This document shows positions 1 to 64,000 of a stretch of DNA of 64,000 nucleotides, one piece after another. A model generated the notes under the pieces. That model saw only the letters and a list, made by a program, of their open reading frames with translations. It ran no database searches and was not told the DNA's origin. This DNA comes from a virus: positions 36,520 through 100,519 of the IMG/VR virus record IMGVR_UViG_3300049844_000277. One strand, 5' to 3'. Within the stretch, counting starts at the first letter, position 1; each line of letters starts with the position of its first letter. The position numbers and the translations under genes are program-made.

Positions 1-1203
1 AAACATTCCCGTAGACCCGAGTTGCTCAAGAAGCTGTGGGTGCTGTGCGAATAGGTCAAAAATATGACCTTGCATAGCTATAATACCGTCCAGCACGTGG
101 TCTGGAATCTGGGTTCCGGGCGCTAACCGCTCCACAATCATCTTAACAAATTCAGGCGTAGTGAGAATAACGCCAGCAGCGGACAGCGTAGAAAGCACCT
201 GCGCGACGGGATACTTAGATAAAGACTTTAGCGTATCGTCGTCGAACGACGGCATTCGCTGAACCGCGGGAAGAATCATATCGCGGTAACGCTGAATACC
301 GACGGCTTCCTGTTCAGACAAGGGCGACGTTTTGTGGTCAACTGCTACGCCTCGCACAATTTTATCAATGTCCGCGATTTTACGAATAGCAGCGCGCTTC
401 TCGTCCATCGCGTCTAGGTACTCACCGAGTTCAGCGGAGGTGCGTATGTTATACGCATTCTCTTCGGCTACTTTTTTGATCATATAGCCCGTGAGATCAG
501 CTGGCTTGGTTACAAAACTCAAATCGAAGAACTTTGGAGATGGATTGAGAGCTCCAGCGCGCAAGCCGCTAGCGGTTACTTGTCGCATTCCAAACTTTAG
601 GTGATCACAATACTGTTTACGTGTCGGAGCTTTGTGACCACAAACTGTGCAAACATCGTAGGCTATACGGGTTCCCATGCTTACAGCCGGATATTCTCCA
701 TCCGCGATCCGTTCCGCCAAATCCGGCGCGAGCTCATTCCTAAGTCCTAGGAGCAGCTCAACTCGATGCATTTGGGAGTTCCAAAATGCTTTGAGAATGT
801 CGCCGCAAGATTTCAGCGGATCTTTATTAAGATGGTGCCTATAGATCTTCCCGTGCGTCTCAAAACGCTTGTAATGATTCGGTAGAACTTCTTCTTGCGT
901 GACCCACGCGCCATCCGCCTGACAACAACCGCAAGTAGGTTTGAAACCGGTCTTGTAGGGGAACTCGTTGAAGCCGTCGCCATTACGGTTTAAATCGTAG
1001 GTTTCGTACGCTCCTAGCGCGATAACAAGAACAATGCTTGTTCCAGGTTTCGGCTCCACCGCTTTGATGTACTCAGACGCCTCGCTAGCCGTCTTAGTGA
1101 ACTTTTCACGCAAAGGTCTACCGTTGGCACCCCATAGAAGTACCGGTTGAACCGTTGCTTCGCCTGTAGCGAAGTGCGTGTCTAGTTCATAGATTTTCTT
1201 CAC
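1..1203 (-). CDS. Prohead (capsid maturation) protease-like protein, possibly with scaffold-like C-terminal part; 3' end runs off the window
   Basis: Absent from the ORF track because it stays open to position 1. My translation from GTG at 1203 (GTGA overlap with the upstream stop) gives VKKIYELDTHFATGE...THGKIYRHHLNKDP...MHRVELLLGL...GEYPAVSMGTRIAYDVCTVCGHKA... The His ... Ser (VSMG) arrangement resembles HK97/S78-type prohead proteases. The remainder is helical. Confidence 0.4.
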   Translation of the reverse strand, partial: MKKIYELDTHFATGEATVQPVLLWGANGRPLREKFTKTASEASEYIKAVEPKPGTSIVLVIALGAYETYDLNRNGDGFNEFPYKTGFKPTCGCCQADGAWVTQEEVLPNHYKRFETHGKIYRHHLNKDPLKSCGDILKAFWNSQMHRVELLLGLRNELAPDLAERIADGEYPAVSMGTRIAYDVCTVCGHKAPTRKQYCDHLKFGMRQVTASGLRAGALNPSPKFFDLSFVTKPADLTGYMIKKVAEENAYNIRTSAELGEYLDAMDEKRAAIRKIADIDKIVRGVAVDHKTSPLSEQEAVGIQRYRDMILPAVQRMPSFDDDTLKSLSKYPVAQVLSTLSAAGVILTTPEFVKMIVERLAPGTQIPDHVLDGIIAMQGHIFDLFAQHPQLLEQLGSTGMF

Positions 1204-1592
1204 GCGAATAATCCTCGTAACAACTTTACCGCGTACTCCCGCCCTAGTAGCTGAACAGAACGGGTTGCGTCGTAATCGGCCCCAGACAATTTCTCAAGCT
1301 GCGCAGATAGCACATCATCAACGAGAGACGCGGCTGCCAGCTTGTGCATGAGCTCGTTAACGACAGTAGTATCCGAAGCTACCTTTTCACCAATTCCTTG
1401 GGCGGTGTTCCAAAGTTCCAAGAACGCCGTAACAGTATCCGATGACGCGCTCTTCACTGTCCCGAACAGATTATCGCACGTTGACGCCAATAGCTGCTGC
1501 GCTTCCGCTGACACTGAAGGGTCGTCACTCGCAGCCAGCTTCTCAAGCCCGGCCACGGTCTGTAGCGTCTTCCAGAACGTGGGGTAGTGCAT
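1200..1592 (-). CDS. Hypothetical protein
   Basis: ORF track 1200..1658. I prefer ATG at 1592 (MHYPTFWK...) because AAGGAG lies 6 nt upstream and it follows the upstream stop (1595-1597) by 2 nt. Confidence 0.5.
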   Translation of the reverse strand: MHYPTFWKTLQTVAGLEKLAASDDPSVSAEAQQLLASTCDNLFGTVKSASSDTVTAFLELWNTAQGIGEKVASDTTVVNELMHKLAAASLVDDVLSAQLEKLSGADYDATRSVQLLGREYAVKLLRGLFA

Positions 1593-1594
1593 AG

Positions 1595-1816
1595 CTACTC
1601 CTTGTCCGTTTCGGTCAGAGAAGTAAGCGCGCTCAGACCCTTCTGAATCTGACGCCACTCCGCCAAACGCGTCATCATCTTCGCACCAATAATCTCAGAC
1701 GCCGTCTTTGCGTCTATCTCTTCCACGCCATACATTTTAGCCGCTATCTTGTTAAAGCCGAAACGACGTACCGCCTCGTGGAATTCAGGCGCGATAAACT
1801 CAGTTAAGTCTTGCAT
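1595..1816 (-). CDS. Hypothetical small protein
   Basis: ORF track 1595..1846. ATG at 1816 (MQDLTEF...) is preceded by GGAGG and lies 1 nt after the upstream stop. Confidence 0.5.
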   Translation of the reverse strand: MQDLTEFIAPEFHEAVRRFGFNKIAAKMYGVEEIDAKTASEIIGAKMMTRLAEWRQIQKGLSALTSLTETDKE

Positions 1817-1817
1817 G

Positions 1818-2825
1818 TTAGTGCCCTCCGTACGTGGGCCGAGCATCCGCGATAGATCGCTCAGTATCCACTAAATTCTTGATAGTGGCATAATTTACGC
1901 CCGAGCCGCCAAGTACGGCTTCTCTAAGAAAAGACCTAACAGCATTAACATCTAAAGAAAGAGTAGGCGCGAATCTTACCATTGTACCGTAAGACTCTTT
2001 AAGCATCGACTTCGCCTCGGGATTACGCGAAATCGCGTCGCTTAGAACTGGGTCGGATTTGAGTAAAGTCTCGAATAGCGCTTTACGACGAGGTTCGACC
2101 ATAAAATGGTCTCTAAGCGCATCGAAACTCGTACCGATTCCGTGCGCCATTAAGCTAACCAGTGCTCCACCCGCTGACTGCCCTAAGCCTTTACCTAACC
2201 CTTCAACTACATTCTTTTGCGAAGATTCCCAGAACGTGGGTTCCGGCGGTAACGAACGTTTTACAGCACGGGACGCAGCTCTTGCGACAGCCGCTAAATC
2301 TTTTCTACGTTGTGCCCTTACTGCCGGAGGAATCTGGAAAGATGGTGTAGCTGCTTCCTTGGTCATCGAATGGAGCTCAGCTTTTTTCTCCAAAAACTTA
2401 TCCAGACTGGCGGTAATAACTCTCGTTGGATCCGCGTAAGCGTTCATGAGTTCTTCCTCATTTTGTCTCTGGGAAGCGTCAAAGGCTTTACCAAGTATAG
2501 GCGCTAAAAACGCAGTACCTATGGCGGCTCCAGCCAATCTAGGACGCTTGGAAAGAAAACCGTGTGCGCCCTGTAAACCTCGCGCTAAAACACCTGACTC
2601 GTTTGACGCAGGGGATAAAAATTTATCAATACCTCGACCAACGGTACCCGCTAAATTCTTAACACCTTCCGCGGTTCCCTTAGCGCTTTCAATAAGCGCA
2701 AGGCCACGACGTAGGTGTCCTCGTTGACCTTCGGGAAGCTCGGTGAGAACCTCGCGCGGATCTCTTCCGAGAGCCGTCTTCTCGAACAAAGCATCCACGT
2801 ATTCTTTAAAGAGTGCGTTATTCAC
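1818..2825 (-). CDS. Hypothetical protein (335 aa)
   Basis: Long ORF with GTG start 1 nt after the upstream stop, tightly packed in a co-oriented operon. No motif recognised. Confidence 0.55.
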   Translation of the reverse strand: MNNALFKEYVDALFEKTALGRDPREVLTELPEGQRGHLRRGLALIESAKGTAEGVKNLAGTVGRGIDKFLSPASNESGVLARGLQGAHGFLSKRPRLAGAAIGTAFLAPILGKAFDASQRQNEEELMNAYADPTRVITASLDKFLEKKAELHSMTKEAATPSFQIPPAVRAQRRKDLAAVARAASRAVKRSLPPEPTFWESSQKNVVEGLGKGLGQSAGGALVSLMAHGIGTSFDALRDHFMVEPRRKALFETLLKSDPVLSDAISRNPEAKSMLKESYGTMVRFAPTLSLDVNAVRSFLREAVLGGSGVNYATIKNLVDTERSIADARPTYGGH

Positions 2826-2826
2826 G

Positions 2827-3639
2827 TCAGCGCCCTAGAGCAGGCATGTTTTTATCGACCCAAGCTAACGCCTTCGTCATTTTCTCGTAGGTCTGCCGCT
2901 CGGCGCACGCTTCCTTCAAGAGCTTCAGTTCCGGTGTTTCATCGGTCACCACGCGCTCTTGTAAAAAAGCTACCTTTTCAAAATCGGGCGGCGTGTGCTT
3001 GACGCGTAACTCCTCATACAAGAAAGCCATTTCCGCGGAAGCATCTGCGCCTAATTCTGCCCATGCGTTCTTTTCAAATTCGCTGAACTTGGGTCCGTAT
3101 CCCGGTGCTTTCTTGAATGTGCGAGCCAGGGAAGCCAATTTCTCCTCCCACTTTGCTCCGGCGGAAATCTTTTCAAGCTTAAACTCTGTAGCCAACTTTC
3201 GAAGATTCATTACAACAATATCTTCGCGGGCAGGTTTTTCAGTATACTCGGCAGTCTTCTCTTCTAGAGGTCCATCGAACTTCCGACCCAAACGCTTTTC
3301 CCGCATCATGTCGGGAACTTCGTTAGCTAGCTTATCGTTATGAACGCTGGCCGGACGAGGAGGCTCATTAGCCGTATTTAGTAGATTTCGAATTACGGTC
3401 TCAGGATCCCCTGTATCGAATTCAATCATACGGTCAGGGGCTCCTTCTTTCGCCTTGAACATGTTTTGAAAAACATAAACATTGGCCAGGCGAACAAGCG
3501 TTCGAATCTCGTCCGGATTTAGCTTGTGCTCTGAAGCAAACTTTTCGCAGAGTTCGTTAAGACTCTTTTTCGATACGAGATGCTGCTCTGCGATTCCCTG
3601 CGCATTCTTAATAAACTCATTCTCAGACCAGCGTGGCAT
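2827..3639 (-). CDS. Hypothetical protein (270 aa)
   Basis: Long ORF in the co-oriented block. Charged and helical. No motif recognised. Confidence 0.55.
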   Translation of the reverse strand: MPRWSENEFIKNAQGIAEQHLVSKKSLNELCEKFASEHKLNPDEIRTLVRLANVYVFQNMFKAKEGAPDRMIEFDTGDPETVIRNLLNTANEPPRPASVHNDKLANEVPDMMREKRLGRKFDGPLEEKTAEYTEKPAREDIVVMNLRKLATEFKLEKISAGAKWEEKLASLARTFKKAPGYGPKFSEFEKNAWAELGADASAEMAFLYEELRVKHTPPDFEKVAFLQERVVTDETPELKLLKEACAERQTYEKMTKALAWVDKNMPALGR

Positions 3640-3701
3640 TGGAAAGCTCCTTGCGAAGTTGTGTCCAGCGCCACGCTGAGTAGAAGAAGTCGGCCATGGC
3701 G

Positions 3702-4394
3702 TTAGTGCAGAATATCATCGAGCGGAACGGGAGCTTTTTCAACTGGGATTGTTTCGTCCTTACCTTCCAAGGCAATCCGTAGCTCTTCGTAAGCTTGTTT
3801 CGCTTCTTGAGGCTCCATCTTCTCAAGAATCTCTGCGTTCTTGATAGCCGTGGTCCACCACTTCTGAGCCTCCTTGGCTACGCGACTTGTAAGGCTATTC
3901 CCCTTGTGCGACATTCCTCGATAAAAAGAATCGATCATCGTATGTCGAACAATGGTACGAGTATCCACGGCGTCGCGTCCGCCATACATCCAAACCAGAT
4001 AATCTGAGCCGACCATTACGCCCGTCTTCAACAGCTCTACTGCGTAAGGGTCTCCGTCATACATGGAAGCATAGCTAATTCTTTCCAACCGGTTTCTGAA
4101 AACCGTAACATCGAAAAAGAGGTACGTGTAAGTTAGTAAAACCGATACGGGAATACTAAGTACACGCGAAACCGTAGTCGGGTCTGCGTCAGACAAAATA
4201 AACGCATCCATGACTGCACGGTGATTGCTGTCTAAGTACAAGTCGTACGCGTACTCTACCGTCGGGCTCACTTCTCCTCGGTCAACTATGTACGCGTACA
4301 ATGACTTCTCTAACTCGCCTTCAGGCGCAGGCGCAGAAGTCTTTACCATTTCCAACACCGCCTCAAACCGATGGCGGGGAGATATCTGTCGCAT
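3702..4394 (-). CDS. Hypothetical protein (230 aa)
   Basis: Long ORF that starts 2 nt after the stop of the 927-aa gene. Confidence 0.55.
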   Translation of the reverse strand: MRQISPRHRFEAVLEMVKTSAPAPEGELEKSLYAYIVDRGEVSPTVEYAYDLYLDSNHRAVMDAFILSDADPTTVSRVLSIPVSVLLTYTYLFFDVTVFRNRLERISYASMYDGDPYAVELLKTGVMVGSDYLVWMYGGRDAVDTRTIVRHTMIDSFYRGMSHKGNSLTSRVAKEAQKWWTTAIKNAEILEKMEPQEAKQAYEELRIALEGKDETIPVEKAPVPLDDILH

Positions 4395-4396
4395 AA

Positions 4397-7180
4397 TTAC
4401 CCCCGATATACGCTAGGGTCGTTTTGATTTCGAAGAACCAGAGTATTCTGGTTAATCTTCAAAATTAAATCACCCATTCCGCGGAATGTCGAGCGCAGAT
4501 TATCTTCCAGGGAAACGTAAGCAATGTCTCCGACATCACCCTTAATTCGAGTCTCATCCATCCAAAGAGTGAGTAAAACCCGCCCTAAGTTATCCAGAGA
4601 TTTCTCAAGATTAGGGAGATAGCCGGCAACCATTTCCTTAATCGCCGGAGCTTGGGCCATTGATGCCAGCGCTGCAGCGTCAAACGTGCCCGCGTCGTTA
4701 AGCTGCCCCGCTTGCTCAATGAATTGCGGATTCACCTGAGACTGGACGGTATCCACCGAACCGTCATCCGCTGCCATCATAGCTTGCGGAGGCTGCTGCT
4801 GCGCCTGAGCATTAGGGTCAGCGGCCATTTGAGCATTAGGGTCCGCACCCATCTGCTGCTGCGGTGCAGCCATTCCTTGAACCGGCGCGCCTGCGCCCAT
4901 CATCGACGGGTCCATTGGACCACCCATCGCAGCTGCCGCTGCGGCGGGAGCAGCTCCGGCTCCCCCGCCACTAGCAATCATACTCGCCCGCTGCTGGATG
5001 GCTTGAACCATCTGCTGCATTTGCGTCAAAGCCTGCATCTGGCTTTGAATGTTCTGCATCTGTTCAGCGACCGCCATATCAACGGGCGACGGACCTTGCG
5101 GAGGCTGCATCTGCGCCATCTGCATCTGCTGCATCGCGGCCTCAGCGGGATCGGCTTGCTCAGGCTGCTTCTCGGCGGCGCTCTTAGCGCGGCTCCGGAA
5201 TCCGGATTCCATCTTAGCCATGCTGTTGAACCGCTCCCCTGCCTGACGTGATGTCTCGCTAGCGCCGGGCTTGGAGAGGCGGGCCGAGGGCTCTTGCATC
5301 TTGCGAAGAACCGCTGAATCAGCGCTGCGTACTTTTTCAGCGATTACTCGGGGATCCCTAATTGACGTACGGTTCTCAGCAACGCTCAGCCGAGCCGCCA
5401 CCTTCTCCAACTTCTCCGGCTCAATAATCCAGAAAGAATAGTTCCCCTTCTCCGCCGCTTGCTTCAGGGCAAACTCAGCGTCATCAACAGAGATGACCGC
5501 GTCCGTTGCCAGCTTACGCAACGCTGAAACGAAGTTTGGCGCGTACTCACCAGAGATATTGAAACCATTCTCTCCGGTGTACTTCGACACCTTCACCTTC
5601 TCCGCGCCTTCAGCCAACATAGCGTCGGTCGTCCAGCAGAAGATGCTCTTCGGCGTGGTGAGGAAATCGCGCTGCGTGAGCTCATTCTTGGTTGGAAACC
5701 AAACGAAGTTGCTCGGCAAATAGACAATGTCCCCGTGCGTAGGAATCATTAGCTTACTGCCAGGATATTTATCGTCAGTAACCAGCGTCTTCTTGCCCCA
5801 AGAACCAATCACATCGATCCGTCGACTACCCTCAAAATCAGAGGTAACTGAATCAATAGTAACCGGAGCCGTGGCAACAAACGATGCACCGCGACGCTGA
5901 ACAAAGATACCCTTCTGACCCTTGCGAGGACCTGCGGCAGACGCTTCACCAACAGCCTTCTTGAAGACCTCAGAGCCTTCAAGCTGACTCATCGCTACTT
6001 GCGTACCGAGAAGGTCCGTAGAATCTATGAGGTCGCCGTCTTCGGTAATACCGACGTAACGGTCAATATGAAACTCATCCCGATAGCCGTCCTTGCCAGG
6101 GACACGGTACCGCTCATTGTGGCCCTGCATCTCATTCGCAGGTGCTGCGTTTGAGGGACGGAAACGAATGTTACGCGAAGGAATTCGCTTACCTTCAGCA
6201 TCGCCGAATAGGTTGATGGGGTTCGCGATAACTAAAGCAACAACAGGCTTACCGTCGCGCTTCCATAACTTGTAAGCACCGGCATCCTTAGGCTCATGTA
6301 AATCAAGATACGGTTGAATCGCTACCGCGCGATTAACACGCTTACGGTCATCCTTGGCGTAATAGCCCTTTACCTTCACGCCTTGAAAAGCGGCGGGTGA
6401 CTTAGGCCCAAAGATGTCTTTGAATTCAGCGGACGTAGTCTTGTCGTCCGCGACATACAACGCGCCACCATGATTCTTGATTCCACCGCCGTAGTCAGCC
6501 GTTTTCAGCGCATCGACAAGCGGCTTTTCACCATAGAACCACACCGCTTGCTTGAGCAATCGGGGCCGCGTCTCAAGCATCTTGGCCGCAGCCTTCTTGA
6601 CGCGAGAGGGCGCATTGCTGAGGAAAGTTAAAAATGAAAGCTCAGGCTCAGTCTGATTTCGTGCTTCATCAAAGACACGACTCGCCTGCTTAACCGCACC
6701 AGAGACGTCCGAGGCATAGCTGTAACGTCCAGTCGTCGGAGGAACGACCGTATTACGAATGTCGACGTCCGTCGGCATCGTTGTGGGCGGAGTTACACCC
6801 TTGCCCATTTCACCCAGAGATTGCTTGTCCAACTCCTCCAACCAGTCTTTGGATAGTGGGACGAAGACATTCAGATTCTTGTAGTACAAAATGTCCAGCG
6901 GCTTAATCTGATTATCCGCCATCACAACAGGAACGTAGAGCGTCTGCCCTCGCCTAAGGATAACAAACGCGCCGACACCCGAGCCGTCATCGGGTGAAGT
7001 TTCCAGGACTTTGAATGTAACAACGTCCGGAGCAATATTGGGTAATTTCGAGAGGAGGACGTTGTACGCCATTTGGGAAAGACCTTGGTCGAACAAAGCT
7101 TTCGCTTGATCGCCGGTTCCTCCCAGCTGTCCCATCGCTTGCGTCCTAGGCGAAATCGCTGGCATGTCATCTCCCGACAA
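4397..7180 (-). CDS. Large hypothetical protein (927 aa) with Gln/Met/Ala-rich low-complexity segment; possibly virion-associated
   Basis: Uninterrupted 2.8-kb ORF. The segment near 4770-5180 encodes ...AMQQMQMAQMQPPQGP...QMQALTQMQQMVQAIQQ...GADPNAQMAADPNAQAQQQ... No enzymatic motif recognised. Confidence 0.6.
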   Translation of the reverse strand: MSGDDMPAISPRTQAMGQLGGTGDQAKALFDQGLSQMAYNVLLSKLPNIAPDVVTFKVLETSPDDGSGVGAFVILRRGQTLYVPVVMADNQIKPLDILYYKNLNVFVPLSKDWLEELDKQSLGEMGKGVTPPTTMPTDVDIRNTVVPPTTGRYSYASDVSGAVKQASRVFDEARNQTEPELSFLTFLSNAPSRVKKAAAKMLETRPRLLKQAVWFYGEKPLVDALKTADYGGGIKNHGGALYVADDKTTSAEFKDIFGPKSPAAFQGVKVKGYYAKDDRKRVNRAVAIQPYLDLHEPKDAGAYKLWKRDGKPVVALVIANPINLFGDAEGKRIPSRNIRFRPSNAAPANEMQGHNERYRVPGKDGYRDEFHIDRYVGITEDGDLIDSTDLLGTQVAMSQLEGSEVFKKAVGEASAAGPRKGQKGIFVQRRGASFVATAPVTIDSVTSDFEGSRRIDVIGSWGKKTLVTDDKYPGSKLMIPTHGDIVYLPSNFVWFPTKNELTQRDFLTTPKSIFCWTTDAMLAEGAEKVKVSKYTGENGFNISGEYAPNFVSALRKLATDAVISVDDAEFALKQAAEKGNYSFWIIEPEKLEKVAARLSVAENRTSIRDPRVIAEKVRSADSAVLRKMQEPSARLSKPGASETSRQAGERFNSMAKMESGFRSRAKSAAEKQPEQADPAEAAMQQMQMAQMQPPQGPSPVDMAVAEQMQNIQSQMQALTQMQQMVQAIQQRASMIASGGGAGAAPAAAAAAMGGPMDPSMMGAGAPVQGMAAPQQQMGADPNAQMAADPNAQAQQQPPQAMMAADDGSVDTVQSQVNPQFIEQAGQLNDAGTFDAAALASMAQAPAIKEMVAGYLPNLEKSLDNLGRVLLTLWMDETRIKGDVGDIAYVSLEDNLRSTFRGMGDLILKINQNTLVLRNQNDPSVYRG

Positions 7181-7194
7181 AAATCATTGTACTA

Positions 7195-7238
7195 CGTAAA
7201 GCGAAACGGCCGCCGGTCCATTAGGACCCAGCGGCCGT
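7195..7238 (-). terminator. Candidate rho-independent terminator after the 419-aa gene
   Basis: The minus strand reads ACGGCCGCTGGGTCC-TAAT-GGACCGGCGGCCGT (about 13 GC-rich bp with a small internal loop), followed by TTCGCTTT. Confidence 0.45.
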
Positions 7239-7268
7239 CGTGGGCCCACTAACTGGGAGCGAAGGAAC

Positions 7269-8528
7269 TTAGCTCGCCGAAGCCGCGATTTCTCGAATGC
7301 GACCCAGAAGAGCGCTCTCCTTCTTCTGAGCCTTACCCGATTCGTCCTCGTGCTCAACTTCCTTCTTCATCTTCTTGCCCTTCTCAGACTTCGACTCGTC
7401 GCCCTTCATACCTTCCGCGCAAGCCGCCTCTGCTGCCTTCTTCTCCGCATGCAGATGGTTTAAGTACTCCTGCCTCGCGGTGTGGTCGTACCCAATCATC
7501 CGGCTGATAGCCGCAACCTTCTCGTCATCGCTCATCTCCGGAAGGTACGGACCCACGTCTTCCGCGGTCTTCTTAAAGAGGACCAGGAAAGCATCTTCCT
7601 CTGAAGTCTTGGAAGCTTCAATGACCGAGTTCGTCCCAGCGGGGCTGTTCTTAGGCGCCTTAGGGTGCGGCATCTCAGTGCCGACATGGTGCGTCTGAGG
7701 CTCCGAGATGTTGGCGTTACCCATTCCAACTAGGTACGCCCCCTGAGGACGATTCTTTGCGTCAAGCTTCGCCACTGAATCTACCGAGTCGGTAAGCTTG
7801 TTCTTGTCCTTACCGTCATGTAGTCCAACGAGCTTATTCGCAATCTTCTTAAGCTCGGCATCAAGCCCCGCCGCCTTCGCCGAACCGGCGTCCTTCGCTA
7901 CCGAATTCGTACCAGCAGGCGTATTCGCTGGACCCTTGGGATTCTTGCTCAAGTCACCAACGTGACCCTGCATAGACTCGAGCTCAGTCTTGCCCATGCC
8001 GTGGTGATACATTCCCTCGGGTCGTTGCTTTTGGTCTAACGCAGCAACCTCCCCATTATGTGCAGCTTGCGCGGGGTCATTACCCTTGTCGCCACCGTGC
8101 ATGAGAGCGCCGCCGGATGCTTGCTTAACCTCTTCCGCAGCCTTGGTCATACAGGCAACAGCCTCTTCGCCCGCAAGAGACTCGTAGTCCGCTTGAGCAG
8201 CGGTCTTCGTAACTTCAGCAGCAGCTTTTGCTACCTCGGGGCTGGGAGGAGGAAGCGGCATACCGCCCTCACCCGGAGGACCACCGGCAGCGCCGGCCTG
8301 CTCCATGAGCGCGTGAGCAATTTCCATGAGCTTATTCGCCACAGCGGCAAGCTCTTCCGGCGAATGACCGCCCTCAGGAGAAACTTCCGGCATTGGCGCG
8401 GCTACCGGAGAATCGGCGACAGCATCCGCCGCCTCATCCATGGCTTCCTTTGACGGAAACGCGATGATCCCCTGGCGAACCAGTTCGTGTGCAACTCCCC
8501 GTGCTGCGGCGCGCTTAAAGAGTCCCAT
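7269..8528 (-). CDS. Acidic Ala/Lys-rich protein with an internal ~49-aa duplication (scaffold- or decoration-like by composition only)
   Basis: Residues 163-211 (ALDQKQRPEGMYHHGMG...PAGTNSV) and 254-302 (KLDAKNRPQGAYLVGMG...PAGTNSV) are paralogous. AAGGAG RBS, own candidate promoter upstream and terminator downstream. Confidence 0.6.
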   Translation of the reverse strand: MGLFKRAAARGVAHELVRQGIIAFPSKEAMDEAADAVADSPVAAPMPEVSPEGGHSPEELAAVANKLMEIAHALMEQAGAAGGPPGEGGMPLPPPSPEVAKAAAEVTKTAAQADYESLAGEEAVACMTKAAEEVKQASGGALMHGGDKGNDPAQAAHNGEVAALDQKQRPEGMYHHGMGKTELESMQGHVGDLSKNPKGPANTPAGTNSVAKDAGSAKAAGLDAELKKIANKLVGLHDGKDKNKLTDSVDSVAKLDAKNRPQGAYLVGMGNANISEPQTHHVGTEMPHPKAPKNSPAGTNSVIEASKTSEEDAFLVLFKKTAEDVGPYLPEMSDDEKVAAISRMIGYDHTARQEYLNHLHAEKKAAEAACAEGMKGDESKSEKGKKMKKEVEHEDESGKAQKKESALLGRIREIAASAS

Positions 8529-8562
8529 GAAAGTTTGCTCCTTTTACTTTTACTTTGGCCGG

Positions 8563-8591
8563 AGTGTAGGCCAATGGTTGAGATTTAACAA
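8563..8591 (-). promoter_or_regulatory. Candidate sigma-70-like promoter for the 419-aa gene
   Basis: The minus strand reads TTGTTA, a 17-nt spacer, then TACACT, about 35 nt upstream of the AAGGAG RBS. The host consensus is unknown, so this is weak. Confidence 0.25.
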
Positions 8592-8633
8592 TCAATGTAG
8601 TCGGTCGGCGCCGCTACGTACAACTTAGGAGAA

Positions 8634-9083
8634 TCACCCGCCTGAAACAACTTCAGGCTTTGTATCGAACTTGCGCCCCAGTTCGCGCCCAAGAGTTCCT
8701 AACAACATACCACCGCCAAGCTGTCCCGCAAATCCGCCCAAAGGAGCCCCTAACAGAGACCCTGTTAAATTTCCAATAGCTTGTCCTACTACTTCTCCGC
8801 GATATTCAGACGGTGTCGCCTTAGTTTGTAGTGCTGTAAACACCAAAGGAAGCGTAAGAGTTCGCGAAAGATCTCCGCCTGTACGCGGTAAACCTTGCGT
8901 GTATAATCCTGTCTCTGGGTGAAAAAGTGTGCCGTGGTATATTTGCTTTGCGGCCTCTATCGGTCTTCCAATCGCTGAAATGCGTGCCGCCGTAAGAAAA
9001 TCACGAAACGCTCCCGCGCACTTAGTAGCCTCGAAATCTCGTAGTGCGTTTGACGCGCCTGCTATATACGCCCAGTCACGCAT
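8634..9083 (-). CDS. Hypothetical protein with C-terminal glycine-zipper segment
   Basis: The C-terminus reads GQAIGNLTGSLLGAPLGGFAGQLGGGMLLGTLG (GxxxG repeats). The gene starts 2 nt after the beta' C-half stop. Confidence 0.5.
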   Translation of the reverse strand: MRDWAYIAGASNALRDFEATKCAGAFRDFLTAARISAIGRPIEAAKQIYHGTLFHPETGLYTQGLPRTGGDLSRTLTLPLVFTALQTKATPSEYRGEVVGQAIGNLTGSLLGAPLGGFAGQLGGGMLLGTLGRELGRKFDTKPEVVSGG

Positions 9084-9085
9084 AA

Positions 9086-10885
9086 TTAGTAACGCCCTTC
9101 CGGACCCATCCCAAATTCAGCCCCATAAGCATAGGCGGGTACCGGATGCGTACTGTGTAAATCAGACGCAGCGCCGGTTCGTGCCCCCTGCAGAAGGGAA
9201 TCCTTTAGATATCGGTGAGCCAAGCGCGCCATCCAGTCAGGATGTAGCAGTGGATTACGTGCCATCGGACGCATCAAAAATTCTACCCGAGGTAATGTAG
9301 TGGCGACAGATACTTCCGAAATTTTATGCTCATTCAATTTCTGTATAACTGATGGTGTTAACGGAGTTCCGGCGGTGAAGTGAAGAACTTCTTTACCGAG
9401 TACACCACCCTCCGCCTGCTTCAACGGAACAGATTTACTGTGCCGTGCTGCGGCATCTCTATACGTTGAGTAAGGAATAACCTCGCCCTTTACCAACGTA
9501 GGATGCTCATCAGTATGCTCGAGAACTTTGACGTGGTTGAGGTCCGCGCGGGCAACCAACTCAAGGTGCCGCTTGTCGACATTGAGTCCTTGTCCATGAT
9601 AGATGTCGTGCAATGTGTCCACGAGGTACTGTCGTCCGACACCAAAGCCCTTGTGATGAATGAGCTCGTCTGGTTTCGGAATTCCTTCTGATAAGACATC
9701 CCCCGCCTCTACTTTCTGTCCCACATGAACTAAGATTTTTAAGTTTGGTCCGGCGTAATGTTGTAAAGCATCAACATGCACGTATGTTCCACCGTGCGGA
9801 GCTGGGATTATTTTTGTAATAGTACCTGCGTGCTCTGCTAGCGGTGCTTTATTAATGAAGGTCTGGGGGATTTCCAAAAGCTGACGGATACCAGACATCC
9901 CCTCTAACTTGGGGGATGTACCTTTGAGTAACCGCATACCGTGCTTAGCGCCGAGCGCCATTTGAGTCAACGGTTCGGAGATAGACTGGGCGGCACGGAC
10001 TCCGACGTTAACACCGATAGCGTGCGGACGTCCTCGCTCATCTAGACCCTGGCACTTACGACAGACGCCATCCTTGGTGACGCAGGTCATTGGTGAACGC
10101 ACGTACACTGTACTGACCTTTGCCTGAAGCTTAGACGCCACTTCTTTTGTAACTAAATCATTCCGATGAAATCCAGCCTGGTCTCGAGATAAATAGCGGT
10201 CAACAATATTTCCATCGGAACTATTCATTGCGAGACCGTTATCAGTTCCGCAATCGTCCTGGGTAATAACCAGCGGATACATATTGTTGGTCATCACCTT
10301 AGACATATCGCCAGGCTCTGCGATGGCCGTATAGGTTTGTACGATGTTATGTCGCGCTTCGTTTCCTGCGGCCCAATGGTCAGCAGCGGACAACCCTTCG
10401 GCGTAGGACTTACTGATTAGCCAGGGATTTATCTCCCCTTTGCTTGTCGTAGTCGCAACCGGGGACGCAATGGTTTTCATCAGCTGCGGAATATTGCCGC
10501 GCGCACCCGACAATGCCATCGAGGTCATAGAACCTGGATGCTTTTTGGTGTGCTCAAGCATCTTCTTTTGTACATCTAAAATAATCTTCTCTTTGGCGTC
10601 TCTATTGTCCGCGTTTTTAATTGCGGCGACAGCGGGCTGCATGATGCTGTCGCGTTCTTTGTACTCCGGCGTAATGTCATCCAACCCTACAGAGACACCT
10701 TCAAGCGTAGAGATGTCGTCCCCTAAGGTTTTTAGCTTAGAGACAATTTCTACGTATTCGGCAGGATCTTCCTTGGCCAAGTCCAACATTTTCTGTTGGA
10801 ACTCTTTTTTATTTAGTGTGCCCGTAATGTGATGCTTCCCGGGCAGCAGGCTATTGACCAGAAACCTACCTAACGGCTGAGCCAT
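9086..10885 (-). CDS. rpoC: DNA-directed RNA polymerase beta' subunit, C-terminal half
   Basis: Motifs colinear with bacterial beta': GVSVGLDDI, SGARGNIPQLMKT, GLSAADHWAAGNEARHNIVQTYTAIAEPGDMSKV (bridge-helix region), GVNVGVRAAQSISEPLTQMALGAKHG (trigger-loop region). It continues where the 2836-aa ORF stops. Confidence 0.85.
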   Translation of the reverse strand: MAQPLGRFLVNSLLPGKHHITGTLNKKEFQQKMLDLAKEDPAEYVEIVSKLKTLGDDISTLEGVSVGLDDITPEYKERDSIMQPAVAAIKNADNRDAKEKIILDVQKKMLEHTKKHPGSMTSMALSGARGNIPQLMKTIASPVATTTSKGEINPWLISKSYAEGLSAADHWAAGNEARHNIVQTYTAIAEPGDMSKVMTNNMYPLVITQDDCGTDNGLAMNSSDGNIVDRYLSRDQAGFHRNDLVTKEVASKLQAKVSTVYVRSPMTCVTKDGVCRKCQGLDERGRPHAIGVNVGVRAAQSISEPLTQMALGAKHGMRLLKGTSPKLEGMSGIRQLLEIPQTFINKAPLAEHAGTITKIIPAPHGGTYVHVDALQHYAGPNLKILVHVGQKVEAGDVLSEGIPKPDELIHHKGFGVGRQYLVDTLHDIYHGQGLNVDKRHLELVARADLNHVKVLEHTDEHPTLVKGEVIPYSTYRDAAARHSKSVPLKQAEGGVLGKEVLHFTAGTPLTPSVIQKLNEHKISEVSVATTLPRVEFLMRPMARNPLLHPDWMARLAHRYLKDSLLQGARTGAASDLHSTHPVPAYAYGAEFGMGPEGRY

Positions 10886-10891
10886 GGGAAT

Positions 10892-11308
10892 CTATCTCGC
10901 CCCGTATGGGTCATTAGGAGGCGGAGGTTGTTGAGGTTGAGACGGTGTCATGGCCTGCTGTATGCCCATCATAGCTAGGGGAATAGACGCTTGAATCGCC
11001 ATATCCCGCCCAAAACTTTTTAAACCTGATTTCCAACCACCTGGCTCTTGGGCTGGCGTTGCGGGGACCTCAGGTGTCTTTGGTACAGTGTCCGCAGACG
11101 TCACTGCCGGATTGGCGGTACCACCAAAAATAGGCGGCTTGCCTGCTGGCTGCTGTACCGGCGCTGCTGGCGATGTCTTCGGCGTAACAGGTTTGCCCTT
11201 CTGACCCTTCGCGAAGCGCAGCATCTGAACGGGCGCAGGCGCAGCCGTTTTCGTAAACGTCATCCACGCATCAGTAGTTCCCACAGAATAAAAGATATCG
11301 GCAATCAT
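10892..11308 (-). CDS. Proline-rich hypothetical protein
   Basis: ORF of 138 aa that is Pro/Ala-rich throughout. No motif recognised. Confidence 0.4.
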   Translation of the reverse strand: MIADIFYSVGTTDAWMTFTKTAAPAPVQMLRFAKGQKGKPVTPKTSPAAPVQQPAGKPPIFGGTANPAVTSADTVPKTPEVPATPAQEPGGWKSGLKSFGRDMAIQASIPLAMMGIQQAMTPSQPQQPPPPNDPYGAR

Positions 11309-11664
11309 ATCGCAGCTCCGTCCCGACCAATGCCGGAGTAATCATACGTAGGCGAGCCGCCGCTCCAAGGACTTGATACTCCGCCCCATCGTACGGGGTT
11401 CCCAAAACGCTCGCGACGTTTATCACGCTCAGGGGAAATCCCCGGGTCCATGTCCGTAAGATGCTTAGCTAACCGCTCCGCGGCTACGTTCATATCCCCG
11501 TGCGGAATAGCATGCTGCATGGCATGAGCGGCGGTTCTCACGCCGAAATCTTCTTCTGCGCGAATTCTACCTTCAGCGTAAGCTAAATTCGTCATACGAA
11601 AACCTAGGCTACTCTCGCCCACTACGCAATCGATTAGGTGTAACAGCGTTCTCTTTCCAACCAA
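11305..11664 (-). CDS. Hypothetical protein (start uncertain)
   Basis: The track ORF starts at TTG. An internal ATG at 11595 (MTNLAYAEG...) is an alternative. A ~52-codon GTG ORF (from 11767) in another frame overlaps the 5' end. Confidence 0.35.
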   Translation of the reverse strand: MVGKRTLLHLIDCVVGESSLGFRMTNLAYAEGRIRAEEDFGVRTAAHAMQHAIPHGDMNVAAERLAKHLTDMDPGISPERDKRRERFGNPVRWGGVSSPWSGGSPTYDYSGIGRDGAAI

Positions 11665-11750
11665 CTAAAGCTTCGCGCTTTTTAACGGCATCCTTTAGTT
11701 TCTGCGCTAATTCTTCAGCGGCGATGCGCTGTCCTTCCTCGTAAGCGTAC

Positions 11751-12380
11751 TTAAGTACCGGCTCCACGGGAACCTCCTTCACAGAACATCATTCGCCGTA
11801 GGTCATCAGCATGCTGCTGGTCAGTAAGGACCATTTGCTCCAGCATGACCTTAAGCGACAAATTATCTCCGGCCATGTCTGACAGATGTCGTAACTCTTC
11901 AATCAATTGCTTCTCAGTTTGTAGAAGAGTCATGAAAATCTGGTGGAGGTCACTCATGTTCGGGATGACACCTACCTTAGGAATAGGTTCTCCGCCTAAC
12001 GCCGTAATCTTCATTGCGAGATGGTAGGCGTCCATCCGCTCTTCTTTGATGTGCTCTTTAAAGTGGTCGTAGATAACATCTCTAAAGTGCGCACGAATAC
12101 GATCGCCATAATTCATATACATGAAGATGATGGTATATTTGTAGCGCAGCAACTTATTACACTGAGCCACTACCTTATCCTGGGCAACCGCGAAGAATCC
12201 TTCCTCGGCCGATACAGCAAGAGGATGAGCACCAGCAGATGCTGTGGCAAGCGGAGGCATGGCGAACATCTCCTCCGTGTGCGGGGATGACTCCATTGTG
12301 TCCGCCATTGGACTGCTAGGAACTGGAAGACTCGAGCCACTCTCAGCCATGGAAGTACCCACTTTGTAGCGCTGCGTCAT
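11751..12380 (-). CDS. Dps/ferritin-like four-helix-bundle protein with ~70-aa N-terminal extension
   Basis: ...YMNYGDRIRAHFRDVIYDHFKEHIKEERMDAYHLAMKITALGGEPIP... and ...LLQTEKQLIEELRHLSDMAGDNLSLKVMLEQMVLTDQQHADDL... follow the Dps pattern (F..lH..f.e....d.iAERi.aLGG.P ... gD..t...l). Confidence 0.55.
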   Translation of the reverse strand: MTQRYKVGTSMAESGSSLPVPSSPMADTMESSPHTEEMFAMPPLATASAGAHPLAVSAEEGFFAVAQDKVVAQCNKLLRYKYTIIFMYMNYGDRIRAHFRDVIYDHFKEHIKEERMDAYHLAMKITALGGEPIPKVGVIPNMSDLHQIFMTLLQTEKQLIEELRHLSDMAGDNLSLKVMLEQMVLTDQQHADDLRRMMFCEGGSRGAGT

Positions 12381-15300
12381 GTACCCACCTCAACTCGAGT
12401 ATTGAGCGTAATCTCCCCGCGCTTATAGGCGGCGAGAGCTTCTTCTCTATTTTTGAAATGGCGTACTTTATCGTTCGCGGAACTCTCGGCTTTGGACGCC
12501 AAATGTACCCCAAGCATAGCTTCCATTCGTGGCGCTACCATCAAGCTATCTTTTTCACGGTCCGAGAATAGAAGGTTTGAGAGAGTCATCCCCTTCACTT
12601 CATCTATCGCGGGCTTCAGTACGGGAACGTGGATTTGGAATGTGTCCCAAACTACGAGGCCGTCGTTGACCGCGAAAATTTGTGTGTCAGGAACAATAAG
12701 GTCATAGACGGTTTCTTTTCTTAATACCTCGACCGACTCTACTAGATCCCAGGTAATTCCAACGTTCTCAACGATCCTTGCCCAAGCATCGACATCTGGT
12801 GTTTTGGCCGTCCGGAAAAAATGCAACATACGCCGAGCGTTTTGCCTCGTAACGTATGGAGCCTCTTTTCGTTTAGATCGTAGCGTAGCCAATGATGCGC
12901 AGAACGAACTATCTTCCGCGCACGGACCAGTACGGCTGGAGGCGAGGGTCATTAGATTTTTAGGAACAGGAACAATATCCACCTGATCCACAAGTTCATC
13001 AGCTTCTAGGAGGTTCAAAGCCTCCAAAGATTTAGAGTTGTTCCAAATTCCTCTACGAAGCCAGGACACGTTACGCTGGAGGTCTACGGTACTAATAGGT
13101 ATCGTATAAGCTACAGCTTTTTGGAGACGTCCCTCCTTCGGATATGCTTCGCTCACAGAACACCGGACGCCGATAGTTTGTAACAAAAAACGTAATGAAG
13201 CTGCTAACGCAGCAGACGACGTGTGAAGGGCGGCCATCACTTGAAGTTTTGCCTTACCGGCGCTGACAGTGAGTGTACCGTCACCGTTCAACATTCCGAT
13301 GAGCACACCCCACCGAGCCTCCTCAGACCAGTCCCCAAACGCTGGCACGCGTTTCGAGAGACAAGAGCGTCCGGGTACCCTCTCATCTAAGTAACAAGTC
13401 TTGAACAGCTCAACGCACTTCTGCGCACCACTAAAGTGGTCTTTGATACTTTGTCCTGTTATTCCGTTAGATGCGTCGTGTACCTCACGATACGTATTTC
13501 GCTTAATGAGCTTACCCTCAAACGCATTCACCGCGGCAGCAAAGCGTTCACGGTGCACGTCACTAACTTTCGTGTACCCGAAATAATGATCGGTTTCACC
13601 CAGTAAGAAACCGTCGGACAAGAATGCGCCGACCATCCATCCAAACTCAAAATCCCCCTGTGACCCCGTTAACGGTAAATGCCGCACAACCGGAGCTAAC
13701 TTTCCAACGGAATCCGAGGGCGCTGTTGCTTCGATCTGACCTGTTTCATGGTTATAAATACACAACGACTCATTCGTCGACGCCGTAACGCTTAAACCAC
13801 GACGCATTTCTACTTTCGCCACTTCGCATCCGTCTTCAATCGTAAGTCCTGTCACCGGGGACATTACTGATTTACTTGCGGAGTGGTCGTAAGAAAGAAC
13901 GCGAAAACCCTCCGGAACGGCGTAACTGCGAGCACCATTCTTGTCGATACTATAGGGCTCCTCAGCGTGTGGAATCTCTTGAAGCTCCGCTTCCACCAGC
14001 GCCTGTACCGCTGAGGTCCAACAAACACGAGTCTCTGCCGCGAATTTCATGGCTGTCTCCTTGGCTTCATCGCCAAGGAGCGCTTTACAAGCCGCACCTT
14101 CTGCTGTCAACACAACTTTCGTCGAACCCAAGAAACAGTTTCCATCGTAATCCGCATTGAAGCCAAGCTCTGCGAACGGATTTACGCGAATCGTCTTCCC
14201 CGCAACAGGGACGGCGTGAGCGCCAATAAACCCGTACCGGTGGAGAGTCGGAGCGCGATTCACCATCACCGGACGCTCCTTAATCTCCGCCATCAACGCG
14301 TCGTGCGCTGCCGGATGTTTCTTTTCCAACATCTCTTTCGCTTGAATGGCTCCGAAGCCGCGACGGATAAGGCGTGAGATAATAAACTTCCCGTACATGC
14401 CCCAAAGCATGTCTATCGGAATACCTATCTCATCCATGCTCAGAGAGCCGTCTGGAGCTATGGTTCCGCGGCCGGAGATATCTTGCTGCCGCTTCATTAT
14501 TCGTTTTTGGAAAAAGGAACTGTTCCCCGATACGGAAGGTTTACCGTTACGGCGAACAACTACAGTACCATTAGGGACTGTCACACAATACACGGTTCCT
14601 TTGTACGGGTACGCCTCGGTAAAAGAGCCCGACTCAATGGTGACATCAGAAAACCCCCGCACAGAAAAAAGATAATGCGGGAGATGGTGATCCTTAACTG
14701 GCGGACAAATTCCTCTAAAAATAACTTGGTAACCTATTTTTGCAGCGAGATGCTGTAGGTCATCAATTAATTGTAAACTAGCGGTACCGGCGTGAGCACT
14801 CAGCGGTTTACGCCGATAATGGGTTTTCGGGTTTTTCACGTTCTTCGCTAACGAAGGGTGAAGGGTTCCATCTCCACGCAGATATCCGCGCAATAATCCC
14901 TCTAACATAGCAGAAGGCCACGCTAAAATATCTGAAGATAAGTGTTTACTCTCGCACCCACGCCCGCAATGATGCGTTAACCAATCCGCCAGTGAGCGTA
15001 ACCTAATAGTCCACCAGATTACCTGGTATCCATCTTTACGCGTATATGTTTTGCGTACAAAGGGAATATCCAATTTTTTAAAGCACAAATCCACCGCGCG
15101 AACGTGTGGAGACGTTGCGGCTTGACACAAAGAAACCTGGGTTCCTGTTGTGGAAATCCAACCTTCCGCAATCCACCAACCTACAAACTCCGCAAAGGCC
15201 AAAGGATCTGGAGTAAATGTTCCTACTAAATTAGCCGTACGCCGTTTTTTGTTATCCGTAGAAACTTCACACGTATCTCCCGCGAAAACCAACTCCGGAA

Positions 15301-18300
15301 AAGTACCCTCCCACTCCTCAGCGCTAACCATTACCCTCCGGCGGTCCGTGCCTATAAAAGTATCCGCGCGTACCTTTTCCCACGGAGTCCAGACATAGAG
15401 CGCCTTACCGTTACTTACGCGCTTACGGCGATACGAGACTACATGTTCGTGGTTAGGTGTTACACATAAATCAAGTTCACGGCTGCGCGTATGTATCAGA
15501 TCTCCGTCGAACGGCATGGATACTAACGCGGTCGGCTTCTGCCATTCAAATTCCCGGGTGTCTAAGTTAACCGTAGCGACACGAGTTTTTCCGGTGTACT
15601 TAGAAAAACGAACCCACCCTTTTTCTGTAAGAATATCTGTTTGATCATCGTAACATTTTGGCGTAGTTTTCCCGGTAATATGCTCGAGAAATCCCTTTAC
15701 GTTTCTCTTTTGGAGTTTGGGGTTATCTGATTCGTGCGTACCAATCACGGCGCCTACCGCGTGAAACAAGTTCTGACGAAGCTTCGCTTGTTCATCCGGC
15801 GGAAGAATTGGAGATTCAATTTGCTTCCGTAATGACTGATTATGAAGGATAGCGCTTTGGTACAGGTAGTTCGAATCACCTACTACGAGCTCAGAGCCAC
15901 TCTTCCCCGGAAGAATGGGTCGCATTATTGGAGGAAGAACAGGCAACTTGGATAGGACGTACGCATCTCCCGGCTTGAGCTCCTGCCGATTCAGCGCCTC
16001 AAGGAACTTCAACTGCTTTACTGCGTCATCTAGCTTCGTACCGGAGAGCGACTTAATAGAGTTACGGAGCTCCGCGATACGCGCCTTAACGTCGATAGCG
16101 TTAAGCTTTTTCTTTACCGCAGCGCCACCATTCGTATGGTGATACTGGTCAAAATCTTTCGCGGTCATCCCCAGCAAGCGACGGGCAGGGTCGGCGAATA
16201 CAGGATTTACAACGGGCTCGGCGAGCTCAATGTGGCTCCACCGTGTTCCAGTGGTACCGCCAGTAACCGCGGGGTCAAACAATCCCCCACGTTCAGCGGC
16301 CAAATCTTTAGCGCGTACTAACTTCTCATTTTGTACTTCGCCAGATGACATCCGTAGAATGTCTTTATCGGTAAGCGGAGAGAGCGTGCTGATACTTCCA
16401 CGCGAATCAACTTTGACCCCTGCGCCATGCAGCATACCGATGAACTTGTCATAAACGAACGACGACTTGAGTGGAGGGAGAGGCAGTCCCAGCTGAATCG
16501 CCCGCCAGAACTCATCGTTCTTCTGGCTCTTAATAGCCGCCGTCTCTCGAAGCACGTTCCGCGCATTATGTGCAACGAGGGCATTGAACTCCATTTTACC
16601 GACGGCTTTCGCGCCTTCGTCACCGCCCTTAATTGGCTGCTGATTAACGTCGTACGCACCCGTACCGCGCGCGGCGTAGTTGGTCTCCGTGGTCTTAAAC
16701 AAGCGAAGTACGTATTGCGGCCCAACCAGGATTCCCGGAATCTTTTTACCCGACACAGGGTCTATCAGCGTTTCCTTGTCCTTGACCTTGTGCTCCTTCA
16801 GTAAATCCTTTGCCCACTGTACGTTGTCACGCCCTGAAAAGTTTTCAACGACAATAGGTTTACCGATTTTCTTGGCAACCTTAGCGACACACGTCTCTAG
16901 TATTTGCGACGGATTGATTCGGGAAATTACGCCAGCCGAGGTATACAAAACCTCAATCGGCTTACCCGTCTCATCTTGAAGCATCTTGTGATCGGGAACA
17001 ATAAGGGAAACAACGCCCTTGTTTCCGTGGCGTCCTGTGTTTCCGCACCATACTGATTTACCATTTCTGCGAACATACAAAACATGTCCAGGAACAGTTA
17101 CACAGTAAACTGGTGATTTGTACGAATCTACAAAACATTCCACCTGACCCTTCTGTCGTTTGATATGTCCATGATTCACAGTAGGTGTTAATTTCGAATT
17201 AATAATTCGTACCTGCCAATAATCACGACACCAAAAATCTTTACCTTTGATTGTTTGATACCCTTCAGCTTTCGCTAACGACACATTAGCAGCTTTACCA
17301 ATATGTAGTGCGAGACGCTGAACATCATCCGCCAAACGTTTGGATGTTGTTTTGTAGCATATCGGTTGGCCATTTTTAGTATGACCGTCACCCCACATCA
17401 ACCAGTTGAATAGCGTCTCTTGATCCGCTCGAGACCAAGCGAACACCTCAAGCGGGATAAATTTCTCGTAAGACTTACCGAACTGTTTAAAGTACTGCCA
17501 ATATTGCTTGGAATGAATACGAACCTTATCACCTGTGTCCGTGAATAAAATCCCTTCCTCACGAAGAAACTTTTCTAACTGTTTTCGATTTGGCTGATTA
17601 ATTTGCGTAATCTCTATGCCGTAAGTACCGGATTCTTCAATCGTAATGAGATTACCTTCAGATAAAAACGCACCGAGAAGAGCGGCTAAGGTTTTAGTCG
17701 GAAGCGCTTTATCATCTAAAACACGTAAACCCCGGCCCCCTTGTCCCGCGCGCACAGTTATCGAGTCAAATACAAACGACTCAGGAGAGTGCCCCACCCA
17801 AATCCCATCCTTCTTATAACTGACCCTTTTTCCTGCGATTTCATACGCCGGTAAAAGTTGGAAAGATTTCTCGTTGCGCGGTTGAACGTACATATGATGT
17901 CCGTCGGTCACAAACAAATCTACCTGTTGTGATTCGATGCGGTACATCCGTCCGCCTTCTGGATACGAATGAATTGCGTCGGGCTCTAGGTACTCGATAT
18001 TTTCGCCATTCTGTAACGTACAAATCTTATCCGTAATACGTACATCCGCTATCGGTTTCCACCCTTCCCACGTGAGAACCTCAGTCTCTGCATCATAACA
18101 GAGCTTGTCTCCGACGCGCATCGGCTCACGGGTCTTAACCGTTACAACGACACGCTTGTCCGTCACATAAACATCCATGACTTCACCTTCGAAGTCGTGG
18201 TCCCACGTACGAACAAGTTCCCGATACGGCGTAACTAACGTCTTCTTTAGGTTACCGAGAAGCGCATCAGACGCCGAAAGTTTACCTCGTGTGACTCCAG

Positions 18301-20887
18301 CGATGAGTATGTCGTGAGGCATAACCTTCATGCCCTTCTTCACGACACCATTGGGGTCAAGCTTACGATACTGCTCTGCGGTATACTTCGACCCGTAGTA
18401 CTGCTGATGGATATCCCTGCCAACCTTGGAGTCGCGATCTACTTCAACAACTTCCTTGTACATATGCTCTGACGTTAACTTCTCGGCGGCGCCAGAGGAG
18501 ATAACGACGGCATCGTTGGAGTTCATTCCGTAATACGGAACGTACCCTACCGTCATATTCGTACCGAGAGCGAAGGAACCGTTGCGGGTAAAATTAGACT
18601 CCGCGAGCGGCTGATCCGCTTCTACCTTATCACCAGGCTTCACCAGAATGTCGTGATGAAGGTGTGTCTTAGATGCGAACGGAAAATTATTCTCGTATGG
18701 AACCCGAATCAAATCTTTCTCAGCAGCTACCTTTTCCCGATTACGCTCGGAGAGGTAGTCCTCTTTAAACTCATCCCAGGTATACTCATCCATGGAACCG
18801 TAGCCCCAAGGAGGACCGTGCTTCTCGTAAGCGCTTTTAGCGGCCTCTTTGGAATCGAAGCCAAGCATGCACTTGTCTTCGTCGTGAGACCCATCCTTCT
18901 TGCGCTGATGTACGACGTAAACATTATCGAAAGAACCATCTTCCTTCAGATAAACGTCGACCGTTTCACCGTCGTCGCCGACGGTCTTAGGAATGTGTCC
19001 GTAGGCCACGGACATCTTCTTTTCCCACTTCTCTCCTTCGGCGTTAGTGCCGGTACGAATATCTCCCGGTTCAAGCTCAATCTTAACGAGCACACCTTGA
19101 ACAGTCTTTTGACGCTTGACCGCCCCGCCTCGTTTCTCGAAAGCGCTCTTCTCGCTTAAGAAATCTTCAGCGTGCTTCTTTCCGCTAGGGTCGATGTAGA
19201 TGTATTGCCCATCAACCTTCACTACTTTGCCCGCTACAGGTGCCGTAGGAAGAACCAGCCCCGCGAGCTCCTTCTCCCAGCTTGAATGCTCAACACCCTT
19301 CTCAGTCAACTTATTGGCGGCTGATTGTACAAGAGGTGCTTCGCGATGAACGAGAGGAAGGGCTTGTGTTTGAACCTTACCACCCATGATGGCACGGTTC
19401 CCCTGCATCGACTCAAGGAACGGGACAAGGTTAGTTGCCGGAGAATACAACTGAGCCACGTCGTACAACTGGTGAGTCACCTTTGCCGCTGGTACGTGCT
19501 CCAACTGCCCTTTGTTCATTGCGGTGACCATTCCCGTAAGCTTTTGCTTAGGGAACGCCACGACCGCCTCGGACATTTGAGCCGCAGACAGCATCTCATA
19601 CTTACCGGACTTAATGTTCTTAGCTGCGGTGTAGAGATTTCCCGTAGCATCCCGGTGCGCCATCATCGCCGTGCGAATATCAATACCAGCGCGGAAGGAC
19701 TCAGACGTACGAACGGGGTCCAGTATCCCTAGATGACTCGAATGAATAGTACGCGCTTCAGCGGGAATCGCGCGCTCATTCGGAATACCTCCTTCGCCGA
19801 GAGATGTAACACGCACAGCGTGGTCGATGGCCTCCATCGGGTTGATGTGCGTGGGAATCGAGCTCAGTTGTGAACCCGTAAGAAAACTTCGGATGCCGGG
19901 CGAAAAGGGCGACGAAGGAAGAATCGCACGGAGTTCAGTCTTATGTGTTGCGCGACCCTTTACCTTATTTGCCAGGGCACGTGCATCCAGCGTTATACGT
20001 TCCTTGATAAAATCGTCTACCGAATGATACGTCTTGAAACGTAAAGCGTCACGATCATCAGTATCCGCATTATCCCGGTACACCTGTAATAGCCGCTTCG
20101 ACGCAACGAGTAGTGCCTGCGGCGTAACCGATGAAAAAGCGTGCCCCAAGGTTTGTTGGTTAACCTCGGGATCCATAGACGTAACAGCGTAAGCTGCTCG
20201 AATAGCATCAAGCTGTGTCTCAGGATTAGTCGCAGCACGTTTAGCCGGATGCACTACTTTCTCGTAAAGCTTATTCAAATGCTTATCGTGCTTACCTTCG
20301 AAAGCCGCCTCATTTTGATGAGCGACATCCGAGCCCCAATGAGTAGAAATATCAGCGTGCGGAACGCCTAATTTTCGAAGTACGGGGTAAAGCGGAATAG
20401 ATGTCGTCCCATACTCGATGTATGGATGTCCTTGGGCAGGGTCTAACGAAAGTCGAAAATTGGTTCCCTTCGACAAGTTAAAGGCGGCCTCTAGTTCCTC
20501 ATTTCCACGTCGCCGCGTATAGACGCCAGGCTTGAGCCGAAGTTGATTTGATACGTTGTACTCGTTACCGTCCAAAATAAAAGTATGCCGTCCTGTGAAA
20601 TAAGGAAGACTCAATAACGTAAAGTTCTTAACTTTCTCAACTTCTTTACCGGAAGCATCACGTAGTGTGACGGTTCCTTTTATCGGCTCAGAAAGAGAAC
20701 CACCGCTCAATAGCGCGTGCTTTTGATCGTTTGGGCCAAAGTCCTTTTCATGGACCTTCAGGTCACTGACCTCAATACTCTTATCCCGCAATGTCAGTGG
20801 AAAAGCGTTTCGCAACGCATCGAGCGCCTTTGCACGAATTTGAACTCGACGGGACTCGGCATCGGTAAGCACGGGAGTGAGCGACAT
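12377..20887 (-). CDS. rpoBC: DNA-directed RNA polymerase beta subunit fused to the N-terminal half of beta', interrupted by three inteins
   Basis: Beta motifs: FILDGNEYNVSNQLRLKPGVY, GEGGIPNERAIPAEARTIHSSHLGILDP, GNRAIMGGKVQTQALPL, VGDKL|TGRHGNKGVVS, GKMEFNALVAHNA. In the same frame follow beta' motifs: RWSHIELAEPVVNPVF, LPVLPPIMRPI, VNRAPTLHRYG, FNADYDGN|TFQIHVPV. Removing the three inteins (354+378+498 aa) leaves about 1606 aa. Confidence 0.9.
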   Translation of the reverse strand: MSLTPVLTDAESRRVQIRAKALDALRNAFPLTLRDKSIEVSDLKVHEKDFGPNDQKHALLSGGSLSEPIKGTVTLRDASGKEVEKVKNFTLLSLPYFTGRHTFILDGNEYNVSNQLRLKPGVYTRRRGNEELEAAFNLSKGTNFRLSLDPAQGHPYIEYGTTSIPLYPVLRKLGVPHADISTHWGSDVAHQNEAAFEGKHDKHLNKLYEKVVHPAKRAATNPETQLDAIRAAYAVTSMDPEVNQQTLGHAFSSVTPQALLVASKRLLQVYRDNADTDDRDALRFKTYHSVDDFIKERITLDARALANKVKGRATHKTELRAILPSSPFSPGIRSFLTGSQLSSIPTHINPMEAIDHAVRVTSLGEGGIPNERAIPAEARTIHSSHLGILDPVRTSESFRAGIDIRTAMMAHRDATGNLYTAAKNIKSGKYEMLSAAQMSEAVVAFPKQKLTGMVTAMNKGQLEHVPAAKVTHQLYDVAQLYSPATNLVPFLESMQGNRAIMGGKVQTQALPLVHREAPLVQSAANKLTEKGVEHSSWEKELAGLVLPTAPVAGKVVKVDGQYIYIDPSGKKHAEDFLSEKSAFEKRGGAVKRQKTVQGVLVKIELEPGDIRTGTNAEGEKWEKKMSVAYGHIPKTVGDDGETVDVYLKEDGSFDNVYVVHQRKKDGSHDEDKCMLGFDSKEAAKSAYEKHGPPWGYGSMDEYTWDEFKEDYLSERNREKVAAEKDLIRVPYENNFPFASKTHLHHDILVKPGDKVEADQPLAESNFTRNGSFALGTNMTVGYVPYYGMNSNDAVVISSGAAEKLTSEHMYKEVVEVDRDSKVGRDIHQQYYGSKYTAEQYRKLDPNGVVKKGMKVMPHDILIAGVTRGKLSASDALLGNLKKTLVTPYRELVRTWDHDFEGEVMDVYVTDKRVVVTVKTREPMRVGDKLCYDAETEVLTWEGWKPIADVRITDKICTLQNGENIEYLEPDAIHSYPEGGRMYRIESQQVDLFVTDGHHMYVQPRNEKSFQLLPAYEIAGKRVSYKKDGIWVGHSPESFVFDSITVRAGQGGRGLRVLDDKALPTKTLAALLGAFLSEGNLITIEESGTYGIEITQINQPNRKQLEKFLREEGILFTDTGDKVRIHSKQYWQYFKQFGKSYEKFIPLEVFAWSRADQETLFNWLMWGDGHTKNGQPICYKTTSKRLADDVQRLALHIGKAANVSLAKAEGYQTIKGKDFWCRDYWQVRIINSKLTPTVNHGHIKRQKGQVECFVDSYKSPVYCVTVPGHVLYVRRNGKSVWCGNTGRHGNKGVVSLIVPDHKMLQDETGKPIEVLYTSAGVISRINPSQILETCVAKVAKKIGKPIVVENFSGRDNVQWAKDLLKEHKVKDKETLIDPVSGKKIPGILVGPQYVLRLFKTTETNYAARGTGAYDVNQQPIKGGDEGAKAVGKMEFNALVAHNARNVLRETAAIKSQKNDEFWRAIQLGLPLPPLKSSFVYDKFIGMLHGAGVKVDSRGSISTLSPLTDKDILRMSSGEVQNEKLVRAKDLAAERGGLFDPAVTGGTTGTRWSHIELAEPVVNPVFADPARRLLGMTAKDFDQYHHTNGGAAVKKKLNAIDVKARIAELRNSIKSLSGTKLDDAVKQLKFLEALNRQELKPGDAYVLSKLPVLPPIMRPILPGKSGSELVVGDSNYLYQSAILHNQSLRKQIESPILPPDEQAKLRQNLFHAVGAVIGTHESDNPKLQKRNVKGFLEHITGKTTPKCYDDQTDILTEKGWVRFSKYTGKTRVATVNLDTREFEWQKPTALVSMPFDGDLIHTRSRELDLCVTPNHEHVVSYRRKRVSNGKALYVWTPWEKVRADTFIGTDRRRVMVSAEEWEGTFPELVFAGDTCEVSTDNKKRRTANLVGTFTPDPLAFAEFVGWWIAEGWISTTGTQVSLCQAATSPHVRAVDLCFKKLDIPFVRKTYTRKDGYQVIWWTIRLRSLADWLTHHCGRGCESKHLSSDILAWPSAMLEGLLRGYLRGDGTLHPSLAKNVKNPKTHYRRKPLSAHAGTASLQLIDDLQHLAAKIGYQVIFRGICPPVKDHHLPHYLFSVRGFSDVTIESGSFTEAYPYKGTVYCVTVPNGTVVVRRNGKPSVSGNSSFFQKRIMKRQQDISGRGTIAPDGSLSMDEIGIPIDMLWGMYGKFIISRLIRRGFGAIQAKEMLEKKHPAAHDALMAEIKERPVMVNRAPTLHRYGFIGAHAVPVAGKTIRVNPFAELGFNADYDGNCFLGSTKVVLTAEGAACKALLGDEAKETAMKFAAETRVCWTSAVQALVEAELQEIPHAEEPYSIDKNGARSYAVPEGFRVLSYDHSASKSVMSPVTGLTIEDGCEVAKVEMRRGLSVTASTNESLCIYNHETGQIEATAPSDSVGKLAPVVRHLPLTGSQGDFEFGWMVGAFLSDGFLLGETDHYFGYTKVSDVHRERFAAAVNAFEGKLIKRNTYREVHDASNGITGQSIKDHFSGAQKCVELFKTCYLDERVPGRSCLSKRVPAFGDWSEEARWGVLIGMLNGDGTLTVSAGKAKLQVMAALHTSSAALAASLRFLLQTIGVRCSVSEAYPKEGRLQKAVAYTIPISTVDLQRNVSWLRRGIWNNSKSLEALNLLEADELVDQVDIVPVPKNLMTLASSRTGPCAEDSSFCASLATLRSKRKEAPYVTRQNARRMLHFFRTAKTPDVDAWARIVENVGITWDLVESVEVLRKETVYDLIVPDTQIFAVNDGLVVWDTFQIHVPVLKPAIDEVKGMTLSNLLFSDREKDSLMVAPRMEAMLGVHLASKAESSANDKVRHFKNREEALAAYKRGEITLNTRVEVGT
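12644..14137 (-). mobile_element. Intein 3 (498 aa, LAGLIDADG type) inside the catalytic NADFDGD-type motif of beta'
   Basis: Junctions are FNADYDGN|CFLGSTKVVLTAEG... and ...VYDLIVPDTQIFAVNDGLVVWD|TFQIHVPV. Dodecapeptide motifs are MVGAFLSDGF and LIGMLNGDGT. The C-terminus is atypical (Trp-Asp instead of His-Asn). Confidence 0.75.
14522..15655 (-). mobile_element. Intein 2 (378 aa, LAGLIDADG type) in beta' N-half
   Basis: Junctions are ITGKTTPK|CYDDQTDILTEKGW... and ...VVVRRNGKPSVSGN|SSFFQKRIMKR. The site corresponds to the bacterial LLGKRVDYSGRS region. Dodecapeptide motifs are FVGWWIAEGW and LRGYLRGDGT. Confidence 0.8.
17039..18100 (-). mobile_element. Intein 1 (354 aa, LAGLIDADG homing-endonuclease type) in beta, inside the GDK..GRHGNKG motif
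   Basis: Junctions are VGDKL|CYDAETEVLTWEGW... and ...LYVRRNGKSVWCGN|TGRHGNKG. Dodecapeptide motifs are LLGAFLSEGN and WLMWGDGH. Confidence 0.85.
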
Positions 20888-21053
20888 GTTCGTAAGTATA
20901 GACCCTTATTTTGGTATCAGTATATGAGTCACATGCTGTGGCTCATAGAGGGAAGTACCATCACCACCACCAGAGGGGAAGTACAGTGAAAGTGGCAAGG
21001 GTACAGAAGAGGGGTGTAGTAAAAGTAACAACGAGAAAGGAAGTGAGGGCGAG

Positions 21054-21725
21054 ATGTTCCGACAGGAACTAAAGCTCCCCCTCCCCCCAATCCCGTTGCT
21101 ACGGGAAGCGCTCATCTGCGCCGTGGATGACCCTCGAAGATGGGGACAGCCAGGAACTCCGGGTGAAACAATGCCCGAAGCCAAGCAGATGAACATTCTC
21201 GCAGAAATCGCCGCCGACCTCTGCAGGGGTACGCGGTGTTTCTTCTGCGGGAGACAGCAACCGGAGACTCCTCTCGAGGATGTATACCGGTTCAATCCCA
21301 ACACCCCGCTGTGCGAATGTCTTACGCCGTATAGGCGTATGGCGTTCGATTACATCGAGGGATGGGATTGTGAGGAAGGGAAGAAGTCCATCCTCACGCA
21401 AGTGGAGAAGGGAACGATGGACCCGCAGACAAAAGTCTATCAGTATATCTGTAAGTGCGGGACGTTGGCGGTAGTCACCGCTAAAACGCTCGCGAGTGGG
21501 TTGCGAACCTATCAAAAGCACAAGAGACGTAACTTGTGCGATAGGTGCTACAAAGAGCAGGGTAGAAAGCTGGCCGCAGCTATGGTTATGGCTGCGAGGT
21601 CCAAGCATGGGGCGGAGCAAGGTCCGCATGCTAAAATTAATAAAACACCCACCCTACTGAAACCATCAGTAGATACCACAAACATAGTTGTAAATGCACC
21701 GGGGGTAGTAATCCCTCAGTGCTAG
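21054..21725 (+). CDS. Cys-rich hypothetical protein (223 aa), divergent from the RNAP gene
   Basis: GAGG-type RBS before ATG 21054; an alternative ATG lies at 21171. Cys pairs: CRGTRCFFCG, CECL, CKCG, CDRC. A hairpin terminator follows. Confidence 0.45.
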   Translation: MFRQELKLPLPPIPLLREALICAVDDPRRWGQPGTPGETMPEAKQMNILAEIAADLCRGTRCFFCGRQQPETPLEDVYRFNPNTPLCECLTPYRRMAFDYIEGWDCEEGKKSILTQVEKGTMDPQTKVYQYICKCGTLAVVTAKTLASGLRTYQKHKRRNLCDRCYKEQGRKLAAAMVMAARSKHGAEQGPHAKINKTPTLLKPSVDTTNIVVNAPGVVIPQC

Positions 21726-21800
21726 AAGGGACCGGTACTTGAACATCAAGTACGTCGCTTTGGTCGCCCTGATTCTGCTCGGGGTTTAAGGCCAAGGCAG

Positions 21801-21847
21801 CTCTCTCGTGGGAGGTATCTCTCACGAGAGAGTCTTGGTCTTGTTTC
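21801..21847 (+). terminator. Candidate rho-independent terminator
   Basis: CTCTCTCGTGGGAG-GTAT-CTCTCACGAGAGAG forms a ~14-bp stem, followed by TCTTGGTCTTGTTTC. It sits between convergent genes. Confidence 0.5.
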
Positions 21848-22343
21848 AAATATCAGGCTCTGGCGCAGTCCCGTCTACGCGAGGTTCCGGCTTCTTTTTT
21901 TTCGTCGGAATCTTCTCATACCAGCGTAACGAGATAATTACAGAACCATCCTTCTGCGGAATCTCTTGCTCCGAACCAAAGAGCATCTTACCCGCCAGAA
22001 TCGCATTGATTGTCTCTTCGTACTCAGGACGAGTTACGTGCGGGCACTCGTAATCGCCTGTGTCCGGTAAATTCGCTGCGCCAGAAGCGAAATCATTTCC
22101 GCAGCGGGAGCACGATTCCCATGGGCGGAAAATAGTAAACACTTTACGATGAATCTTGAAGTCATACGCCGTAACTCCGGCTATACCATCGGCCTCTGTA
22201 TCTATGACGCGATGCTTGTCGTTAAATGGTAACGGAAAACCATCTGGAAGGTCTCTTCCACGCTCATCAGGCTCAGATGGCCCCTGCATCGCGGCGCTGA
22301 GTACAGATGCGAAGTCAGAACCTACTTCAGCTTTTAACGGCAT
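21846..22343 (-). CDS. Hypothetical protein (165 aa)
   Basis: ORF directly downstream of the portal-like gene. Contains CSRCGN...ECPH. No family recognised. Confidence 0.5.
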   Translation of the reverse strand: MPLKAEVGSDFASVLSAAMQGPSEPDERGRDLPDGFPLPFNDKHRVIDTEADGIAGVTAYDFKIHRKVFTIFRPWESCSRCGNDFASGAANLPDTGDYECPHVTRPEYEETINAILAGKMLFGSEQEIPQKDGSVIISLRWYEKIPTKKKKPEPRVDGTAPEPDI

Positions 22344-22362
22344 TAATCACTCCCGAAGATAT

Positions 22363-25300
22363 TTATACAGGCTGATTTTGTTGCGCCATTTGCGCCTTCG
22401 CCTGCTGTCCTTGTTGGTTCTGAAGATCTTCCAGGCGTTGAATGACAACCGCATGCATCACAGCGTCTTCCTTACTTAAGCTATCCAACTGTGAACGCCT
22501 AGAACCAACATCCAGCCCCATGAGCTGCTGCACTATCTGGTCAGCCTGCGCGATGACCGCCTGCTGGTCGTAGTTGAGCCCAGGAGTACCTTGAGCCTGT
22601 AGCTGAACCTGCTGGGACAAGTTATTCTGTAGTTTTCGTAGCTCATTCTGGACGCGCTGATTGTGCCGCGCCTCATCAAGAGTTTCTTGTAGACGCTTCT
22701 CTCGTTCTGCGTCCAAATCAATGTCGAGTCGCTCTAGTATGGTAGTCATTGAGACGTACGAGGGACCCGCTTGCCCGGTAGCCATGCTGAGCAGTAATTG
22801 TTTAGACTCAGTGTCATCGACCATCTTCAAAGGCGTAAGTTTCGCCTCTATCTTCTCCCAGCCAAGATACCGGGACATCTGGTCGCTGTACCACTGTAGT
22901 AGGTCATTCATATCATCCGCGTGCCCTTGCGTTTGATTCTGAATGAGCCGGAGAGTTGCCTCCATGCCTGCTTTAGTTAGTCCACCGTAGAGGAACTCCT
23001 GCGGAATACCTAACGCAGCCATAATGCTCTTCTCAGCTTCTTGAAGCTCACCGAGCGTTAACATCGCCCGTCCATCGCCACCAAGATTGGATACACCAAG
23101 AGCTACTGGTGCCATCATTATGTGTAAGGGGTCACGTCGCCAGCGACGAATATTTTGTTTCATTTCATCTTGCCAACGCGCAAGAGAAATCATTTGCGTA
23201 AAATCTTGCTGTCCGTTTTGTGCGGGATGCAAGATACGCATTGGCACGACGTGCTCCAGCGCGATCGAATTTTTAGTAGCCCCACCCGCGATACAAAACG
23301 TGGAATCCTCCGCGATCTTGAAGTCAATGTATTGTTCCTCTTCCGACTCCTCTACCACGCTCACTCTCGCCGCAAAATAATCTTTCCAGAAAAAGCCACT
23401 CTTGCCGATGGTAATCTCTTCCGCATCCTCCCAATTCCATAGCGCGTAAAGCCGCTCTTGGGACGCACCGCTAACCCGTACGTGGTAACTCGGTCCGTTT
23501 GGGGTAATAACACGCCCATCAGCAAGCGCGTGAATCGGGGTAATGTGCTCACGAATCGTCGCAATACATCCTACGTGAAGGAGCATACGGTAAACATCAT
23601 ACGCAAGGCCCGCACTGGAGGTGGCGAGAGTATCTTGCCCTTCCCGCGTGTGACCATCCGCCTCCCAGAGACCTTTCAAGAATGCGAGCTTTACAGAATC
23701 CGGCGCATGAAATACTTCCGAAGGAACGCGCTTAACGCGCGCGGTTCCCGGAACCATGCCCTTGATGAGAGCCTTCACAATCACATCACACAAGGTAACC
23801 ATGCTACAGTTACCTCTCTGATTGTATCCACCGCACTCCAAGCCAAACTCTCGCCGAATTGCTTCCCGGAGGGGCTCTTCCGTCTTACTGCCCATCGCAA
23901 TCATAACGGTACGCTGGTTACAGGAACCATTTCCAACGTAATGCCCGAGGATATACGCGAAGTCCTCTGTCATCGGGCGCGTCGCGGGGAGGCGTTTTGG
24001 AACGGACCCTTCTTTCAGCTTCCTACGCGCAATCTTCCCAGGGACTCCCTTCACATGCTCACCGGCGCTCTCCGCCTCAAACGCCTGCGCGGAGGGTAAT
24101 GACATCGCGCTGTAAACGTAATTCTCGGTGTTCGCGAAACCGGTGTACTTAGCAACATCTACCTGCTGCGGCTCCGACGGAATTGTCCGGGGGTAGAGGA
24201 TATAATCACCCTTCTCGAACTGTTCCGCGGGACACATCACCTCTTCGTACAAATGCGGATTCTGAAGAATCTCCGACGACGTCTGCTTGTCTTTCGTATC
24301 CGACCGACGTGCGTCGCTTGTCCGTCGAAGGGTAAGGATGGGATGGTGCGGGGAAAATACCCCGCTGAGATGCCGAAGCCCCGAAAGCGTAATACGGCAT
24401 CCGATTTCATCATCCTTCGCATCCCGATACCACTTCTGCTCGACTGGACGCCACCGCCCGAGGTGTGTTCTCACCAAGTCGCCAACACGTACATCATCCG
24501 CGGGCACGAGACCGGTAGACGTCTCAATGAGTGTATCGAGACTGACGCACTCGTTCGCCTTCCTTAGCGTCATGGTGTAGAGGAAGAGCTTGATTGTCGA
24601 CGCAAGCGGAGGAAATCCCCACTGCTGGTCAATACCCGAAGGACTTGGAACCTTGATATGAAAAAGAGCGTCCTTCTCAAAACGAAACGTCTTGTTGTCT
24701 CGAATGTTTTCCAAGAACTCCATAGGCATCGAATTAATAAGATGCTTTGACCCCGATTTAACTTGGTCCTTAACGTCCTGCGGGATGTTATAGTAGTATA
24801 CAGATTGTCCCGTAATCGGATTGTAATCTATATCCATTAGCTTGGGATCCCACCGAATAATATGGACCCGGCTAGCAGCTAGAATCTTACGGTCAACGAC
24901 TGTACCACGCACATCTCGCTTGCAATGCAGGCAGTGGTAGGTGAAAGCCAGCGATTTCAGCTCAAACTTGTAATCAGTGTGCTGAATAGCAACGAGTTGC
25001 TGACAACTAGGACACTTCAGACTACGAACGAACGGCTTATAAATTGATGTAAAATGATTGCCATATATGTGCTTATCGAGCGACGCCATGAGAAGCGCAC
25101 TCTTAATCTTCAAAGTTTTTTCAAAAAGACGGCGATAGTTGCGCCGGAGTGCTTCATTCGATGTTCCGTACTCGAGGTCAGTTACGACGAGCTCTCCAAA
25201 TTTACGCAGAGCCGCGTAAACATGTGCACTATTATACATCAAATATTCGCACCATTTAAAGAGATCTTTTAGCTTTCTTGGTACAAAACCCGTTAGGAAG

Positions 25301-25374
25301 TCATGTGCAGGGTTTGGGTGTGAAGCCGCCCGGTCAAAAACGGACATTGTATCAGTGTTAGGAAGGTCAGCCAT
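22363..25374 (-). CDS. Portal-like protein interrupted by an intein
   Basis: The extein is about 576 aa. N-terminal Zn-ribbon-like CPSCQQ...CLHCKR. The central part reads ...EKSIMAALGIPQEFLYGG.... The long Gln-rich helical C-terminus is reminiscent of podovirus portal barrels. It is the first gene of the large minus-strand block. The assignment is tentative. Confidence 0.45.
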   Translation of the reverse strand: MADLPNTDTMSVFDRAASHPNPAHDFLTGFVPRKLKDLFKWCEYLMYNSAHVYAALRKFGELVVTDLEYGTSNEALRRNYRRLFEKTLKIKSALLMASLDKHIYGNHFTSIYKPFVRSLKCPSCQQLVAIQHTDYKFELKSLAFTYHCLHCKRDVRGTVVDRKILAASRVHIIRWDPKLMDIDYNPITGQSVYYYNIPQDVKDQVKSGSKHLINSMPMEFLENIRDNKTFRFEKDALFHIKVPSPSGIDQQWGFPPLASTIKLFLYTMTLRKANECVSLDTLIETSTGLVPADDVRVGDLVRTHLGRWRPVEQKWYRDAKDDEIGCRITLSGLRHLSGVFSPHHPILTLRRTSDARRSDTKDKQTSSEILQNPHLYEEVMCPAEQFEKGDYILYPRTIPSEPQQVDVAKYTGFANTENYVYSAMSLPSAQAFEAESAGEHVKGVPGKIARRKLKEGSVPKRLPATRPMTEDFAYILGHYVGNGSCNQRTVMIAMGSKTEEPLREAIRREFGLECGGYNQRGNCSMVTLCDVIVKALIKGMVPGTARVKRVPSEVFHAPDSVKLAFLKGLWEADGHTREGQDTLATSSAGLAYDVYRMLLHVGCIATIREHITPIHALADGRVITPNGPSYHVRVSGASQERLYALWNWEDAEEITIGKSGFFWKDYFAARVSVVEESEEEQYIDFKIAEDSTFCIAGGATKNSIALEHVVPMRILHPAQNGQQDFTQMISLARWQDEMKQNIRRWRRDPLHIMMAPVALGVSNLGGDGRAMLTLGELQEAEKSIMAALGIPQEFLYGGLTKAGMEATLRLIQNQTQGHADDMNDLLQWYSDQMSRYLGWEKIEAKLTPLKMVDDTESKQLLLSMATGQAGPSYVSMTTILERLDIDLDAEREKRLQETLDEARHNQRVQNELRKLQNNLSQQVQLQAQGTPGLNYDQQAVIAQADQIVQQLMGLDVGSRRSQLDSLSKEDAVMHAVVIQRLEDLQNQQGQQAKAQMAQQNQPV
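23269..24549 (-). mobile_element. Intein 4 (427 aa, LAGLIDADG type) in the portal-like gene
   Basis: Junctions are TLRKANE|CVSLDTLIETSTGLV... and ...STFCIAGGATKN|SIALEHVVP. Dodecapeptide motifs are ILGHYVGNGS and LKGLWEADGH. Confidence 0.8.
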
Positions 25375-25430
25375 TTGCGGCCCTCAGTCGTTCTTGTTTA
25401 CGCATCCTCAGTATAGCCTTTGGAGAAGGC

Positions 25431-27488
25431 ATGCCGGAAATTTCCCTCGAACAAATAAACGGAACCGCCGTATTCACTTCGGCGGGTATGCTTCCGGGTC
25501 TAGAACGCGTTCACGCAGGAATGCTGGATGTAGATAAAAAACGCTGGTGGTTTCCAGCGTATCCTCCGTTCGGACTTCTAGCAATTAACGACCTAAAAAA
25601 AATCATAAAAGGAGTCTCGTTCTCGAAAGAAGCGATACAACAAATTGACTTCTTGGAATCCGTCCCAGAGAGATTAACAAAACGTACCCTACCAGAGGGC
25701 TTTCAATTTATCACGCAGCCGTTCGAGCACCAGATTGACGTTCTCACACACGCGCTTCACTATCCGCGCTTCGCCCTCTATCTCGATCCGGGAACCGGTA
25801 AAAGCAAGATAATGGTTGACCTCAAACGCTGCTTCCCGGACGAGCGTATGTTGGTCATCACACCCAAAGTTACTGTAGTCAATTGGGTTAGAGAAGCAGC
25901 TCAACATTCTGGAAATACTCTTAAAGCCGTAGCGCTTCAAGGTACTCCAGAACAAAAAAGAGATATCATTCGAAGGTATAAGGAGTACGATATAATCATA
26001 GCATCTTATGGAACAGCAAGGAACTTGGGATATCCCCGACTGTATCCTGAAACCTTAAAAGCGTTGAAGGCGGCTACGGAAGCAGGAACCCCTCTCACAG
26101 AGAGCGGCCTTGCAACGTTGGTAAGGGGGATTCGTTTTATTTCGGATCCAGGTAGACAATTTGATTTAGCTTTGGCGTGGGCACTCGGTGCTCCAATAGC
26201 ACGAGTATGTGCGTGGGCTGAGGAAGAATCAAAAAAAGAACCACAGTGGTTGAAAGATATTGACTTCAAAATAATAGTAGCGGACGAAAGTCAAAACCTT
26301 AACAATACGTCAGCTGACCAAACAAAAGCCGCACTAGCGTTATCTAAGCAAGCGCCGCGAAGATATTTGATGTCAGGTACTCCAACTCTCGGAGACCCGC
26401 GACATCTCTACGCGCAGATGAAGTTTCTTTCGCCGGCCATCATTCCGGAAAACTGGTTACAGTTTTCAGATATGTTCTTAGTGCGAAGCACCTACAACAA
26501 AAAAATCGTAACAGGGTTCAAGAATATAAATATCCTGAACGAGCGCGTAAACAGAGTAGCAATTCGTAAGACAAAAGAGGAGTGTCTCGATCTTCCTCCG
26601 AGAACAATCATCGACGTTCCGGTGGACTTGTCGAACGAGCAGAAAAAGCTTTACAACAAGATGGTCGAAGAGATGCAGATTGATTTGCAGGATTTCTTCG
26701 ACTCAGAAAGTACTTTAGCTGTACAAAATGCTGCGGTTCTCTTGAACAAGTTGGCACAAGTTACGTCGGGTTTTATCATCGACAGCCAGCGTAAAACTGA
26801 CCTCTGCGACACCTGTATTCACCTAGTAAAGTGCGTCGATTCAAACATCCAGCCATATACAGAACGTTGCCAGGTTGTACAAAAGAGTCCGCCTGGAAGT
26901 GTGAATCTTCTTAAAGAAAACCCAAAGCTAACTATCCTCGACGGACTGCTGGATGAAATCTTAGTGAATGAAACCTCAAAAGTAATTATTTGGGGCCAAT
27001 ATCACGCCGAACTCGATTCAATAGAGGAGCTATTACAAAAGAAGAAAATTACTCTGGTGCGTGGTGGAGAAGGGAATATTCAGAAGAGAATAGATACGTT
27101 CAACCTCGACCCAGACTGTCGCGTATACCTCAGTCACGTAGCAACTGGTGTAGGTATTACTCTGAACTCTGCCGCGTACATGATTTTTTATGCGCTCCCT
27201 TGGTCACTGGGACATTATCTTCAAGCTATCGACCGAAACTTCAGAGCCGGACAGAAGATGAAGACCGTCGTATATAGGTTGATCGCCGCAGATACTGTAG
27301 ATTACTTCAAAGCATTAGCGCTCTCTGAGAAAAAAGATTTGAGCGCTATGTTGACCAATAAGATCGCGTGCGCTACGTGCACTCACGCGCAGAAATGCCT
27401 GCAAAACAATATTGAGGTATTTGAACCTGGCTGCATATATCAACGAAACGTCAAACGTACTATAGCGAAGGCGAGGGTACTCGAATGA
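25431..27488 (+). CDS. SNF2-family DNA helicase/translocase
   Basis: Walker A reads LDPGTGKSKIM. DExQ box reads IVADESQNLNN. C-terminal helicase motifs read GVGITLNSAAYMIFYALPWSLGHYLQAIDRNFRAGQ. GGAGAAGG RBS. Confidence 0.85.
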   Translation: MPEISLEQINGTAVFTSAGMLPGLERVHAGMLDVDKKRWWFPAYPPFGLLAINDLKKIIKGVSFSKEAIQQIDFLESVPERLTKRTLPEGFQFITQPFEHQIDVLTHALHYPRFALYLDPGTGKSKIMVDLKRCFPDERMLVITPKVTVVNWVREAAQHSGNTLKAVALQGTPEQKRDIIRRYKEYDIIIASYGTARNLGYPRLYPETLKALKAATEAGTPLTESGLATLVRGIRFISDPGRQFDLALAWALGAPIARVCAWAEEESKKEPQWLKDIDFKIIVADESQNLNNTSADQTKAALALSKQAPRRYLMSGTPTLGDPRHLYAQMKFLSPAIIPENWLQFSDMFLVRSTYNKKIVTGFKNINILNERVNRVAIRKTKEECLDLPPRTIIDVPVDLSNEQKKLYNKMVEEMQIDLQDFFDSESTLAVQNAAVLLNKLAQVTSGFIIDSQRKTDLCDTCIHLVKCVDSNIQPYTERCQVVQKSPPGSVNLLKENPKLTILDGLLDEILVNETSKVIIWGQYHAELDSIEELLQKKKITLVRGGEGNIQKRIDTFNLDPDCRVYLSHVATGVGITLNSAAYMIFYALPWSLGHYLQAIDRNFRAGQKMKTVVYRLIAADTVDYFKALALSEKKDLSAMLTNKIACATCTHAQKCLQNNIEVFEPGCIYQRNVKRTIAKARVLE

Positions 27489-27931
27489 GATTAATCCTAG
27501 AAAAAAACGAAATCGTCGCCATCTTGGGAAAACATTTCGACGTTGAACTAGACCCCGAAAAAGTAATCATCAAAACAGACCCGCTAGAAATCGAAGTAAG
27601 CGGAATTCCCATGACCGACGCACAACCACGAGAAGAAACGAATGTTGTAACGCTAAGGTCTGGACCAGGAACATATTCAGCGGTGAAGAGCTCTGCGGTG
27701 GATCCAACGGACATCGTCAAAAAGCGAGATGACCCCGACGCTACGACGGAACCGCCTACACCAGGAGACGATGACTTGGGCGGTCCGGGACAAGACTTAC
27801 ACCCGGCAGCAGTCCTTGCGGCATCAAAAGCTCTCGAGCGACAACTCGAACAAGAGAATCCCCTCCTTAAGAGACGAGCCGGACGAGGAACCTCTCGCGC
27901 ACCTGAAGGATTTGAAAACGAGATTACGTGA
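27485..27931 (+). CDS. Hypothetical acidic protein
   Basis: ATGA start/stop overlaps on both sides, so it is operon-embedded. No motif recognised. Confidence 0.5.
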   Translation: MRLILEKNEIVAILGKHFDVELDPEKVIIKTDPLEIEVSGIPMTDAQPREETNVVTLRSGPGTYSAVKSSAVDPTDIVKKRDDPDATTEPPTPGDDDLGGPGQDLHPAAVLAASKALERQLEQENPLLKRRAGRGTSRAPEGFENEIT

Positions 27932-28833
27932 TGACCAAAGGCAACGTTCTGGAACAACCTCACGCGACGGGCCCGAAACCCTCACGTACACAAAAACTGT
28001 TACATCAATTAAACGTTAAGGAAGACTTTCTAGACCTTAAGCTACCCAAAGGTTTTTTCTCAAACTCGCAGTACAACAGCTGGCTAATTTGCGGTCGAGC
28101 ATACGAGTTTAAGTACGTAGAGCAAGTTCCTACGCCTGAGTACGCCTCAACAAGCCGTGGAAACGCTGTGCACGCGGGCGTAGAGCACATGCTTCGAGCG
28201 AAGCTCGCTAGCAAGCACACGACAGTAGAGGAAGGTAGAGAAGTAGTAAGTAAGGTATTCGACGAAAAAGCAAAAGGCGTTGTTGATTGGGGCGAAGAAG
28301 AACCCGGTAAGATTAAAGACGTAGCCATACGACTATTTAACACCTACGCAACATACGGATTACCGAAGGTCAATCCCATAGGGATCGAAGAAGGATTCGC
28401 GAAAAAAGTAGGTGACGTACCGATGGTTGGGTGGGTAGATTTAATCGACGAACAACCCGCCGTAGTAACCGCCAACATGGCGGAAGAGGATGCCGCACTA
28501 GCTCCAACACGCTTAATCACCGCAGACCTAAAAACCGGAAAAGCGAAATGGAGCGAAAAGGAAGTAGCACTTGACCCACAGCTGACTCTGTACTCATACG
28601 TAGTCGGAACACCTTATGTGCGTGTCGACCAACTCATCGACCACAAAAAGGCACCGACATTTCTTCAAGCTAACAGCACAAGAACTCCCCGAGATGCTGA
28701 AATTTTGGTAGAGCACGTCAACGAAGTAGCTGACTTCGTAAGAAAAGGAATCTTCCCAAAAACACACATTGATAATTGGGCATGCGACTCCGGGCATTGT
28801 TCGTTCTGGGATCTGTGTAGAGGAAAAAGATAA
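27928..28833 (+). CDS. PD-(D/E)XK (Cas4/RecB-like) exonuclease with Cys cluster
   Basis: Motifs are GNAVHAGVEH, VGWVDLIDEQ, ADLKTGKAKW and QLTLYSY, plus one N-terminal Cys and C-terminal CDSGHCSFWDLC. Confidence 0.7.
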   Translation: MMTKGNVLEQPHATGPKPSRTQKLLHQLNVKEDFLDLKLPKGFFSNSQYNSWLICGRAYEFKYVEQVPTPEYASTSRGNAVHAGVEHMLRAKLASKHTTVEEGREVVSKVFDEKAKGVVDWGEEEPGKIKDVAIRLFNTYATYGLPKVNPIGIEEGFAKKVGDVPMVGWVDLIDEQPAVVTANMAEEDAALAPTRLITADLKTGKAKWSEKEVALDPQLTLYSYVVGTPYVRVDQLIDHKKAPTFLQANSTRTPRDAEILVEHVNEVADFVRKGIFPKTHIDNWACDSGHCSFWDLCRGKR

Positions 28834-28836
28834 GAG

Positions 28837-29439
28837 ATGTACTGTGCTACATGTAATACTGACTTACCAGAATCCGCGTTCGGAGATAGAGCAGAAACAG
28901 CCTCTGGAAAACGATATTATTGTCGAAAATGCGGAACCAAGAAAAACGTACACTGGCGAAAAAAGAAAGCGGCAGAAGGTTTCTGCTATTCATGCGGTAA
29001 GCGAAAACCTCTTAAAAATAAAACACGGTGTAGGCGTTGCATAGCAATAGCGAAAAAAAGATATCTTGAGAAAACACCTGAAATGCACGCGGAAGCGAAC
29101 CTGAAACAACGAACCAGGTTGGCCGCATTAAAACGGGAAGTTTACGCCGCGTACGGCGGTTATCGCTGCGCCTGTTGTGGTGAAAAACACGAAGAATTCT
29201 TGAGTATTGATCACATAGAAGGAAACGGTAAGCAGCACCGGAAGGAAGTAGGCAGTGGGGGACGCGGTAGTGCGTTGTACAGGTGGCTAAAGAAAAATAA
29301 TTTTCCACCGGGGTTCCAGATTCTGTGCATGAACTGTAACTTTGCGATAGGACACTACGAATCGTGCCCACACAACCCCACGGTAAAAAGAGTAGTTAAA
29401 CGCAGAAGAACCAGGGAACACACATGGCCATCAAGATGA
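28837..29439 (+). CDS. HNH endonuclease (free-standing, homing-type)
   Basis: Zn-ribbon pairs (CATC, CRKCG, CYSCG, CRRC) and an HNH core reading CACCGEKHEEFLSIDHIEGNG...LCMNCNFAIGH. Confidence 0.75.
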   Translation: MYCATCNTDLPESAFGDRAETASGKRYYCRKCGTKKNVHWRKKKAAEGFCYSCGKRKPLKNKTRCRRCIAIAKKRYLEKTPEMHAEANLKQRTRLAALKREVYAAYGGYRCACCGEKHEEFLSIDHIEGNGKQHRKEVGSGGRGSALYRWLKKNNFPPGFQILCMNCNFAIGHYESCPHNPTVKRVVKRRRTREHTWPSR

Positions 29440-29789
29440 GCATGAAGTGTACTCGTTGTCACCGCGAAGACATCCTCGAGCTGGAGACGCTCGCGGAAGC
29501 CACTGCTCTGGAGGAGCACCAGAAGCGTAAGGCGGTTGTGCTGAAGAAGCTCAAGGACTTCGTAGGAAGTCTTCCCGCAGAAGACCTCCCGGATTTCTTC
29601 GCGGTCCTAGGGGACAAGGTTCTGATTCACGACTACCTGTGCGACCCACAGGATGACTCAAAGCGCTCCTGCGCTAGTCGCGTAAGTGACTTGCTCGCGG
29701 GTGTGAACGAACTCGGCGAGCGTAAGCCGAGAACGAAGAAGGAAAAGGAAAAGGAAAAGGAAAAGGAAAAGACTCCGCAAGCGGCGTAA
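29424..29789 (+). CDS. Hypothetical protein with C-terminal (Lys-Glu)n tail
   Basis: ORF of 121 aa ending ...RKPRTKKEKEKEKEKEKTPQAA. Confidence 0.45.
   Translation: MAIKMSMKCTRCHREDILELETLAEATALEEHQKRKAVVLKKLKDFVGSLPAEDLPDFFAVLGDKVLIHDYLCDPQDDSKRSCASRVSDLLAGVNELGERKPRTKKEKEKEKEKEKTPQAA
29741..29770 (+). repeat. (GGAAAA)x5 microsatellite inside the coding sequence
   Basis: Five perfect hexamer units encode the KE repeat. Confidence 0.9.
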
Positions 29790-29793
29790 GCGT

Positions 29794-30003
29794 ATGAAAG
29801 AGAGGATCCCTGTGCCGGATACTGAAAAATATGGCGTTGAAGAAGTAGAAAACGCGGAAAAGCTGGCGGAGGAAAACCTAAATACGTGTCCTCGATGCCG
29901 GAGTAAACTTCGTCCGCGCGACGTCACAGGGATCCTCTTGTGTTTGAAATGTGGTACCTTACCTTTTGAGGCTACGGACCATGGCACTCCGAAGTCTCGC
30001 TAA
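29794..30003 (+). CDS. Small zinc-ribbon protein
   Basis: CPRCRS ... CLKCG in 69 aa. Confidence 0.45.
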   Translation: MKERIPVPDTEKYGVEEVENAEKLAEENLNTCPRCRSKLRPRDVTGILLCLKCGTLPFEATDHGTPKSR

Positions 30004-30235
30004 AAATTCGGCTAGAGTTCAGCGAAAACTAGCCGCGCAGCAGCATCTCATCTACAAGCTCAAAGCCATACGAGCTTTATGGGTTACAGCCCATAATACG
30101 CCGCAGGCGATTGAGAAAATGGAACGAGAGTTTCTTTTTCTTGTAGGTGAGATAGTGGAAGGTACCCCTGTAGAAAAACTTGTTATGATCAACATAAACA
30201 AGTCAGCCTTTCTACGGGAATTTAACGACGGATAG
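29981..30235 (+). CDS. Hypothetical small protein (start uncertain)
   Basis: Track ORF 29951..30235. An ATG at 29981 reduces the overlap with the upstream gene. Confidence 0.35.
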   Translation: MALRSLAKNSARVQRKLAAQQHLIYKLKAIRALWVTAHNTPQAIEKMEREFLFLVGEIVEGTPVEKLVMININKSAFLREFNDG

Positions 30236-30275
30236 CGTTCCCATTCAGCTAAAACACCGTACATGGAGGAGCCAC

Positions 30276-31250
30276 ATGGCTGCCGCCGAAAAACCTGTAT
30301 TGCCTACGTGGACCAAACCGAACCTCGTGACTATTGAACCAACACCGAGGAACCCTCCGAAGCTCATTGAACTCGCGGTCAAGGATATCCTCACGAAAGC
30401 GGGAGACAATATCCGAACAGGAGAACTTCCCGATATTGAAGAGCTTGCCAAGAGTATCAAAGCCGAAGGATTGCTAGAACCAATCATCGTTACTGCCGCA
30501 GAGACGCCGGGAAAGTACTCGGTGATTGCAGGGCACCGCCGACTGACCGCCGTTCGAAGCTTGGGCGAAGAATCTGTCCCTGCGTTGGTAGTAGATGCGG
30601 ATAGCAATCGACGCATCAAGCTAGCGCTCATCGAAAACATCCAACGAAAGGACATGGCTCCGTTGGATAAAGCGAAGGCGTTCGCGAAGCTCATCAAAAA
30701 TACAGGGCTGGAGCAGCAGCAAGTGGCTCAGGCTATCGGAGTTGCCCCAGGATACGTCTCACAATATTTGACTCTCCTCGCGCTACCGGAATCAGCTATC
30801 TCTGCGCTTCGAGATGAAACGCTTTCATTCACACAAGCGCGAGTTCTTTGCCGACTACTTCCGCACATAAAAGAAATCGACGCCCTAGTACTCGAAGCCT
30901 CCAACCTTACCGCTGCCGCGATGGAGACAAAGGTTGCGCATATCCTTGGGACGCTCAAAGCATCGAAAGCTGAAGCTGAAGCTGAAGCCGATGCTGAAGA
31001 TGATAAGGTAAACCCTGAGGATGCGGACGGACGTCCGAAGAAGAAGAGAGTAGCTAAGACCGTGGTACCCGATAAAGCAGTCGAGTATTACGCCGAAGCG
31101 GACTTCCATCCGCTCAAGAAAGAAGACATTCGGGAACTGATGGTCAGCTACAAGCGAAAAGAAGTAAACGCTGAGAGCGAGAAAAAGAGAGAAGAGTATC
31201 GCCTGATTCTCAAGGGAATCACGTTAGCAGCGGATCTTCGTCTTAAGTGA
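30276..31250 (+). CDS. ParB-like nuclease-domain / partition-family DNA-binding protein
   Basis: GLLEPIIVT...YSVIAGHRRLTAVRSLG and ALIENIQRKDMAPLDKAKAF, with an HTH reading LEQQQVAQAIGVAPGYVSQYLTL. GGAGGAG RBS. Confidence 0.8.
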   Translation: MAAAEKPVLPTWTKPNLVTIEPTPRNPPKLIELAVKDILTKAGDNIRTGELPDIEELAKSIKAEGLLEPIIVTAAETPGKYSVIAGHRRLTAVRSLGEESVPALVVDADSNRRIKLALIENIQRKDMAPLDKAKAFAKLIKNTGLEQQQVAQAIGVAPGYVSQYLTLLALPESAISALRDETLSFTQARVLCRLLPHIKEIDALVLEASNLTAAAMETKVAHILGTLKASKAEAEAEADAEDDKVNPEDADGRPKKKRVAKTVVPDKAVEYYAEADFHPLKKEDIRELMVSYKRKEVNAESEKKREEYRLILKGITLAADLRLK

Positions 31251-31259
31251 AGAGATTCA

Positions 31260-32093
31260 CTACTCAAGAAAAACATCTTGAGACGTTTCTACTTGATTTG
31301 CCAATAAGTATGTCTTGATTTGCGCGAGAGTGTCCTTCTTAATCTGCCGGACACGTTCAGAAGATAAATCTACTCTTCTGGAAATCTGCCGGAGATTTTT
31401 AGGCTCTTCTCTCGCGCCGTAATACGCCAGGACAATATATTTATCTCGTTCGCGTAGAGATAAGTTATCTAACGCACGACGTAACATAGTAAGGCCGTAC
31501 GTATTCACTAAATCACGTTCTAAGCTCACATCGCAGTGTCCAGCTACGTCAATAGCGCCAACAGCATCCAACGTAACGTGCGGCTGCTCTACATCAACAC
31601 CGCCACCACTCTTACGTTGCGCTCTTAACGCTTTCTGCTTATGGGCAGGGACACGAATAATTCCTTGACTATCTAACTCCTCTAGTATTTTCTCGCGAAC
31701 CCACCACGCAGCGTATGTAAGAAACTTAGTATTGCGTGAGGTATCAAAACGATCCGCCGCGACTAGAAGTCCTACGTTACCGGCGGATATCAGTGACGTC
31801 AATAGTTCGTTGTCGAACTTTGGTCCCTTAGTGCGATAAGCATATTCTTTCGCTACTTTCACAACAAAGCGAAGGGCTCCCGAAATAAGTCGATCACGCG
31901 CTTTAAAGTTTCGCGGAGTATTACACCTAGGACATCGGGTAGCTGAAGATCCCAAGCTATACGAAGACCTGCACGCAGAACAAGTGCGGTAGGCCTTTAC
32001 TAGATCGCGTTCCTCTCGTTGAGGAATGAATTCATTACCACGTAAATCAGCGAAATAAGCCGAGACTACACGGTCATTGTCCATTGGGTTCAT
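31260..32093 (-). CDS. Sigma-70-family RNA polymerase sigma factor with N-terminal Zn-ribbon insertion
   Basis: Region 2: LISAGNVGLLVAADRFDTSRNTKFLTYAAWWVREKI. Region 3-like: IRVPAHKQKALR. Region 4: LSLRERDKYIVLAYYG...NLRQISRRVDLSSERVRQIKKDTLAQIK. N-terminal CSACRS...CPRCNT. Confidence 0.85.
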   Translation of the reverse strand: MNPMDNDRVVSAYFADLRGNEFIPQREERDLVKAYRTCSACRSSYSLGSSATRCPRCNTPRNFKARDRLISGALRFVVKVAKEYAYRTKGPKFDNELLTSLISAGNVGLLVAADRFDTSRNTKFLTYAAWWVREKILEELDSQGIIRVPAHKQKALRAQRKSGGGVDVEQPHVTLDAVGAIDVAGHCDVSLERDLVNTYGLTMLRRALDNLSLRERDKYIVLAYYGAREEPKNLRQISRRVDLSSERVRQIKKDTLAQIKTYLLANQVETSQDVFLE

Positions 32094-32206
32094 TTTTAAA
32101 CGATCCTCGTTTTAGTGCTGGAAATAGTCAGAAGCTGGGAGTAAGGTGCCCGAGCAATCAACGCAACGAAACCAACAACTAATCCACAAATCAAGAAAGC
32201 ATAACA

Positions 32207-33250
32207 ATGGCTAAGAACAAAGACGTGACCCCCGCCGCGGAACCGGCCGTAATCGTTAATCCGCCGAACGCGACTTCCGCTATCGTCAAAACTGAAGAAA
32301 GCGGGTCTTCGGAGTTCGCTGCGCGCAAAGCTTTGGCCATGCGACTACCCGAAGCCATTCGACCTCGGGCCATGATGTTGAAGCGTCCTACGCCGAATGA
32401 GCTCATGGAGATTGTCATGAACCTTCCTGAGAATAGCCAGGAAGCGATGATGACTCTGGTGGCCAAGACTAACCCAGAGAAGCAGGGGTTGCACACCTCG
32501 TCTAGCGGCTTCGAGCCAACCGCGTTGAAGGTTTACCACGGTACCGGTAACGACCCCATTAGACCCCGACAAACGCTCCCAGGTCAATTCTACTCCGCGG
32601 ACTCTCGGGTTATCGGTGAGAAGTTCAACGCCGTTCCTCTGGCAATCTATGAGGGACACATCCTATGGCCAGAGAAGACCAAGGATTCCAACGAGAGTAA
32701 AGCACCTATCTGCGTTTCAGTCGACCGTAGGATGGGGAGCAAATACGGAAACTGCGACGCTTGTCCGCTTCACCCAAACCTTCGTCCGTATGCGCAGGGT
32801 GGGTGCATGCGAGAAATAACTGTGTACCTCCTCGACCAAGACATGACGTCCATCTACGAGCTCAAGTTCAGTAAGACGAGCGAGGGTGCCGGTAAGGCGC
32901 TCATGGGTGTCATGAAGAAGTCCAACTTCCTCTGGGAGCGCTGGTTTACCTTCGAGGCGAAGGAGCGAGTCGACAAGGGTAACAAGTGGTACATCATTCA
33001 GTCTAGTCCTGTTGCCGATGCTACAAAGGCAATCACGGATACGAAGTTCCATCCGCTATTCAACGCGCTCTCAAAGGTCATTGACGCGGACATCTACTAC
33101 ACGCAGATGGCGAACATCTATGACCGCGCTCGTAACAGTCCTGACTCGAGTGAATCGGTGGTAAACGCCACCCCGGTCGTAGCGTTCGATGAGAAGGCGT
33201 TTCTGAAGAGCGATACCGACGCCGTCCCGGATTACTCCAAGAACGTCTAA
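32207..33250 (+). CDS. Hypothetical protein; possible ssDNA-binding/annealing partner of the adjacent nuclease (position-based guess only)
   Basis: ORF of 347 aa with CDACP. It lies immediately upstream of a Cas4-like exonuclease. No family recognised. Confidence 0.5.
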   Translation: MAKNKDVTPAAEPAVIVNPPNATSAIVKTEESGSSEFAARKALAMRLPEAIRPRAMMLKRPTPNELMEIVMNLPENSQEAMMTLVAKTNPEKQGLHTSSSGFEPTALKVYHGTGNDPIRPRQTLPGQFYSADSRVIGEKFNAVPLAIYEGHILWPEKTKDSNESKAPICVSVDRRMGSKYGNCDACPLHPNLRPYAQGGCMREITVYLLDQDMTSIYELKFSKTSEGAGKALMGVMKKSNFLWERWFTFEAKERVDKGNKWYIIQSSPVADATKAITDTKFHPLFNALSKVIDADIYYTQMANIYDRARNSPDSSESVVNATPVVAFDEKAFLKSDTDAVPDYSKNV

Positions 33251-33288
33251 GCAATTATCGTCGTAACTAACAGGAGGGCGGGGCTCAT

Positions 33289-34128
33289 TTGAGCTCCGCT
33301 CTACCTGTCTGTGTCATTACAAAGGACGCGCACATGTCTTTACCCCTGCCCGAGTACGTACTGAAAGGCATGCCGTGGTCCATCTCTAAGGCGGGGGTAG
33401 TATCTAAGTGCTCCCAGCAATACGAATACAAATACGGCCCGCTAAGAAGAACGTACATTGAAGAAACGTCTTCTTCTGAGGAGAGCCGTATCGGAATCGC
33501 AGTACACCAAGCACTAGAGTTCAGCTTAGACAGGATTCCTGTAAAGCAAGCCTTCCAATTCGCCGCCGACAAGAATGAGCTCACGACTAACGAAGTAGAA
33601 AAGATCAAAAGTTTCTACGACCAAGTCACTCGCTTCGTCGCGTTCATCGAACGCTTTAAGGCAAAGTACGGAGTAAAGCCACAAAACGTACTCATCGAAT
33701 ACCGGATGGGGTTATCTCCGGAGTTCAAGCATACGTCATTCAACGATGACAGCGGACTATTCCGGGGCGTAATAGATTTGATGATGATAACCGAACAAGG
33801 TGACGCGGTAATCATCGACCACAAAACCGGAAAACAAAAAGAGATGTCGATGTACGAGGACCAGTGCAAAGCTTACTGCATCCTTGCTTTAGCCCTGCGC
33901 CCTGAACTCAAGGGAGTTCAAACAGCGATCAACTTCGTACAAACCGACCAGGTTAAGTGGAACTCCCGAGTAACCGCGGAAACTATCCGTGAAAAGTACT
34001 ACCCATGGCTCGTCGATTTCCTAACGCAAGCCTGTGCTGCGCTACAGAATCCTCCCCAGCCTAATGAGGGTTGGTGGTGTGGCTGGTGTGGATACAAAGA
34101 TACGTACTGCCCCAAATTCAAAAAATAA
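33289..34128 (+). CDS. PD-(D/E)XK (Cas4-like) exonuclease, second copy
   Basis: Motifs are GIAVHQALE, GVIDLMMITEQGDAVIIDHKTGKQK and QCKAYCIL, with a canonical C-terminal CGWCGYKDTYC and one N-terminal Cys. TTG start (AGGAGG upstream) or ATG at 33334. Confidence 0.75.
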   Translation: MSSALPVCVITKDAHMSLPLPEYVLKGMPWSISKAGVVSKCSQQYEYKYGPLRRTYIEETSSSEESRIGIAVHQALEFSLDRIPVKQAFQFAADKNELTTNEVEKIKSFYDQVTRFVAFIERFKAKYGVKPQNVLIEYRMGLSPEFKHTSFNDDSGLFRGVIDLMMITEQGDAVIIDHKTGKQKEMSMYEDQCKAYCILALALRPELKGVQTAINFVQTDQVKWNSRVTAETIREKYYPWLVDFLTQACAALQNPPQPNEGWWCGWCGYKDTYCPKFKK

Positions 34129-34167
34129 CCGCACGAGCTACTCGTGCCCACAACCCGAGGAGCTCTC

Positions 34168-37100
34168 ATGGAGAAGCCCGCAGAAATCTGCAGCGGATGT
34201 CCTCGAGAAATCGAGACAGAGACCCATCCCTACGGTTATGTTGAATCGTGGATTGATTCAAACGCCGAACTCATCATCATAGCGGAAGCTCCTGTCTGCG
34301 ATCGCCACGGTAACGTTCCTAGCTCTTTCGACGATGACAGCGGTAAAATCATTCGAACCGCCGTATCCGAGCTACGTAACTTACCTTCGCACAGTAAGCT
34401 AGCGGTCTCGTATACGTACGCAGTACTCTGTACAAGCAACCAGGGCGACAAAGACCCCGAAAAAGCCGTACTGCAACGGTGCCGTACGCTGCTCCAAGCT
34501 GACTTACGTCGCGCAAACAAGAACGCCGTCCTGCTGGTAATGGGTATGTCTGCCCTTCGCGCACTAGAAATAAAAGCCGCGAAGTTGAAGGACATGCAGG
34601 GGCGATTACTCCAAAAGCAGAAAATTGGAGAAGGTGATGACGCTCCGATATTCGATGTCGTCGTAACCGTCTCGACAAAACAGTTGTTCGCGATGCCGGG
34701 AATCTACACGACGTTCGTAGCGGACCTGCGACGAGCTGCGGACGCTGCGAGCGCAGGTGGATTAACACACGTTACCCCACTCGAAAAACTAACCGAAAAA
34801 TACGTAATCCCGAAAACAATCGAAGAAGTACGCCAAATCTGTCGCGAAATACTGAATTATCAAGAAGGTAAAGTATCTGCAGATAACTGGCCTATCTCTG
34901 TAGACACCGAGACAAACACCAAGTTTCCACACCGAGAAAACTTGAAAGTATTGGCGGTGTCCTTCGCATGGGCGGAGGGTAAAGCTACTGCAATTCCATT
35001 AGAGCACCCCACTACACCCTACGCGTACCAAGACGCGATACCGTACGTACGCGAAGTCTTAGCGAGCAAGAAGCCGAAGTTCCTTCATAATGCTAAGTTC
35101 GACCTTAAAGTCTTCATGAAAGCGGGCTGGCCGATTAACGGGTTCGCTTGGGATAGCATGCTAGGGGAACATGCTCTCGAAGAAGATAAAAAGGGACAGT
35201 ACGGATTAAAGCAGTTGACCCGTACTTTCTTCCCGGAATTCGCGACATACGCCGACTCTCTTCAAGAAATGCTCACGCACGAAGAGGGCGACTCGCAGCT
35301 CGACAACCTGAGGAAAGCGCCAAAAGCTTCAACTTCGAAAGATGGGGGATTTGAAAGTATCCCACTTCCCACGCTATTGCTTTATGCGGCAGTCGATGCA
35401 GATATGACACGGCGGCTAGTGTTACTGCAGGAAAAAAGAATTACCGACGAGCAGAACAGAGTAATCGTAGAAACGAATATAACGAAGAGAGAGCAGGCGC
35501 TGGCGATTTCGGCGAGGAAGAAAATACGGCTGAGAATTGCGCCGCTACATAGTGAGACGGAGATGTTGAAGAAGTACATGGTGCTCTACCCCGTCCCAGA
35601 ACTCTGTTCCGCTGATAAGCCGGTAAGACAACTAGTACTGAACAACGTATTCCCCGTTACCCCAGCTCTCGCGAGAATGGAGTTTAAGGGCATACGGATA
35701 GACAGACCGTACCTAACTACGTTGCGTGAAGCGTTGGGAAAAGTCGTCACAGAAACCGCTGCAGAGCTACAGGATATGGCGGGCAGAGAGATAACTCTCA
35801 ATAGTCCGGCAGAGATAGCTGAAATCCTGTTCAACAGCGGGTTTATACATCCAACAACTCACGCCCCCACGACTTATCCCCTCACAGGCATCGGTAAGAC
35901 AAAAACGGGACAGATACAAACCACCGAGAAAGTGATGCAGTACTTGGTGGCGAAGTATCAGTGCCCCTTTGCAGCTAAAAAACTAATCTACGCCAAGGCA
36001 TATAAAGCGAAAAATACGTTCTGTCAGAATGTGTGGGATCTCTCGGAGCTCGACGGGTATCTACACACGAACTACAACCAGCACGGCACAAATTCGGGTA
36101 GACTGTCCTGTGTCGCGGGAGAAACCGTACTAGATACTAATTACGGAAAAATCGAGATACAGAATCTCGATCTGGAGAAGATGCCGGGGATTACCATCCA
36201 GACCCACGAACTCCGCGAACAACCGATTCTACGTAAAATAGAAAAAGGCATTGAAGAAATGTTCGAGGTCGAACTCGAAGACGGGCGCACCATCACCGTG
36301 ACTAAAAAACATCGCTTCTTGACGCCGACGGGGTGGAAACGACTCGAGGAACTGTCAGAAAATGCCGAAATACTCTGCGCCGCCTCCGTGGGTAGTGGAC
36401 CAAATATGCGACTCGTTACAACCCGGATAAAAAGCATACGTCCCGTAGGTCCTAAGAAAGTCTGGGACCTCACAGTAGCGGTCGATCACTCTTACATCGC
36501 CCACGGATTTGTTAACAAAAATTCCAACGATGAAAACATGCAAAACATCCCCAAGAAATTGGCGGGTGTTAACATTAAGAAAGTGTTCCTCCCGGACGAT
36601 GATTCGTATGTCTTCGTCAACGCTGATGCGAAGGGTGCCGAAGTACGAATCCTAACCGCCTACTGCCGAGACCAAGCGCTCATACAATCGCTCAACGCGG
36701 GGCAGGACACGCATTGTTTCATCGCGTCCAAGATTGTTGAAATCGTACGTCAGAGTCCTGGTGCAACGGCGGTTCTCGGAAGCATGAATCTAAGCGATGA
36801 GTATCCTCTGACGTACGAAGACTTCGCGGCTAGAGACAAGCTAAAAGAAACCAATAGTAAGTACGGGGCGATGCTCGACAAATTCAGAACCGCTGTCAAA
36901 CGCGTAGTGTTCGGTATTCTGTACGGCGCCGGTCCTCAGAAAATTGCGGAAACTATTGGTATCAGTCTAGAGCAAGCACAACAGCTCATTCACACTCTGT
37001 TCGCTTTGTTTCCGTCCATCAAGACGTACATGGCGCAGACAAAGTGGGAACTACAACAATTTAATTTAGTCGAAACGTTCTTCGGTAGACGCCGTAGATT

Positions 37101-37527
37101 TAGTGTATCGGGAGCGCCGAAGTATCAAATAGGGAGAGCTGAACGTCAGACAGTTAATTTTAAAATCCAAAGCACAAGCTCTGATATCGTAATGGGACGA
37201 TTACTAGCAATCGAAGAACCTCTCAAAGATTTGGGAGGTAGACTTCTATTGACAGTGCACGACAGCCTTGGGTTTCAAATCAAGAAAAAATATATCCGAC
37301 AGCTACCTGATTTCATTTATACGTATTTGGAGAAGGGTGCAGCAGACGCCCATCCATGGCTCCCAGTCGCATTTAAATGGGACTACGAAGTTGGGTCATC
37401 ATACGGCGAACTCAAATCACTGGAATCCTACCTTGCCAACACGAAAATAGAGGAATACTCGAACGATGCCTACGTCGCCGAGGCTTTCACAGAAGAAGAC
37501 GCAAGAACCTCCCTCTCCGAACCCTGA
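34168..37527 (+). CDS. polA: Family-A DNA polymerase with N-terminal UDG-family-4-like domain and 3'-5' exonuclease domain, interrupted by a mini-intein
   Basis: UDG-like: LIIIAEAPVCDRHGNVPSSFDDDSGKII. Exo I/II/III: SVDTETN, HNAKFDLKVF, YAAVDADMT. Pol motif A: VFVNADAKGAEVRIL; motif B: RTAVKRVVFGILYGAG; motif C: LTVHDSLGF. ATG 34168 follows GAGGAG; the track ORF begins at GTG 34144. Confidence 0.9.
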   Translation: MEKPAEICSGCPREIETETHPYGYVESWIDSNAELIIIAEAPVCDRHGNVPSSFDDDSGKIIRTAVSELRNLPSHSKLAVSYTYAVLCTSNQGDKDPEKAVLQRCRTLLQADLRRANKNAVLLVMGMSALRALEIKAAKLKDMQGRLLQKQKIGEGDDAPIFDVVVTVSTKQLFAMPGIYTTFVADLRRAADAASAGGLTHVTPLEKLTEKYVIPKTIEEVRQICREILNYQEGKVSADNWPISVDTETNTKFPHRENLKVLAVSFAWAEGKATAIPLEHPTTPYAYQDAIPYVREVLASKKPKFLHNAKFDLKVFMKAGWPINGFAWDSMLGEHALEEDKKGQYGLKQLTRTFFPEFATYADSLQEMLTHEEGDSQLDNLRKAPKASTSKDGGFESIPLPTLLLYAAVDADMTRRLVLLQEKRITDEQNRVIVETNITKREQALAISARKKIRLRIAPLHSETEMLKKYMVLYPVPELCSADKPVRQLVLNNVFPVTPALARMEFKGIRIDRPYLTTLREALGKVVTETAAELQDMAGREITLNSPAEIAEILFNSGFIHPTTHAPTTYPLTGIGKTKTGQIQTTEKVMQYLVAKYQCPFAAKKLIYAKAYKAKNTFCQNVWDLSELDGYLHTNYNQHGTNSGRLSCVAGETVLDTNYGKIEIQNLDLEKMPGITIQTHELREQPILRKIEKGIEEMFEVELEDGRTITVTKKHRFLTPTGWKRLEELSENAEILCAASVGSGPNMRLVTTRIKSIRPVGPKKVWDLTVAVDHSYIAHGFVNKNSNDENMQNIPKKLAGVNIKKVFLPDDDSYVFVNADAKGAEVRILTAYCRDQALIQSLNAGQDTHCFIASKIVEIVRQSPGATAVLGSMNLSDEYPLTYEDFAARDKLKETNSKYGAMLDKFRTAVKRVVFGILYGAGPQKIAETIGISLEQAQQLIHTLFALFPSIKTYMAQTKWELQQFNLVETFFGRRRRFSVSGAPKYQIGRAERQTVNFKIQSTSSDIVMGRLLAIEEPLKDLGGRLLLTVHDSLGFQIKKKYIRQLPDFIYTYLEKGAADAHPWLPVAFKWDYEVGSSYGELKSLESYLANTKIEEYSNDAYVAEAFTEEDARTSLSEP
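36109..36522 (+). mobile_element. Intein 5 (138-aa mini-intein, no endonuclease domain) in DNA polymerase
   Basis: Junctions are TNSGRLS|CVAGETVLDTNYGKI... and ...HSYIAHGFVNKN|SNDENMQNIPK. The spliced sequence restores the PolA (T/S)GRLSS....QNIP motif. Confidence 0.8.
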
Positions 37528-37528
37528 T

Positions 37529-37792
37529 GTGGTAGTGCACACGCCTCTAGCGCTACACACCAAGAACCTCAAAGAAGCTGTAGGTACCCTCGTCATCTTT
37601 TACCTCGTAAACAACGGAAGACCTCTTCGAGGAATTTTGTTGGAATATGACGATGAGACAGTAGTTATCGCTCCTAAAACTACAATTCCCCGCGAAAAGA
37701 TAGTAGCCTTCTATCAGGCCAAAAATGCTCCTCCCAAAAACAAAGAAGTTCCAAGATCTTCTGTTCGTCGATACAGAAACGACGGGACTTGA
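37529..37792 (+). CDS. Small protein with possible Sm-like fold (start uncertain)
   Basis: GTLVIFYLVNNGRPLRGILLEYDDETVVIAPKT..IPREKIVAFY resembles an Sm1-type beta-strand pattern. GTG lies right after the polA stop; the track ORF starts at 37466. Confidence 0.3.
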   Translation: MVVHTPLALHTKNLKEAVGTLVIFYLVNNGRPLRGILLEYDDETVVIAPKTTIPREKIVAFYQAKNAPPKNKEVPRSSVRRYRNDGT

Positions 37793-38297
37793 CCCTACTA
37801 AGCATGAGATACTCGAGGTCGCGGCGATACGTACAACGCCTGATGCGAAGCAGGTGCTGACGACGTATCACGCGAAAATAAAGCCACTACGTATCGAAAC
37901 CGCGGAACCAAAGGCTCTTGAGATAAACAAGTATTCCGCGGAGGAGTGGACCTTTGACAAGTGCGTCAATCCTGAGGTTGTGGTAAGAGCCCTAATGGCT
38001 ATGTCGCACAATACGGTGCTAGTAGGGCACAACGTATCGTTCGATGAGGGATTTCTTACGGCTTTATTGCGTCAATTCTACGCGACAGTTCCGTGGGGAT
38101 ACCATAAGATCGATACAGTCGCACTCGCGTGGCCCCTATTCATGTACACTCCCGCTGAAGGAGTGAGCTTAGAAAAGGTTTGTAGATATCTCGGTACTAC
38201 AAACAAACCTGAGCATCGAGCAATGAACGATGCCCTCGCGTGCAGGGATGTGTATTTAAGTCTGATGTCTCGTTGGGAAAAAGCTTGTGAAGCGTAA
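37725..38297 (+). CDS. DEDDh (DnaQ-like) 3'-5' exonuclease
   Basis: LLFVDTETTGLDP, LVGHNVSFDEGFL and HRAMNDALACRDVY. Confidence 0.8.
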   Translation: MLLPKTKKFQDLLFVDTETTGLDPTKHEILEVAAIRTTPDAKQVLTTYHAKIKPLRIETAEPKALEINKYSAEEWTFDKCVNPEVVVRALMAMSHNTVLVGHNVSFDEGFLTALLRQFYATVPWGYHKIDTVALAWPLFMYTPAEGVSLEKVCRYLGTTNKPEHRAMNDALACRDVYLSLMSRWEKACEA

Positions 38298-38311
38298 CCT
38301 GTAGATACGTA

Positions 38312-38413
38312 AAATCTTTGTTCCAGTACATCTGGAGTCAGCGTAGCGCTGACATGCTTCCCAGAGCTCTTAGTTTGGTAGCCTAGCTAACAAATATAAG
38401 GTCAATGGCCGCC
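38312..38413 (+). repeat. Copy A of a ~100-nt block-conserved repeat containing a GTCAGCG-TAG-CGCTGAC hairpin
   Basis: Blocks shared with copy B: ATCTTT, GGAGTCAGCGTAG(C/T)GCTGACAT, TTAG, AGCCTAGCT, AAGGTCA, GGCCGCC. Confidence 0.7.
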
Positions 38414-38480
38414 GGGGAAAAATGAACTCCCTGAACCCCACCGAGCTCGAGCAAACAATAAATATATAGTAGAACATAGA

Positions 38481-38590
38481 AAGATCTTTCCTGCCCGGTA
38501 CCATTTCGGAGTCAGCGTAGTGCTGACATATGGCCCGATGTTAGCGCGAAGCCTAGCTTCAAGCTAAGAGAAGGTCATTATGGGCCGCCT
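38481..38590 (+). repeat. Copy B of the block-conserved repeat
   Basis: Same ordered blocks as copy A. The single stem difference (C to T) preserves pairing as G-U. Confidence 0.7.
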
Positions 38591-38793
38591 CCGCCTCAAG
38601 GGCAATATCCTTAAGTATGTGGCGCCTATATTGGACATTCCGCGGAATCATAGAACTAAGAGGAAAGACGTAGGGAGCGTAGGGATTCGAGCTGTAAACA
38701 CAGCGCCCGCGTAGTGCGGGCAGCCGTAAGCTGTTCAGATAAGCTATGAGATAAGCTTGAAATCAACCATATCCTCACTGAATGAGGAATCCC

Positions 38794-40398
38794 TTACGCG
38801 TAGAATTTCAGGTCATTAGACACAAGCTTATGTGCAAACCATCCGAACAGTTGTGCATGAAGACAATCGTCAGGTAATTGGGGACTGTGTCGCCAAACCT
38901 TTTTACCTGACGACGTAACTTCTTCATAGACGTTCAGAATATCTTTAATCGCTTCACGTGATTCTTCTCGTGGCGGATATACAACCGAACCCCGCTTCAG
39001 AAACATGAGATAGTTATCAATCATCGTCGTGCGGTCAGCGAGATACCTGTCCAAGCCATTGTGCTTTATCGGCTGACCTAACGCTCCGTACTGCATCATG
39101 TGCACGCGGTGAGCGCCTAGACGGTCTCGTAGCGTCGCATTAGGTAGTGCGCCTTCGCCAGCGTCACCGATGACCATCGCAACAGCGTAATGCTGGCAAA
39201 TCGCAGCGATATTCTCGACATCTGCGACGGCGTTGCTTCCTGGGTAAATTCGGAAGTAGAGCGTACGTAACTTCTGTGTTGCGGGATGAAAGCCCCACAC
39301 CCATAGGACCGTACGGCTAACGCCCGTCGTTCCGCCGCCCGACCAATCAACGCCGGCAACAGTAATCGAACAGCCTTCCAAATTTTTACCTGGCGTAGGG
39401 GATATCTGGGGGCCTGTGCACAGTGCTTCGAGCTCCTCCAGTGAAATAAGTCTACGACCTACGGCATCTGATACACCCAAGACCTCATTGCGGAACTTAG
39501 CCGCGGAAAACATGTCATGGTCACGGAGGATATCATCCCAACGCGCCTGAGCGTCCTCGACTGCACTCGGCTTTTCGGGCGTATTTTTTACACACGACGG
39601 GATGTTCAGCGGCATAATCAATTGAGAAATGTGAAAGCCTTTAATGGAGTGTTTTCCAGTACCCTTGTCGGCAATACGCATATCGATCCACTGCCCTGCG
39701 CGGGGATTTAAAACCTTCCCACAATTAAGACAAATGGGGCCGTGTTTACCGAGAGACTTCTCACTAATAACGAAGTTGTATTTACTACACCCCTCGCACT
39801 TCATCACCCATTCGCTCTGAGAAGACTGATCCCACAAAAATTGAATGGAGTTCTCCATAGTTTTCGGAGTTCCGGCGTAAGTTTCGAACCGGTACGCGGA
39901 ATTCTTCATACACGCCAAAATTACGGGAATGACACTGTCGTATAATACGTCCTGTACTTCGTCAAACAAACAACGGTCAGCGGAAAAACCACGCGCACGA
40001 TCCGCGTCATCGGTCGCGTACGTGAACCCGTTCTCTGACCCGTTCGTATACGACCGATGTAATACGCGATCCGCGTGATCTGGAGATAAGAAGTATTTCT
40101 TAATCAACGGCGAATACGACAATGTTTTACCAACACGCGTGTTAGAGAACAAGAGAGTTTGCTCGCGTGAAGGACTGGAATAGTAACTCTTGAAAAATGG
40201 GCGAGAAACAGATTCAGATATAATAAAGTTAGCCAGAGATGTGCTTTTACTGACCTGACGCGCAGTCATCAGAAGCGTCGATTTATAACCTCCGTCATAT
40301 ATCGATTTGAAAAATGGATAGTCTGTAAGACTAAAGGGAGCGCCGTCTAGCCATAATAGACGCTCAGCCACTTCCGAAAGACGTTTACTTCCAATCAC
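38794..40398 (-). CDS. terL: Terminase large subunit
   Basis: N-terminal ATPase with deviant Walker A (LMTARQVSKSTSL) and Walker B (DRCLFDEVQD). C-terminal RNase-H-like nuclease acidic motifs (VAGVDWSGGG, MVIGDAGEG). Zn-ribbon CEGCSK...CLNCGK. GTG start. Confidence 0.65.
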   Translation of the reverse strand: MIGSKRLSEVAERLLWLDGAPFSLTDYPFFKSIYDGGYKSTLLMTARQVSKSTSLANFIISESVSRPFFKSYYSSPSREQTLLFSNTRVGKTLSYSPLIKKYFLSPDHADRVLHRSYTNGSENGFTYATDDADRARGFSADRCLFDEVQDVLYDSVIPVILACMKNSAYRFETYAGTPKTMENSIQFLWDQSSQSEWVMKCEGCSKYNFVISEKSLGKHGPICLNCGKVLNPRAGQWIDMRIADKGTGKHSIKGFHISQLIMPLNIPSCVKNTPEKPSAVEDAQARWDDILRDHDMFSAAKFRNEVLGVSDAVGRRLISLEELEALCTGPQISPTPGKNLEGCSITVAGVDWSGGGTTGVSRTVLWVWGFHPATQKLRTLYFRIYPGSNAVADVENIAAICQHYAVAMVIGDAGEGALPNATLRDRLGAHRVHMMQYGALGQPIKHNGLDRYLADRTTMIDNYLMFLKRGSVVYPPREESREAIKDILNVYEEVTSSGKKVWRHSPQLPDDCLHAQLFGWFAHKLVSNDLKFYA

Positions 40399-40426
40399 AA
40401 GTTAAACCGTGGTAGGAAATGATTAA

Positions 40427-40627
40427 ATGAGCAACGTTGGACAGGAAAAAACTGTACAAGGCGAAAATTATTGGGACCGCTGCGTTATGCCACGGATTAC
40501 TCCGTACGAAGGATCGACTCTAAGCGTAGCATATAAGTGTTTCGAACTAGCCTGTAGAATCACACGATCCTTTCAACGCAAAAACATTCTTAGCGATAGT
40601 AGCGAATACGTAAGGGTCCTCGTGTAG
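40427..40627 (+). pseudogene. Relic/duplicate of the 5' end of the AAA ATPase gene
   Basis: MSNVGQEKTVQGENYWDRCVMPRITPYEGSTL aligns without gaps to the start of 41213..42496, MSNTAQNSVATTESYWDKYGIPRVTLHEALAQ (12/32 identical). Similarity ends where the oppositely oriented endonuclease gene begins (40547). Confidence 0.4.
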
Positions 40628-41185
40628 TAAGCCGAAAGCAGCATTACAATTACCGTGCGCTAACCCCCGAACAACGCCTGTAGTGTGGTCATGGTCAATT
40701 TTCGGAACCTCAAAAAGAGGGCGATCGCATAACCAACAACGTCCCGACTGAGCGATAAGTAACGTATGCCATCGGGAAAGAGTTAGTCCGTAGGTGTGAC
40801 GTGCACGGTGTCCTGGATTAGCGAGACGCCACGCTTTTGTACGCGCTTTCGCCGTTGCCGAATTAGCACGGTAGTACGCAGCTTGATACTCTCTAATCTT
40901 ATCGCGGTTACTAGCGTAATATTTCGAAGCACGAGCCTTTACTTTCTGCGGATTAGCTTTACGGTAGTCAGCTCTTTGTAATCGGATCTCTTCCGCGTGC
41001 TCCTCCCTATAATTCTTACTGTACTTCTTAATCCGAGGCGCATTCTTCTTACTATATTTTTTCTGCTGTGCGCGAATTTCCTCACGATGCGCGTAATAGT
41101 ACTGAGCCGCCAATATTCTCGAGCAGGGCGCGCATCGCCCATCTTTGCGTTTCTCCGTACTCCCACACTTGTTACATTTTCCCAT
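40547..41185 (-). CDS. Endonuclease-VII-family (HNH-like) homing endonuclease
   Basis: CWLCDRPLFEVPKIDHDHTTGVVRGLAHGNCNAAFGLL, plus N-terminal Zn-ribbon CNKCGS...CAPCS and repeated YY..NRE.IR helices. Confidence 0.75.
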   Translation of the reverse strand: MGKCNKCGSTEKRKDGRCAPCSRILAAQYYYAHREEIRAQQKKYSKKNAPRIKKYSKNYREEHAEEIRLQRADYRKANPQKVKARASKYYASNRDKIREYQAAYYRANSATAKARTKAWRLANPGHRARHTYGLTLSRWHTLLIAQSGRCWLCDRPLFEVPKIDHDHTTGVVRGLAHGNCNAAFGLLHEDPYVFATIAKNVFALKGSCDSTG

Positions 41186-41212
41186 TTACACAATATACAC
41201 TAGAGCAAACAT

Positions 41213-42496
41213 ATGAGCAATACCGCGCAAAACAGCGTAGCCACCACAGAAAGTTATTGGGATAAGTACGGGATTCCTAGAGTAACACTTCACGAAGCCC
41301 TTGCACAAATTGAACTCTCCATTATCTACAATCAAACAAGAGGAGTTTTTTGTTTAATCTCAGAAGCTGGAGAAGGAAAATCGCAAGGAATTCACCAACT
41401 AGCTCGAAAACACCGAAGGCGTGTGGTGGACATCCGAACATCGCAATTTTCTATGATTGGCGCAGGTGTTCCCCAGAGAGCAGACGAAACAGGGCACTTC
41501 AAAATCGCCATCCCAAATGATTACCCGAAACCGGGAGAAAAGTGCCTACTAGTATTCGATGAAATCAACCAAGGGCAACAACACGCCGTAGCGCTATTTT
41601 TCAAACTATTGGAAGATCGAGGAATCTACGACTACACACTCCCCAACGATTGCATCATCGTTGCTTTGATGAACCCCTCGACCGCGAACTACTCAGTCAC
41701 TAAAATTGAAACTAATTCAGCTTTTAACAGACGACTACAAAAACTCTACGTATACAACACTTTCTCCGATTGGAAGAAGCACGCACAAACAAACGACTTC
41801 CACTACACAGATGGGCTTCAGAAGCCCTGCCATCCGATGGTTGTACGGTTGCTCACAGCTACTCCCGCCATGCTGTATACCGCCAAGGATAGAGACGGGA
41901 ATAAGCAGTATGCCTGTCCCGCAACCTGGCAGACCGTATCTCTGTCGCTCTACAACCTCGCCGATGCGGGCGTGGACCTCACAAGTGAGCGAGCGGAGAA
42001 TCGAATCGCCGCGTCTATCAATATCGTCAACGCGCGGATGCTCGTGGAGTTCATCAAGAACAACGAGATACTCATCGGCCCGGAAGAAGTTCTGTTCAAG
42101 TACAAGCCGAAGAGCAAGCTTCGAGAGCGAGTGCTCGAAATACAAAAGGAGCCCGGCGGTACGTACACGCAGCTCGTAGAAGATGTCGCGCAATACATCT
42201 TCCGCGAGAGACCGGAAGCCGAAGTCATCGCGCCCAACCTCGTTCAGTTCTGGCACGATATGCCGGTCGAACAAGCGCAGCCGTTCTACCAAATGCTAGA
42301 TGCTGCCTGTCAGGCACACGGCGGTATCAAGGAGCCCAAGAACGTTCAGTACATGCAGGCGCTCACCACCGCGAATCGTCAGTATCCGCTGTGGAAAGAA
42401 ATCAACGACAGAATCAACCGCATTCACGACGAGGTCGAGAAGAAGATTCATGGGCGAGGGGTCGGGAAAGACCCCATGCTCAGTGCTCAAATGTAG
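41213..42496 (+). CDS. AAA (MoxR/dynein-related-like) ATPase
   Basis: Walker A reads LISEAGEGKSQG. Walker B reads CLLVFDEINQG. Also VALMNPS...FNRRL. Confidence 0.65.
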   Translation: MSNTAQNSVATTESYWDKYGIPRVTLHEALAQIELSIIYNQTRGVFCLISEAGEGKSQGIHQLARKHRRRVVDIRTSQFSMIGAGVPQRADETGHFKIAIPNDYPKPGEKCLLVFDEINQGQQHAVALFFKLLEDRGIYDYTLPNDCIIVALMNPSTANYSVTKIETNSAFNRRLQKLYVYNTFSDWKKHAQTNDFHYTDGLQKPCHPMVVRLLTATPAMLYTAKDRDGNKQYACPATWQTVSLSLYNLADAGVDLTSERAENRIAASINIVNARMLVEFIKNNEILIGPEEVLFKYKPKSKLRERVLEIQKEPGGTYTQLVEDVAQYIFRERPEAEVIAPNLVQFWHDMPVEQAQPFYQMLDAACQAHGGIKEPKNVQYMQALTTANRQYPLWKEINDRINRIHDEVEKKIHGRGVGKDPMLSAQM

Positions 42497-43223
42497 CGAG
42501 CTCTCGACGCAGATGCTTGGTTCTATCTTCGACGTAACGCCAAGCAACAGCTAACCGGCCAAGCTGCGCCCCCAAGGCGGAAATATCGAACGTACGTGCT
42601 TTTCGTTCGAGCTCCTCCTTGGGGAGCGCTTGCCAAGCCGCTTCGGTTTCTTTTTGAAGCACTAAGGAATCCGCGCTCAATTTACTCGTCAACTCTTCCA
42701 ACGCGAATCCCAAGCCGACGGGTGGAAGTACTAGTCCCTCGTCGAAGAGAGATACACCGACGTACGCAGCGACGCTCTCGTCATATTCAGGTCGAGTAGA
42801 TTCACCATCAGTCAGCGCAAACAAGAGCTCCGCCTCAAAAGCGGCCCACGCCATCTGCGCTGAATCACACTTCGGCACGTCGTTCGGACTTACCATCTCC
42901 TGCGTCAAGGCGTGCGTCGTTGCGCCGAATACGCGGTAATCCCAGTAAAAGCTGGGAGTCAGCGCGAGCGCAACACCCGCCATTAATTTATCTCGATTCG
43001 AGGTGTGGATGGGTAGTTCGTGCCATAGCGTTTCAGGCTCGTAAGCCGTGAAATGTGGACCCAGTAAATAACGGGCTGATACAAGTAAGGCTGTTGCAGA
43101 CGTATCTGCGTTTTGTAGCAACTCTTTAGCGGTCTGCTCGTGTACGGACGTAGGGATGCGGAAATATGCCGCATAGGCTTCCTTTACTGCGAGACGTTGT
43201 AGCTCAGAAAGCGTCATCGACAA
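42480..43223 (-). CDS. Hypothetical protein (247 aa)
   Basis: Long ORF, translationally coupled to the upstream gene. No motif recognised. Confidence 0.5.
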   Translation of the reverse strand: MSMTLSELQRLAVKEAYAAYFRIPTSVHEQTAKELLQNADTSATALLVSARYLLGPHFTAYEPETLWHELPIHTSNRDKLMAGVALALTPSFYWDYRVFGATTHALTQEMVSPNDVPKCDSAQMAWAAFEAELLFALTDGESTRPEYDESVAAYVGVSLFDEGLVLPPVGLGFALEELTSKLSADSLVLQKETEAAWQALPKEELERKARTFDISALGAQLGRLAVAWRYVEDRTKHLRRELATFEH

Positions 43224-44239
43224 TGCGCCCTCAACTGAAGCTTCAAATCCAGAGGAAGCGTATCGACTACAACAGCAAGCTTGGATTGGTCAACTTCACC
43301 CCCGGGTGCTACCTCATCTCGAAGTTCCTTGCCGCCTAAATCTTCCCAGAAAGAAGCGGGAAGCGCTGCTATCTTCTTCATCGGAACAAACGTACCACCC
43401 AAATCAACAGAATGGGCCGCCTGCTTTTCCGTATTGAACACCGTCCTCACGGCATCCGGAAGATTTCGGTCGTAGTGCTTATCTAAACCTGACTGCTCGT
43501 CGAGCTCCGCGAGAACCGACGCAAACTTCATCAAGCCTTTTCGATCAAAAATTTCTACAGGCTTCTGCTTCAAGCCGTCCGCCAAAGTTTGATACGCTAG
43601 CTTAAATACCTTCGCATCTTCGGGAAGCTTGTTTGCACGGGCCTCAACCCAATCCCGCGCGGTCTTCGTATTCGAGACTACGAGTCCCGCGAGTTGTAGG
43701 ACCTCAGGGCGGAGCTCGACGTTAAGCTCATCTGCTCGCTTCACCAACTCCGCGCAGGCCGAGACACGGTGCTCCATATCCAACTTGGGCAAGGACTCTA
43801 CCAGTTCTTCTTGTGCCCGCTTACACTGCTCAGGATTCGTCACACGAAACAGCCTAAGAGTTGGTAAAAGATATTGATTATCCTCCGAAGCTACCTTCGC
43901 CGTCTCCTCTTGGAAGATAGATTCAGGAACGGCGTATACCTCTAACGCCTGCGCGATATTCGCGCGTACCTCCTCAGGAAGCTCCGAAGCTACCTTTGAG
44001 TACGCGTAGCTCAGCATGGCGTGCTCAGGTGTATGAAGAGGAAATTTTCGCTCCGACGGCCAAGCAAAGGCCGAATCGGGAAGCGCATCAGCTTCACTCG
44101 GCTCTATCGTCGCCTGCTTAACAAACTCCTCCATAGCAGGCATACGGTTGATCTGCCGGTACAAGGTACCAAATGCGGTATCGGAAAATTGGTCAATCGC
44201 TGACATTGTTGACCTCTGCAAGAGAAGACGTCGCGTCAA
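43214..44239 (-). CDS. Hypothetical protein (341 aa)
   Basis: Long ORF. No motif recognised. Confidence 0.5.
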   Translation of the reverse strand: MTRRLLLQRSTMSAIDQFSDTAFGTLYRQINRMPAMEEFVKQATIEPSEADALPDSAFAWPSERKFPLHTPEHAMLSYAYSKVASELPEEVRANIAQALEVYAVPESIFQEETAKVASEDNQYLLPTLRLFRVTNPEQCKRAQEELVESLPKLDMEHRVSACAELVKRADELNVELRPEVLQLAGLVVSNTKTARDWVEARANKLPEDAKVFKLAYQTLADGLKQKPVEIFDRKGLMKFASVLAELDEQSGLDKHYDRNLPDAVRTVFNTEKQAAHSVDLGGTFVPMKKIAALPASFWEDLGGKELRDEVAPGGEVDQSKLAVVVDTLPLDLKLQLRAHCR

Positions 44240-44251
44240 GAGTATAGGCGG

Positions 44252-45946
44252 ATGTTGGGAAGTGAGCCAGCATACTTCTTAAAGGATATCCAAAAAATGT
44301 CAAACCAGCCTGAACAAGAAAATGCACTCCAGAAATCGATGGTTTTCTGGGTGTCCCGCCGAGGAGCCTCTAACTACTGGGCCTCGGTCGTGAATGGAAT
44401 GAATAAGAGGTTCTCTAACGACGAAGGAACAATGTCGGTGCAGCTCACAGAGAACTGGAAATATATCCTCACCTGCCATCTTCCAGCGTTCGAATCGTGG
44501 TCGCCGAGAATGCGACTACTTGCTCTCGTTCACGAATGCGCTCACGTAGTTCTTCAGCACATTCCCCGGCTGTTCAAGATGTTGGCCAATTGTACAGACC
44601 CGTTCGTACGCACAGCCATCACATCGACGTTCAACTTCGCAGCAGACTTCGCGGCGAATGACGCAATCGTTCGACTTGAAGACGGATTCACAGAAGCGCA
44701 CAAAGCCTTCATGCACGTCAGTCCAGACGGAAAGCCGATTCCTCTCTCCAAAGAAGAAGAGGAGAAACTTCCCGGTGAATGGCCATTTCTTTTGCCAGAA
44801 GAATTTGGACTACCTCGTGGAAAGACAATGGAAGAGTACTTCGTGCTCATCCTCAAGGACCTCCCGAAGTTCAAACAACACGTCGAGGAGATGATGAAAA
44901 ACCTCGAACGTATTCTGAGTGAAATGGGGGAAGACTCCGAAGGAGAAGGAGAGGGAGAATCAGAGGATGGAAGTGGCGGCCAGGGAAAATCTCCCTCCCG
45001 TCGAAACATTCCACCTAAAGGGATTCCCGGCATTCCCGACGAAATCGTCAAGCACGCTCTCAACTCACCAGAGACCTTCGAGATGTTGCAGAAGGCCTTT
45101 GATAAGATTTCCAGTAAAGCACACAAGCAGTGGAACGAAAAAGCAAAGGAGATGACACCTGAGGAAGCAATCTCTGCGGGCAATAAGCTCAAGAAGCACG
45201 CGCAGACGATGGTCAGGGCCGCGAATGACCGCGTAAAGAGAGACCGCGGATTCATGCCCGGCGGAGTCCAGAAGATAATTGACGCGCTGATGGAGCCGGA
45301 CCAGATTCCCTGGGATTCAATTCTTCGAGACATCATTCACGGAGCAATAAGCGCTCGCGTTCAAGAGGAGATGGTCTCTCCGAATCTGTCTCTCATCAAC
45401 GAAGACTACTTGGAGCCGTGGCCTGGGCAAACATTGGAATTTGGCTTCAACATCACCTGGATGACCGATACCTCTGGTTCGATGGGTGATAGTGAATACG
45501 CGCGGGCGTGTAACTGCATGAACTCGCTGCTTGCGCAGAACAAGTTCGTATCCGTCACATACTGCGAGTGTGACGCCATCATGCAAAAGGAGGTGAAAGT
45601 CACAAACATCGAACCGCTCACAGAGGAATACTTGAGCGAGCTCCGTACACGCCGAGGATATGGAGGAACTGTCTATACGCCGTTCTTCAAGCGCGTAATG
45701 GGTGCGGATGAACCTCGGGATTGGATTGATGGCGCACCACGACTAGAGGATGCGCATCCCAAACCGGACTTAATGGTAATCTGCACGGATGGTGGCGTTC
45801 GTCTCATGGGAGAATGCTTCCCGAAGTATCGGCCAGAATGTCCCATCATCTGGTTGTTGATGCCAGGCTGCCATGCTACGACCGGAATGGATGATGTCGC
45901 GCCGGACCGGTTGATTCAGATGTATAAAATGCGGGAGGAGGAGTAG
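44252..45946 (+). CDS. HExxH metallopeptidase-like (DUF2201_N-type) plus VWA-like domain protein
   Basis: LALVHECAHVVLQH (HExxH). MIDAS-like WMTDTSGSMGD. GYGGTVYTPFF and LMVICTDGG. An acidic linker lies between the domains. Alternative start at ATG 44297. Confidence 0.65.
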   Translation: MLGSEPAYFLKDIQKMSNQPEQENALQKSMVFWVSRRGASNYWASVVNGMNKRFSNDEGTMSVQLTENWKYILTCHLPAFESWSPRMRLLALVHECAHVVLQHIPRLFKMLANCTDPFVRTAITSTFNFAADFAANDAIVRLEDGFTEAHKAFMHVSPDGKPIPLSKEEEEKLPGEWPFLLPEEFGLPRGKTMEEYFVLILKDLPKFKQHVEEMMKNLERILSEMGEDSEGEGEGESEDGSGGQGKSPSRRNIPPKGIPGIPDEIVKHALNSPETFEMLQKAFDKISSKAHKQWNEKAKEMTPEEAISAGNKLKKHAQTMVRAANDRVKRDRGFMPGGVQKIIDALMEPDQIPWDSILRDIIHGAISARVQEEMVSPNLSLINEDYLEPWPGQTLEFGFNITWMTDTSGSMGDSEYARACNCMNSLLAQNKFVSVTYCECDAIMQKEVKVTNIEPLTEEYLSELRTRRGYGGTVYTPFFKRVMGADEPRDWIDGAPRLEDAHPKPDLMVICTDGGVRLMGECFPKYRPECPIIWLLMPGCHATTGMDDVAPDRLIQMYKMREEE

Positions 45947-45958
45947 AATAGGCGCACT

Positions 45959-46264
45959 ATGCCAACCGTCACTCCTCCAATAACTGATGACTCGGATTGC
46001 AGGGGCTACAAAGTACGATTCAACGAATCTTGGGAAGGGTCTATCTACAAAGCGAACCGTCATTGCTGGATGGCTACGCTAACCAAGAAACAGAAGAATC
46101 GCGCGCTTGTCATTCGTCCCGGAAAAAATTTTCCAAATCCTACGGAAGCGAAGAAATGGTGTGAAGAACAATTTGAACTAGAAGAAAAATCAGCGGTCCC
46201 ATACGAACAAAAACTTCGAGACGTACTCGTCGCAATCCGTAAACAAATAGAAGAAACCCTATAA
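45959..46264 (+). CDS. Hypothetical small protein
   Basis: ORF of 101 aa, tightly spaced in the operon. Confidence 0.45.
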   Translation: MPTVTPPITDDSDCRGYKVRFNESWEGSIYKANRHCWMATLTKKQKNRALVIRPGKNFPNPTEAKKWCEEQFELEEKSAVPYEQKLRDVLVAIRKQIEETL

Positions 46265-46265
46265 C

Positions 46266-46652
46266 ATGTCGCTATACAACTCGCTTTTCGGCCAAGAAAC
46301 TCTGGCCCCAGTTCTCCTAAACGCGCTGAACCTGTCTCGAGAAACCGTCGGAAGATATCGAGACTGTTATCTGGCGAAGGGGGAAGACTTAGGAATGCGC
46401 ATCATCGTATTCACGCGAAACGGTGGCGGTAATCGTGAAGACTACGAAGAAGTAACTCGCTATCTTCAAGCACATCCCCTGTACGTTCGCGACTGGGATG
46501 AAGAGTACGATTGTACTTACGCGTCGTACGAGTTTCGCGTACCAGAGTCGCTAGCCAAGGCCTTGGAAAAATTTGATGAGGAAGAACTCATGCCGCAGTA
46601 CGCACCGATGGAAAAATTCAAAGCGGTAATTGAGAAGCTCAACAGTCAGTAA
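46266..46652 (+). CDS. Hypothetical protein (128 aa)
   Basis: The ORF starts 2 nt after the upstream stop and is followed by a strong terminator. Confidence 0.5.
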   Translation: MSLYNSLFGQETLAPVLLNALNLSRETVGRYRDCYLAKGEDLGMRIIVFTRNGGGNREDYEEVTRYLQAHPLYVRDWDEEYDCTYASYEFRVPESLAKALEKFDEEELMPQYAPMEKFKAVIEKLNSQ

Positions 46653-46682
46653 CAGTCCTCCTCCCCCTCCCCTTCCCCCTCT

Positions 46683-46721
46683 AGGGCTTCTACGTACGCG
46701 TAGGAGCCCTTTCTTTTTCTT
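46683..46721 (+). terminator. Rho-independent terminator
   Basis: AGGGCTTCTACG-TACG-CGTAGGAGCCCT forms a 12-bp stem with one G-U pair, followed by TTCTTTTTCTT. Confidence 0.7.
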
Positions 46722-46728
46722 AGGTACC

Positions 46729-47331
46729 ATGGACCTCTACTGTCTTCGTGTTCGTAGGAACATCGCTGGACGTAAATTTCCCTTCGATAGAGTGTATCTC
46801 GCGAAATACGGGGATCACGTTATATTCAAAAGATTATTCAGGTATGCCTTCATCCTTCCCGTTGAAGGCGTACTAAAGGAAACGCTGTACTGTCTCCCCA
46901 TTGAAGACAGCATGACGCACGCATTCGACAGAGTAGAAACGCCTGAGAAAATTCCAGATGTAGAGTGGAAGACGCTCATCGACTCGACGGACTGGGTACT
47001 CGCGGTACCGATTCTATCGAAGTACGTGACCGCTAACATGCCGAGATATATTATTGCCAAGTCCACGGTGCCCCGAAGAGACAAGAAAAACTCTAACGCG
47101 TGCGCAAACCCGTTTCCAAACATGACGTACTTGCAGACACCCGAGCAAAACATTCGGCCAATATGTGTCGCATGTCCGAACTTTATCCAGCATCAGAACG
47201 GTCACTGCGAACTTGGAGATAAGCTCTGCTACGACTCTCTTTCCCTGGGAATCCGAAATCACTTTGAAGAAGGCATGATGGTTCCTCCTGCCCCGGAAAA
47301 AGAACAAGTGACTGAGGAGGGGAACGACTAA
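46729..47331 (+). CDS. Hypothetical Cys-containing protein, first gene of the RT operon
   Basis: ATG at 46729 (MDLYCLRVRR...) lies just after the terminator; the track ORF start 46630 would read through the hairpin. Contains CVACPNFIQHQNGHCELGDKLC. TAATG overlap with the RT start. Confidence 0.5.
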   Translation: MDLYCLRVRRNIAGRKFPFDRVYLAKYGDHVIFKRLFRYAFILPVEGVLKETLYCLPIEDSMTHAFDRVETPEKIPDVEWKTLIDSTDWVLAVPILSKYVTANMPRYIIAKSTVPRRDKKNSNACANPFPNMTYLQTPEQNIRPICVACPNFIQHQNGHCELGDKLCYDSLSLGIRNHFEEGMMVPPAPEKEQVTEEGND

Positions 47332-48467
47332 TGCCTGTCTACAAACAAAATTTCCTTGAGCGAATTGAAGTACGCGAGCCACTCATCAAAGGCGTACCCC
47401 TTATCGTCGATGACTGGAGTCTGGCATTCCAGCTAGGTTTTACGGGTAAGACCGCGTGGTACATCATCCATGAACGCGCCAGTATGTACCGGGAGTTCAT
47501 GCTGAAAAAGAAGTCTGGGGGTCTCCGTAGAACGTTTGATCCAACTAACCTCCTGCGCATTTTCCAGAAACAACTACGCGCACGCATTCTGTTCCCGCTC
47601 GTATCTCGCCTAGGTCCGCACGTAGCCGCGTATCAGGTCGGTAAGAGCACGCTTGATGCGGCAAACTGGCACCTGCGCGAGTGTAAAATCTGCGACGACA
47701 CGACCCGTCCCGGCACGAGTCCTGTGAAACATGAGTGTCCTCGACGGGGTGTGAAGTTCAAAATGGATTTGAAGGATTTCTTTCTATCGACTCGTCGGTC
47801 CTGGATACGACAGTATTTCCACGAAGTCGTCGGATACAATCACTACGTCTCGTCGATTCTGGGGCACCTACTGACGACGAGTTATAAAGATGAGCGGAGA
47901 AAAGACAGGAACGGCGTTCCGCCAGGCGCATTAACAGCTGGCGATATTTGTAATCTCATCTGTGATTGGAAGATAGATCAACCGCTTATGGCGGCACTAC
48001 CCACAGGCTGGAAGTACACACGGTACGCCGATGACTTGTATTTCTCGTACGACGCACCCCTTCCATCAAAAGAAGTAAACAAGATAATCCGACTAGCCTC
48101 GGACACCATCACCGGCTCCGGTTACCGGGTAAATTGGAAAAAGCTCCAAGTGCAACACTGGAGCCGGCCCCAGCGAGTACTAGGTATCAATATCAACAGA
48201 AAACTAAACATCCCTGCGACTGAGTACCGTCGAATGCACATGATTCTGTATAAAGCAAAGAAGCATGGATTCCAGGCGCAACTTACGTGGGCAAAGAAAG
48301 CCGATGTTCCGGAACTTCACGCCTGGATAACCGGCAAACTGAATTACTACGCGCGATTCGCACCAGATAAAACCAATAAACTACAACGGCTTTATCAAGA
48401 AGCGAAGGACGCGAATCCAAGCGAAGAGGCCGCGGTGTTCAACTTTGGAACCGGTGCAAACCCATGA
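47331..48467 (+). CDS. Reverse transcriptase, retron/Abi-like
   Basis: YREFMLKKKSGGLRRTFDP (RT1/2), AAYQVGKSTLDAANWH (NAxxH-like), KMDLKDFFLST (RT3), GVPPGALTAGDICN (RT4), YTRYADDLYFSY (YADD, RT5), RVLGININ (RT7, VTG-like). There is a Cys-containing ~25-aa insertion between NAxxH and RT3. GAGGAGG RBS. Confidence 0.8.
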   Translation: MPVYKQNFLERIEVREPLIKGVPLIVDDWSLAFQLGFTGKTAWYIIHERASMYREFMLKKKSGGLRRTFDPTNLLRIFQKQLRARILFPLVSRLGPHVAAYQVGKSTLDAANWHLRECKICDDTTRPGTSPVKHECPRRGVKFKMDLKDFFLSTRRSWIRQYFHEVVGYNHYVSSILGHLLTTSYKDERRKDRNGVPPGALTAGDICNLICDWKIDQPLMAALPTGWKYTRYADDLYFSYDAPLPSKEVNKIIRLASDTITGSGYRVNWKKLQVQHWSRPQRVLGININRKLNIPATEYRRMHMILYKAKKHGFQAQLTWAKKADVPELHAWITGKLNYYARFAPDKTNKLQRLYQEAKDANPSEEAAVFNFGTGANP

Positions 48468-49840
48468 ACATGTACACGGTTTGCCACGCGTACGATGCAC
48501 GTAACGCAAGGTCAGATGCACTTGCGCTTTTGTTCAATACTCCCGACACTAAAAAAATAGCAGGAATCCCTGAGCTCTCCGAAATATATCCCAACGGATA
48601 TTTCGTCACTAGTATCTCCGACATAAAATCAGGAGACCCCTACAGACACTCATACTACCAAAGACAAAGATACTCCCACAATCCTGCTCCTTACACGATG
48701 GTATCCATTTTCGCTACGTACCCCCGTCCAGATGAGGCAAAACTAAACAGCGAAGATATTTGCTTCTTCGTAAATGGAAAAACATATCAGGTTAATCTAC
48801 GTACCCGCTACAACCACTGCCTGTCGTTGTTCAAAGCGGTAGGTTGTGCGCAATGCCCTGATAACGGGCTCCCCTGCGTATCCCAGGAAGCCGAAGAGCT
48901 AATCGAGCTTGATAAGAAACTCACCGACGCCGAAAGGCCTGTGTATTTCAACGAGACAGCGTTCTCGAACAATACCGAGTTCTTGAACGATATCGACGAC
49001 ATAGAGTTCTTAAAGTACCTACAAAGAAAGCACCCGTCCCTCGGTGACTTCAAACTTGTCAAACCCGGATCAACAAGTCCACGTTCGTTCCATAGTACTT
49101 TCCGCCCGTACTGGGACCACGACTTTTCGCTAGTTCCACGTAATGAAAAAGAAAAGTCAGACGCGGCATCTCGAGCAGCACGGACACGTAAGTTCAAGAA
49201 GGAAGAATGTCCTCAGTGCGTCATCAAAGATAGCTGCTCGAATGCATCCCGGTGTGATGGTAGATATCCGCCACAGGAGACGATTATCAAGCAGGCGAAT
49301 GCGGAGCTTACTGCGGCGATAGCCGGGTCGATACTTCCCGAGTGGGCGATATGGGAAGTTGCTCGAGGCGCGGGACAAACAGCAAAACATTCCAGGTGGC
49401 ACATCATGCTCACCGGAATACTATTAGACCGATATGGAAATGGGTCTCTCCGCGCTACAGTTCACCGCGCAAAAACAGACATCGATGAGTACAAAAGACT
49501 CAATACGTACGAAGAAATCGCTGAAGTATTTAACTTAGCGAAAACGGAAAAAGATGTGCCGCCCGAGCGTGGACCACTGAGGAGCTTTGAGCTCCGCGCA
49601 GTTTGGTGGTTGGCGCTTCTTGCTCGCTCAACCGCTCGAAGGGCTACAGGTTGGGGAGGTTCCCGGTACGTCGTAAGTATCGGTGTAGATGAGAAGACCG
49701 GTATCTCGCTCGAATGGACAAACGGGCGAGATATATCCCACTGGCACAGCAACAATCTACGTAAGATTGAAGATGTATCGAGGTGCCTCACGCCGAATAG
49801 TTTGTACGGCGTAGCTAAGGAACAATTCGTTCAGCGGTAG
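48464..49840 (+). CDS. Hypothetical protein (458 aa), third gene of the RT operon
   Basis: ATGA overlap with the RT stop. Several Cys pairs (CAQCPDNGLPC, CPQCVIKDSCSNASRC). No family recognised. Confidence 0.55.
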   Translation: MNMYTVCHAYDARNARSDALALLFNTPDTKKIAGIPELSEIYPNGYFVTSISDIKSGDPYRHSYYQRQRYSHNPAPYTMVSIFATYPRPDEAKLNSEDICFFVNGKTYQVNLRTRYNHCLSLFKAVGCAQCPDNGLPCVSQEAEELIELDKKLTDAERPVYFNETAFSNNTEFLNDIDDIEFLKYLQRKHPSLGDFKLVKPGSTSPRSFHSTFRPYWDHDFSLVPRNEKEKSDAASRAARTRKFKKEECPQCVIKDSCSNASRCDGRYPPQETIIKQANAELTAAIAGSILPEWAIWEVARGAGQTAKHSRWHIMLTGILLDRYGNGSLRATVHRAKTDIDEYKRLNTYEEIAEVFNLAKTEKDVPPERGPLRSFELRAVWWLALLARSTARRATGWGGSRYVVSIGVDEKTGISLEWTNGRDISHWHSNNLRKIEDVSRCLTPNSLYGVAKEQFVQR

Positions 49841-50918
49841 GACACACTTCCTGGTACGCAAGGAAGGCTTCTGTATCTGCGAGGAGGGCGGCCGACTGAG
49901 CTTCGTCGGCTGCTCTCTTCGCTGTCGCCGCTTCGGCGGCAGCCGTATCTGCGTCTTTCTTTTTTTGGCTCGTAATGGACACTTCACCGAGCTTATTAGT
50001 ACAGGTGAGCGCCATATCGCTTCTAAACGCTTCGAGGACTGACTGTCCGTTCGTAACTTCATCCACGACCGCTGCATCCATGGCAGTCTTAGCGGCGTCC
50101 CAGATGGCTTTCGCGCTGGTGTAGGCGCTCTTTGCGGCGTCGTAGGTAGCATTATCTGCGGTACCTGCTCGATAGGCGTCGGCCACACTAACGAACGTAG
50201 TAACTGCGTTGGTGTAGGTAACCGACGCTGAAATAAAGTTGTTGACGCTTGCCCGGTACGTGCTAATAGCCGTGTTCCCGGAGTTGAAGCGCCCCAGCAT
50301 CGCGCTACACTTCTGGCTCTCACTTAACGCCGTGACGTTGTCTTCGTTCGCCGCTGAAGCTGCGGCTGCGGTTACGGTAGCGTCCGTCGTTGCTTCGGCT
50401 GCCGTCACTTTGCTAGCCAGGTACTCGGCGTGCGCCGTAGTGTACTCGGACTCCCGTTCCGCAACGATGCCCGCGGTGAGGGGCATTGAAATCGTCGAGT
50501 AGTCTGGCGGCGAGGTAAGAGGCGCCAAAAACTGCTCGTTGTAGGTATGCCAATCGGCAATCAGATTGTCGACACGTTGTTGAATGAGAAGCTTGGCGCT
50601 CGAGGCCGTAGCAATGTCATCATAAACAACCGTGAAGTTCGTGCTGAGATAAAGGGTCTGATTTAAGCCGACCGCCGTTTCTCGGCCTAAGGACAGCGTC
50701 GTCAAATCAGCTACGTTAGCGACGCGAAGAAAAGTATCTGACTTTGGATCAACTGAGTTAACTATCTGATGGACAAAAATATTTGACGTGTACGGAGAAG
50801 GCCCGTATAGGGGGAGATCTCCTGCCTCGACCGAGTCGATGCTCGAATCAATCTTGAAGCGTTGAATACTAGCTTCGTCGAGAAATACAGTGCAACGTTG
50901 TCCAAGAGTGGTAGGCAT
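49815..50918 (-). CDS. Ala/Thr-rich fibre-like or coiled-coil hypothetical protein
   Basis: ORF of 367 aa. The C-terminal two thirds are Ala/Thr/Ser-rich and helical. The 3' end overlaps the convergent 48464..49840 gene by 26 nt. Confidence 0.45.
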   Translation of the reverse strand: MPTTLGQRCTVFLDEASIQRFKIDSSIDSVEAGDLPLYGPSPYTSNIFVHQIVNSVDPKSDTFLRVANVADLTTLSLGRETAVGLNQTLYLSTNFTVVYDDIATASSAKLLIQQRVDNLIADWHTYNEQFLAPLTSPPDYSTISMPLTAGIVAERESEYTTAHAEYLASKVTAAEATTDATVTAAAASAANEDNVTALSESQKCSAMLGRFNSGNTAISTYRASVNNFISASVTYTNAVTTFVSVADAYRAGTADNATYDAAKSAYTSAKAIWDAAKTAMDAAVVDEVTNGQSVLEAFRSDMALTCTNKLGEVSITSQKKKDADTAAAEAATAKRAADEAQSAALLADTEAFLAYQEVCPTAERIVP

Positions 50919-50945
50919 TTTTTGTTTTTCTTGTTTCCCTTGTTC

Positions 50946-51311
50946 TTACGGCACCGTAACGGCGGTAGTGCCAATCACGAACGAGGTCGCGATTATATCA
51001 TACTCTTGCGCCAAGCTCGTCAAGCGTGACTCGATGGTCGCCGCAAAGTCGATAGCCTGATTCGCCGCAGTATACAACTGGGTAACAGTGTTTTGTCGGT
51101 AAAAGGGAATGGCGGGCGTTGCTACGTCGGGATACGTCTGCACGTCAAGCACGGTGGCTATATGGTCATAGAGGCCGTCGCTGTACCGGTACACAAACAC
51201 AGCGTCATCGATATTAACCGTACTGGTGACCGTAGCCGCAACGCTGTATTGCGCCGGTGGACCAGTAATCGTCGACTGAACCAGATTGTACGTGATGCTA
51301 GTAGCGGCCAT
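50946..51311 (-). CDS. Hypothetical protein (121 aa)
   Basis: ATG at 51311 (MAATSITYNLV...) follows GGGAG. The track ORF starts further upstream at 51395. Confidence 0.45.
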   Translation of the reverse strand: MAATSITYNLVQSTITGPPAQYSVAATVTSTVNIDDAVFVYRYSDGLYDHIATVLDVQTYPDVATPAIPFYRQNTVTQLYTAANQAIDFAATIESRLTSLAQEYDIIATSFVIGTTAVTVP

Positions 51312-51427
51312 GGTGCTCCCAGTATAGGCCGCACATCTATCCATGTCTAAACAACTTCGAATCGGCCTTTGGGATGTGCAGAAGACCATCCCCATTCTCT
51401 ATTTCTACCGTGTAAACCCCCGAACTG

Positions 51428-51937
51428 TTGATGACGACAAACTCAGATTATTGGCTGAGATGGGCAAGCGCCCAAGGAGCTACGATGCCGGCACACTCCC
51501 GAGGTCAAAGTCAAAGTCAAATCCAAAACCCAAATCTGGACGTGTTTCTAGAAGGTGACGTATATACGACGAATTGTCGATGCTCTGATTGTGGGAACAA
51601 TCACAGGAAAACAGAAAGAAAAGAATATTACTGGGCCACGGTCTCGAACTGCCACCGTGAATTAGCTCGAGCAGCAGAGGTTTACACGGCGGTCTGGGAG
51701 CCGAACACGGCGGGGTCTACCGTCGCAAAGCAGCTCATCGTTCCGCTGACCATCGGCCTCGCGGAGCTTGAAGTTCATCCTGAAAAATTTGAGAGCATCG
51801 CTCGTCGAAGCGTGTGTGCTCCGTACGGGGGATATCAATCCTTCGTGCATTTCATCCAAGGCTATCTGCAAGCGTGCATCGAGTACCCTGACGCCACCGT
51901 GCGGGTATCTACGCATAATTGGGGGCTACGTGATTGA
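51428..51937 (+). CDS. Hypothetical protein (169 aa)
   Basis: ORF with CRCSDCGN. It contains a (GTCAAA)x3 microsatellite near 51503-51520. Confidence 0.45.
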   Translation: MMTTNSDYWLRWASAQGATMPAHSRGQSQSQIQNPNLDVFLEGDVYTTNCRCSDCGNNHRKTERKEYYWATVSNCHRELARAAEVYTAVWEPNTAGSTVAKQLIVPLTIGLAELEVHPEKFESIARRSVCAPYGGYQSFVHFIQGYLQACIEYPDATVRVSTHNWGLRD

Positions 51938-52250
51938 TCTAATCGAGCAGCTAACTCGGCAGAAGGAGTTCTCTCTTAGGACCTTTGGGCCCGGCGATTC
52001 ACGCGAGAGATTCGCTGGATTGCGGGAGCATATTGAGAAGGAACTGAGAGAGCTGGAGTCCGCCCCGTACGACTTGGAAGAGTGGATAGACATCATCTTG
52101 TTGGCGCTGGACGGCGCATGGAGGACCGGCGCAAGTCCAGCAGAGATAATCGCAATGCTCCAATACAAGCAACGAAAGAACGAAGAAAGAAAGTGGCCCC
52201 GCTGGCAAGACGTTTCGTTTGAGCGAGCGATGGAACACATCAAGGACTAA
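51930..52250 (+). CDS. MazG-like / DUF550-type nucleotide pyrophosphohydrolase
   Basis: LREHIEKELRELESAPYDLEEWIDIILLALDGAWRTGASPAEIIAML. GTG 51930 follows GGGGG and overlaps the upstream stop by 8 nt; the track ORF begins at 51768. Confidence 0.4.
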   Translation: MIDLIEQLTRQKEFSLRTFGPGDSRERFAGLREHIEKELRELESAPYDLEEWIDIILLALDGAWRTGASPAEIIAMLQYKQRKNEERKWPRWQDVSFERAMEHIKD

Positions 52251-52275
52251 CTGCGTAGTATCCCTCCCCACGACT

Positions 52276-52614
52276 ATGTCTGACTGCTCTTCTTCTTCCC
52301 TTCCCTCCCCTTCTTCCCTTCCCTCTTCTTCTTCCCCTTCTTTTGACGCCGACATTCTGGCCGATGCCGAATCACGCGAGTACAACGAGTTCCTTCGCCG
52401 CGCTTACCTCCGCCGACGAATAGATAAACCTGGCTCTCGGTTAATCGGATACGGCGGCATGCCGAAGAATGACCAGCAAGCGAGATTCGGGCCCGCGATT
52501 TGGGAGTTTACGCCGGAGATCGCCAATATGGCGGCGCGGTATGCTTCTTATGTGCAGGGTCGGTACCTCCGATATCTCCGCGTCCGTCTTCCCCCACGAC
52601 ATCGGGAGTCATAG
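52276..52614 (+). CDS. Hypothetical protein (start uncertain; the 5' part is a Ser/Pro-rich translation of a C/T tract)
   Basis: Track ORF 52219..52614. The 5' ~90 nt is a polypyrimidine tract that may be non-coding. Confidence 0.3.
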   Translation: MSDCSSSSLPSPSSLPSSSSPSFDADILADAESREYNEFLRRAYLRRRIDKPGSRLIGYGGMPKNDQQARFGPAIWEFTPEIANMAARYASYVQGRYLRYLRVRLPPRHRES

Positions 52615-52619
52615 TCACA

Positions 52620-53651
52620 ATGGAACGTGCGTACGGCGTAGCAATTGCCTCCATCTATTTGGAGAAGCTGAAGTATCACGTCTTTCCTATTCGGCAGATA
52701 CTCGGAATAACGACTGGAGAACCCCGCTGTGACTGTACGGATGAAACGTGTCCGAACGTCGGAAAACATCCGCGAGTAGCGTGGTCTAAGAATACTGCGA
52801 CCGCGTCTGCTTGGGAACGTTGGCCAAATGACGGCTTTGGAATCGCAACAGGTGCGCGTTCGGGTATTTGGGTCTTGGATGTCGACCCGAAGAATAACGG
52901 TCCGGAGACACTACGGGTGCTCGAGCAGGCTCCAGGGCACGCTCCATTACCCAGGACAATAACCGTAAAGACGGGCTCGGGAGGGGAACATTACTACTTC
53001 CGATATCCTGGTCCGAATTACCGTAACACCGCCGGTGCGCTCGGGTTGGGACTAGACACGCGTGGTGACGGTGGATTCGTCGTTGGGCCTGGGTCACTGC
53101 ACAAGAGCGGGCGACGGTACACGTGGAAGCATGGGCCCGCCGATGCGCCGCTCGCCGATCCGCCTGAGTGGTTGCTCAAGTTGGTGAAGCAAACAGCCAA
53201 ATACCGGCGAGACGTGAACGTTGAAAAACAAGGGCTGCACACAGCACCTGTCCCACGCGCAGAGGCGGAATATCTTCTCGAAATAATGTTGGACCCGGAC
53301 TGCAGGCTAACGCAGTGGATGCGCACGTCTCCCGACGACGTCAGCCGAGAAACGTGGCGAGGATTTGCGACAAACCTCGCTTGCGCTGTAGTCGATCATC
53401 CTGAGTTGATCGAAAAAGCCTGCGAAGCGTTCCACGAAATCTCGTCCGGATATTCGCGCTATAAGGTTTCTGAAACGGAGCGAGTATTTAGAGATTCCGT
53501 AACAGTTGCACGGGTTTACGGCCCAATGTCGTTCGAGCACATGGTGAGGTCAGGAATGCCCTCAGAGCACGCTATTCCTCCCCACGCAAAAAACTTGTTG
53601 CACTCCGCGCAGTTGGAGATGCGGAGAAAAAGGCCTCGCAAGTCGGATTGA
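52620..53651 (+). CDS. Bifunctional primase-polymerase (Prim-Pol, archaeo-eukaryotic primase superfamily)
   Basis: YHVFPI...GKHPRVAW...GFGIATGARSGIWVLDVDPKNNG...TVKTGSGGEHYYFRYP...GLDTRGDGGFVVGPGSLHKSGRRYTW. ATG 52620 lies right after the upstream stop and a GGGAG. Confidence 0.8.
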   Translation: MERAYGVAIASIYLEKLKYHVFPIRQILGITTGEPRCDCTDETCPNVGKHPRVAWSKNTATASAWERWPNDGFGIATGARSGIWVLDVDPKNNGPETLRVLEQAPGHAPLPRTITVKTGSGGEHYYFRYPGPNYRNTAGALGLGLDTRGDGGFVVGPGSLHKSGRRYTWKHGPADAPLADPPEWLLKLVKQTAKYRRDVNVEKQGLHTAPVPRAEAEYLLEIMLDPDCRLTQWMRTSPDDVSRETWRGFATNLACAVVDHPELIEKACEAFHEISSGYSRYKVSETERVFRDSVTVARVYGPMSFEHMVRSGMPSEHAIPPHAKNLLHSAQLEMRRKRPRKSD

Positions 53652-53826
53652 AAAGTGGAATCCTCTCCGCTTCACACTTCACGCTTCGCGTCCGCGGCGC
53701 CTTCGAAAAACCTCGCCACACCCTTGCCGTCCGAACACATAAGCGGGTCTTCCCGTACCCACTCAGTCAAAGACGGCAAGGATGTGACGTAGGCGCCCCA
53801 CCATCCCCCACGGAAAGAGGAGCATA

Positions 53827-55728
53827 ATGCTGCTGCCTAGTCCTGCTGAGGTCAAAGAACTAATCGTCTCTGCAGCCTTTCAAAGCGATGCGTTCATCGT
53901 GGCAAAAGGCGAAAAGACGCAAACAATGAAGGATATAGAAGCTGAAAAAGCGGCCCACGCAATGGCGGCCCGTCAGTCTAGTGGTCTACCACAAAGTACA
54001 AACGCACTTCAAACTTCGCCAAACCCGGACCCTGCGCCACCTCCCGTAGTGGAGAAGTTGGCCGGGGTTCTTAAGTTCCTAATCCAGAATGACCCCGTAC
54101 TGCTAGCAAAAACGAAGATTGAATTCAAAAAGCATTTCACAGGAGTCCTGACAAAGGGAAAGCTCATCTTAGAGCCTCTTTGTGACTCCCTCTTCGATTC
54201 AGCATCGGCCGAAGACATCACCTACAAAGAATTACGTAAGTTGGGAATGCATCGGGGCGGGCAGATACCCGGCGTGGAGACGTTGGGCCGGTGGATTCGA
54301 AGTGAAGCGTATAGCCAGTGCGTACCCAACGGACCACTGACCGATGACTACGTCTCCTTAATAGTCTTACTCACGCTCGACCCTGAGCTTCTAAAGGGCA
54401 AGCTGGAGTGGGACGATATGAACAAGGCTATTACGATTAACAGAGAACCTATTGATTTAGCAAAGACAGTAAGTCGAATCCGTACGCAGATAGGGGATAC
54501 TTACTCTCAGGAAGTCGGACGCTTACGTAAAATGCGTCGAATCGTCCCCTCACATCAATCTGTAGAGCAAGCCCTGGAAGCCCTGGCGAAGGAAAATCCG
54601 TTCCACGCAACGAAAGAATGGATGGACGCGCTCCCTGCGTGGGACGGCGTCGACCGCATGCTTCCGCTCCTAAAGGCTATCAGAGGCTGGGTGGATACGT
54701 CTGCCATTGACATGCCGCAACATATAAAAGAAGAGCACGAAAGGATAAACAACCTAGCGCTGAAACAGCTAACCAAAACACTCATCGGCACGGTAGCTAG
54801 AACATACGAGCCCGGGTGTCAGATGGACACGATGTTAGTGTTAAAATCCAAGCAGGGGACCAAGAAATCCACATTATTCCGCGTACTGGCACCAGCAGGT
54901 AGGTTCTCGGCATCGCACGGTGAATTCGGGACTAAAGACTCCCGAATGGTATACACGAAGAATACCTGGGTAGAGATTGCGGAACTGAGTGGGATGCAAC
55001 GCAAAGAAATACAAACAATCAAAGCTGAAATCAGTGACCGCAGTGATGACTTCCGACCACCGTACGCTAAAGCTATCATCAATAACCCTAGGTGGTGCGT
55101 GCTCGTAGGGTCTACGAACGACGATAAGTTCCTGAAAGACCAGTCGGGGTCGCGTCGATTCTGGATTATCGTCATAGGAGACGACACGAAGGCGGATATG
55201 GTCTTCGTGGAGAACAATAAGCCACAGCTATGGGCACAGGCGGTGGCTCTCTATAAGGCTGCCCCTATGTGCCAGGACTGCCTCGCGCGGGCCGATGGGG
55301 AGACCCGCTGCCCGACGCACCGCTGGTGGCTTACCGACGAGGAGGACAGCTTCAGAGAGAAGTACAACGAGAACTTCACGGAAGTGGAACCCTACGTAGA
55401 GGCGCTCAGGGACTGGATGAGCAGCGCAATCTCGGACCGTCGTTCGTCGAAACAGGGGCTACACACGGCGGTAAAAAATACCGACCACATGACGGTCGCG
55501 CAATTTCTTCAGGAGGTCATTATGCTACCGCCAGAGAAGGTTTTTGATCGAATCCAGCAGGATAGAATGGCCCGAGCACTCAAAATTTGCGGATACACTA
55601 AAAAACACACAGAACACGGAAATATTTGGATAAGTCCAGGAATGCGCAATAGACCAGATTTGAAATTAGTCGCTAAAGAAAAAACAGAGGCGGTATCGGA
55701 GAATTTGACAAAAACGTCGGAACAATGA
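53827..55728 (+). CDS. VirE / D5-like primase-associated P-loop helicase
   Basis: Walker A reads LKSKQGTKKSTLF. Also WVEIAELSGM, FRPPYAKAIINNPRWCVLVGSTNDDKFLKDQSGSRRFWII. AAGAGGAG RBS. Confidence 0.75.
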   Translation: MLLPSPAEVKELIVSAAFQSDAFIVAKGEKTQTMKDIEAEKAAHAMAARQSSGLPQSTNALQTSPNPDPAPPPVVEKLAGVLKFLIQNDPVLLAKTKIEFKKHFTGVLTKGKLILEPLCDSLFDSASAEDITYKELRKLGMHRGGQIPGVETLGRWIRSEAYSQCVPNGPLTDDYVSLIVLLTLDPELLKGKLEWDDMNKAITINREPIDLAKTVSRIRTQIGDTYSQEVGRLRKMRRIVPSHQSVEQALEALAKENPFHATKEWMDALPAWDGVDRMLPLLKAIRGWVDTSAIDMPQHIKEEHERINNLALKQLTKTLIGTVARTYEPGCQMDTMLVLKSKQGTKKSTLFRVLAPAGRFSASHGEFGTKDSRMVYTKNTWVEIAELSGMQRKEIQTIKAEISDRSDDFRPPYAKAIINNPRWCVLVGSTNDDKFLKDQSGSRRFWIIVIGDDTKADMVFVENNKPQLWAQAVALYKAAPMCQDCLARADGETRCPTHRWWLTDEEDSFREKYNENFTEVEPYVEALRDWMSSAISDRRSSKQGLHTAVKNTDHMTVAQFLQEVIMLPPEKVFDRIQQDRMARALKICGYTKKHTEHGNIWISPGMRNRPDLKLVAKEKTEAVSENLTKTSEQ

Positions 55729-55788
55729 ACTTATTAAAAAACAATAGGTGTAAGCAAGTTTCGGGCCAACAAACTTTTTCAAAAATTC

Positions 55789-56125
55789 CTGAAAGGGGCG
55801 TTCAGCCGCAAATGTCCGTAATTACTAAAACTCGAAGAAAAACCTGAACAGGCTGAATGCCCTGACATGGTGCTTCTTATATAAGCATGGAGTAACAGGG
55901 GTATTACTGACCCACCCTGGGTCATTTTTGACGGACACTGGGTATAAAGTTCAGAAACATATTCAGGGTATTCAGGTATTCAGTTATCCAATAAAATCAA
56001 GTACTTAGAACGAAAAATGGCTGAATACCCCCTGAATATCCCCCCCTATGGCACCAGAATTGCTTGTGCGGTCAAAATCGAACTTTCTGGGCTATTTTCT
56101 GGGCTATTATTTTGTTCAGTATTCC
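55789..56125. repeat. Iteron-like array built on a TTCAG/CTGAA core
   Basis: Three direct (A/G)TATTCAG units lie at 55959-55983. Two inverted units, CTGAATAC and CTGAATAT, lie at 56021-56039 across an AT-rich spacer. CTGAACAGG-CTGAATGCC-CTGACATGG lies at 55844-55870, and further TTCAG/CTGAA copies lie at 55789, 55801, 55950 and 56115. Confidence 0.6.
56085..56108 (+). repeat. Perfect tandem duplication TTCTGGGCTATT x2
   Basis: Read directly at 56085-56096 and 56097-56108. Confidence 0.9.
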
Positions 56126-56436
56126 TTTTAACCAAATGCCCGAACTGGCGAACATTGATCACGTGCCATCCCGCGCGCCCAACATTGATCCCGTGCTGTC
56201 CGAGCCGACCCTCAGCGGGGTCAAGCTCCCGTGCTGTCCGCGCCAGCCTCCGGCCGGCCCCGCTTCCGCAAGGGAAACCTTCCCGACGTCCCGACGAAGA
56301 CTATACCCTAGCCTAGCCTTATCCTCCACCCCCGTCCCCACTCTCGCTGTAGCCGTAGATTTCCTGGCAAGTCTCGCCAAAGGCCTCCAGCGGGCCGTAG
56401 GACCGACGAACCGGCGTAACCCGGTCCGACCCCTTG

Positions 56437-56482
56437 CCCGACCCCCGAACGTCGCTCCTGCGCCCGCCTAGGCCCCTTCCCG
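56437..56482 (+). repeat. 46-bp exact direct repeat, copy 1 (C-rich island)
   Basis: CCCGACCCCCGAACGTCGCTCCTGCGCCCGCCTAGGCCCCTTCCCG. Confidence 0.9.
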
Positions 56483-56561
56483 CCGGTCCGCCGAATCCGC
56501 CTCAAACCGCCCTGAGTGGCCTCCAGGCGCTCAAACGCCCCAGACCCGACCCAAGACCCTA

Positions 56562-56607
56562 CCCGACCCCCGAACGTCGCTCCTGCGCCCGCCTAGGCCC
56601 CTTCCCG
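56562..56607 (+). repeat. 46-bp exact direct repeat, copy 2
   Basis: Identical 46-mer located 125 bp downstream of copy 1. Confidence 0.9.
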
Positions 56608-56645
56608 GCCTAGACTCGAGGGGAACTCTCGCCGGGAGAAGACCC

Positions 56646-56870
56646 TTGAAGCCCCTACCCGCCCTGACGCTTCGCGACGTCCTCAAGAACGAAATTGAAA
56701 ACGATCGACGGAACGTCGAACAGATTTCCGTCTCTCGCCAGGATTCAGTTAACCGTTCAATCGCCATATGTGCGCGCCGGTACATCGAAGCGCTGGACTT
56801 TGGCGATGAAACGTTGTTGTTTGATGCCGAAGATAATTTGCGGCTTGCGCTTGATAACGTTCGTTCTTGA
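56646..56870 (+). CDS. Hypothetical small protein (TTG start, uncertain)
   Basis: ORF of 74 aa with protein-like composition (…RDVLKNEIENDRRNVEQISV…). It contains no ATG. Confidence 0.3.
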   Translation: MKPLPALTLRDVLKNEIENDRRNVEQISVSRQDSVNRSIAICARRYIEALDFGDETLLFDAEDNLRLALDNVRS

Positions 56871-56888
56871 TTATTCGCTTACTTCAAA

Positions 56889-57446
56889 ATGTTATTTCTC
56901 GGAGTCGATCAATCACTACGCAGCTCCGGAGTGGCTGTCATTTCCGAGGAACAAGAATCTGTCTATCTTGGGCGTATAGCCCCTGCTAAGCTTTCAGATG
57001 CACCAAGGTTGGCTGCAATAAGAGACGCATTACAGACACTCATTACTACAACACCAGACATCCGCTTTGCCGCGCTAGAAGGGTACGCGTATGACGTTGG
57101 CGCTGGTAGAGTGTTTGAGCTGGGTGAAGTTGGCGCTGTTGTTAAGTTGGCGCTTTATGACGCTAAAATCCCGTTTATCGTCGTTCCGCCGGCCTCTCTA
57201 AAGCAATTCGTAGCTGACCACGGCAACGCCAATAAGACGCAAATGCGGATATCTGTATTACGTCGTTGGGGTTATGACATTACCCAGGACGACGAATGTG
57301 ATGCCTTTGGTTTGGCGCAAGTCGCTAGAGCTGTACACCTTAACAAGGGCACGACTCGCTCCGAACTCGAAGTACTGAAGAAGCTACGTACAACAGACAA
57401 GAAGGTTTCTTTAGTCAGCTTCAAGACCCGATTCCCTTCCATCTAA
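56889..57446 (+). CDS. RuvC-like Holliday junction resolvase (phage type)
   Basis: MLFLGVDQSLRSSGVAVI (first Asp), ALEGYAY (Glu), DECDAFGLAQVA (Asp..Asp). Confidence 0.7.
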   Translation: MLFLGVDQSLRSSGVAVISEEQESVYLGRIAPAKLSDAPRLAAIRDALQTLITTTPDIRFAALEGYAYDVGAGRVFELGEVGAVVKLALYDAKIPFIVVPPASLKQFVADHGNANKTQMRISVLRRWGYDITQDDECDAFGLAQVARAVHLNKGTTRSELEVLKKLRTTDKKVSLVSFKTRFPSI

Positions 57447-57458
57447 GAGAATAAGAAT

Positions 57459-57659
57459 ATGCGTTGCTCCAACTGCGAATCCCCGATGAAGGATGTCGAC
57501 GGTATGACTGTTCGGCTTAATAAGGACAATACAGCCCTCACGCATCTCTGCGGTGAGTGTATCTCAGGAGTTTTGACGCTTAAGATTGTCTTGTCCCGTC
57601 AGCGGGCGCAGGATTCGTTTACGTTTTCTGGTTATTTGCCGGTAGCGTCGGAGAGGTGA
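57459..57659 (+). CDS. Small zinc-ribbon protein
   Basis: CSNCES ... CGEC in 66 aa. Confidence 0.4.
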   Translation: MRCSNCESPMKDVDGMTVRLNKDNTALTHLCGECISGVLTLKIVLSRQRAQDSFTFSGYLPVASER

Positions 57660-57886
57660 GTGAGAGTGAGGAGCTTATGAGCAAGAGACGTTGCATCGAG
57701 TGCGAAGAAATAATTCCACCGGATTCTCTTTTTTACCGAGTGACTCGCCCAGGAGACCAAGCCATTGAGAGCTGCTGTGCGCGATGTGTTCCGAGCTTAC
57801 GGGCTCGCGTGAAGGCCGCCAATGCTTTGTACGTGGAATTCGGTCGCGCCGATGAGGTGGCTCCTTTACCGCAGCCGGTGAACTGA
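57656..57886 (+). CDS. Small zinc-ribbon protein
   Basis: CIECEE ... CCARC. GTGA overlap with the upstream gene; alternative ATG at 57677. Confidence 0.4.
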   Translation: MSESEELMSKRRCIECEEIIPPDSLFYRVTRPGDQAIESCCARCVPSLRARVKAANALYVEFGRADEVAPLPQPVN

Positions 57887-57889
57887 ACG

Positions 57890-58375
57890 ATGCCTCTTTT
57901 ACCGAGTACATTGTCGTCCGGACTCATAAAGCTCGACGACCCGAGTGGTCCCAATCCCAAGAACATCCCTGCGGTAGCGCAGGCTTGGTTTAATCTTTGG
58001 TGGGACTATGCGCAGAACATGACGTACTTGGTTCCTGGAGGCGGCGGACGGCCTCTCGTCGAAAGTTCGTTCAAATCAATTTTGATGGGCGGGCTTTCAC
58101 CGGTTCCTGTGCCGATAACTTTCTTTGTAGCTTTGGGCACAGCGATGTTGGCGGCGTGGGCGACGCTAGGAACTCCGGCGACTCTCACACCGCCGATTGT
58201 ATCCCTGATTCCGCAGCCCGTACCGTTTGCACCAGCGGGCGTCGCAATAGTTCCAATCGGGATGGCATCAAAAGATAAGAAGCTTCCTCGGGCGGCGCTA
58301 GCGACGCTCATTCATACGTGGACAATCACAGCGCAGGCCGTTGGTCCCAGCGGTCCTGTGGGGCCTATCTCGTAG
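57890..58375 (+). CDS. Hydrophobic/membrane-like hypothetical protein
   Basis: Hydrophobic stretches include FFVALGTAMLAAWATLG and AGVAIVPIGM. Confidence 0.4.
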   Translation: MPLLPSTLSSGLIKLDDPSGPNPKNIPAVAQAWFNLWWDYAQNMTYLVPGGGGRPLVESSFKSILMGGLSPVPVPITFFVALGTAMLAAWATLGTPATLTPPIVSLIPQPVPFAPAGVAIVPIGMASKDKKLPRAALATLIHTWTITAQAVGPSGPVGPIS

Positions 58376-58699
58376 GTGACCGGGATGATTATCAGTGAAC
58401 GCGACGGGTGGGTAAACCCACGCCACGCATCCGTTGTTTATGATTTGTTCTGCCGCAACTGCTGTTTACCACGCTCGAAGCACGTCGACGGTAAGTGCTT
58501 ATTTGATTCTACCTCTTTCGAGTTTGCATCTCTGGAGCGACAAATATCACTCGCTTGCGCGCAGATGTTTGAAGGTAGGCCGGCTACTGAGCGTACGCTG
58601 GATATAGTCCAGCAGTACGCAGCTTATTTGCGAAGGGATTTATGTCTCTTGGGGTTTACAGAAAAGAATCCAACTGGAATACAGTTTAAACATGTCTGA
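58376..58699 (+). CDS. Hypothetical protein (107 aa)
   Basis: ORF contiguous with its neighbours. No motif recognised. Confidence 0.4.
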   Translation: MTGMIISERDGWVNPRHASVVYDLFCRNCCLPRSKHVDGKCLFDSTSFEFASLERQISLACAQMFEGRPATERTLDIVQQYAAYLRRDLCLLGFTEKNPTGIQFKHV

Positions 58700-58943
58700 T
58701 ACTTCCGATGCGGTTGCGTATTTTCGAGACCGAGAGAAATTTTTATTCAAGCGTAGTTTGAATGAACTCTTCTCCGAGCAGGAAGCAGTGTGGGAACGCC
58801 ACTCTCGCACACTCGACCGATTCAATAGATTGACCGACGTAACGGCGGTGACCAGTGAAAATACAGTAAATATGGTAGCGGTTGATGTGTCGGGGAAGGG
58901 AATCTATTCCTCGGATGTTGGGGTATTTTTTCTAAGTCGTTAA
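58692..58943 (+). CDS. Hypothetical protein (83 aa)
   Basis: The ORF overlaps the upstream stop by 8 nt. Confidence 0.4.
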   Translation: MSDTSDAVAYFRDREKFLFKRSLNELFSEQEAVWERHSRTLDRFNRLTDVTAVTSENTVNMVAVDVSGKGIYSSDVGVFFLSR

Positions 58944-58955
58944 AGGAGTCTTAAA

Positions 58956-59867
58956 ATGTCTGCTCAAATTGTTCCGTTTCAGTTCGAAGGCGAAGAAGAA
59001 GTTCGAGTCATCATGAAGAACGGAGAGCCGTGGTTCGTTGCTTCAGACCTGTGTCGGGTCCTGGACATCAAGGACGTCTCCGTCGCCGTACGTAACTTCC
59101 CGGAATCACTGATTGGTCGGTGTTTAACACCGACGAGCGCGGGGGAGCGAGAAGCCATTACCCTCAGCGAAGCCGGCATGTGGCGGCTGGTCATGCGCTC
59201 CGACAAGCCCAAGGCCCTCGAGCTCCAACAGTGGCTTTCGGAGCACGTACTTCCGAGTATTCGTAAGACCGGTGTGTACTTTGCCGGGATTTCTCCTGAA
59301 TCGCTGAAAAGCCAGCGCGTTCAGCACGCTATTCAGCTCGTACACCTCACTGCTGAATTCGAGTTAGCACAGGAGCAACTTAACGAACATACCCGGCAAC
59401 TGATTCGGCAGAATCAGGCTCTCAATAAGCATGAACAACAGTTGAAGACCCTCGAAGAGACAACGGCCATCATCGACGACTACGTCACCATTAAGGGAGC
59501 CGCAAAGAAGCTCGGGGTACGCATCGATTCAACTCTCGCTGGAATGATGGGTAAAGTCGCAGCGACCCGAACTAAGCAGCGGGGGTTACTCATTCGAGAT
59601 GTTGCTGATTTACAACACGGAACAGTGCACGCATATCCTCGAGAAATCGCGGAAGAGGCAGTGCTGTTTGTAACGGCGAATGAACCACAGCGGCTCATCG
59701 AAAAACAAGAAGCCGCAGCGAAGAGGGAAGCGAAGAAGCTTGAGCAGATGAAGGAGGAAGCTAGCGCAGTTCCTACTTCTAACGGAGCGTCGAAGCATAG
59801 GCTCCAATTTATCGATCTTCCGGATGACGCATTTTTGAAGGAAGATGATAAGTCGACCATACAATGA
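58956..59867 (+). CDS. BRO-N domain protein (antirepressor-like)
   Basis: QIVPFQFEGEEEVRVIMKNGEPWFVASDLCRVLDIKD...WRLVMRSDKPKALELQQWL. AAAGGAG RBS. Confidence 0.7.
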   Translation: MSAQIVPFQFEGEEEVRVIMKNGEPWFVASDLCRVLDIKDVSVAVRNFPESLIGRCLTPTSAGEREAITLSEAGMWRLVMRSDKPKALELQQWLSEHVLPSIRKTGVYFAGISPESLKSQRVQHAIQLVHLTAEFELAQEQLNEHTRQLIRQNQALNKHEQQLKTLEETTAIIDDYVTIKGAAKKLGVRIDSTLAGMMGKVAATRTKQRGLLIRDVADLQHGTVHAYPREIAEEAVLFVTANEPQRLIEKQEAAAKREAKKLEQMKEEASAVPTSNGASKHRLQFIDLPDDAFLKEDDKSTIQ

Positions 59868-59946
59868 GCTAGGAACGCCCGTGCCTATTTCGGCGGATCT
59901 CGATGTTGAATAGTTCTGAAGAGACGATTATTTTACGGGGAATCTA

Positions 59947-60339
59947 GTGAGTATTAAGGAACAGTTAAAGAAGTACACAAAGGCGCATCACCGGTTGGAA
60001 TGGTTAGCCCGGGTTGAGGTTATACAGGAAGAGGCAGCTAAGGACGCGTATGGAGCTGCGGAGGAGATTCGTACTCGTCAGTTAGAAGTAATAACCCATT
60101 TGCTAAAGGCTGAATCTAGTAGCAAGCTCATTACGGAGCTGAAGCAGATTCGCGAACAGCGCGCGAATGACGATGATTGCGCGGATGAGACGGGAATGGA
60201 GACGTTGTGGGAGTTGGTTACGCATGGGGCTGCAGGACTTCATCACGATTTGGATTTCTCCAATAGGCGGAAACTGGACGCGTATGTTCGCGTTCTCAAC
60301 GGGATTCTTCGTATGGCTACGAAGGGGTCTGAGTACTGA
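59947..60339 (+). CDS. Hypothetical helical protein
   Basis: ORF of 130 aa with GTG start. Confidence 0.4.
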   Translation: MSIKEQLKKYTKAHHRLEWLARVEVIQEEAAKDAYGAAEEIRTRQLEVITHLLKAESSSKLITELKQIREQRANDDDCADETGMETLWELVTHGAAGLHHDLDFSNRRKLDAYVRVLNGILRMATKGSEY

Positions 60340-60376
60340 GTTCCCGGGAATCACTTTTTATTGAAAGGAGTTTTAC

Positions 60377-60691
60377 GTGGCTCTATCGACCGCATCACAC
60401 CAGTTTCAGGATTTGGGCGAGGTACGTACGGTGGTTAAGCAGGGAGAACCGTGGTTTGTCGCGGAAGATTTGTGTCAGATGCTGGGGGTAGAGGATGTTC
60501 CAGGAGCTGTTGCGCTCATTCCACGTGTTTTAAGGGAGACTGTGGAGGTTGAGACTTTAGATGGGCCGGAGCAGGCGGTGGTTCTTCGTGAATCTGGTAT
60601 GCATTTATTGGTGCAAAGAGCCAATTCGATTAATTCACTGCCCCTTCGTACGTGGTTGAAAGAAACCATTATTCCGAGCATTGAAGTGTGA
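60377..60691 (+). CDS. BRO-N domain protein, short paralogue
   Basis: FQDLGEVRTVVKQGEPWFVAEDLCQMLGVEDV...LRTWLKETIIPSI. AAAGGAG RBS with GTG start. Confidence 0.65.
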   Translation: MALSTASHQFQDLGEVRTVVKQGEPWFVAEDLCQMLGVEDVPGAVALIPRVLRETVEVETLDGPEQAVVLRESGMHLLVQRANSINSLPLRTWLKETIIPSIEV

Positions 60692-60972
60692 GCAAAGAAC
60701 AGCAGCTCCAGGGAATTACGCCGTACGTACTTAGATTGAGCGCTCACTACGCTGCGTTGGGCATCGGTACGTATTACCCAAAGGGCTATAGCCAGTTCGA
60801 TCGTGTTGAAGTAGGTGTCAAGCAACCTTGGCAACCAGGCAAGCTCTTCACCGAGTCTTGTCTGATTCTCGAGGTTGCTTTTTTTAGCTCTAACGAGATG
60901 CTTCGCTACGTGGAGTTCGCACTGACGCCGGCTGGGTTTGGTGGGCGGCCGATCGTCAAAGAGATTAAGTGA
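60688..60972 (+). CDS. Hypothetical protein (94 aa)
   Basis: GTGTGA start/stop overlap with the BRO-N gene. It competes with an antisense ORF at 60475..61011. Confidence 0.35.
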   Translation: MSKEQQLQGITPYVLRLSAHYAALGIGTYYPKGYSQFDRVEVGVKQPWQPGKLFTESCLILEVAFFSSNEMLRYVEFALTPAGFGGRPIVKEIK

Positions 60973-60979
60973 GTTATCG

Positions 60980-61396
60980 CTATAATCCGAACACGCTACT
61001 CGCCGCATCATATCCTTGTCGGTAAGCAGCAGGGTCTCCCGCCTTCTTCACCTCTTCGTAGAGCCCGCGGACCTTCTTGTCGCTCTTGTTCGCCTCGTCG
61101 TGCGCGGTCTCGTAGTTCATCCCACGGTTCTTCATCAGACGATGCTCGATGGCCTCGTGAATGACCGTTGAGACGCGGTCCTTAGGGGAGAGGTTCTTCT
61201 CCACCCACATCTCGCCTTTCGGGATGTACGAGTACCGCGAAGGGTTCCCGCCCATCGTGAAGTCGGTGTCGATGTCGTCCCGGACCTTCGTTCCGTCCAC
61301 CGTCTTTATTTTTAGCTCGTCGGGGCCTGAACGGGGCGCAGTGTCGCGGCGTTTTTCATCTGCTATTTTGGTGAGGTTCGTTGTTCTCGTAACCAT
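60980..61396 (-). CDS. Small HExxH-motif protein (possible minimal metallopeptidase)
   Basis: STVIHEAIEHRLM in a 138-aa ORF. Nothing else recognised. Confidence 0.35.
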   Translation of the reverse strand: MVTRTTNLTKIADEKRRDTAPRSGPDELKIKTVDGTKVRDDIDTDFTMGGNPSRYSYIPKGEMWVEKNLSPKDRVSTVIHEAIEHRLMKNRGMNYETAHDEANKSDKKVRGLYEEVKKAGDPAAYRQGYDAASSVFGL

Positions 61397-61561
61397 TTCT
61401 TAGTTTAGTTCATTTTGAGTAGGCTTAATTCCTTGGCGACTGTTACGGAATATCCTGAAATTCTTGTCCGGTACCCGCGACGTTGACAACTTCATGCCGC
61501 TGCCCGGTTAGGTTTGTGATGGATAGTCGTACCATGTAGAGAGTATAGCTATACTCCCTCC

Positions 61562-62122
61562 ATGCGCGTCGCCATCTATGATAAAAATCCAGGGTATGGT
61601 CTGTGGCAACACTTCCTCGCCTTAACCTGGCGCATCGGCTGCTGCATCCACTGGGTGTTCGGTAAGCTTGATGCGTATTACGGCGCATCATCGTGGGATG
61701 ATGCTTTTAAGTGGCTTGAGTCGAGGCCGGGGATGCTCACATCAGTTCAGTATTGGGGGCACGGAAGTCCCGGCACGGCGTGGCTTGCCGGGAAGCCGAT
61801 CGACGTCACCCAATTTAAACGTATCCAACATAAAGTAGTTCCGGCTACCGTCCTTTGGTTTCGTACGTGTTCGACGTTTCAAGGCGAGAGCGGACACACG
61901 GTATCGAAGTACCTGACTAACCTGCTAGGCTGTACCGTAGCCGCGCATACTCGAATCATCGGCGTATTTCAGGGCGGCTTACACACTCGACGTCCCGGCG
62001 AAGAACCAAGTTGGCCTGTGACGGAAGGCGAATTCCCGAATTCCAAATTGGCGCAGCTAGGACTTAAGTGGGGCAACAACACTGTCCTGTGCTTGGCGGC
62101 GAGAATTCCTAAGGGTTGGTAA
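61562..62122 (+). CDS. Hypothetical protein (186 aa)
   Basis: Isolated plus-strand ORF containing SVQYWGHGSPGTAWL. No family assigned. Confidence 0.45.
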   Translation: MRVAIYDKNPGYGLWQHFLALTWRIGCCIHWVFGKLDAYYGASSWDDAFKWLESRPGMLTSVQYWGHGSPGTAWLAGKPIDVTQFKRIQHKVVPATVLWFRTCSTFQGESGHTVSKYLTNLLGCTVAAHTRIIGVFQGGLHTRRPGEEPSWPVTEGEFPNSKLAQLGLKWGNNTVLCLAARIPKGW

Positions 62123-62183
62123 TAGTCTCGACTTCACTAAACCGTCTGCTTCACCAGCGCGGTAGACCTTGGGGTTTAGTGAA

Positions 62184-62256
62184 CTCCCCGAGTAGGACTC
62201 GAACCTACGACCTAGCGATTAACAGTCGCTCGCTCCACCAGCTGAGCTATCGGGGA
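62184..62256 (-). tRNA. tRNA-Asn (anticodon GTT)
   Basis: The reverse complement folds as TCCCCGA-TA-GCTC-AGCTGGTG-GAGC-G-AGCGA-CTGTTAA-TCGCT-AGGTC-GTAGG-TTCGAGT-CCTAC-TCGGGGA-G. The 7/4/5/5-bp stems are perfect, the T-loop is TTCGAGT, and CCA is not encoded. Confidence 0.9.
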
Positions 62257-62261
62257 AGATG

Positions 62262-62459
62262 TTACTCTTTTTCTTTTTTAGCTTTTTCGCGGGAGATAAT
62301 CAGATTCGACGACATCGGAGTTAGTCCGTGTTTGGCGGCGAGCTTCTCTCTTACGTCTTTTGCCGCATCCATGAAACTCTTGAGAAGCTTGTTCTGCGTG
62401 AATCCATTCTTCTTTTGCAGGAATGTGATTTCCCAAGTGAACTTGACGATATCACTCAT
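62262..62459 (-). CDS. Hypothetical small protein
   Basis: ORF of 65 aa between the tRNA and the membrane-protein pair. Confidence 0.35.
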   Translation of the reverse strand: MSDIVKFTWEITFLQKKNGFTQNKLLKSFMDAAKDVREKLAAKHGLTPMSSNLIISREKAKKEKE

Positions 62460-62466
62460 TTAGAGA

Positions 62467-62910
62467 TTACCGAGTAACGTAGACACCTAATACCACGCCC
62501 GCTATTACTCCGACGGCGAGGCCGACCCCGCCCGCGATGGCCCACGCTGGAAAAGGTCCGGGGCGTGCCTCTGCAGCGGTAGCGCGCGTCGTCTCAAGTG
62601 TGAGCAGGAAGTTCAGCCTCTCGTTATTTGATTGCAGAGTACTACACGCAGTCTTCTCGGCGTTCAGCGCTTCCTTAAGCTTGCTTACCGCTTTTTCGTG
62701 TTCTACTTTGATTTCGGCGTGCTTATTCTCCAGTTTAGTCAGCCTGTCTATTTCCAAATCCAGCGCAATCAACTTCCAAGCATCGTTGAACTCATAGCAC
62801 GCCTTATCGCCGCACATCTTCCACTTGGGGATGTACTTCAACTCGTTAGCATGCGCGGGTACAGAGAGACAGACGATGATAGTGATAGCGCCGAAGGGTC
62901 TACGGTTCAC
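62467..62910 (-). CDS. Secreted/lipoprotein-like coiled-coil protein with C-terminal TM helix (unimolecular-spanin-like topology)
   Basis: N-terminal signal reads MNRRPFGAITIIVCLSVPAHA. The central part is helical. The C-terminal TM reads FPAWAIAGGVGLAVGVIAGVVLGVYV. Confidence 0.35.
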   Translation of the reverse strand: MNRRPFGAITIIVCLSVPAHANELKYIPKWKMCGDKACYEFNDAWKLIALDLEIDRLTKLENKHAEIKVEHEKAVSKLKEALNAEKTACSTLQSNNERLNFLLTLETTRATAAEARPGPFPAWAIAGGVGLAVGVIAGVVLGVYVTR

Positions 62911-63305
62911 AGCTTAACTCCCGCAAGCTTGTTGAGCGCCGTCCAGTCTTTATTTGCTACGGCTTGTAAGAGCTTCATCTGAGTTCGATGTTCTTCTTCG
63001 ATGAGATTGAGCTCTTCCTCTTTTCGCCGGACGGCTTTCAGAGATTCCTCGGCTACAACCTCGGCGACCATCCTTCGCTGCAGATTCGTCTCGACTTTCG
63101 CAGCAACGGCGGCCTGTTCAGCATCGAGCTTCCATCGATTGATTTCGTCTCGACGGATAGCCAATTCAGCGGCCCGCTTCTTAAGCAAACGATGAATCTG
63201 CACAACCATGACGGCAAGAAGTATTCCGCCTAGCAGTTTCCACCACCAGCTAGGCGGGTTCTTCACCTTCTTGGCGAGCTCGAGGATGCGGGATTTGATG
63301 GTCAC
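62907..63305 (-). CDS. Type-II membrane coiled-coil protein (i-spanin- or holin-like topology)
   Basis: TM reads WWWKLLGGILLAVMVVQI, followed by a long charged helix. 4-nt overlap with the downstream gene. Confidence 0.35.
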   Translation of the reverse strand: MTIKSRILELAKKVKNPPSWWWKLLGGILLAVMVVQIHRLLKKRAAELAIRRDEINRWKLDAEQAAVAAKVETNLQRRMVAEVVAEESLKAVRRKEEELNLIEEEHRTQMKLLQAVANKDWTALNKLAGVKL

Positions 63306-63323
63306 GGTTTGTTTACGTAGCTG

Positions 63324-63614
63324 TTAGGCGTCTACTGTCTCTGTTGTATCTTCTTTGGCTTCGTCGTTGGTTTCAGATTCGTCGTCGGCTTTTTCTTTAA
63401 TTTTTGGCAATACGTCGACTGTGAACGTTAGTGTCATAGGGATCGGCGTACTGTTGTTCGCATACTCGTCTACAAGCGTAGCGAGGAATACGAGCTTTAA
63501 TCTGCGTGTAGCATCCTCGGATGTGCTTCCCAAAGCCCACGCCCAGTTCAGTCCTGGGACGAAGGCTTTGTGTGTACCATCGAGCTGCTCTTCGATTCCG
63601 ATGCGGATTAGCAT
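63324..63614 (-). CDS. HicB/UPF0150-like fold protein with acidic tail
   Basis: IRIGIEEQLDGTHKAFVPGLNWAWALGSTSEDATRRLKLVFLATLVDEY...TPIP follows the HicB N-domain pattern. Confidence 0.35.
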   Translation of the reverse strand: MLIRIGIEEQLDGTHKAFVPGLNWAWALGSTSEDATRRLKLVFLATLVDEYANNSTPIPMTLTFTVDVLPKIKEKADDESETNDEAKEDTTETVDA

Positions 63615-63623
63615 TTAATAGGC

Positions 63624-64000
63624 TCAAGGAGGACTGATTGTGATCGTTCTCACTGTTCCACCGATTTTTATTTTGAGCGCGGAGCCGGTGACCCAGATGT
63701 CTCCGTCTTGTGGACTTCCTGGATCTCCTGTACGTGGTGCTATGCGTATAGTACCTCGGTTTGAGTTTATCGCAGAGAATATCGCCGCTAAGCCTGTATT
63801 TGCAATATTTTGACCATAGAAGCAGGTATGTGTACCGTTGTTACTCGTATTCGAATCAATGGAGGAGTAATAGCCTATATGCGCTGATGAGCCATTACTA
63901 GGATAGCTATAGGTGGAGAAAGCGTATCCGTCAGAACAAGATCCGATTACCGCGGCCGTCTCCGGGGAGTTTACAGTTGATGACGCGTAAATCCCGCTCG
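63624..64000 (-). CDS. Tail-fibre-like protein, C-terminal end (5' part outside the window)
   Basis: Absent from the ORF track. My translation of the minus strand gives ...SSIDSNTSNNGTHTCFYGQNIANTGLAAIFSAINSNRGTIRIAPRTGDPGSPQDGDIWVTGSALKIKIGGTVRTITISPP*. The P..GDIW...LK.. ending is common in phage fibre C-termini. Confidence 0.4.
   Translation of the reverse strand, partial: SGIYASSTVNSPETAAVIGSCSDGYAFSTYSYPSNGSSAHIGYYSSIDSNTSNNGTHTCFYGQNIANTGLAAIFSAINSNRGTIRIAPRTGDPGSPQDGDIWVTGSALKIKIGGTVRTITISPP

Follow-up and report, generated by a model that had tools for sequence, protein, structure and literature searches.

A tandem array of paralogous three-hairpin modules, candidate structured RNAs, at the end of a replication gene cluster in uncultured phages

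The array and its neighbours

The window, by which we mean the whole 64,000-nucleotide stretch of phage DNA that was analysed, holds a tandem array of repeats in the gap between two convergent genes. On one side lies the last gene of a + strand replication cluster (37725-38297), which encodes a DEDDh (DnaQ/RNase T-like) 3'-5' exonuclease (Pfam RNase_T, 1.6e-24) whose closest solved relatives are PolC/epsilon exonuclease domains and RNase T. Facing it on the - strand is terL (38794-40398), the gene of the terminase large subunit, recognised by Pfam GpA_ATPase (5.3e-08) and by tblastn matches to annotated phage large terminases. A reverse transcriptase gene (47331-48467) was considered as a partner of the array and set aside: it lies 9 kb off, and a DGR-like template/variable repeat was not found nearby.

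The array is made of two full units and one truncated unit. Each unit contains, in this order, a purine-rich junction box, three hairpins (P1, P2 and P3) and an ARGGKUC box. P1 has 4 bp, P2 always has 7 bp and carries an N-A-R triloop, and P3 varies in length and ends in a triloop apex. A preliminary description of this DNA had reported two copies of a block-conserved module, and its blocks are all there, at or at most 1 nt from where it had placed them. In units 1 and 2 respectively, they are ATCTTT (38314-38319 and 38484-38489), GGAGTCAGCGTAG(C/T)GCTGACAT (38334-38355 and 38508-38529), TTAG (at 38370 and 38541), AGCCTAGCT (38380-38388 and 38550-38558), AAGGTCA (38398-38404 and 38571-38577) and GGCCGCC (38407-38413 and 38583-38589), with a spacing of ~174 nt between the two full copies. 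The size of ~100 nt given to the module was too short, as the purine-rich junction box also belongs to it (38469-38489; 38650-38667); the units of the window measure 172-197 nt.

We scored the units with two covariance models, R1 and R2, the latter built from 20 units of relatives and including no window sequence. Unit 1 opens with a degenerate junction or leader box, GTAGATACGTAAAATCTTT (38303-38319, + strand), read from the sequence and from a comparison of unit junctions, in which AAAAGATCTT is its counterpart in relatives. Its core (38320-38408, +), delimited by the models (59.8 bits with R1; 40.4 bits, E 1.3e-12, with R2), the fold and pair counts, forms P1 (38323-38326 with 38332-38335), P2 (38337-38343 with 38347-38353, around a TAG loop at 38344-38346) and P3 (38373-38395, with the apex AGC-CUA-GCU at 38380-38388), all on the + strand. 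A variable 3' spacer follows (38409-38468, +), in which GAGCTC (38443-38448) is kept at the same place in the spacers of relatives. Unit 2 begins with the junction box TAGAACATAGAAAGATCTTT (38469-38489, +), for which the family has the consensus GAACAAAGARGA and then AGATCT, and its core (38492-38581, +; 70.5 bits with R1; 56.7 bits, E 1.6e-18, with R2) folds in the same way, with P1 at 38495-38498 and 38506-38509, P2 at 38511-38517 and 38521-38527 around the TAG loop 38518-38520, and P3 at 38541-38567 with its apex at 38550-38558 (all +). Between the two units the changes in P1 are compensatory (A-U to G-C), and the two P3 outer stems differ throughout in sequence.

The third unit accounts for most of what had been described as further small hairpins downstream. 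Two of these, GCTGT/ACAGC (38691-38704) and GCCCGCG-TAG-TGCGGGC (38705-38721), turned out to be P1' and P2' of a truncated terminal unit (38689-38769, +; 19.7 bits with R1; 19.0 bits, E 7e-5, with R2). P1' pairs 38691-38695 with 38700-38704, P2' pairs 38705-38711 with 38715-38721 around a TAG loop, and only a weak P3-like AAGC/GCTT pairing lies 3' of P2'. The terminal unit has its own junction box, ATAGAACTAAGAGGAAAG (38650-38667, +), whose counterpart in the aligned terminal units of relatives is AAAACAAAGAAGAG. At the same position relatives have GGTGC/GCACC and then GACCGCG-TAG-TGCGGTC and similar sequences, so that here too the changes are compensatory. The last of the small hairpins, TCCTCA-CTGAA-TGAGGA (38772-38788, read from the sequence and assigned to neither strand), is 5 nt from the terL stop, lies outside the repeated module and has no T-run on either strand.

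These repeats are not due to chance. A 17-mer of the repeat occurs in the window at this locus only, with an expectation of 0.3 matches when up to 3 mismatches are allowed; AGCCTAGCT has just two occurrences in the 64 kb; and R2, in the covariance search that had been proposed for this region, recovers both copies and the truncated third unit and gives nothing above noise in the rest of the 64 kb. The junction box has 8 matches in the window against 5.1 expected; it was tried as a phage promoter and rejected, being not enriched elsewhere in the window.

Hairpins maintained by compensatory change in related phages

The array was found in ~11 related uncultured phage contigs, of which the complete ones are 179-194 kb long, with 2 to ~10 tandem units; judging from the sequences searched, the family has so far been found only in this small clade of uncultured phages. 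The strong units detected by R1 and R2 (48-88 bits) number 30 and come from the window, L001, L002, L004, L137, L143, L142/L147, L146 and L151, in the same orientation relative to the flanking genes in every one of these contigs. A diverged subtype, B, keeps the order of box, P1, P2 and P3 and is present in L005/L157 (~10 units), L158 (~9) and L159 (~4), contigs whose exonuclease is 38-40% identical. Units are ~120-230 nt long across the family and ~185-235 nt in the type-A relatives, and a junction box precedes every unit in all relatives. Each genome appears to hold a single locus: there is one in the 64-kb window, and pattern scans match one stretch per long (187-190 kb) contig. More distant relatives lack the module but have repeated box-plus-hairpin units in the same convergent gap between PolA and terL.

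A nucleotide search with the 600-nt region against 50,697 phage records gave no match, and the exonuclease as a single query retrieved no loci, for which an alignment query was needed. The loose DNA pattern CCGGTACCN{3,4}CCGGCG gave ~120 chance matches (L017-L136), whereas a stricter three-block DNA pattern recovered the array loci. Three-block matches in L145, L148-L150 and L152 (Pseudomonadales MAG) scored at most 13 bits with the model and were taken as chance.

The locus, its orientation and the variation in copy number are conserved. The order PolA, exonuclease, array is kept in all array-bearing contigs, and the array starts 20-30 nt past the exonuclease stop in 11 contigs (25 nt in the window). 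On the other side the neighbour changes: in L004, L137 and L151, the array is separated from terL by conserved genes of its own strand, which encode a lipoprotein and a CxxC zinc-finger protein of 61-67 aa. These three relatives thus tie the array to the replication operon and not to the terminase; it is the exonuclease gene, and not terL, to which the array is linked.

The preliminary description had also proposed that the copies are paralogous structured modules with compensated hairpins, and the comparison with relatives bears this out: across 38 distinct units, compensatory changes were found and P1, P2 and P3 all covary. Stem cells are paired in 97.6% of cases (n=542), as against 33-46% when the partners are slid. 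Both sides have changed in 11 of 16 pairs, and the observed covariation was reached by 0 of 500 shuffles, a statistic that overstates independence since the units share descent. In the distant subtype, 100% of P2 cells pair and five of the seven pairs are compensatory. The outer stems of P3 have unrelated sequences from one unit to another, yet they are always paired. Five distinct P2 stems coexist in L004 and eight in L157, so it is the shape that is kept, not the stem sequence. The support for structure comes from this comparison and not from folding of single sequences, whose energies are ordinary (z -1.45 and -1.15). In short, compensatory change has maintained the hairpins. Such changes can also arise in short perfect inverted repeats by template-switch (quasipalindrome) mutation as DNA is replicated, and are therefore no proof of selection on RNA.

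While the stems are free to vary, the loops are not: a G[NAR]Y triloop sits on the P2 stem of exactly 7 bp and a C[NUN]G triloop at the P3 apex. Across units the P2 loop reads TAG, TAA, CAA, AAA or AGA, and rarely TAT (L151, L142). Two tertiary contacts were considered and rejected. Loop-loop kissing between UAG of P2 and CUA of P3 fails because the loops vary independently (CCA in L137_b, UAU in L151, subtype B), and a pseudoknot between the P1 loop and the ARGGKUC box would involve merely 3-4 nt and is inconsistent between units.

Strand, nucleic acid and competing explanations

The single difference between the 7-bp stems of the two copies (C38347 versus T38521, turning G-C into G-T) had been described as compatible with selection on RNA structure. 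The change is real, but it is weak evidence: it affects the loop-closing pair, which is G-T in most units (29 of 36 in type A, as G-U) and may just be part of the conserved loop. Elsewhere in type-A stems, 7 G-U stand against 4 A-C, with no strand bias, and it is the reverse complement that has the slightly more stable fold (16 of 23 type-A units; mean difference 2.5 kcal/mol). Type-A wobbles and folding energy are thus uninformative or contrary as guides to the strand, and we abandoned them; the clean signal is confined to P2 of subtype B. There, an unbiased count gives 7 wobbles that pair on the + strand only and 0 on the other, and GTG-closed stems add 2 further + strand wobbles (9 to 0 overall). 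Unpaired positions are A-rich on the + strand (0.40-0.46 A versus 0.16-0.21 T in the window, L157 and L158). Together, the subtype-B wobbles and the A-rich loops favour folding of the + strand. In the three relatives with intervening genes the array lies between genes of its own strand, and must be transcribed that way there.

To explain these results we propose, with a probability of about 0.45, that the array is a series of paralogous non-coding three-hairpin modules that would be read as + strand RNA and would serve as a platform for a hairpin-binding protein. Several other explanations have to be weighed against this one.

A real if minor possibility is that the hairpins act in DNA, single-stranded or extruded by supercoiling, either as priming or initiation sites of an origin or as one-strand promoters resembling those of phage N4. 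N4 early promoters have 5-7 bp stems, 3-nt loops and a purine at -11, and like the array they are tandem short hairpins in which the central loop base is a purine and the closing pair is G:C (PMC4496689); in both, the stem sequence is free if paired and one strand matters. P2 fits these dimensions, with its constant 7-bp stem, 3-nt loop, central purine and G:C or G:T closing pair. In fact, all loops of the array are triloops, and this, with the constant 7 bp of P2, counts against the RNA reading, as such shapes are more typical of extruded DNA hairpins, those of N4 among them, than of natural RNAs with their preference for GNRA and UNCG tetraloops. The common P3 apex of subtype B, CCTTCGG, we had at first sight taken for the UUCG tetraloop that is a hallmark of RNA; by register it is a UUC triloop, and the argument was dropped. 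Its other strand reads C-GAA-G, which one report describes as a very stable DNA mini-hairpin motif (PMC13037366). The array adjoins the PolA and exonuclease genes, and the phage has a multisubunit RNA polymerase of its own, of a non-canonical kind.

Against this, N4 hairpins are DNA hairpins upstream of early genes, with the template-strand loop 5'-G-R-A-3' closed by C:G, four A and a +1 C downstream (PMC4496689), whereas the array has G[NAR]Y in place of C[GRA]G, is closed by G:C or G:T, shows no conserved A4/+1C spacing on either side of P2, and sits at the end of an operon instead of ahead of genes. In the array this hairpin is also one of three per unit, accompanied by single-stranded boxes; such conserved boxes and A-rich unpaired positions are typical of RNA. 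In the window, which covers 64 kb of a genome of presumably 179-194 kb, the motif occurs at one locus only and a single-subunit virion polymerase of the N4 type was not seen: the giant 2836-aa ORF matches multisubunit beta-like PHROGs and not that enzyme. We know of no phage origins that look like arrays of ~120-230-nt three-hairpin units.

Somewhat more doubtful is a role in cis at the convergent border, where a stack of hairpins would halt or slow polymerases before they run antisense into terL, and would protect the 3' end of the operon mRNA in the manner of REP elements. The position of the array suits this, at the end of the + strand gene cluster and facing terL, as do the free copy number (2 to ~10) and the box-plus-hairpin units that distant relatives without the module carry in the same gap. 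REP/BIME elements of enterobacteria likewise form clusters of stable hairpins in convergent gaps, vary in copy number and may protect mRNA 3' ends. They are, however, dispersed in hundreds of copies per genome, whereas the array is confined to a single locus (one in the 64-kb window) and has three ordered hairpins with invariant loops. A plain roadblock or stabiliser would need neither these loops nor a fixed 7-bp P2, a fixed order of P1, P2 and P3 and conserved boxes; a U-tract follows none of the hairpins, and in L004, L137 and L151 genes of the same strand come after the array.

Double-stranded DNA sites for a dimeric protein, in a centromere, iteron or silencing cluster, are unlikely. A candidate reader is at hand, since a gene for a ParB_N + HTH_ParB protein (30276-31250) lies 7 kb upstream of the array, and P2 is a 17-bp near-palindrome in which positions 1, 3, 6 and 7 of each arm are conserved. 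In addition, 6-bp palindromes are ~2-fold enriched in type-A arrays, which hints at recognition at the DNA level or at RNA-RNA pairing between units. ParB-parS and iteron systems repeat the same palindrome within a genome, but here the stems differ within one genome, as the P2 sets of L004 and L157 illustrate, while complementarity stays near perfect; one protein could not read them all, and positions that it does not contact would not stay symmetric. P3 stems vary in both length and sequence, and departures from pairing are G-T, confined to one strand. The spacing of ~120-230 bp is also unlike that of iterons or parS clusters.

Even less likely is the pac-type or terminase-recognition element, marking the packaging start, that the preliminary description had suggested from the adjacency of terL. 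The array does abut the 3' end of terL in the window, L001, L002 and L143, and an endonuclease VII gene shares a small operon with terL. That adjacency is nevertheless broken in the three relatives with intervening genes, where the exonuclease remains the invariant neighbour. The array is downstream of terL, on the opposite strand and not near a small-terminase gene. In contigs of 179-194 kb the locus is internal, at varying positions, and so does not mark a fixed genome end; what is conserved, moreover, is structure with strand asymmetry, not sequence.

That the region is a decayed gene, a discovery the preliminary description had held out against its own reading, or codes for small peptides is most improbable: GC-rich relatives have open frames of 100-135 codons over parts of the array and the window has a 44-codon ORF on each strand, but in the window region every one of the six frames is interrupted by stops, and the frame in which a conserved block falls changes from unit to unit. 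Orthologous spacers differ by 1 nt in length, neither the unit lengths nor the variation in distance between P2 and the P3 apex keeps to multiples of 3, and conservation tracks base pairing instead of codons. Stops and spacer lengths together exclude coding. Small ORFs tried individually (EEL-type peptides on the - strand; an SD-like AGGAGG and then a start on the + strand) were discarded, as neither frames nor stops are conserved.

The array as a candidate RNA platform

With a multi-copy RNA that probably binds protein as the preferred reading, the module was compared with known RNA classes. At gathering score, Rfam 15 finds only a tRNA-Asn (62184-62256) in the window and leaves the array unmatched, and with E up to 10 its 4227 families give two sub-threshold chance matches in the region and one in the L005/L001/L142 arrays. 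ARAGORN, scanning for tRNA and tmRNA, reports the same tRNA-Asn (62183-62257) and nothing at the array. Near-identical repeats of 24-48 nt with unique spacers of similar length, as in CRISPR arrays or solitary-repeat RNA anti-CRISPRs, are not what we see: the units are long, conserved in ordered blocks, and their stems differ from one unit to another. No known RNA family matches the module, which most likely is a new structured RNA in several copies and not a packaging signal.

Several known systems resemble it in part. ToxI-type type III antitoxin arrays and multi-copy sRNA genes are also head-to-tail series of structured units, variable in copy number and plausibly cut at single-stranded sites. 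ToxI-type repeats are ~36 nt long, nearly identical and placed just upstream of the gene of the toxin endoribonuclease. The array differs in being conserved only in blocks, with long units and no adjacent toxin-like gene; near-identical repeats of ~34-45 nt are absent, and its neighbours are the exonuclease, terL and, in relatives, the zinc-finger and lipoprotein genes. ROOL, GOLLD and HEARO (Rfam) are likewise phage-borne, non-coding, found by comparative analysis and obscure in function, but these are single large folds and the array is built of paralogous small modules. The boxB hairpin of lambda-type nut sites and the put sites of HK022 are small hairpins as well, recognised in RNA form and with conserved loops; for the array, reading as RNA is a prediction. 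The two put hairpins are separated by a single nucleotide, and so are P1 and P2. Sites of the nut and put type are, in contrast, close to promoters, occur once per operon and have other loop sequences, whereas 2 to ~10 units of the array stand at an operon end.

How could such an array work? We envision that transcription of the replication operon (+ strand) would include the array as its tail, behind PolA and the exonuclease, and that each unit would fold as RNA into P1, P2 and P3. Sigma-70-like promoters were not found per unit; terminator-like matches were no commoner than in shuffles and did not come one per unit, and no hairpin had a U-tract. The units are thus not independent transcription units. 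The invariant triloops, with the purine-rich and ARGGKUC single-stranded boxes, would be the recognition sites of a putative hairpin-binding protein. In this way the array would offer a multivalent RNA platform, acting whole or as units cleaved at the purine-rich junction boxes. A protein-binding platform is probably what it is; transcription, RNA and not DNA as the active form, protein binding, processing and any role, for instance as decoy, sponge, small RNA or message stabiliser, are inferences.

We also entertain, more tentatively, a bolder view, in which a new class of multi-copy phage RNA, or a one-strand hairpin signal, has its fixed 7-bp stem and triloop read by a dedicated protein of the phage or the host. 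In one possible version, the array would act as a multivalent decoy or sponge, titrating an RNA-binding or immune factor of the host in a dosage set by copy number (2 to ~10). In another possible version, it would follow the logic of N4-like hairpin promoters or origins on behalf of the non-canonical multisubunit phage polymerase.

Whichever holds, the assignment as a packaging site, attractive as it was, lacked support and is corrected here. Should the modules be RNAs, they would represent a new family of phage non-coding RNA with an unusual design, in which head-to-tail paralogous units carry a triloop hairpin of invariant length, combine free stems with fixed loops and vary from 2 to ~10 copies in close relatives; a design of this kind points to an interaction with a protein that depends on dosage. 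They would also join the very few structured RNAs known from large uncultured phages with multisubunit RNA polymerases of their own. If they are DNA hairpins, hairpin signalling, known mainly from phage N4, would be extended to another polymerase or another replication system. In both cases, the loops, stems and boxes of the array offer a precise and testable handle on a phage group without a cultured member.

Hairpin units between the exonuclease and terminase genes

The gap at 38298-38793 (496 nt) separates two convergent genes, a DEDDh (RNase_T/DnaQ-type) exonuclease gene on the + strand (37725-38297) and the large-terminase gene terL on the - strand (38794-40398). The preliminary description had reported two block-conserved copies of a hairpin module here, and all of its blocks were recovered where it had placed them: the copies are spaced by about 174 nt and the sole change within the 7-bp stem is indeed C38347 versus T38521. 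Given these positions, and because neither the 17-nt hairpin nor the block AGCCTAGCT (9 nt) recurs outside this locus in the 64 kb, the observation is real. Of the two structural checks that had been proposed, the folding of single sequences gave ordinary energies (z about -1.3), so energy alone is no proof, whereas a covariance model built from relatives only matched both copies (E 1.6e-18 and 1.3e-12). This model also detected a third, truncated unit at 38689-38769 (E 7e-5) and nothing further in the window.

Read on the + strand, a unit opens with a purine-rich junction box (consensus GAACAAAGARGA, AGATCT often next), followed by P1, a 4-5 bp stem whose loop, 5-8 nt long, is GGUACC in most type-A units, as we call those of the window and its close relatives. 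After a linker of one nucleotide comes P2, whose stem is 7 bp without exception and whose 3-nt loop has a G-U or G-C closing pair; this loop is UAG (rarely UAU) in type A, and the distant subtype B has UAA, CAA, AAA or AGA. P3 follows at about 10-25 nt, with 5 to about 16 bp and outer stem sequences unrelated from unit to unit. Its apex is a triloop with a C-G closing pair, invariant in type A (AGC-CUA-GCU), and the distant subtype has UUC, UUA, AUA or GUA there; for the apex CCTTCGG, a UUCG tetraloop was rejected in favor of a UUC triloop. The unit ends with an ARGGKUC box and a variable 3' spacer carrying a few conserved palindromic hexamers. The hexamers AGATCT, GGTACC, GAGCTC, CTCGAG, CTGCAG, GGATCC and CCGCGG are about 2-fold enriched in type-A arrays (window 38298-38793 and the related contigs L001, L002, L004, L137 and L143), at 26-34 per kb versus 14-15 per kb elsewhere; against dinucleotide shuffles, z is 2.2 for the window array and 3.2-4.5 for those of the relatives. 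They are depleted across the rest of the window (z -4.1), and subtype-B arrays have no such enrichment.

Two of the small hairpins noted earlier downstream of the copies, GCTGT/ACAGC and GCCCGCG-TAG-TGCGGGC, are P1' and P2' of the terminal unit, and relatives have GGTGC/GCACC then GACCGCG-TAG-TGCGGTC in the same place. The other, TCCTCA-CTGAA-TGAGGA (38772-38788), lies outside the repeated module; 5 nt separate its end from the stop of terL, and neither strand shows a T-run. Directly before the PolA start, the 15-nt gap is occupied by a further hairpin of 7-bp stem and 3-nt loop (34131-34147; GCACGAG-CTA-CTCGTGC on the + strand, loop TAG on the - strand). The family-A DNA polymerase (34144-37527, +) contains an intein (Intein_splicing, residues 678-793), and a 1003-aa protein (22363-25374, -) has Hint and LAGLIDADG domains.

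Relatives and maintenance of the hairpins

A nucleotide search of 50,697 deposited phage genomes gave no match to the region, and the closest isolate terminase is only 32% identical; relatives are present among IMG/VR and JGI metagenome contigs. Contigs with terL 66-84% identical share the order PolA, exonuclease, gap, terL, and all carry tandem copies of the module in the gap, each array closed by one truncated terminal unit: three full units in L001, L002, L137 and L143, four in L004, two in the fragment L151 and three in the fragment L142/L147 (terminal unit degenerate, hairpin scan only). In L005/L157, L158 and L159, whose exonuclease is 38-40% identical, a diverged version, the distant subtype, keeps the layout; L005/L157 packs about 10 units into 2 kb, L158 has about 9 and L159 about 4. 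More distant relatives (terL 45-55% identical) have neither the exonuclease nor the three-hairpin module, and strict pattern scans of viral, metagenome and genome collections found zero members beyond this clade.

When 38 distinct units are aligned by the model, 97.6% of stem cells contain standard pairs, against 33-46% in controls with partners shifted by 1-3 columns. Two-sided changes affect 11 of the 16 pairs, and 0 of 500 shuffles matched the observed covariation, statistics that come from units sharing ancestry. Compensatory changes, which the preliminary description had proposed to look for in homologous intergenic regions, are therefore present. For the distant subtype, pairing in P2 is complete (100% of cells), with 5 of 7 pairs compensatory, a partly circular result since this set was picked by hairpin presence. 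Single genomes have several distinct P2 stems (five in L004, eight in L157), an argument that shape is conserved, not stem sequence, and one against recognition of double-stranded DNA by a single sequence-specific protein. Template switching in replication can correct short perfect inverted repeats; with this and the shared ancestry, compensation shows a hairpin in some nucleic acid, not necessarily RNA.

Between array and terL, relatives have another type of repeat as well (L001 4600-4760, - strand of the locus; likewise L002, L004, L137, L143 and L151), which consists of the box (T)AGGAGTCACC(AC) and, after it, a hairpin with a stem wholly different by phage (GGATC, TCTGGGC, GTCCGGCC, CCGGATC and others). 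Copies number 2-3 (three each in L001, L002 and L143), and the last one provides the ribosome-binding site of a zinc-finger gene in the phages that have this gene; the box is absent from the window. In two of the more distant relatives, L007 (4600-5100) and L006 (4610-4970; both - strand of the locus), PolA is directly convergent with terL and the gap holds other box-plus-hairpin repeats, CTAGCAGTACC then a long hairpin four times in L007 and ACTTAGCGGCAT three times in L006. It seems that the group more widely carries structured repeats at the PolA/terL junction.

RNA or single-stranded DNA

Four observations point to the + strand. In the distant subtype, all 7 exceptions in P2 stems are + strand wobbles, with 0 on the other strand, and GTG-closed stems add 2 more; unpaired + strand positions are strongly A-rich in the window, L157 and L158. 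In L004, L137 and L151, + strand genes lie on both sides of the array, which, judging by gene orientation, must therefore be transcribed that way. Array scans found neither sigma-70-like promoters nor U-tract terminators placed one per unit, and the simplest reading is thus that the array forms a co-transcribed tail of the replication operon. The earlier argument for RNA, the change of a G-C to a G-U pair, proved weak: this pair closes the loop, 29 of 36 units have G-U there, and it may simply be part of a conserved loop. Exceptions at other type-A stem positions are balanced (7 G-U versus 4 A-C), as they are in an unbiased count for P3, and the type-A reverse complement folds slightly better.

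The hairpins could instead act as single-stranded DNA. All loops are triloops and P2 has a fixed length, which recalls the N4 DNA hairpin promoters (PMC4496689), and the complement of the apex CCTTCGG is the C-GAA-G motif, very stable in DNA according to the abstract of PMC13037366. The N4 hairpins share the stem-and-triloop geometry but differ in loop and closing-pair identity, in position relative to genes and in polymerase, since the window codes for multisubunit-type polymerase pieces. Weighing the + strand evidence against the triloops and fixed P2, we consider single-stranded DNA unlikely and RNA the active form with a probability of roughly 0.6.

Concerning polymerases, a 2836-aa ORF (12377-20887, -) has matches to multisubunit RNA-polymerase beta-like families of jumbo phages as well as a virion-protein/lysin-like segment, and a 599-aa ORF (9086-10885, -) has RNA_pol_Rpb1 domain 5; together, these matches suggest a non-canonical phage-encoded polymerase, possibly virion-carried. 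The replication gene cluster includes a ParB_N + HTH_ParB protein (30276-31250, +) and a sigma-70-family factor (31260-32093, -). A reverse transcriptase gene (47331-48467, +; RVT_1, 2.4e-14) lies amid unannotated ORFs, with no template/variable-type direct repeat within 44-53 kb.

Other readings and the nature of the element

The preliminary description had also suggested a terminase-recognition site, terL being adjacent in the window. This reading fares poorly: the constant neighbor is the exonuclease stop, at 20-30 nt in every contig, and in L004, L137 and L151, 0.2-0.5 kb of conserved array-strand genes, for a 61-67 aa CxxC zinc-finger protein (homologous in L004 and L137) and a lipoprotein, separate array and terL. 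In 179-194 kb contigs the locus is internal, at differing offsets. The conserved CxxCxGxG zinc-finger protein (L004 4821-5006, -; L137 1219-1422, -), encoded downstream of the array, weakly resembles anti-TRAP/DnaJ zinc fingers, below threshold (21 bits versus a cut-off of 65).

A coding region was rejected: the window region has stops in all six frames (GC-rich relatives have open frames, the window does not), unit lengths are not multiples of three, P2-to-apex distances are 22, 23, 24 or 26 nt by unit, and orthologous spacers change length by single nucleotides. No Rfam family matches the region, tRNA was rejected, and the module departs in one or more defining features from CRISPR arrays, ToxI-type arrays, REP elements, intrinsic terminators, parS/iteron clusters and pac/cos sites.

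The element is thus real, conserved and of a new type: tandem three-hairpin non-coding modules on the replication operon in a small clade of large uncultured phages. In the best-supported mechanism, the array would be co-transcribed as a structured RNA in multiple copies, with a protein reading its invariant loops and boxes; it might then serve as a decoy, be processed into small RNAs or stabilize in cis. The element is novel and sharply defined.

Follow-up and report, generated by a model that had tools for sequence, protein, structure and literature searches.

Retron reverse transcriptases (RTs) are known as bacterial anti-phage devices, sometimes carried as prophage cargo, with their template RNA encoded alongside. 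What, then, does such an enzyme do in the genome of a large phage? The question is raised by the window analyzed here, a stretch of 64,000 nucleotides of viral DNA (IMGVR_UViG_3300049844_000277:36520-100519), in which a first-pass annotation had marked an orphan retron/Abi-like RT coupled to two unknown Cys-rich proteins. Comparison with its relatives indicates that the RT, a member of the retron branch, belongs to the stably inherited core genes of large phages that form a widespread clade, and that no template lies beside it.

The operon and its reverse transcriptase

ORF calling recovered all three genes on the plus strand where the annotation had placed them: ORF1 at 46729-47331 (200 aa from its ATG), the RT at 47331-48467 (378 aa) and ORF3 at 48464-49840 (458 aa). 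The overlaps taken as signs of translational coupling are there too, TAATG between the ORF1 stop and the RT start (read as gacTAATGcct) and ATGA between the RT stop and the ORF3 start (cccATGAac). On its 5' side the operon is bounded by a terminator, a plus-strand hairpin at 46683-46710 with 12 pairs and a T-rich tail, and on its 3' side by a convergent minus-strand gene (49815-50918) that overlaps ORF3 by 26 nt. The trio had been described as lying among replication genes, which is accurate for one flank: it occupies the junction of a terminase/MoxR/DUF2201 block and a PrimPol/VapE replication block. The conserved gene directly 5' of it encodes a DUF2201 protein (44252-45946, plus strand; DUF2201_N 8e-7, DUF2201 3.5e-5) with an HExxH metallopeptidase-like N-domain and a VWA-like domain, syntenic in ~45 loci. 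A MoxR-like AAA ATPase from the same conserved neighborhood (41213-42496, plus strand; phrog_1297 ATPase, 2.2e-35) is likely the partner of this DUF2201/VWA protein; its orthologue in locus L004 gave a faint AAA_5 match. Just 5' of the trio lies a small-ORF cassette, the variable part among relatives, which the upstream hairpin closes.

The middle gene carries a genuine RT domain (Pfam RVT_1, 2.4e-14; 54 bits against a cut-off of 29.6). We found 767 homologues in all; motif counts were taken over the 114 full-length relatives, and statements on residue invariance derive from family alignment A3. All motifs that had been read from the sequence (KKKSGGLRR..DP, DAANWH, KMDLKDFF, YTRYADD and RVLGININ) are present and conserved in this alignment: H114 of DAANWH and L284 and G285 of RVLGININ are invariant, and D146 of KMDLKDFF (motif A) and Y232, D234 and D235 of YTRYADD are nearly so. 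Far from being degenerate, the catalytic residues are retained, with motif A conserved and the YADD of motif C (residues 232-235; 48024-48035, plus strand) kept as Y[AS]DD in 108 of 114 relatives (101 YADD and 7 YSDD). By these residues, the gene apparently encodes a catalytically intact RT. The description of RVLGININ as VTG-like needs amending: the motif is present, but the family has LG[IV] in place of VTG in every member where the motif could be located (88/114). The NAxxH position reads (D/H/N)AxxH, with only the H invariant, and neither of the retron-specific signatures NAxxH and VTG was found as a family feature in A3 or across the 114 relatives.

The Cys-bearing insertion noted in the RT proved genuine and conserved (CxxC...HxC in 109 of 114 relatives). 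It is a zinc-knuckle-like element of the fingers that follows the (N/D)AxxH motif and precedes motif A (47682-47738, plus strand), and its residues C118-x2-C121 ... H134-x-C136 are invariant in A3. Neither bacterial type XIII RTs nor L035 and L049, the most divergent RTs of the phage clade, have the insertion. One RT subclade has ~30 additional residues in the insertion, including a second CxxC.

Profile searches support the assignment to the retron type. All of the top 25 PADLOC matches were retron RT models, the best being RT_XIII (1.6e-46); NCBIfam retron models matched at 1e-33, below their curated full-length cut-offs. A PDB profile search returned retron Ec67 (1.3e-28), Ec86 (1.2e-25), Kva2 and Ec78 at the top. 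The label "Abi-like" found no such support: no AbiA, AbiK, Abi-P2 or DRT model was among the top PADLOC matches, and the NCBIfam model Drt3a and the DRT2 structures reached only E values of 0.061 and 5e-4. The exclusion of the group II intron type, on the other hand, stands. Group II intron RTs scored only 1.8e-9, TIGR04416 gave 37 bits against a cut-off of 300, Pfam detected no extra domains in the RT, and Rfam detected no group II intron RNA in the window. As for the DGR type, no Avd-like or DGR RT family was matched in Pfam, PADLOC, PHROGs or NCBIfam. By HMMs and solved structures, therefore, the RT belongs to the retron branch. A role as the phage replicase was ruled out, as the phage has its own family A DNA polymerase, exonuclease, PrimPol and VapE helicase.

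Inheritance and relatives of the trio

The carriers of the trio form a clade of large (~140-200 kb) uncultured phages that encode their own multisubunit RNA polymerase and family A DNA polymerase. The order ORF1-RT-ORF3 recurred in all phage-clade loci that reach far enough (~50; RT identity 29-78%), and across ~45 loci the trio was part of the block [-330 aa][DUF2201][ORF1][RT][ORF3][-350 aa][-123 aa]. On the same contigs, RT and terminase (TerL) identities were 74/83, 71/83, 49/68, 39/55, 36/54 and 34/51%. The RT thus diverges in step with the terminase, as expected of a core module inherited vertically rather than of cargo. Judged by this co-divergence and synteny, the trio is a vertically inherited core module of a phage clade, and the operon is no isolated oddity but core and syntenic across the whole clade. 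This status shifts its likely biology from cargo defense towards a function for the phage itself; a kind of enzyme familiar from bacterial anti-phage defense appears to have a core task in the phage's own service. Full-text literature searches gave no earlier description of this RT trio.

Both partner proteins are conserved and co-inherited in the relatives, so the possibility that the flanking ORFs are non-conserved noise, raised in the annotation, fails. ORF1 has an alpha/beta domain at its N-terminus and, towards its C-terminus, a CxxCP...C...C cluster, whose residues C146, C149, C160 and C167 are invariant. ORF3 has two invariant Cys4 clusters (C119/C128/C131/C138 and C249/C252/C258/C264) and a well-folded C-terminal half. 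The cysteine clusters may bind zinc or an Fe-S cluster. In agreement with the first-pass annotation, neither protein contains a known effector, Avd, maturase or endonuclease domain (Pfam, PADLOC, PHROGs, NCBIfam). We also recognized no toxin, nuclease, TIR, protease or transmembrane domain in them, and detected neither a sequence relative nor a fold relative of these phage-specific proteins. Paralogy of ORF1 and ORF3 was ruled out.

The best-matching model directs attention to type XIII retrons, which combine a clade 10 RT with a SWIM/winged-helix protein (cluster 114) and a HEAT/ARM-repeat protein, occur mainly in Myxococcota, Planctomycetota and Verrucomicrobiota, and are mostly inherited vertically (Mestre et al. 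2020, PMC7736814). The nearest cellular relatives of the phage RT (27-31% identity) are type XIII RTs from these three phyla, and we verified the nearest bacterial relatives as type XIII (HEAT-ARM_XIII 1e-187, SWIM_XIII 3e-176, RT_XIII 4e-161). The two systems resemble each other in consisting of three proteins, an RT and two accessory genes, and in their mostly vertical inheritance. However, the phage RT scores 157 bits with the RT_XIII model, compared with 535 bits for a true type XIII member, and lacks the ~200-aa N-terminal extension of type XIII RTs. In the same alignment, type XIII RTs show NAxxH and VTG, whereas the phage family has LG[IV] in place of VTG, and the zinc knuckle carried by most of the phage clade is an addition that they do not share. 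Type XIII ncRNAs lie directly 5' of the RT and have 21-29-nt a1/a2 arms, neither of which the phage system has. Moreover, the system studied here has a phage genome for its host and acts there as a core gene.

The partners differ as well. ORF1 and ORF3 had no PADLOC match at E <= 1, whether to HEAT-ARM_XIII, to SWIM_XIII, for which the controls L110, L119 and L085 gave 1e-167 to 1e-176, or to any other model. Neither takes the form of an alpha-solenoid in its AF2 model. Conversely, homologues of ORF1 or ORF3 were present in 0 of 78 type XIII loci. Membership in type XIII was rejected because neither partner fits, the N-terminal extension and VTG are missing, and no ncRNA occupies the expected position.

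Two further groups invite comparison. The palm and fingers of the classical retrons Ec86/Eco1, Ec67/Eco2, Ec78/Eco7 and Kva2 align with the phage RT (1e-28 to 1e-15). Classical retrons have known effectors (Toprim, NDT, PtuAB, HEPN), whereas the phage trio has none fused or adjacent and shows no sign of belonging to a defense island. The cargo RTs of phages and prophages, such as those of Klebsiella phage 4LV2017 and Staphylococcus jumbo phages, are likewise RT genes inside phage genomes. They are, however, only 26-29% identical to the phage RT, over part of its length, are not flanked by ORF1/ORF3 homologues, and are lineage-specific instead of a syntenic core.

Non-coding DNA and candidate template RNAs

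The non-coding DNA 5' of the trio amounts to only 76 nt (46653-46728) and has the described composition, a C-rich tract (46653-46682) followed by the hairpin with a 12-bp stem. A 96-nt stretch containing this hairpin folds with -25.9 kcal/mol (z = -3.3). The suggestion of a conserved structured RNA at this place was not borne out: the upstream regions of the relatives L002, L007, L008, L003 and L010 resemble it in neither hairpin nor sequence. The hairpin resembles an intrinsic terminator and is not a conserved RNA element; as a retron ncRNA it was rejected, being terminator-like and unconserved even in relatives with 72-78% RT identity. In distant relatives, 0-20 nt separate the DUF2201 gene from ORF1, and the operon is gap-free. 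We saw no sign of an RNA embedded in the coding sequence, synonymous-codon identity being flat (~0.45-0.55) along ORF1, RT and ORF3 in a low-power comparison of five genomes. Across the whole window, tRNA-Asn alone passed an Rfam gathering threshold, and with relaxed settings neither 45.9-50.1 kb nor 37.4-38.9 kb gave an Rfam match. No msr-msd gene with a1/a2 inverted repeats adjoins the RT or the operon. The word "orphan" is thus apt in two senses, the RT having neither a known retron partner nor an adjacent msr-msd.

About 8 kb upstream of the trio, on the same strand, an array at 38.30-38.78 kb contains two complete tandem units (38303-38508 and 38477-38682, plus strand), which we regard as candidate template RNAs. 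They show strong covariation; their link to the RT is one that we infer. Each unit is ~180-190 nt long and begins with a 5' arm, an unpaired G and the stem-loops SL1 and SL2 (7-bp stem, UAG triloop). There follow SL3 (apical AGCCUAGCU), a variable region, GAACAAAG (the complement of which reads 5'-CTTTGTTC...) and a 3' arm that pairs with the 5' arm. A degenerate third unit lies at the terminase-proximal end of the array (38679-38777, plus strand; 21.9 bits and E 6e-5 with the covariance model); its hairpin reads GCCCGCG-UAG-UGCGGGC, and equivalent last units occur in L137, L138 and L140.

Several observations support a conserved RNA structure. In the alignment of units, 96.4% of cells were paired, compared with 81.1% in shuffles; compensatory changes were present in 14 of 23 pairs, and 6 of 7 pairs of the terminal helix were compensatory. 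Single units folded separately gave the same architecture. Protein-coding repeats or small genes were rejected as the main explanation, for the spacing is not a multiple of three and no frame is open throughout; indels in the variable part of orthologous units and covarying paired positions also counter a coding role. The plan itself, a terminal a1/a2-like helix with an unpaired G and conserved stem-loops, is retron-like. It matches that of classical retron ncRNAs in the inverted-repeat arms, the G left unpaired just inside the 5' arm, the conserved 5' stem-loops and the variable 3' part. With type XIII RNA it shares a terminal helix, an unpaired G after it and, next, a stem whose loop has 3 nt. 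The phage system departs from classical retrons in that its candidate template is non-adjacent, perhaps in several tandem copies.

The array follows the terminase gene, in all relatives at a place where two genes converge, and is conserved where RT identity is at least 49% (L137, L138, L140, L141 and L158). The most distant RT-carrying phages have different repeats after the terminase. Within IMG/VR, the strict SL2 motif with a paired stem was found only in contigs with the RT trio. The covariance model of the units gave no match near RT genes and none in 78 type XIII loci. Co-occurrence of units and RT within one phage clade could reflect plain shared ancestry.

Possible roles of the module

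The reading that we favor, though we place it slightly short of an even chance, is that of a vertically inherited three-gene RT module of phages, in which an RNA supplied in trans is copied into msDNA-like DNA for the benefit of the phage. The gene overlaps and co-inheritance suggest that ORF1, the RT and ORF3 act as one metal-bound complex. This complex would bind a phage-encoded structured RNA and copy part of it into short msDNA-like DNA during infection. The template would come in trans, because nothing non-coding is conserved beside the operon, and the best candidates are the tandem retron-like units downstream of the terminase gene. On this view, synthesis would be primed from their invariant unpaired G after the 5' arm, acting as the branch nucleotide. 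Copying would begin with the conserved GAACAAAG that precedes the 3' arm, and the variable middle would yield a different DNA product from each unit. The DNA would serve the phage, for example in counter-defense, DNA metabolism or packaging, and not kill the host. If the RT does make DNA for the phage, reverse transcription in a DNA phage would have gained a new use, and DNA-writing tools a new supply of compact RT/ncRNA pairs, whose templates may be multiplexed by nature. The finding offers testable objects in the three proteins, the RNA unit with its predicted priming G, and the dead RTs of bacterial defense islands.

The tandem units may have nothing to do with the RT. They could be phage small RNAs, transcription (anti-)termination signals for the RNA polymerase of the phage, or a recognition site for packaging beside the terminase gene, and the template of the RT would then lie elsewhere, in the ~100 kb of genome outside the window; we hold this to be a serious possibility, if somewhat doubtful. 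The position of the array beside the terminase gene and the lack of covariance-model matches near any RT gene fit such a role. One case outside the clade can be read both ways. In L154, an otherwise unrelated element, the SL2 motif occurs 2.7 kb from a horizontally transferred RT homologue, a proximity that speaks for the units as templates; there, the SL2-like hairpin also lies within the 5' leader of an operon of a small gene and a recombinase, which suits a regulatory element. This co-occurrence of RT and hairpin is a single case and was not seen in L171. However, a multi-branch fold of 190 nt, held shut by a terminal helix that covaries, goes beyond a terminator, protein sites at the DNA level would not preserve complementarity as the sequence changes, and in IMG/VR only RT-bearing contigs have the motif. 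The enzyme might also have no dedicated structured template. AbiK and Abi-P2 make DNA by protein priming, template-free, and the phage RT could do likewise, with ORF1 or ORF3 as primer or processivity partner, or could copy ordinary phage or host RNAs (mRNA, tRNA). No relative has an ncRNA beside the operon, and the change from VTG to LG[IV] together with the missing N-terminal extension might have altered template recognition. We nevertheless consider this improbable: sequence places the RT among the retrons instead of in the Abi/UG branch, the retron RTs characterized to date are known to use a specific msr-msd RNA, and a retron-like RNA array exists in the same genomes.

Retron defense systems kill the host. 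The trio could be a phage-carried retron-type system for defense or superinfection exclusion, in which the RT and its RNA-DNA product restrain a toxic ORF1 and/or ORF3 until a competing phage triggers release, on the pattern of bacterial retrons and of those in P2-like prophages. Its nearest characterized relatives are all anti-phage retrons, its RT with two accessory genes mirrors the type XIII layout, and phages and prophages are known carriers of retron RTs, Klebsiella phage 4LV2017 among them. Yet phage defense cargo is normally patchy and sits in variable hotspots, whereas the trio occurs throughout the clade in one syntenic position and has diverged together with the terminase across RT identities of 29-78%; the cassette that does vary is its immediate upstream neighbor. 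Neither partner has a recognizable domain of the toxin, nuclease, TIR, protease or transmembrane kind, and no ncRNA is adjacent. On balance, we rate defense as rather unlikely, though a host-killing role, abortive or by exclusion, keeps some probability.

A catalytically dead subclade of the RT family is found alone within bacterial defense islands, which places the family in an arms race and is a further point in favor of a defensive role. There is also a variant, to which we assign a similarly low likelihood, in which the phages of the clade run a retron of their own. The RT/ORF1/ORF3 complex would copy an array of msr-msd-like RNAs that share recognition stem-loops and differ in their template parts, giving a set of distinct small DNAs for the phage's benefit; as decoys or guides they might counter host immunity, or they might serve as primers. 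In response, bacteria would have answered by capturing dead copies of the RT into their defense islands.

Classification of the reverse transcriptase and its partners

The operon comprises three forward-strand genes, ORF1 (46729-47331, 200 aa from its ATG), the reverse transcriptase (RT; 47331-48467, 378 aa) and ORF3 (48464-49840, 458 aa), in agreement with the first-pass annotation. The overlapping start and stop codons described there are indeed found at both junctions (gacTAATGcct between ORF1 and RT, cccATGAac between RT and ORF3). Also present are the C-rich tract and, beside it, the 12-bp hairpin with a T-rich tail upstream of ORF1 (46683-46710), a stretch that folds at -25.9 kcal/mol (z = -3.3), and the convergent downstream gene, which overlaps the 3' end of ORF3 by 26 nt.

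The central protein matched Pfam RVT_1 (2.4e-14). Its best 25 PADLOC models were all retron RTs, led by RT_XIII (1.6e-46, 157 bits) and followed by III-A, XI and XII. The NCBIfam retron models matched at ~1e-33, yet did not reach their full-length cut-offs. The model for group II introns scored 37 bits (cut-off 300), and Drt3a gave an E of 0.061. When the RT family profile was compared with all PDB sequences, retron Ec67 (1.3e-28), Ec86, Kva2, Ec78, Ec83 and Eco8 ranked first, and group II intron RTs and DRT2 came after the retrons, at 1e-6 or worse. On the basis of these three rankings, we assign the RT to the retron branch and not to the Abi/UG, DGR or intron branches. Of the original label, “retron/Abi-like, not DGR or group II”, the retron part and, judged by these RT models, both exclusions hold, and the Abi part is dropped.

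In an alignment of 26 relatives, D146 of motif A and Y232, D234 and D235 of YADD are invariant or nearly so, as are C118, C121, H134 and C136 of the insertion. Among 114 full-length relatives, Y[AS]DD is kept in 108 and CxxC...HxC in 109. The Cys-bearing insertion noticed earlier is thus genuine, and catalytic degeneration, raised as a possible objection, is confined to one small subclade (P0035-P0038). In another RT subclade (P0040-P0102; columns about 130-160 of the family alignment), the zinc knuckle is interrupted by ~30 extra residues bearing a second conserved CxxC, which suggests a second metal site.

We searched bacterial and archaeal genomes, one per species, for cellular homologues. 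The closest, from Myxococcota, Planctomycetota and Verrucomicrobiota, are 27-31% identical and belong to genuine type XIII retrons, bacterial systems in which the RT is accompanied by HEAT-ARM and SWIM partners (HEAT-ARM_XIII 1e-187, SWIM_XIII 3e-176, RT_XIII 4e-161). Judged by its sequence, the phage RT works like a retron RT. Type XIII membership, however, was rejected: the phage enzyme is without the ~200-aa N-terminal extension of type XIII RTs, has (D/H)AxxH instead of NAxxH, contains the inserted CxxC...HxC knuckle, and is encoded with partners matching neither the HEAT-ARM nor the SWIM model. Moreover, the motif once called VTG-like is LG[IV], standing where type XIII RTs have VTG. A separate viral RT group (contigs L052, 4632-5981, and L053, 4617-5909), sharing ~23-24% identity with the window RT, has VTG and is extended at its N-terminus by a Cys-rich segment, with ORF1 and ORF3 absent; it is a distinct phage-borne retron-like lineage.

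The N-terminal domain of ORF1 is alpha/beta (pLDDT about 80-89), and the protein also contains the invariant cluster C146-x2-C149...C160...C167. Two Cys4 clusters are invariant in ORF3 (C119/C128-x2-C131/C138 and C249-x2-C252-x5-C258-x5-C264), whose C-terminal half is confidently folded (pLDDT 85-95). An exhaustive profile search yielded 229 ORF3 clusters, each of 400-580 aa, and no known domain was detected in the cluster members scanned. Comparison of ORF1 with ORF3 led us to reject the idea that they are paralogues. Because all three proteins bear Cys clusters, their codons overlap and they are strictly co-inherited, we infer that they may form one metal-bound complex. A sub-threshold Pfam match to DDE_Tnp_1_6 recurs in ORF3 (residues 230-263, E 0.09) and in P0198 (residues 237-273, E 0.009). 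It spans the FKKxxCxxCxxxxxC knuckle, and CxxCP motifs occur in ORF3 cluster 1 and in ORF1. These features hint at a transposase-type cysteine knuckle, which merits mention since a transposase origin has been proposed for the SWIM partner of type XIII retrons.

Inheritance and genomic setting of the trio

A large protein collection contained 767 RT homologues, the closest on contigs of 140-197 kb. Genomic contexts drawn from Logan, ENA, NCBI and IMG/VR revealed a single syntenic block, [-330 aa][DUF2201 metallopeptidase/VWA][ORF1][RT][ORF3][-350 aa][-123 aa][-220 aa]. In all phage-clade loci that extend far enough (RT identity 29-78%), iterated HMMs recovered both ORF1 and ORF3, their order unchanged, and in the 78 type XIII loci they recovered neither; the flanking ORFs are thus not the non-conserved noise they might have been. 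The RT is the most conserved member: where it is 72-78% identical, ORF1 is ~52-58% and ORF3 ~40% identical. On shared contigs, RT and large terminase (TerL) identities drop in parallel (RT/TerL, in %: 74/83, 71/83, 49/68, 39/55, 36/54, 34/51), as expected of a core gene passed on vertically. By this comparison, the trio is a vertically inherited core module of a phage clade. Two trio-bearing contigs of the clade were binned in archaeal MAGs, L057 (Archaeoglobales) and L058 (Bathyarchaeia), which reflects either mis-binning or a hint of the host; the L057 MAG contig also occurs, with identical sequence, as a phage contig in IMG/VR.

Immediately upstream of the trio, and on the same strand, a MoxR-like AAA ATPase (41213-42496) and the DUF2201 protein, which is HExxH metallopeptidase-like and VWA-like (44252-45946), are conserved. 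MoxR/VWA pairs elsewhere are metal-insertion chaperones, a role that we set beside the Cys clusters of all three trio proteins. Gene content varies between DUF2201 and ORF1, a hotspot of 0 to 6 small ORFs, unrelated among relatives (45959-46652, + strand, in the window; 3402-5257 and 4299-5286 in the related loci L002 and L003), and the window's terminator hairpin marks the end of this cassette. In distant relatives, DUF2201 directly abuts ORF1, giving an apparent four-gene operon.

The phage genome is rich in inteins. Its minus strand encodes a fused beta/beta' RNA polymerase of 2836 aa (12377-20887), broken by LAGLIDADG/intein segments and including an inorganic-pyrophosphatase-like domain, a further polymerase piece with a separate Rpb1 domain 5 (9086-10885) and a 1003-aa protein with Hint and LAGLIDADG domains (22363-25374). 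Since the phage has its own multisubunit RNA polymerase, sigma-70 promoter scans are uninformative. On the plus strand lie an intein-containing family A DNA polymerase (34144-37527) and, just upstream of the PrimPol and VapE helicase genes, a MazZ-like dATP/dGTP pyrophosphohydrolase (51768-52250; PF04447, 6e-17), a family known as MazZ in phages whose genomes contain 2-aminoadenine. A SNF2 helicase, a PD-(D/E)XK nuclease, a ParB protein, an exonuclease and endonuclease VII are also encoded. By terminase, the closest cultured relatives are Salmonella phage Arash and three Vibrio phages (~30% identity), all four of which lack an RT of this type. The phage collection held no nucleotide match to the window.

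A tandem RNA array as candidate template

A structured or conserved RNA beside the operon had been proposed for scanning; comparison of the relatives' loci found no conserved non-coding element there. Synonymous sites indicated no embedded element in the trio's coding sequence, and Rfam returned no relevant match. A scan of the window's non-coding gaps revealed a 496-nt gap (38298-38793, + strand), between an exonuclease gene and the convergent terminase gene, containing repeats spaced ~174 nt apart. Downstream of their terminase genes, L137 (4784-5459), L138 (4752-5440), L140 (5100-5976), L141 (about 4980-6590) and L158 have the same array, made up of 3 to 7 units of ~145-200 nt, for which Rfam has no family. 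Each unit opens with a 5' arm, next to which stand an invariant unpaired G and then a C. Three stem-loops follow: SL1 (CCGG-loop-CCGG), SL2 (7-bp stem, UAG or UAA triloop) and SL3, whose long stem has AGCCUAGCU at its apex. After them come a variable stretch of 60-80 nt, the conserved GAACAAAG and a 3' arm that is complementary to the unit's own 5' arm.

Unaided, RNAalifold predicted all three stem-loops as well as the long-range terminal helix, and single units folded separately gave the same plan. Across 12 units, 96.4% of cells paired, compared with 81.1% in shuffles (0/500 reached the observed value) and 41-47% in a slid-partner control. Compensatory changes affected 14 of 23 pairs, including 6 of the 7 in the terminal helix. 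This plan is the general msr-msd plan of retron RNAs. Verified type XIII RNAs lie inside a ~270-nt gap ahead of the RT, and their a1/a2 arms measure 21-29 nt; they too combine a terminal helix with an unpaired G and a stem whose loop is 3 nt long.

The evidence linking the array to the RT points both ways. A covariance model built on the unit's 5' 100 nt matched only the arrays, with no match beside RT genes and none in type XIII loci, and the array lies 8 kb from the RT; these three results count against a link. Counting for it, 16 of 2.9 million viral contigs contain the strict SL2 motif, 17 copies in all, and the four copies with a complementary stem are the only ones in RT-trio contigs. 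In addition, L154, whose remaining genes are unrelated to the window phage, has an SL2-like hairpin with the same flanks (13826-13906, - strand; 25.5 bits) 2.7 kb from a horizontally acquired RT homologue, a co-occurrence not replicated in L171. We regard the array as the leading candidate template, though less likely than not to be the actual one, and not as a proven component of the system; that it is unrelated to the RT, whatever the trio does, is quite possible. More distant RT-bearing phages have other repeats after the terminase: L143 (4580-5200) has GCAGTACC plus long hairpins, with (A/T)AGCAGTACC occurring four times and a long, almost perfect hairpin after each copy, and L142 (4605-4975) has three copies of TTAGCGGCAT.

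Possible role and inactivated copies

The reading we favor, though we would put it slightly below an even call, is that the trio is a phage-core retron derivative: the RT/ORF1/ORF3 complex would make short DNA from a phage RNA template provided in trans, and this product would serve the phage's own benefit. An abortive or exclusion defense carried by the phage is unlikely, as it is disfavored by the core, syntenic and vertical pattern of the trio and by the absence of toxin-like domains. Template-independent or non-specific reverse transcription by the RT we consider improbable. A full-text literature search found no description of the trio; the RT fold and branch are already known, unlike the partners, the phage-core role, the zinc knuckle and the lack of a template next to the operon. 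A phage retron using multiple templates, if true, would be of very high interest.

The subclade with a ruined catalytic motif (P0035-P0038) has W.YTR-HEGS, -HNDS or -HEDS instead of YADD, at 57-59% identity to the window RT. These lone genes (L154, 10001-11104; L171, 4319-5470; the P0035 contig) lie outside phages of the trio clade, with ORF1 and ORF3 absent. Their surroundings resemble defense islands, with type I and type III-like restriction-modification, SMODS, DndB, AAA ATPases and a serine recombinase, and one case adjoins host housekeeping genes. The dead RT looks like a copy of the phage enzyme captured by bacteria or temperate elements.

Follow-up and report, generated by a model that had tools for sequence, protein, structure and literature searches.

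The array of short repeats that follows the primase and helicase genes in the 64,000-nucleotide stretch of viral DNA analyzed here (the window) probably serves a large uncultured phage of the ~190 kb class as its replication origin, built on the pri-rep-ori plan of the SaPI and PICI satellites. It is a known design in a new setting rather than a new kind of element. An origin had been suggested by the first-pass annotation, and the comparative evidence now favors that reading through a layout kept in 16 of 17 relatives, through covariation of the repeat units with the adjoining helicase, and through the homology of this helicase to SaPI Rep.

The array is composed of units of 8–9 bp with a 5-nt core, TTCAG, the best copies being GGTATTCAG. 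Eleven TTCAG/CTGAA cores were counted in 340 bp, compared with a window mean of 0.93 and six at the second-densest place, in agreement with the earlier claim of at least ten units in both orientations. TTCAG is found on the plus strand at 55801, 55950, 55962, 55971, 55979 and 56115, and CTGAA at 55789, 55844, 55853, 56021 and 56032; the 11 exact cores and approximately 14 unit-like sites lie within 55774–56119. Counted over both strands, the 64 kb window has 13 copies of the exact heptamer TATTCAG, five of them inside 80 bp (55960–56038). These counts were used because a general measure of repetition, taken from the best 8-mer at one mismatch or none, fails to separate the gap in the window from coding sequence, scoring 6 against a coding maximum of 7, whereas it does separate the gap from the coding background in relatives L049, L012, L015, L014 and L013. 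The units of the window are more heterogeneous than those of several relatives.

The array begins at about 55774, its first unit lying 46 bp past the helicase stop codon. Module A (55774–55805, plus strand) is formed by two forward units 23 bp apart, a degenerate CTTTTTCAA (55774–55782) and GGCGTTCAG (55797–55805), with an extra reverse unit, CTGAAAGGG (55789–55797), between them. It is followed by module B (55844–55870, minus strand), three reverse units with a period of 9 whose sequences CTGAACAGG, CTGAATGCC and CTGACATGG constitute a triplet already recognized in the first-pass annotation. Between the two proposed half-origins, a hairpin, TGACCCA-CCC-TGGGTCA, is followed by TTTTT (55908–55929, plus strand); it has the look of an intrinsic terminator and could be merely the terminator of the helicase operon. 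Module D (55946–55983, plus strand) contains an extra forward unit, AAAGTTCAG, and three direct copies, CATATTCAG, GGTATTCAG and GGTATTCAG (55958–55983), with periods of 9 and 8. As previously described, these three copies face two inverted ones across a 37-bp AT-rich spacer (55984–56020, 27% GC), the inverted copies being the reverse units of module F (56021–56040, minus strand), CTGAATACC (56021–56029) and CTGAATATC (56032–56040), 11 bp apart. A perfect 12-bp tandem, two copies of TTTCTGGGCTAT (56084–56107, plus strand), was also present as reported, and together with an additional forward unit after it, TTTGTTCAG (56111–56119, plus strand), occupies the position of a conserved “block G” in the relatives.

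The spacer between modules D and F, where unwinding or bending might take place, includes AATCAAGTACTTA (55995–56007), which matches the IHF consensus WATCAANNNNTTR exactly; this pattern has only three matches in the whole window. With a duplex ΔG of −32.1 kcal/mol, the 30-mer that begins at 55978 is one of several in the array region to pass the 99th percentile of duplex instability in the window (−34.0). The 400 bp from 55620 to 56019 have the lowest GC content of the window (0.385).

The earlier view that no convincing ORF is present was sustained: ORFs within the region have no Pfam or PHROG family match, tblastx over 55729–56615 revealed no conserved coding signal, and a conserved protein-coding gene was not found. 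The extent proposed for the element required revision, as the noncoding stretch runs from 55729 to ~56615, longer than the interval first delimited, and the array starts at ~55774, as given above. The right part of this stretch (56135–56615) is a C-rich, repeat-rich noncoding block in which a 64-nt repeat occurs at 56419 and again at 56544 and GAACGTCG motifs are present; it is an expanded form of a C-rich block of ~130 nt found ahead of the next gene in the relatives. GAACGTCG was considered as a genome-wide promoter-like motif and rejected (seven matches versus 3.9 expected, not significant). An independent Logan contig of the same phage stops at window position 56466, within the repeat of the C-rich block. 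The cumulative G−C minimum of the window falls at 57071, within ~1 kb of the array. Because the C-rich block drives this minimum, GC skew, one of the checks proposed at the outset, is compatible with an origin but not decisive; without 56135–56700 the trough is broad, ~49–57 kb, in a window that represents about one third of the genome.

Both genes expected of the proposed design lie immediately upstream, in accord with the first-pass assignments. The PrimPol-type primase gene (“pri”; 52500–53651, plus strand) matches Pfam PF09250 (3.8e-36) and the PHROG DNA primase family; its true start may be the ATG at ~52620, as on the Logan contig, and the gene as called on L007 encodes 343 aa. It ends 175 bp before the start of the helicase gene, and every relative for which upstream sequence is available has it in this place, directly before the helicase. 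The helicase gene (“rep”; 53827–55728, plus strand) encodes a VapE-like, SF3-type protein (Pfam PF05272, 8.2e-55), the proposed self-loading initiator-helicase. A profile of 25 homologues matches PDB 7PDS, the SaPI1 Rep1 structure, over residues 183–474 (E=5.4e-38), and the best Foldseek matches of an AF2 model (pLDDT 78) are 7pds chains (E=3e-15, ~490 columns, TM(target) 0.59–0.64). The C-terminus, residues ~555–605 (55489–55641, plus strand), models as a winged helix, with a proposed recognition helix at residues 575–587 (RIQQDRMARALKI) and a wing hairpin at residues 591–602 carrying E596 at its tip. The last 190 bp of the helicase gene are AT-rich, and the possibility that they mark a recombined C-terminal domain, and thus a module swap, was abandoned because the C-terminal ~55 aa are no less conserved than the remaining protein.

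Seventeen relatives were compared, uncultured phage contigs of ~140–196 kb whose helicases are 37–62% identical to that of the window. Closer or cultured counterparts were sought in several ways: megablast of 53000–58000 against 50,697 phage records gave no match, the exact triple-repeat pattern was absent from the viral contigs searched, a single-protein scan of viral contigs returned only relatives below 32% identity, and identity to the helicases of cultured phages reaches ~31% at most. A search of genome contigs yielded distant matches only and therefore no clue to the host.

In all 17 relatives, a gene-free gap of 290–670 bp directly follows the VapE-like helicase gene. A common layout is seen in 16 of the 17, shared only in part by the most distant, L018: two forward units, three reverse, the hairpin, three forward, the AT-rich spacer with its IHF-consensus match, and two reverse. 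The slot of module B is filled by reverse clusters of two to four units and that of module D by three tandem forward units with a period of 7–11, each in 16 of the 16 relatives that share the layout. Spacings among loci are quantized at 21 and at 31 or 41 bp. The two units of module A are 20–23 apart across loci (20–21 bp in eight relatives), A2 and B1 are 31 or 39–42 apart (64 in L054), and D3 and F1 are 31 or 41–43 apart. The module F pair is spaced at 19–23 bp in 13 relatives' loci, 30 bp in L053 and 11 in the window, the relatives' spacings corresponding roughly to whole helical turns. Six relatives (L008, L013, L052–L055) have perfect stems, 6 bp or longer and of differing sequence, in the interval from module B to module D; inspection of the alignment by eye showed an imperfect version of the GCGGTCAAATAGCCAC block, with a C·A mismatch, in L009, L012, L014, L017 and L049. 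At eight loci the sole exact IHF-pattern match of the locus sits in the spacer slot, always on the plus strand. DnaA boxes, looked for by eye in the relatives' blocks C and G, were dropped from consideration, the best strings having only seven of nine matches.

Conservation of the units in related phages had been named as a check on the origin reading, and the units proved to be kept in place while their sequence changes in concert. The unit is GTATTCAG in the window, GGTGTTCAC in L009 and L012, GGGTTCAC in L056, GGGTTCAG in L015, L048, L053 and L054, TGGTTCAG in L014 and L052, GGTCGTCAG or GGTAGTCAG in L011 and L013, TCCTTCAC in L017, GGGGTCAC in L063, and GGGGTAG in L018. All slots within one genome change unit together, even the copies that lack a pairing partner. 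Such concerted change fits protein-binding sites; it does not fit RNA stems or a gene.

The candidate reader of these sites was indicated by covariation, assessed with a hand-curated slot table across 16 related sequences, in which residues of the C-terminal winged helix of the helicase covary with unit bases. Loci were classified by an objective count of TCAG versus TCAC, giving 11 G-type and five C-type loci, the latter occupying at least four separate places on the helicase tree. A single helicase column of the 621 that are ungapped separates the two types, and it corresponds to wing residue 596, which is D or E in 11 of 11 G-type loci and K or N in five of five C-type loci; in PrimPol, none of 322 columns does so. 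The alternative of T or G at position 3 of the unit is separated by seven helicase columns, three of which (575, 579 and 587) lie in the 13-residue recognition helix; residue 579 is A, D, M or S with one base and K or R with the other. For P0023, whose helicase has K at the positions of both 579 and 596, units with a final C and a G-rich flank were predicted blind, and the prediction was borne out: this locus carries AGGGGTCAC about ten times in the layout seen in the other relatives. Among further helicase homologues, the residue after the “HT” motif is K or N in P0010, P0012 and P0016, D or E in P0002, P0005, P0006, P0009, P0014, P0017 and P0019, and M in P0024, and P0025 lacks the motif; units with a final C are predicted for the first group and with a final G for the second.

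The closest parallels to this arrangement are the origins of phage satellites. SaPI Rep is initiator and helicase in one and reads 5–6-nt iterons through a C-terminal winged-helix domain; the origin comprises 6–12 iterons immediately downstream of rep, with pri upstream, and has an AT-rich centre with at least two iterons per side in opposing directions (PMC9371898). The arrangement is the same in Gram-negative PICIs (PMC6092414). In modules of this type, replication from the origin fragment depends on Rep, which needs no ATP to bind and melt it. The window resembles them in the order of primase, helicase-initiator and origin, the latter immediately 3' of the helicase ORF; in a helicase homologous to SaPI1 Rep1 (7PDS) with a modelled C-terminal winged helix; and in short iterons, at least two on each side of an AT-rich centre and opposing, with a specificity that varies among lineages. 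It differs in being part of a large, lytic-type phage genome rather than a ~15-kb satellite island, in a primase that is a separate PrimPol, in units of 8–9 bp instead of the 5–6 nt of SaPIs, in having two mirror-image modules, a central hairpin and conserved extra blocks after them, and in the IHF-consensus match of its right spacer. PICIs are elements of ~10–20 kb with an integrase and dependence on a helper, whereas the phage polymerase and terminase genes of the window and the 140–196 kb contigs of the relatives indicate a module that would be SaPI-like in its working, yet is not a PICI.

The alpha protein of satellite phage P4 is described as a primase-helicase that recognizes repeated octamers through a winged-helix origin-binding domain at its C-terminus (Yeo et al. 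2002, cited in PMC2777425; PMC6092414). In P4, primase and helicase are fused in one protein, with ori and crr away from the gene, unlike the two genes of the window and its array directly after the helicase stop codon. The P4 type I repeat, which we take to be TGTTCACC, resembles the GGTGTTCAC unit of L009 and L012. Iteron-bearing theta origins (RK2 oriV, pSC101, R6K gamma, P1 oriR) and lambda ori have helically phased initiator sites beside an AT-rich unwinding element, often together with an IHF site and a G+C-rich flank, and their initiators use winged-helix domains. TrfA, RepA, Pi and lambda O are non-helicase initiators that recruit DnaB, and their iterons are 17–22 bp long and mostly direct. 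In contrast, the proposed reader in the window is the helicase itself and the units are of 8–9 bp in both orientations. Classical plasmid iteron origins, which rely on host DnaA and DnaB and have DnaA boxes beside the unwinding element, are further set apart by the lack of a convincing DnaA box in this system, and a search beside the array found no Rep_3/TrfA-type gene. In the archaeal plasmid pRN1 (ORF904), the essential cis region of 166 bp is reported to lie directly downstream of the replication gene (PMC4234260), and iterons are reported not to be discernible (PMC2777425). pRN1 thus resembles the window in combining prim-pol and SF3 helicase functions with a cis region directly downstream of the gene, and differs in its one fused protein, its archaeal host and the absence of discernible iterons.

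These features suggest a model in which the VapE-like helicase encoded immediately upstream would serve as the phage's own initiator, its C-terminal winged helix reading the 8–9-bp iterons with their TTCAG core. The iterons would form two mirror-image half-origins with the hairpin between them, the left (55774–55870) having two forward and then three reverse copies and the right (55946–56040) three to four forward and then two reverse copies. Convergent iteron sets would thereby flank AT-rich spacers, and the IHF-consensus match of the right spacer might allow a host factor to bend it. Protomers of the helicase, bound to the same face of the DNA, could then form hexamers that melt the AT-rich stretch and are loaded in opposing orientations, after which the adjoining PrimPol would prime synthesis. 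Helicase binding, DNA melting, helicase loading and bidirectional replication are all inferred, as is any part played by IHF. Alongside a large terminase and an ORF of 2836 aa, the window encodes a DNA polymerase, another helicase and a beta-like subunit of RNA polymerase. Further routes of initiation, for example dependent on transcription or recombination, could coexist with an origin at the array.

The evidence that the helicase reads the units fits equally well with a locus that binds the initiator in an auxiliary role, whether for copy control, for titration or for handcuffing, or that is a cis enhancer in the manner of P4 crr or plasmid inc iterons, with synthesis starting elsewhere. P4 replication requires both the alpha protein and the cognate site crr (PMC6092414), and a second array is possible since the window covers 64 kb of a ~190 kb genome. 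We nevertheless regard this explanation as improbable: convergent iterons around AT-rich spacers directly 3' of rep are the experimentally shown SaPI origin, the GC minimum of the window falls in the array stretch, and no second cluster exists in the window, where the densest other place, with its six TTCAG cores, lies within the BRO-N gene and is at about chance level. Quite improbable, in our estimation, is an operator or promoter-control cluster through which a transcription factor, such as a small DNA-binding protein, BRO-N/Ant or a ParB-like protein, would regulate the genes past the helicase operon. The region does lie between two co-directional gene blocks, contains the terminator-like hairpin and leads through a conserved C-rich block to the next gene, and the phage-encoded RNA polymerase subunit makes novel promoter types possible. 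Against this, a sigma-70 promoter scan found none, the units track winged-helix residues of the helicase and no PrimPol column, and the dyad-symmetric, two-module layout with whole-helical-turn spacings is typical of origins; the units are without parS-like palindromy, the ParB-like gene is 25 kb away, and small DNA-binding proteins such as ParB-like or BRO-N have no specific support.

Inverted copies of TTCAG could pair, and the hairpin is followed by a T-run, so that direct and inverted copies might be taken for the sides of RNA stems in a structured noncoding RNA or in a 3'-UTR or terminator element. This is very unlikely given that copies switch to one new unit whatever their partners, including those of the same orientation and in unequal numbers (three forward versus two reverse), unlike the independent compensatory changes of stems, and that spacings are kept in steps of ~10 bp, a property of double-stranded DNA. 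No Rfam match was obtained at E≤1 in 55600–56950, and Rfam at gathering thresholds identified nothing but one tRNA in the whole window. The chances of a packaging (pac/cos) or centromere-like partition site, as the target of either a small terminase subunit or a ParB-like protein, are likewise slight. Repeat arrays in AT-rich DNA, frequently accompanied by IHF sites, are typical of such elements as well, and both a ParB-like and a large terminase gene are present in the window, but these genes lie 15–25 kb away (terminase 38794–40398, ParB-like 30276–31250), whereas the array is linked in every relative to the helicase gene, not to terminase or ParB, and it is with the helicase that the units covary.

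Origins of large uncultured phages have almost never been mapped, and in this case a precise candidate of ~350 bp is provided together with its probable reader. The pri-rep-ori design of small satellites (SaPI, PICI, P4) would be extended to a clade of 190-kb-class phages, while the current picture of how iteron origins function is unchanged. The 16 natural origin–initiator pairs nominate two specificity-determining residues, which might aid origin annotation, the prediction of replicon compatibility and the construction of orthogonal origin–initiator pairs. More tentatively, and as a possibility that we do not favor, an entire clade of ~190 kb uncultured phages with their own DNA and RNA polymerases may start replication at a double-module origin of dyad symmetry by means of a self-loading initiator-helicase of the satellite type, with an origin specificity repeatedly re-tuned by one or two residues, 596 setting the last base of the unit and 579 the third. 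If this is true, natural variation in these phages would amount to a readable protein–DNA recognition code for the winged-helix family of the helicase, and re-tuning would yield separate replicon specificity groups, possibly allowing a phage to escape cross-use of its initiator by co-infecting relatives or satellites.

Cores of the form TTCAG/CTGAA, around which 8-9-bp units are built, accumulate immediately 3' of the VapE-like helicase gene (53827-55728; Pfam PF05272, 8.2e-55), reaching 11 cores per 340 bp against a window mean of 0.93. Of the 13 exact matches to the 7-mer TATTCAG in the 64-kb window, five are packed into 80 bp. The first-pass annotation had described an iteron-like array here, with three direct copies facing two inverted copies across a 37-bp spacer, a triplet (CTGAACAGG/CTGAATGCC/CTGACATGG) and a perfect 12-bp tandem, and every one of these elements was found in place, within an array spanning approximately 55774-56119. 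The AT-rich part of the non-coding stretch is its left 400 bp, and the segment 55620-56019, with a GC content of 0.385, is the lowest-GC 400 bp of the whole window. The second densest place, 59031-59370, holds six cores per 340 bp, one of them part of a TATTCAG copy at 59330; these fall within a BRO-N/Ant-like gene, and their number is about that expected by chance over 64 kb.

The helicase gene, preceded by a PrimPol gene (52500-53651; PF09250, 3.8e-36), forms the left border of the stretch, and a RuvC-like resolvase gene (56889-57446) the right. Megablast detected no close cultured phage, and the best tblastn match was at ~31% identity; protein searches recovered ~25 metagenomic helicases at 45-62% identity on contigs of at most 196 kb. 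The DNA of 17 non-redundant relatives was used for comparison. PrimPol precedes the helicase in every relative for which upstream sequence was available, and all 17 have a 290-670 bp gap 3' of the helicase, in which gene callers placed either nothing or short non-conserved ORFs. Calls of 38-102 aa overlap the arrays at three relatives' loci (L063, 4270-4578; L011, 5926-6084; L056, 4917-5033); since they are not conserved between loci, they are probably spurious. Comparison by tblastx revealed a small conserved gene of ~74-84 aa on the + strand at ~56616-56870, directly upstream of RuvC, with 45-56% identity to L015, L048, L049 and L014 and no Pfam family match. Its counterpart in relatives sits ~1 kb past the helicase, indicating that the window is without the two to eight small genes that relatives carry between origin and RuvC. 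The remainder, 55729-56615, gave no coding signal in tblastx against relatives, and the ORFs inside the non-coding region had no Pfam or PHROGs matches, so that no conserved gene was found beneath the array.

Slots were defined from an alignment of the gaps and from every TCA[G/C/A] site tabulated in its context, revealing an order identical in 16 relatives. Slot A consists of two forward units spaced 20-23 bp and is separated from slot B by 31 bp in five loci, 39-42 bp in three and 64 bp in L054; slot B contains two to four reverse units with periods of 8-10 or 17-19. An interval of ~110 bp (C), often with a hairpin within it, leads to three forward units with a period of 7-11 (slot D), a spacer of 31-32 bp in 10 loci and 41-43 bp in six including the window, and finally two reverse units (slot F) spaced 19-23 bp in 13 loci, 11 bp in the window and 30 bp in L053. 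Nearly all of the differences in spacing between loci approximate whole helical turns, as is typical where proteins sit along one face of a DNA duplex. The D-F module is the A-B module turned 180 degrees, and the array thus comprises two mirror-image half-sites. In L018, the most distant relative at 37% identity, the copies at the centre and on the right are present; this locus was left out of the slot table.

The unit itself is specific to each lineage. It is GGTATTCAG in the window, GGTGTTCAC in L009 and L012, GGGTTCAC in L056, GGGTTCAG in L015, L048, L053 and L054, TGGTTCAG in L014 and L052, GGTCGTCAG / GGTAGTCAG in L011 and L013, TCCTTCAC in L017, and GGGGTCAC in L063. Every slot of one genome bears that genome's unit, including same-orientation copies that are unable to pair. 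The units are therefore conserved in relatives as concerted, lineage-specific versions in fixed slots, the pattern expected of numerous sites that evolve together with a single DNA-binding protein. Neither of the two observations that the first-pass annotation had named as refuting its reading, a conserved gene at this place or units lacking conservation in related phages, was made in the comparison. In L018 (helicase ORF of 936 aa) three tandem forward copies and the reverse copies are kept with a quite different unit, GGGGTAG; the C-terminus of its helicase is without the Q-x-R-M...HT-x-G motif, and it may therefore carry a different DNA-binding tail.

A candidate for this protein is the helicase. 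Its family profile strongly matches one solved structure, DNA-bound SaPI1 Rep1 (7PDS; E=5.4e-38), and the best Foldseek matches of the AlphaFold model of the window helicase (pLDDT 78) are 7pds chains (E=3e-15), covering nearly the whole target chain. SaPI Reps are both helicases and initiators, whose C-terminal winged-helix domain recognizes penta- or hexanucleotide iterons; the SaPI origin has six to twelve iterons directly 3' of the rep ORF and an AT-rich centre with at least two iterons per side in opposite directions, and the primase gene lies just upstream of rep (PMC9371898). Gram-negative PICIs have an arrangement like SaPI pri-rep-ori (PMC6092414). The window matches these SaPI features in its Rep-homologous helicase, iterons, AT-rich centre and upstream primase.

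An objective typing of 16 loci by TCAG and TCAC counts per gap gave 11 G-type loci (12-14 TCAG against 0-6 TCAC) and five C-type loci (10-16 TCAC against 1-7 TCAG). Among 621 ungapped helicase columns, residue 596, at the wing tip, is the sole column with non-overlapping residue sets, being D/E in all G-type loci and K/N in all C-type loci. The C-type loci occupy at least four separate places on the helicase tree: L009/L012 within a G-type clade, L056, L017 next to G-type L055, and L063. In the neighbouring PrimPol, none of 322 columns separates the two types. The third base of the unit, T or G, is separated by seven helicase columns, three of which (575, 579 and 587) lie within the predicted recognition helix of 13 residues; at position 579, T-type units go with A, D, M or S and G-type units with K or R. 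For the homologue P0023, which has K at both 596 and 579, a G-rich flank and final C were predicted before its DNA was seen, and its gap, arranged as in the other relatives, proved to contain roughly ten copies of AGGGGTCAC. Sites, conservation and covariation were all computed here. Because few loci were sampled and these are related to one another, the covariation, which is the main sign that the helicase itself reads the units, constitutes strong circumstantial evidence rather than proof.

The right-hand spacer contains AATCAAGTACTTA (55995-56007, + strand), which fits the IHF consensus WATCAANNNNTTR exactly and is one of only three such matches in the window. In eight loci (window, L008, L009, L011, L012, L052, L054 and L063) the locus's only exact match falls in the D-F spacer, always on the + strand, making a host-factor bend between convergent iteron sets plausible. 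The interval between the two modules contains a 7-bp hairpin with a trailing TTTTT (55908-55929) and, in six relatives, perfect stems of 6 bp or more that differ in sequence; the hairpin may be a helicase-operon terminator, a structural origin element, or both. Beyond the last iteron by ~10-110 nt, relatives have a conserved block (e.g. L009 6197-6290) with a direct repeat CACATGNTC ~45 nt apart, GAAAAACGGGC, then GCCTTCCGGCA-CATGGG-TGCGG, which might serve for priming or be bound by a second protein; in the window (56041-56135) this block has diverged and a tandem TTTCTGGGCTAT x2 occupies its place. The following 480 bp (56135-56615) are C-rich (GC 0.61-0.73, GC skew down to -0.36) and repetitive, with 64-nt repeats at 56419 and 56544 (89% identical), further repeats of 31 and 21 nt and GAACGTCG x3. 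This segment resembles an enlarged form of the C-rich block of ~130 nt (CCGAACGTCGYC...) that precedes the next gene in relatives. The repeat is also where L007, an independent Logan contig of this phage, breaks off (window position 56466), so the number of copies assembled here may not be reliable. The cumulative G-C curve, calculated for the window only, has its minimum at 57071, which depends on the C-rich block and is otherwise a broad trough at 49-57 kb; this is compatible with the origin that the first-pass annotation had proposed here, without demonstrating it.

The window is part of a large phage, encoding an RNA polymerase beta-like subunit (9086-10885, - strand), a ParB-like protein (30276-31250, +), DNA polymerase (34144-37527, +), large terminase (38794-40398, -) and tRNA-Asn (62183-62257, -). 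The phage's own polymerase probably serves its transcription, and sigma-70-based promoter scans may therefore overlook its promoters. A 378-aa ORF at 47331-48467 (+) matches reverse transcriptase RVT_1 (2.4e-14) between small unannotated ORFs (46266-47331 and 48464-49840) and may represent a diversity-generating or other phage retroelement.

By analogy with SaPI Rep, from which binding, melting, loading and bidirectionality are all inferred, the winged-helix domains of helicase protomers would contact the units in phase along one DNA face, on both sides of each AT-rich spacer. Hexamer assembly would then distort and melt the spacer, and the two mirror-image modules would load two hexamers in opposite orientation, with PrimPol priming and the phage's own polymerase continuing. 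The most serious rival accepts that the helicase binds the array and regards it as an auxiliary site for control or enhancement, with replication starting elsewhere; the two-thirds of the genome outside the window could contain a second array. An operator array for another protein, the other reading in the first-pass annotation, finds little support, as do a packaging or partition site and an RNA element; RNA stems, a hidden gene or simple shared descent would not produce the concerted identity of units across the slots of one genome.

As a candidate origin, the region would work like the SaPI/PICI pri-rep-ori module, whose initiator-helicase is homologous to the helicase encoded here, although the genome, being that of a large phage, is not a PICI. 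It differs from SaPI origins in its longer units, in its two mirror-image modules around a central hairpin, in the IHF-type consensus within the spacer and in the additional conserved blocks beyond the array. For an uncultured clade of large phages, these results provide a precise, testable candidate origin and nominate two residues as candidate determinants of specificity.
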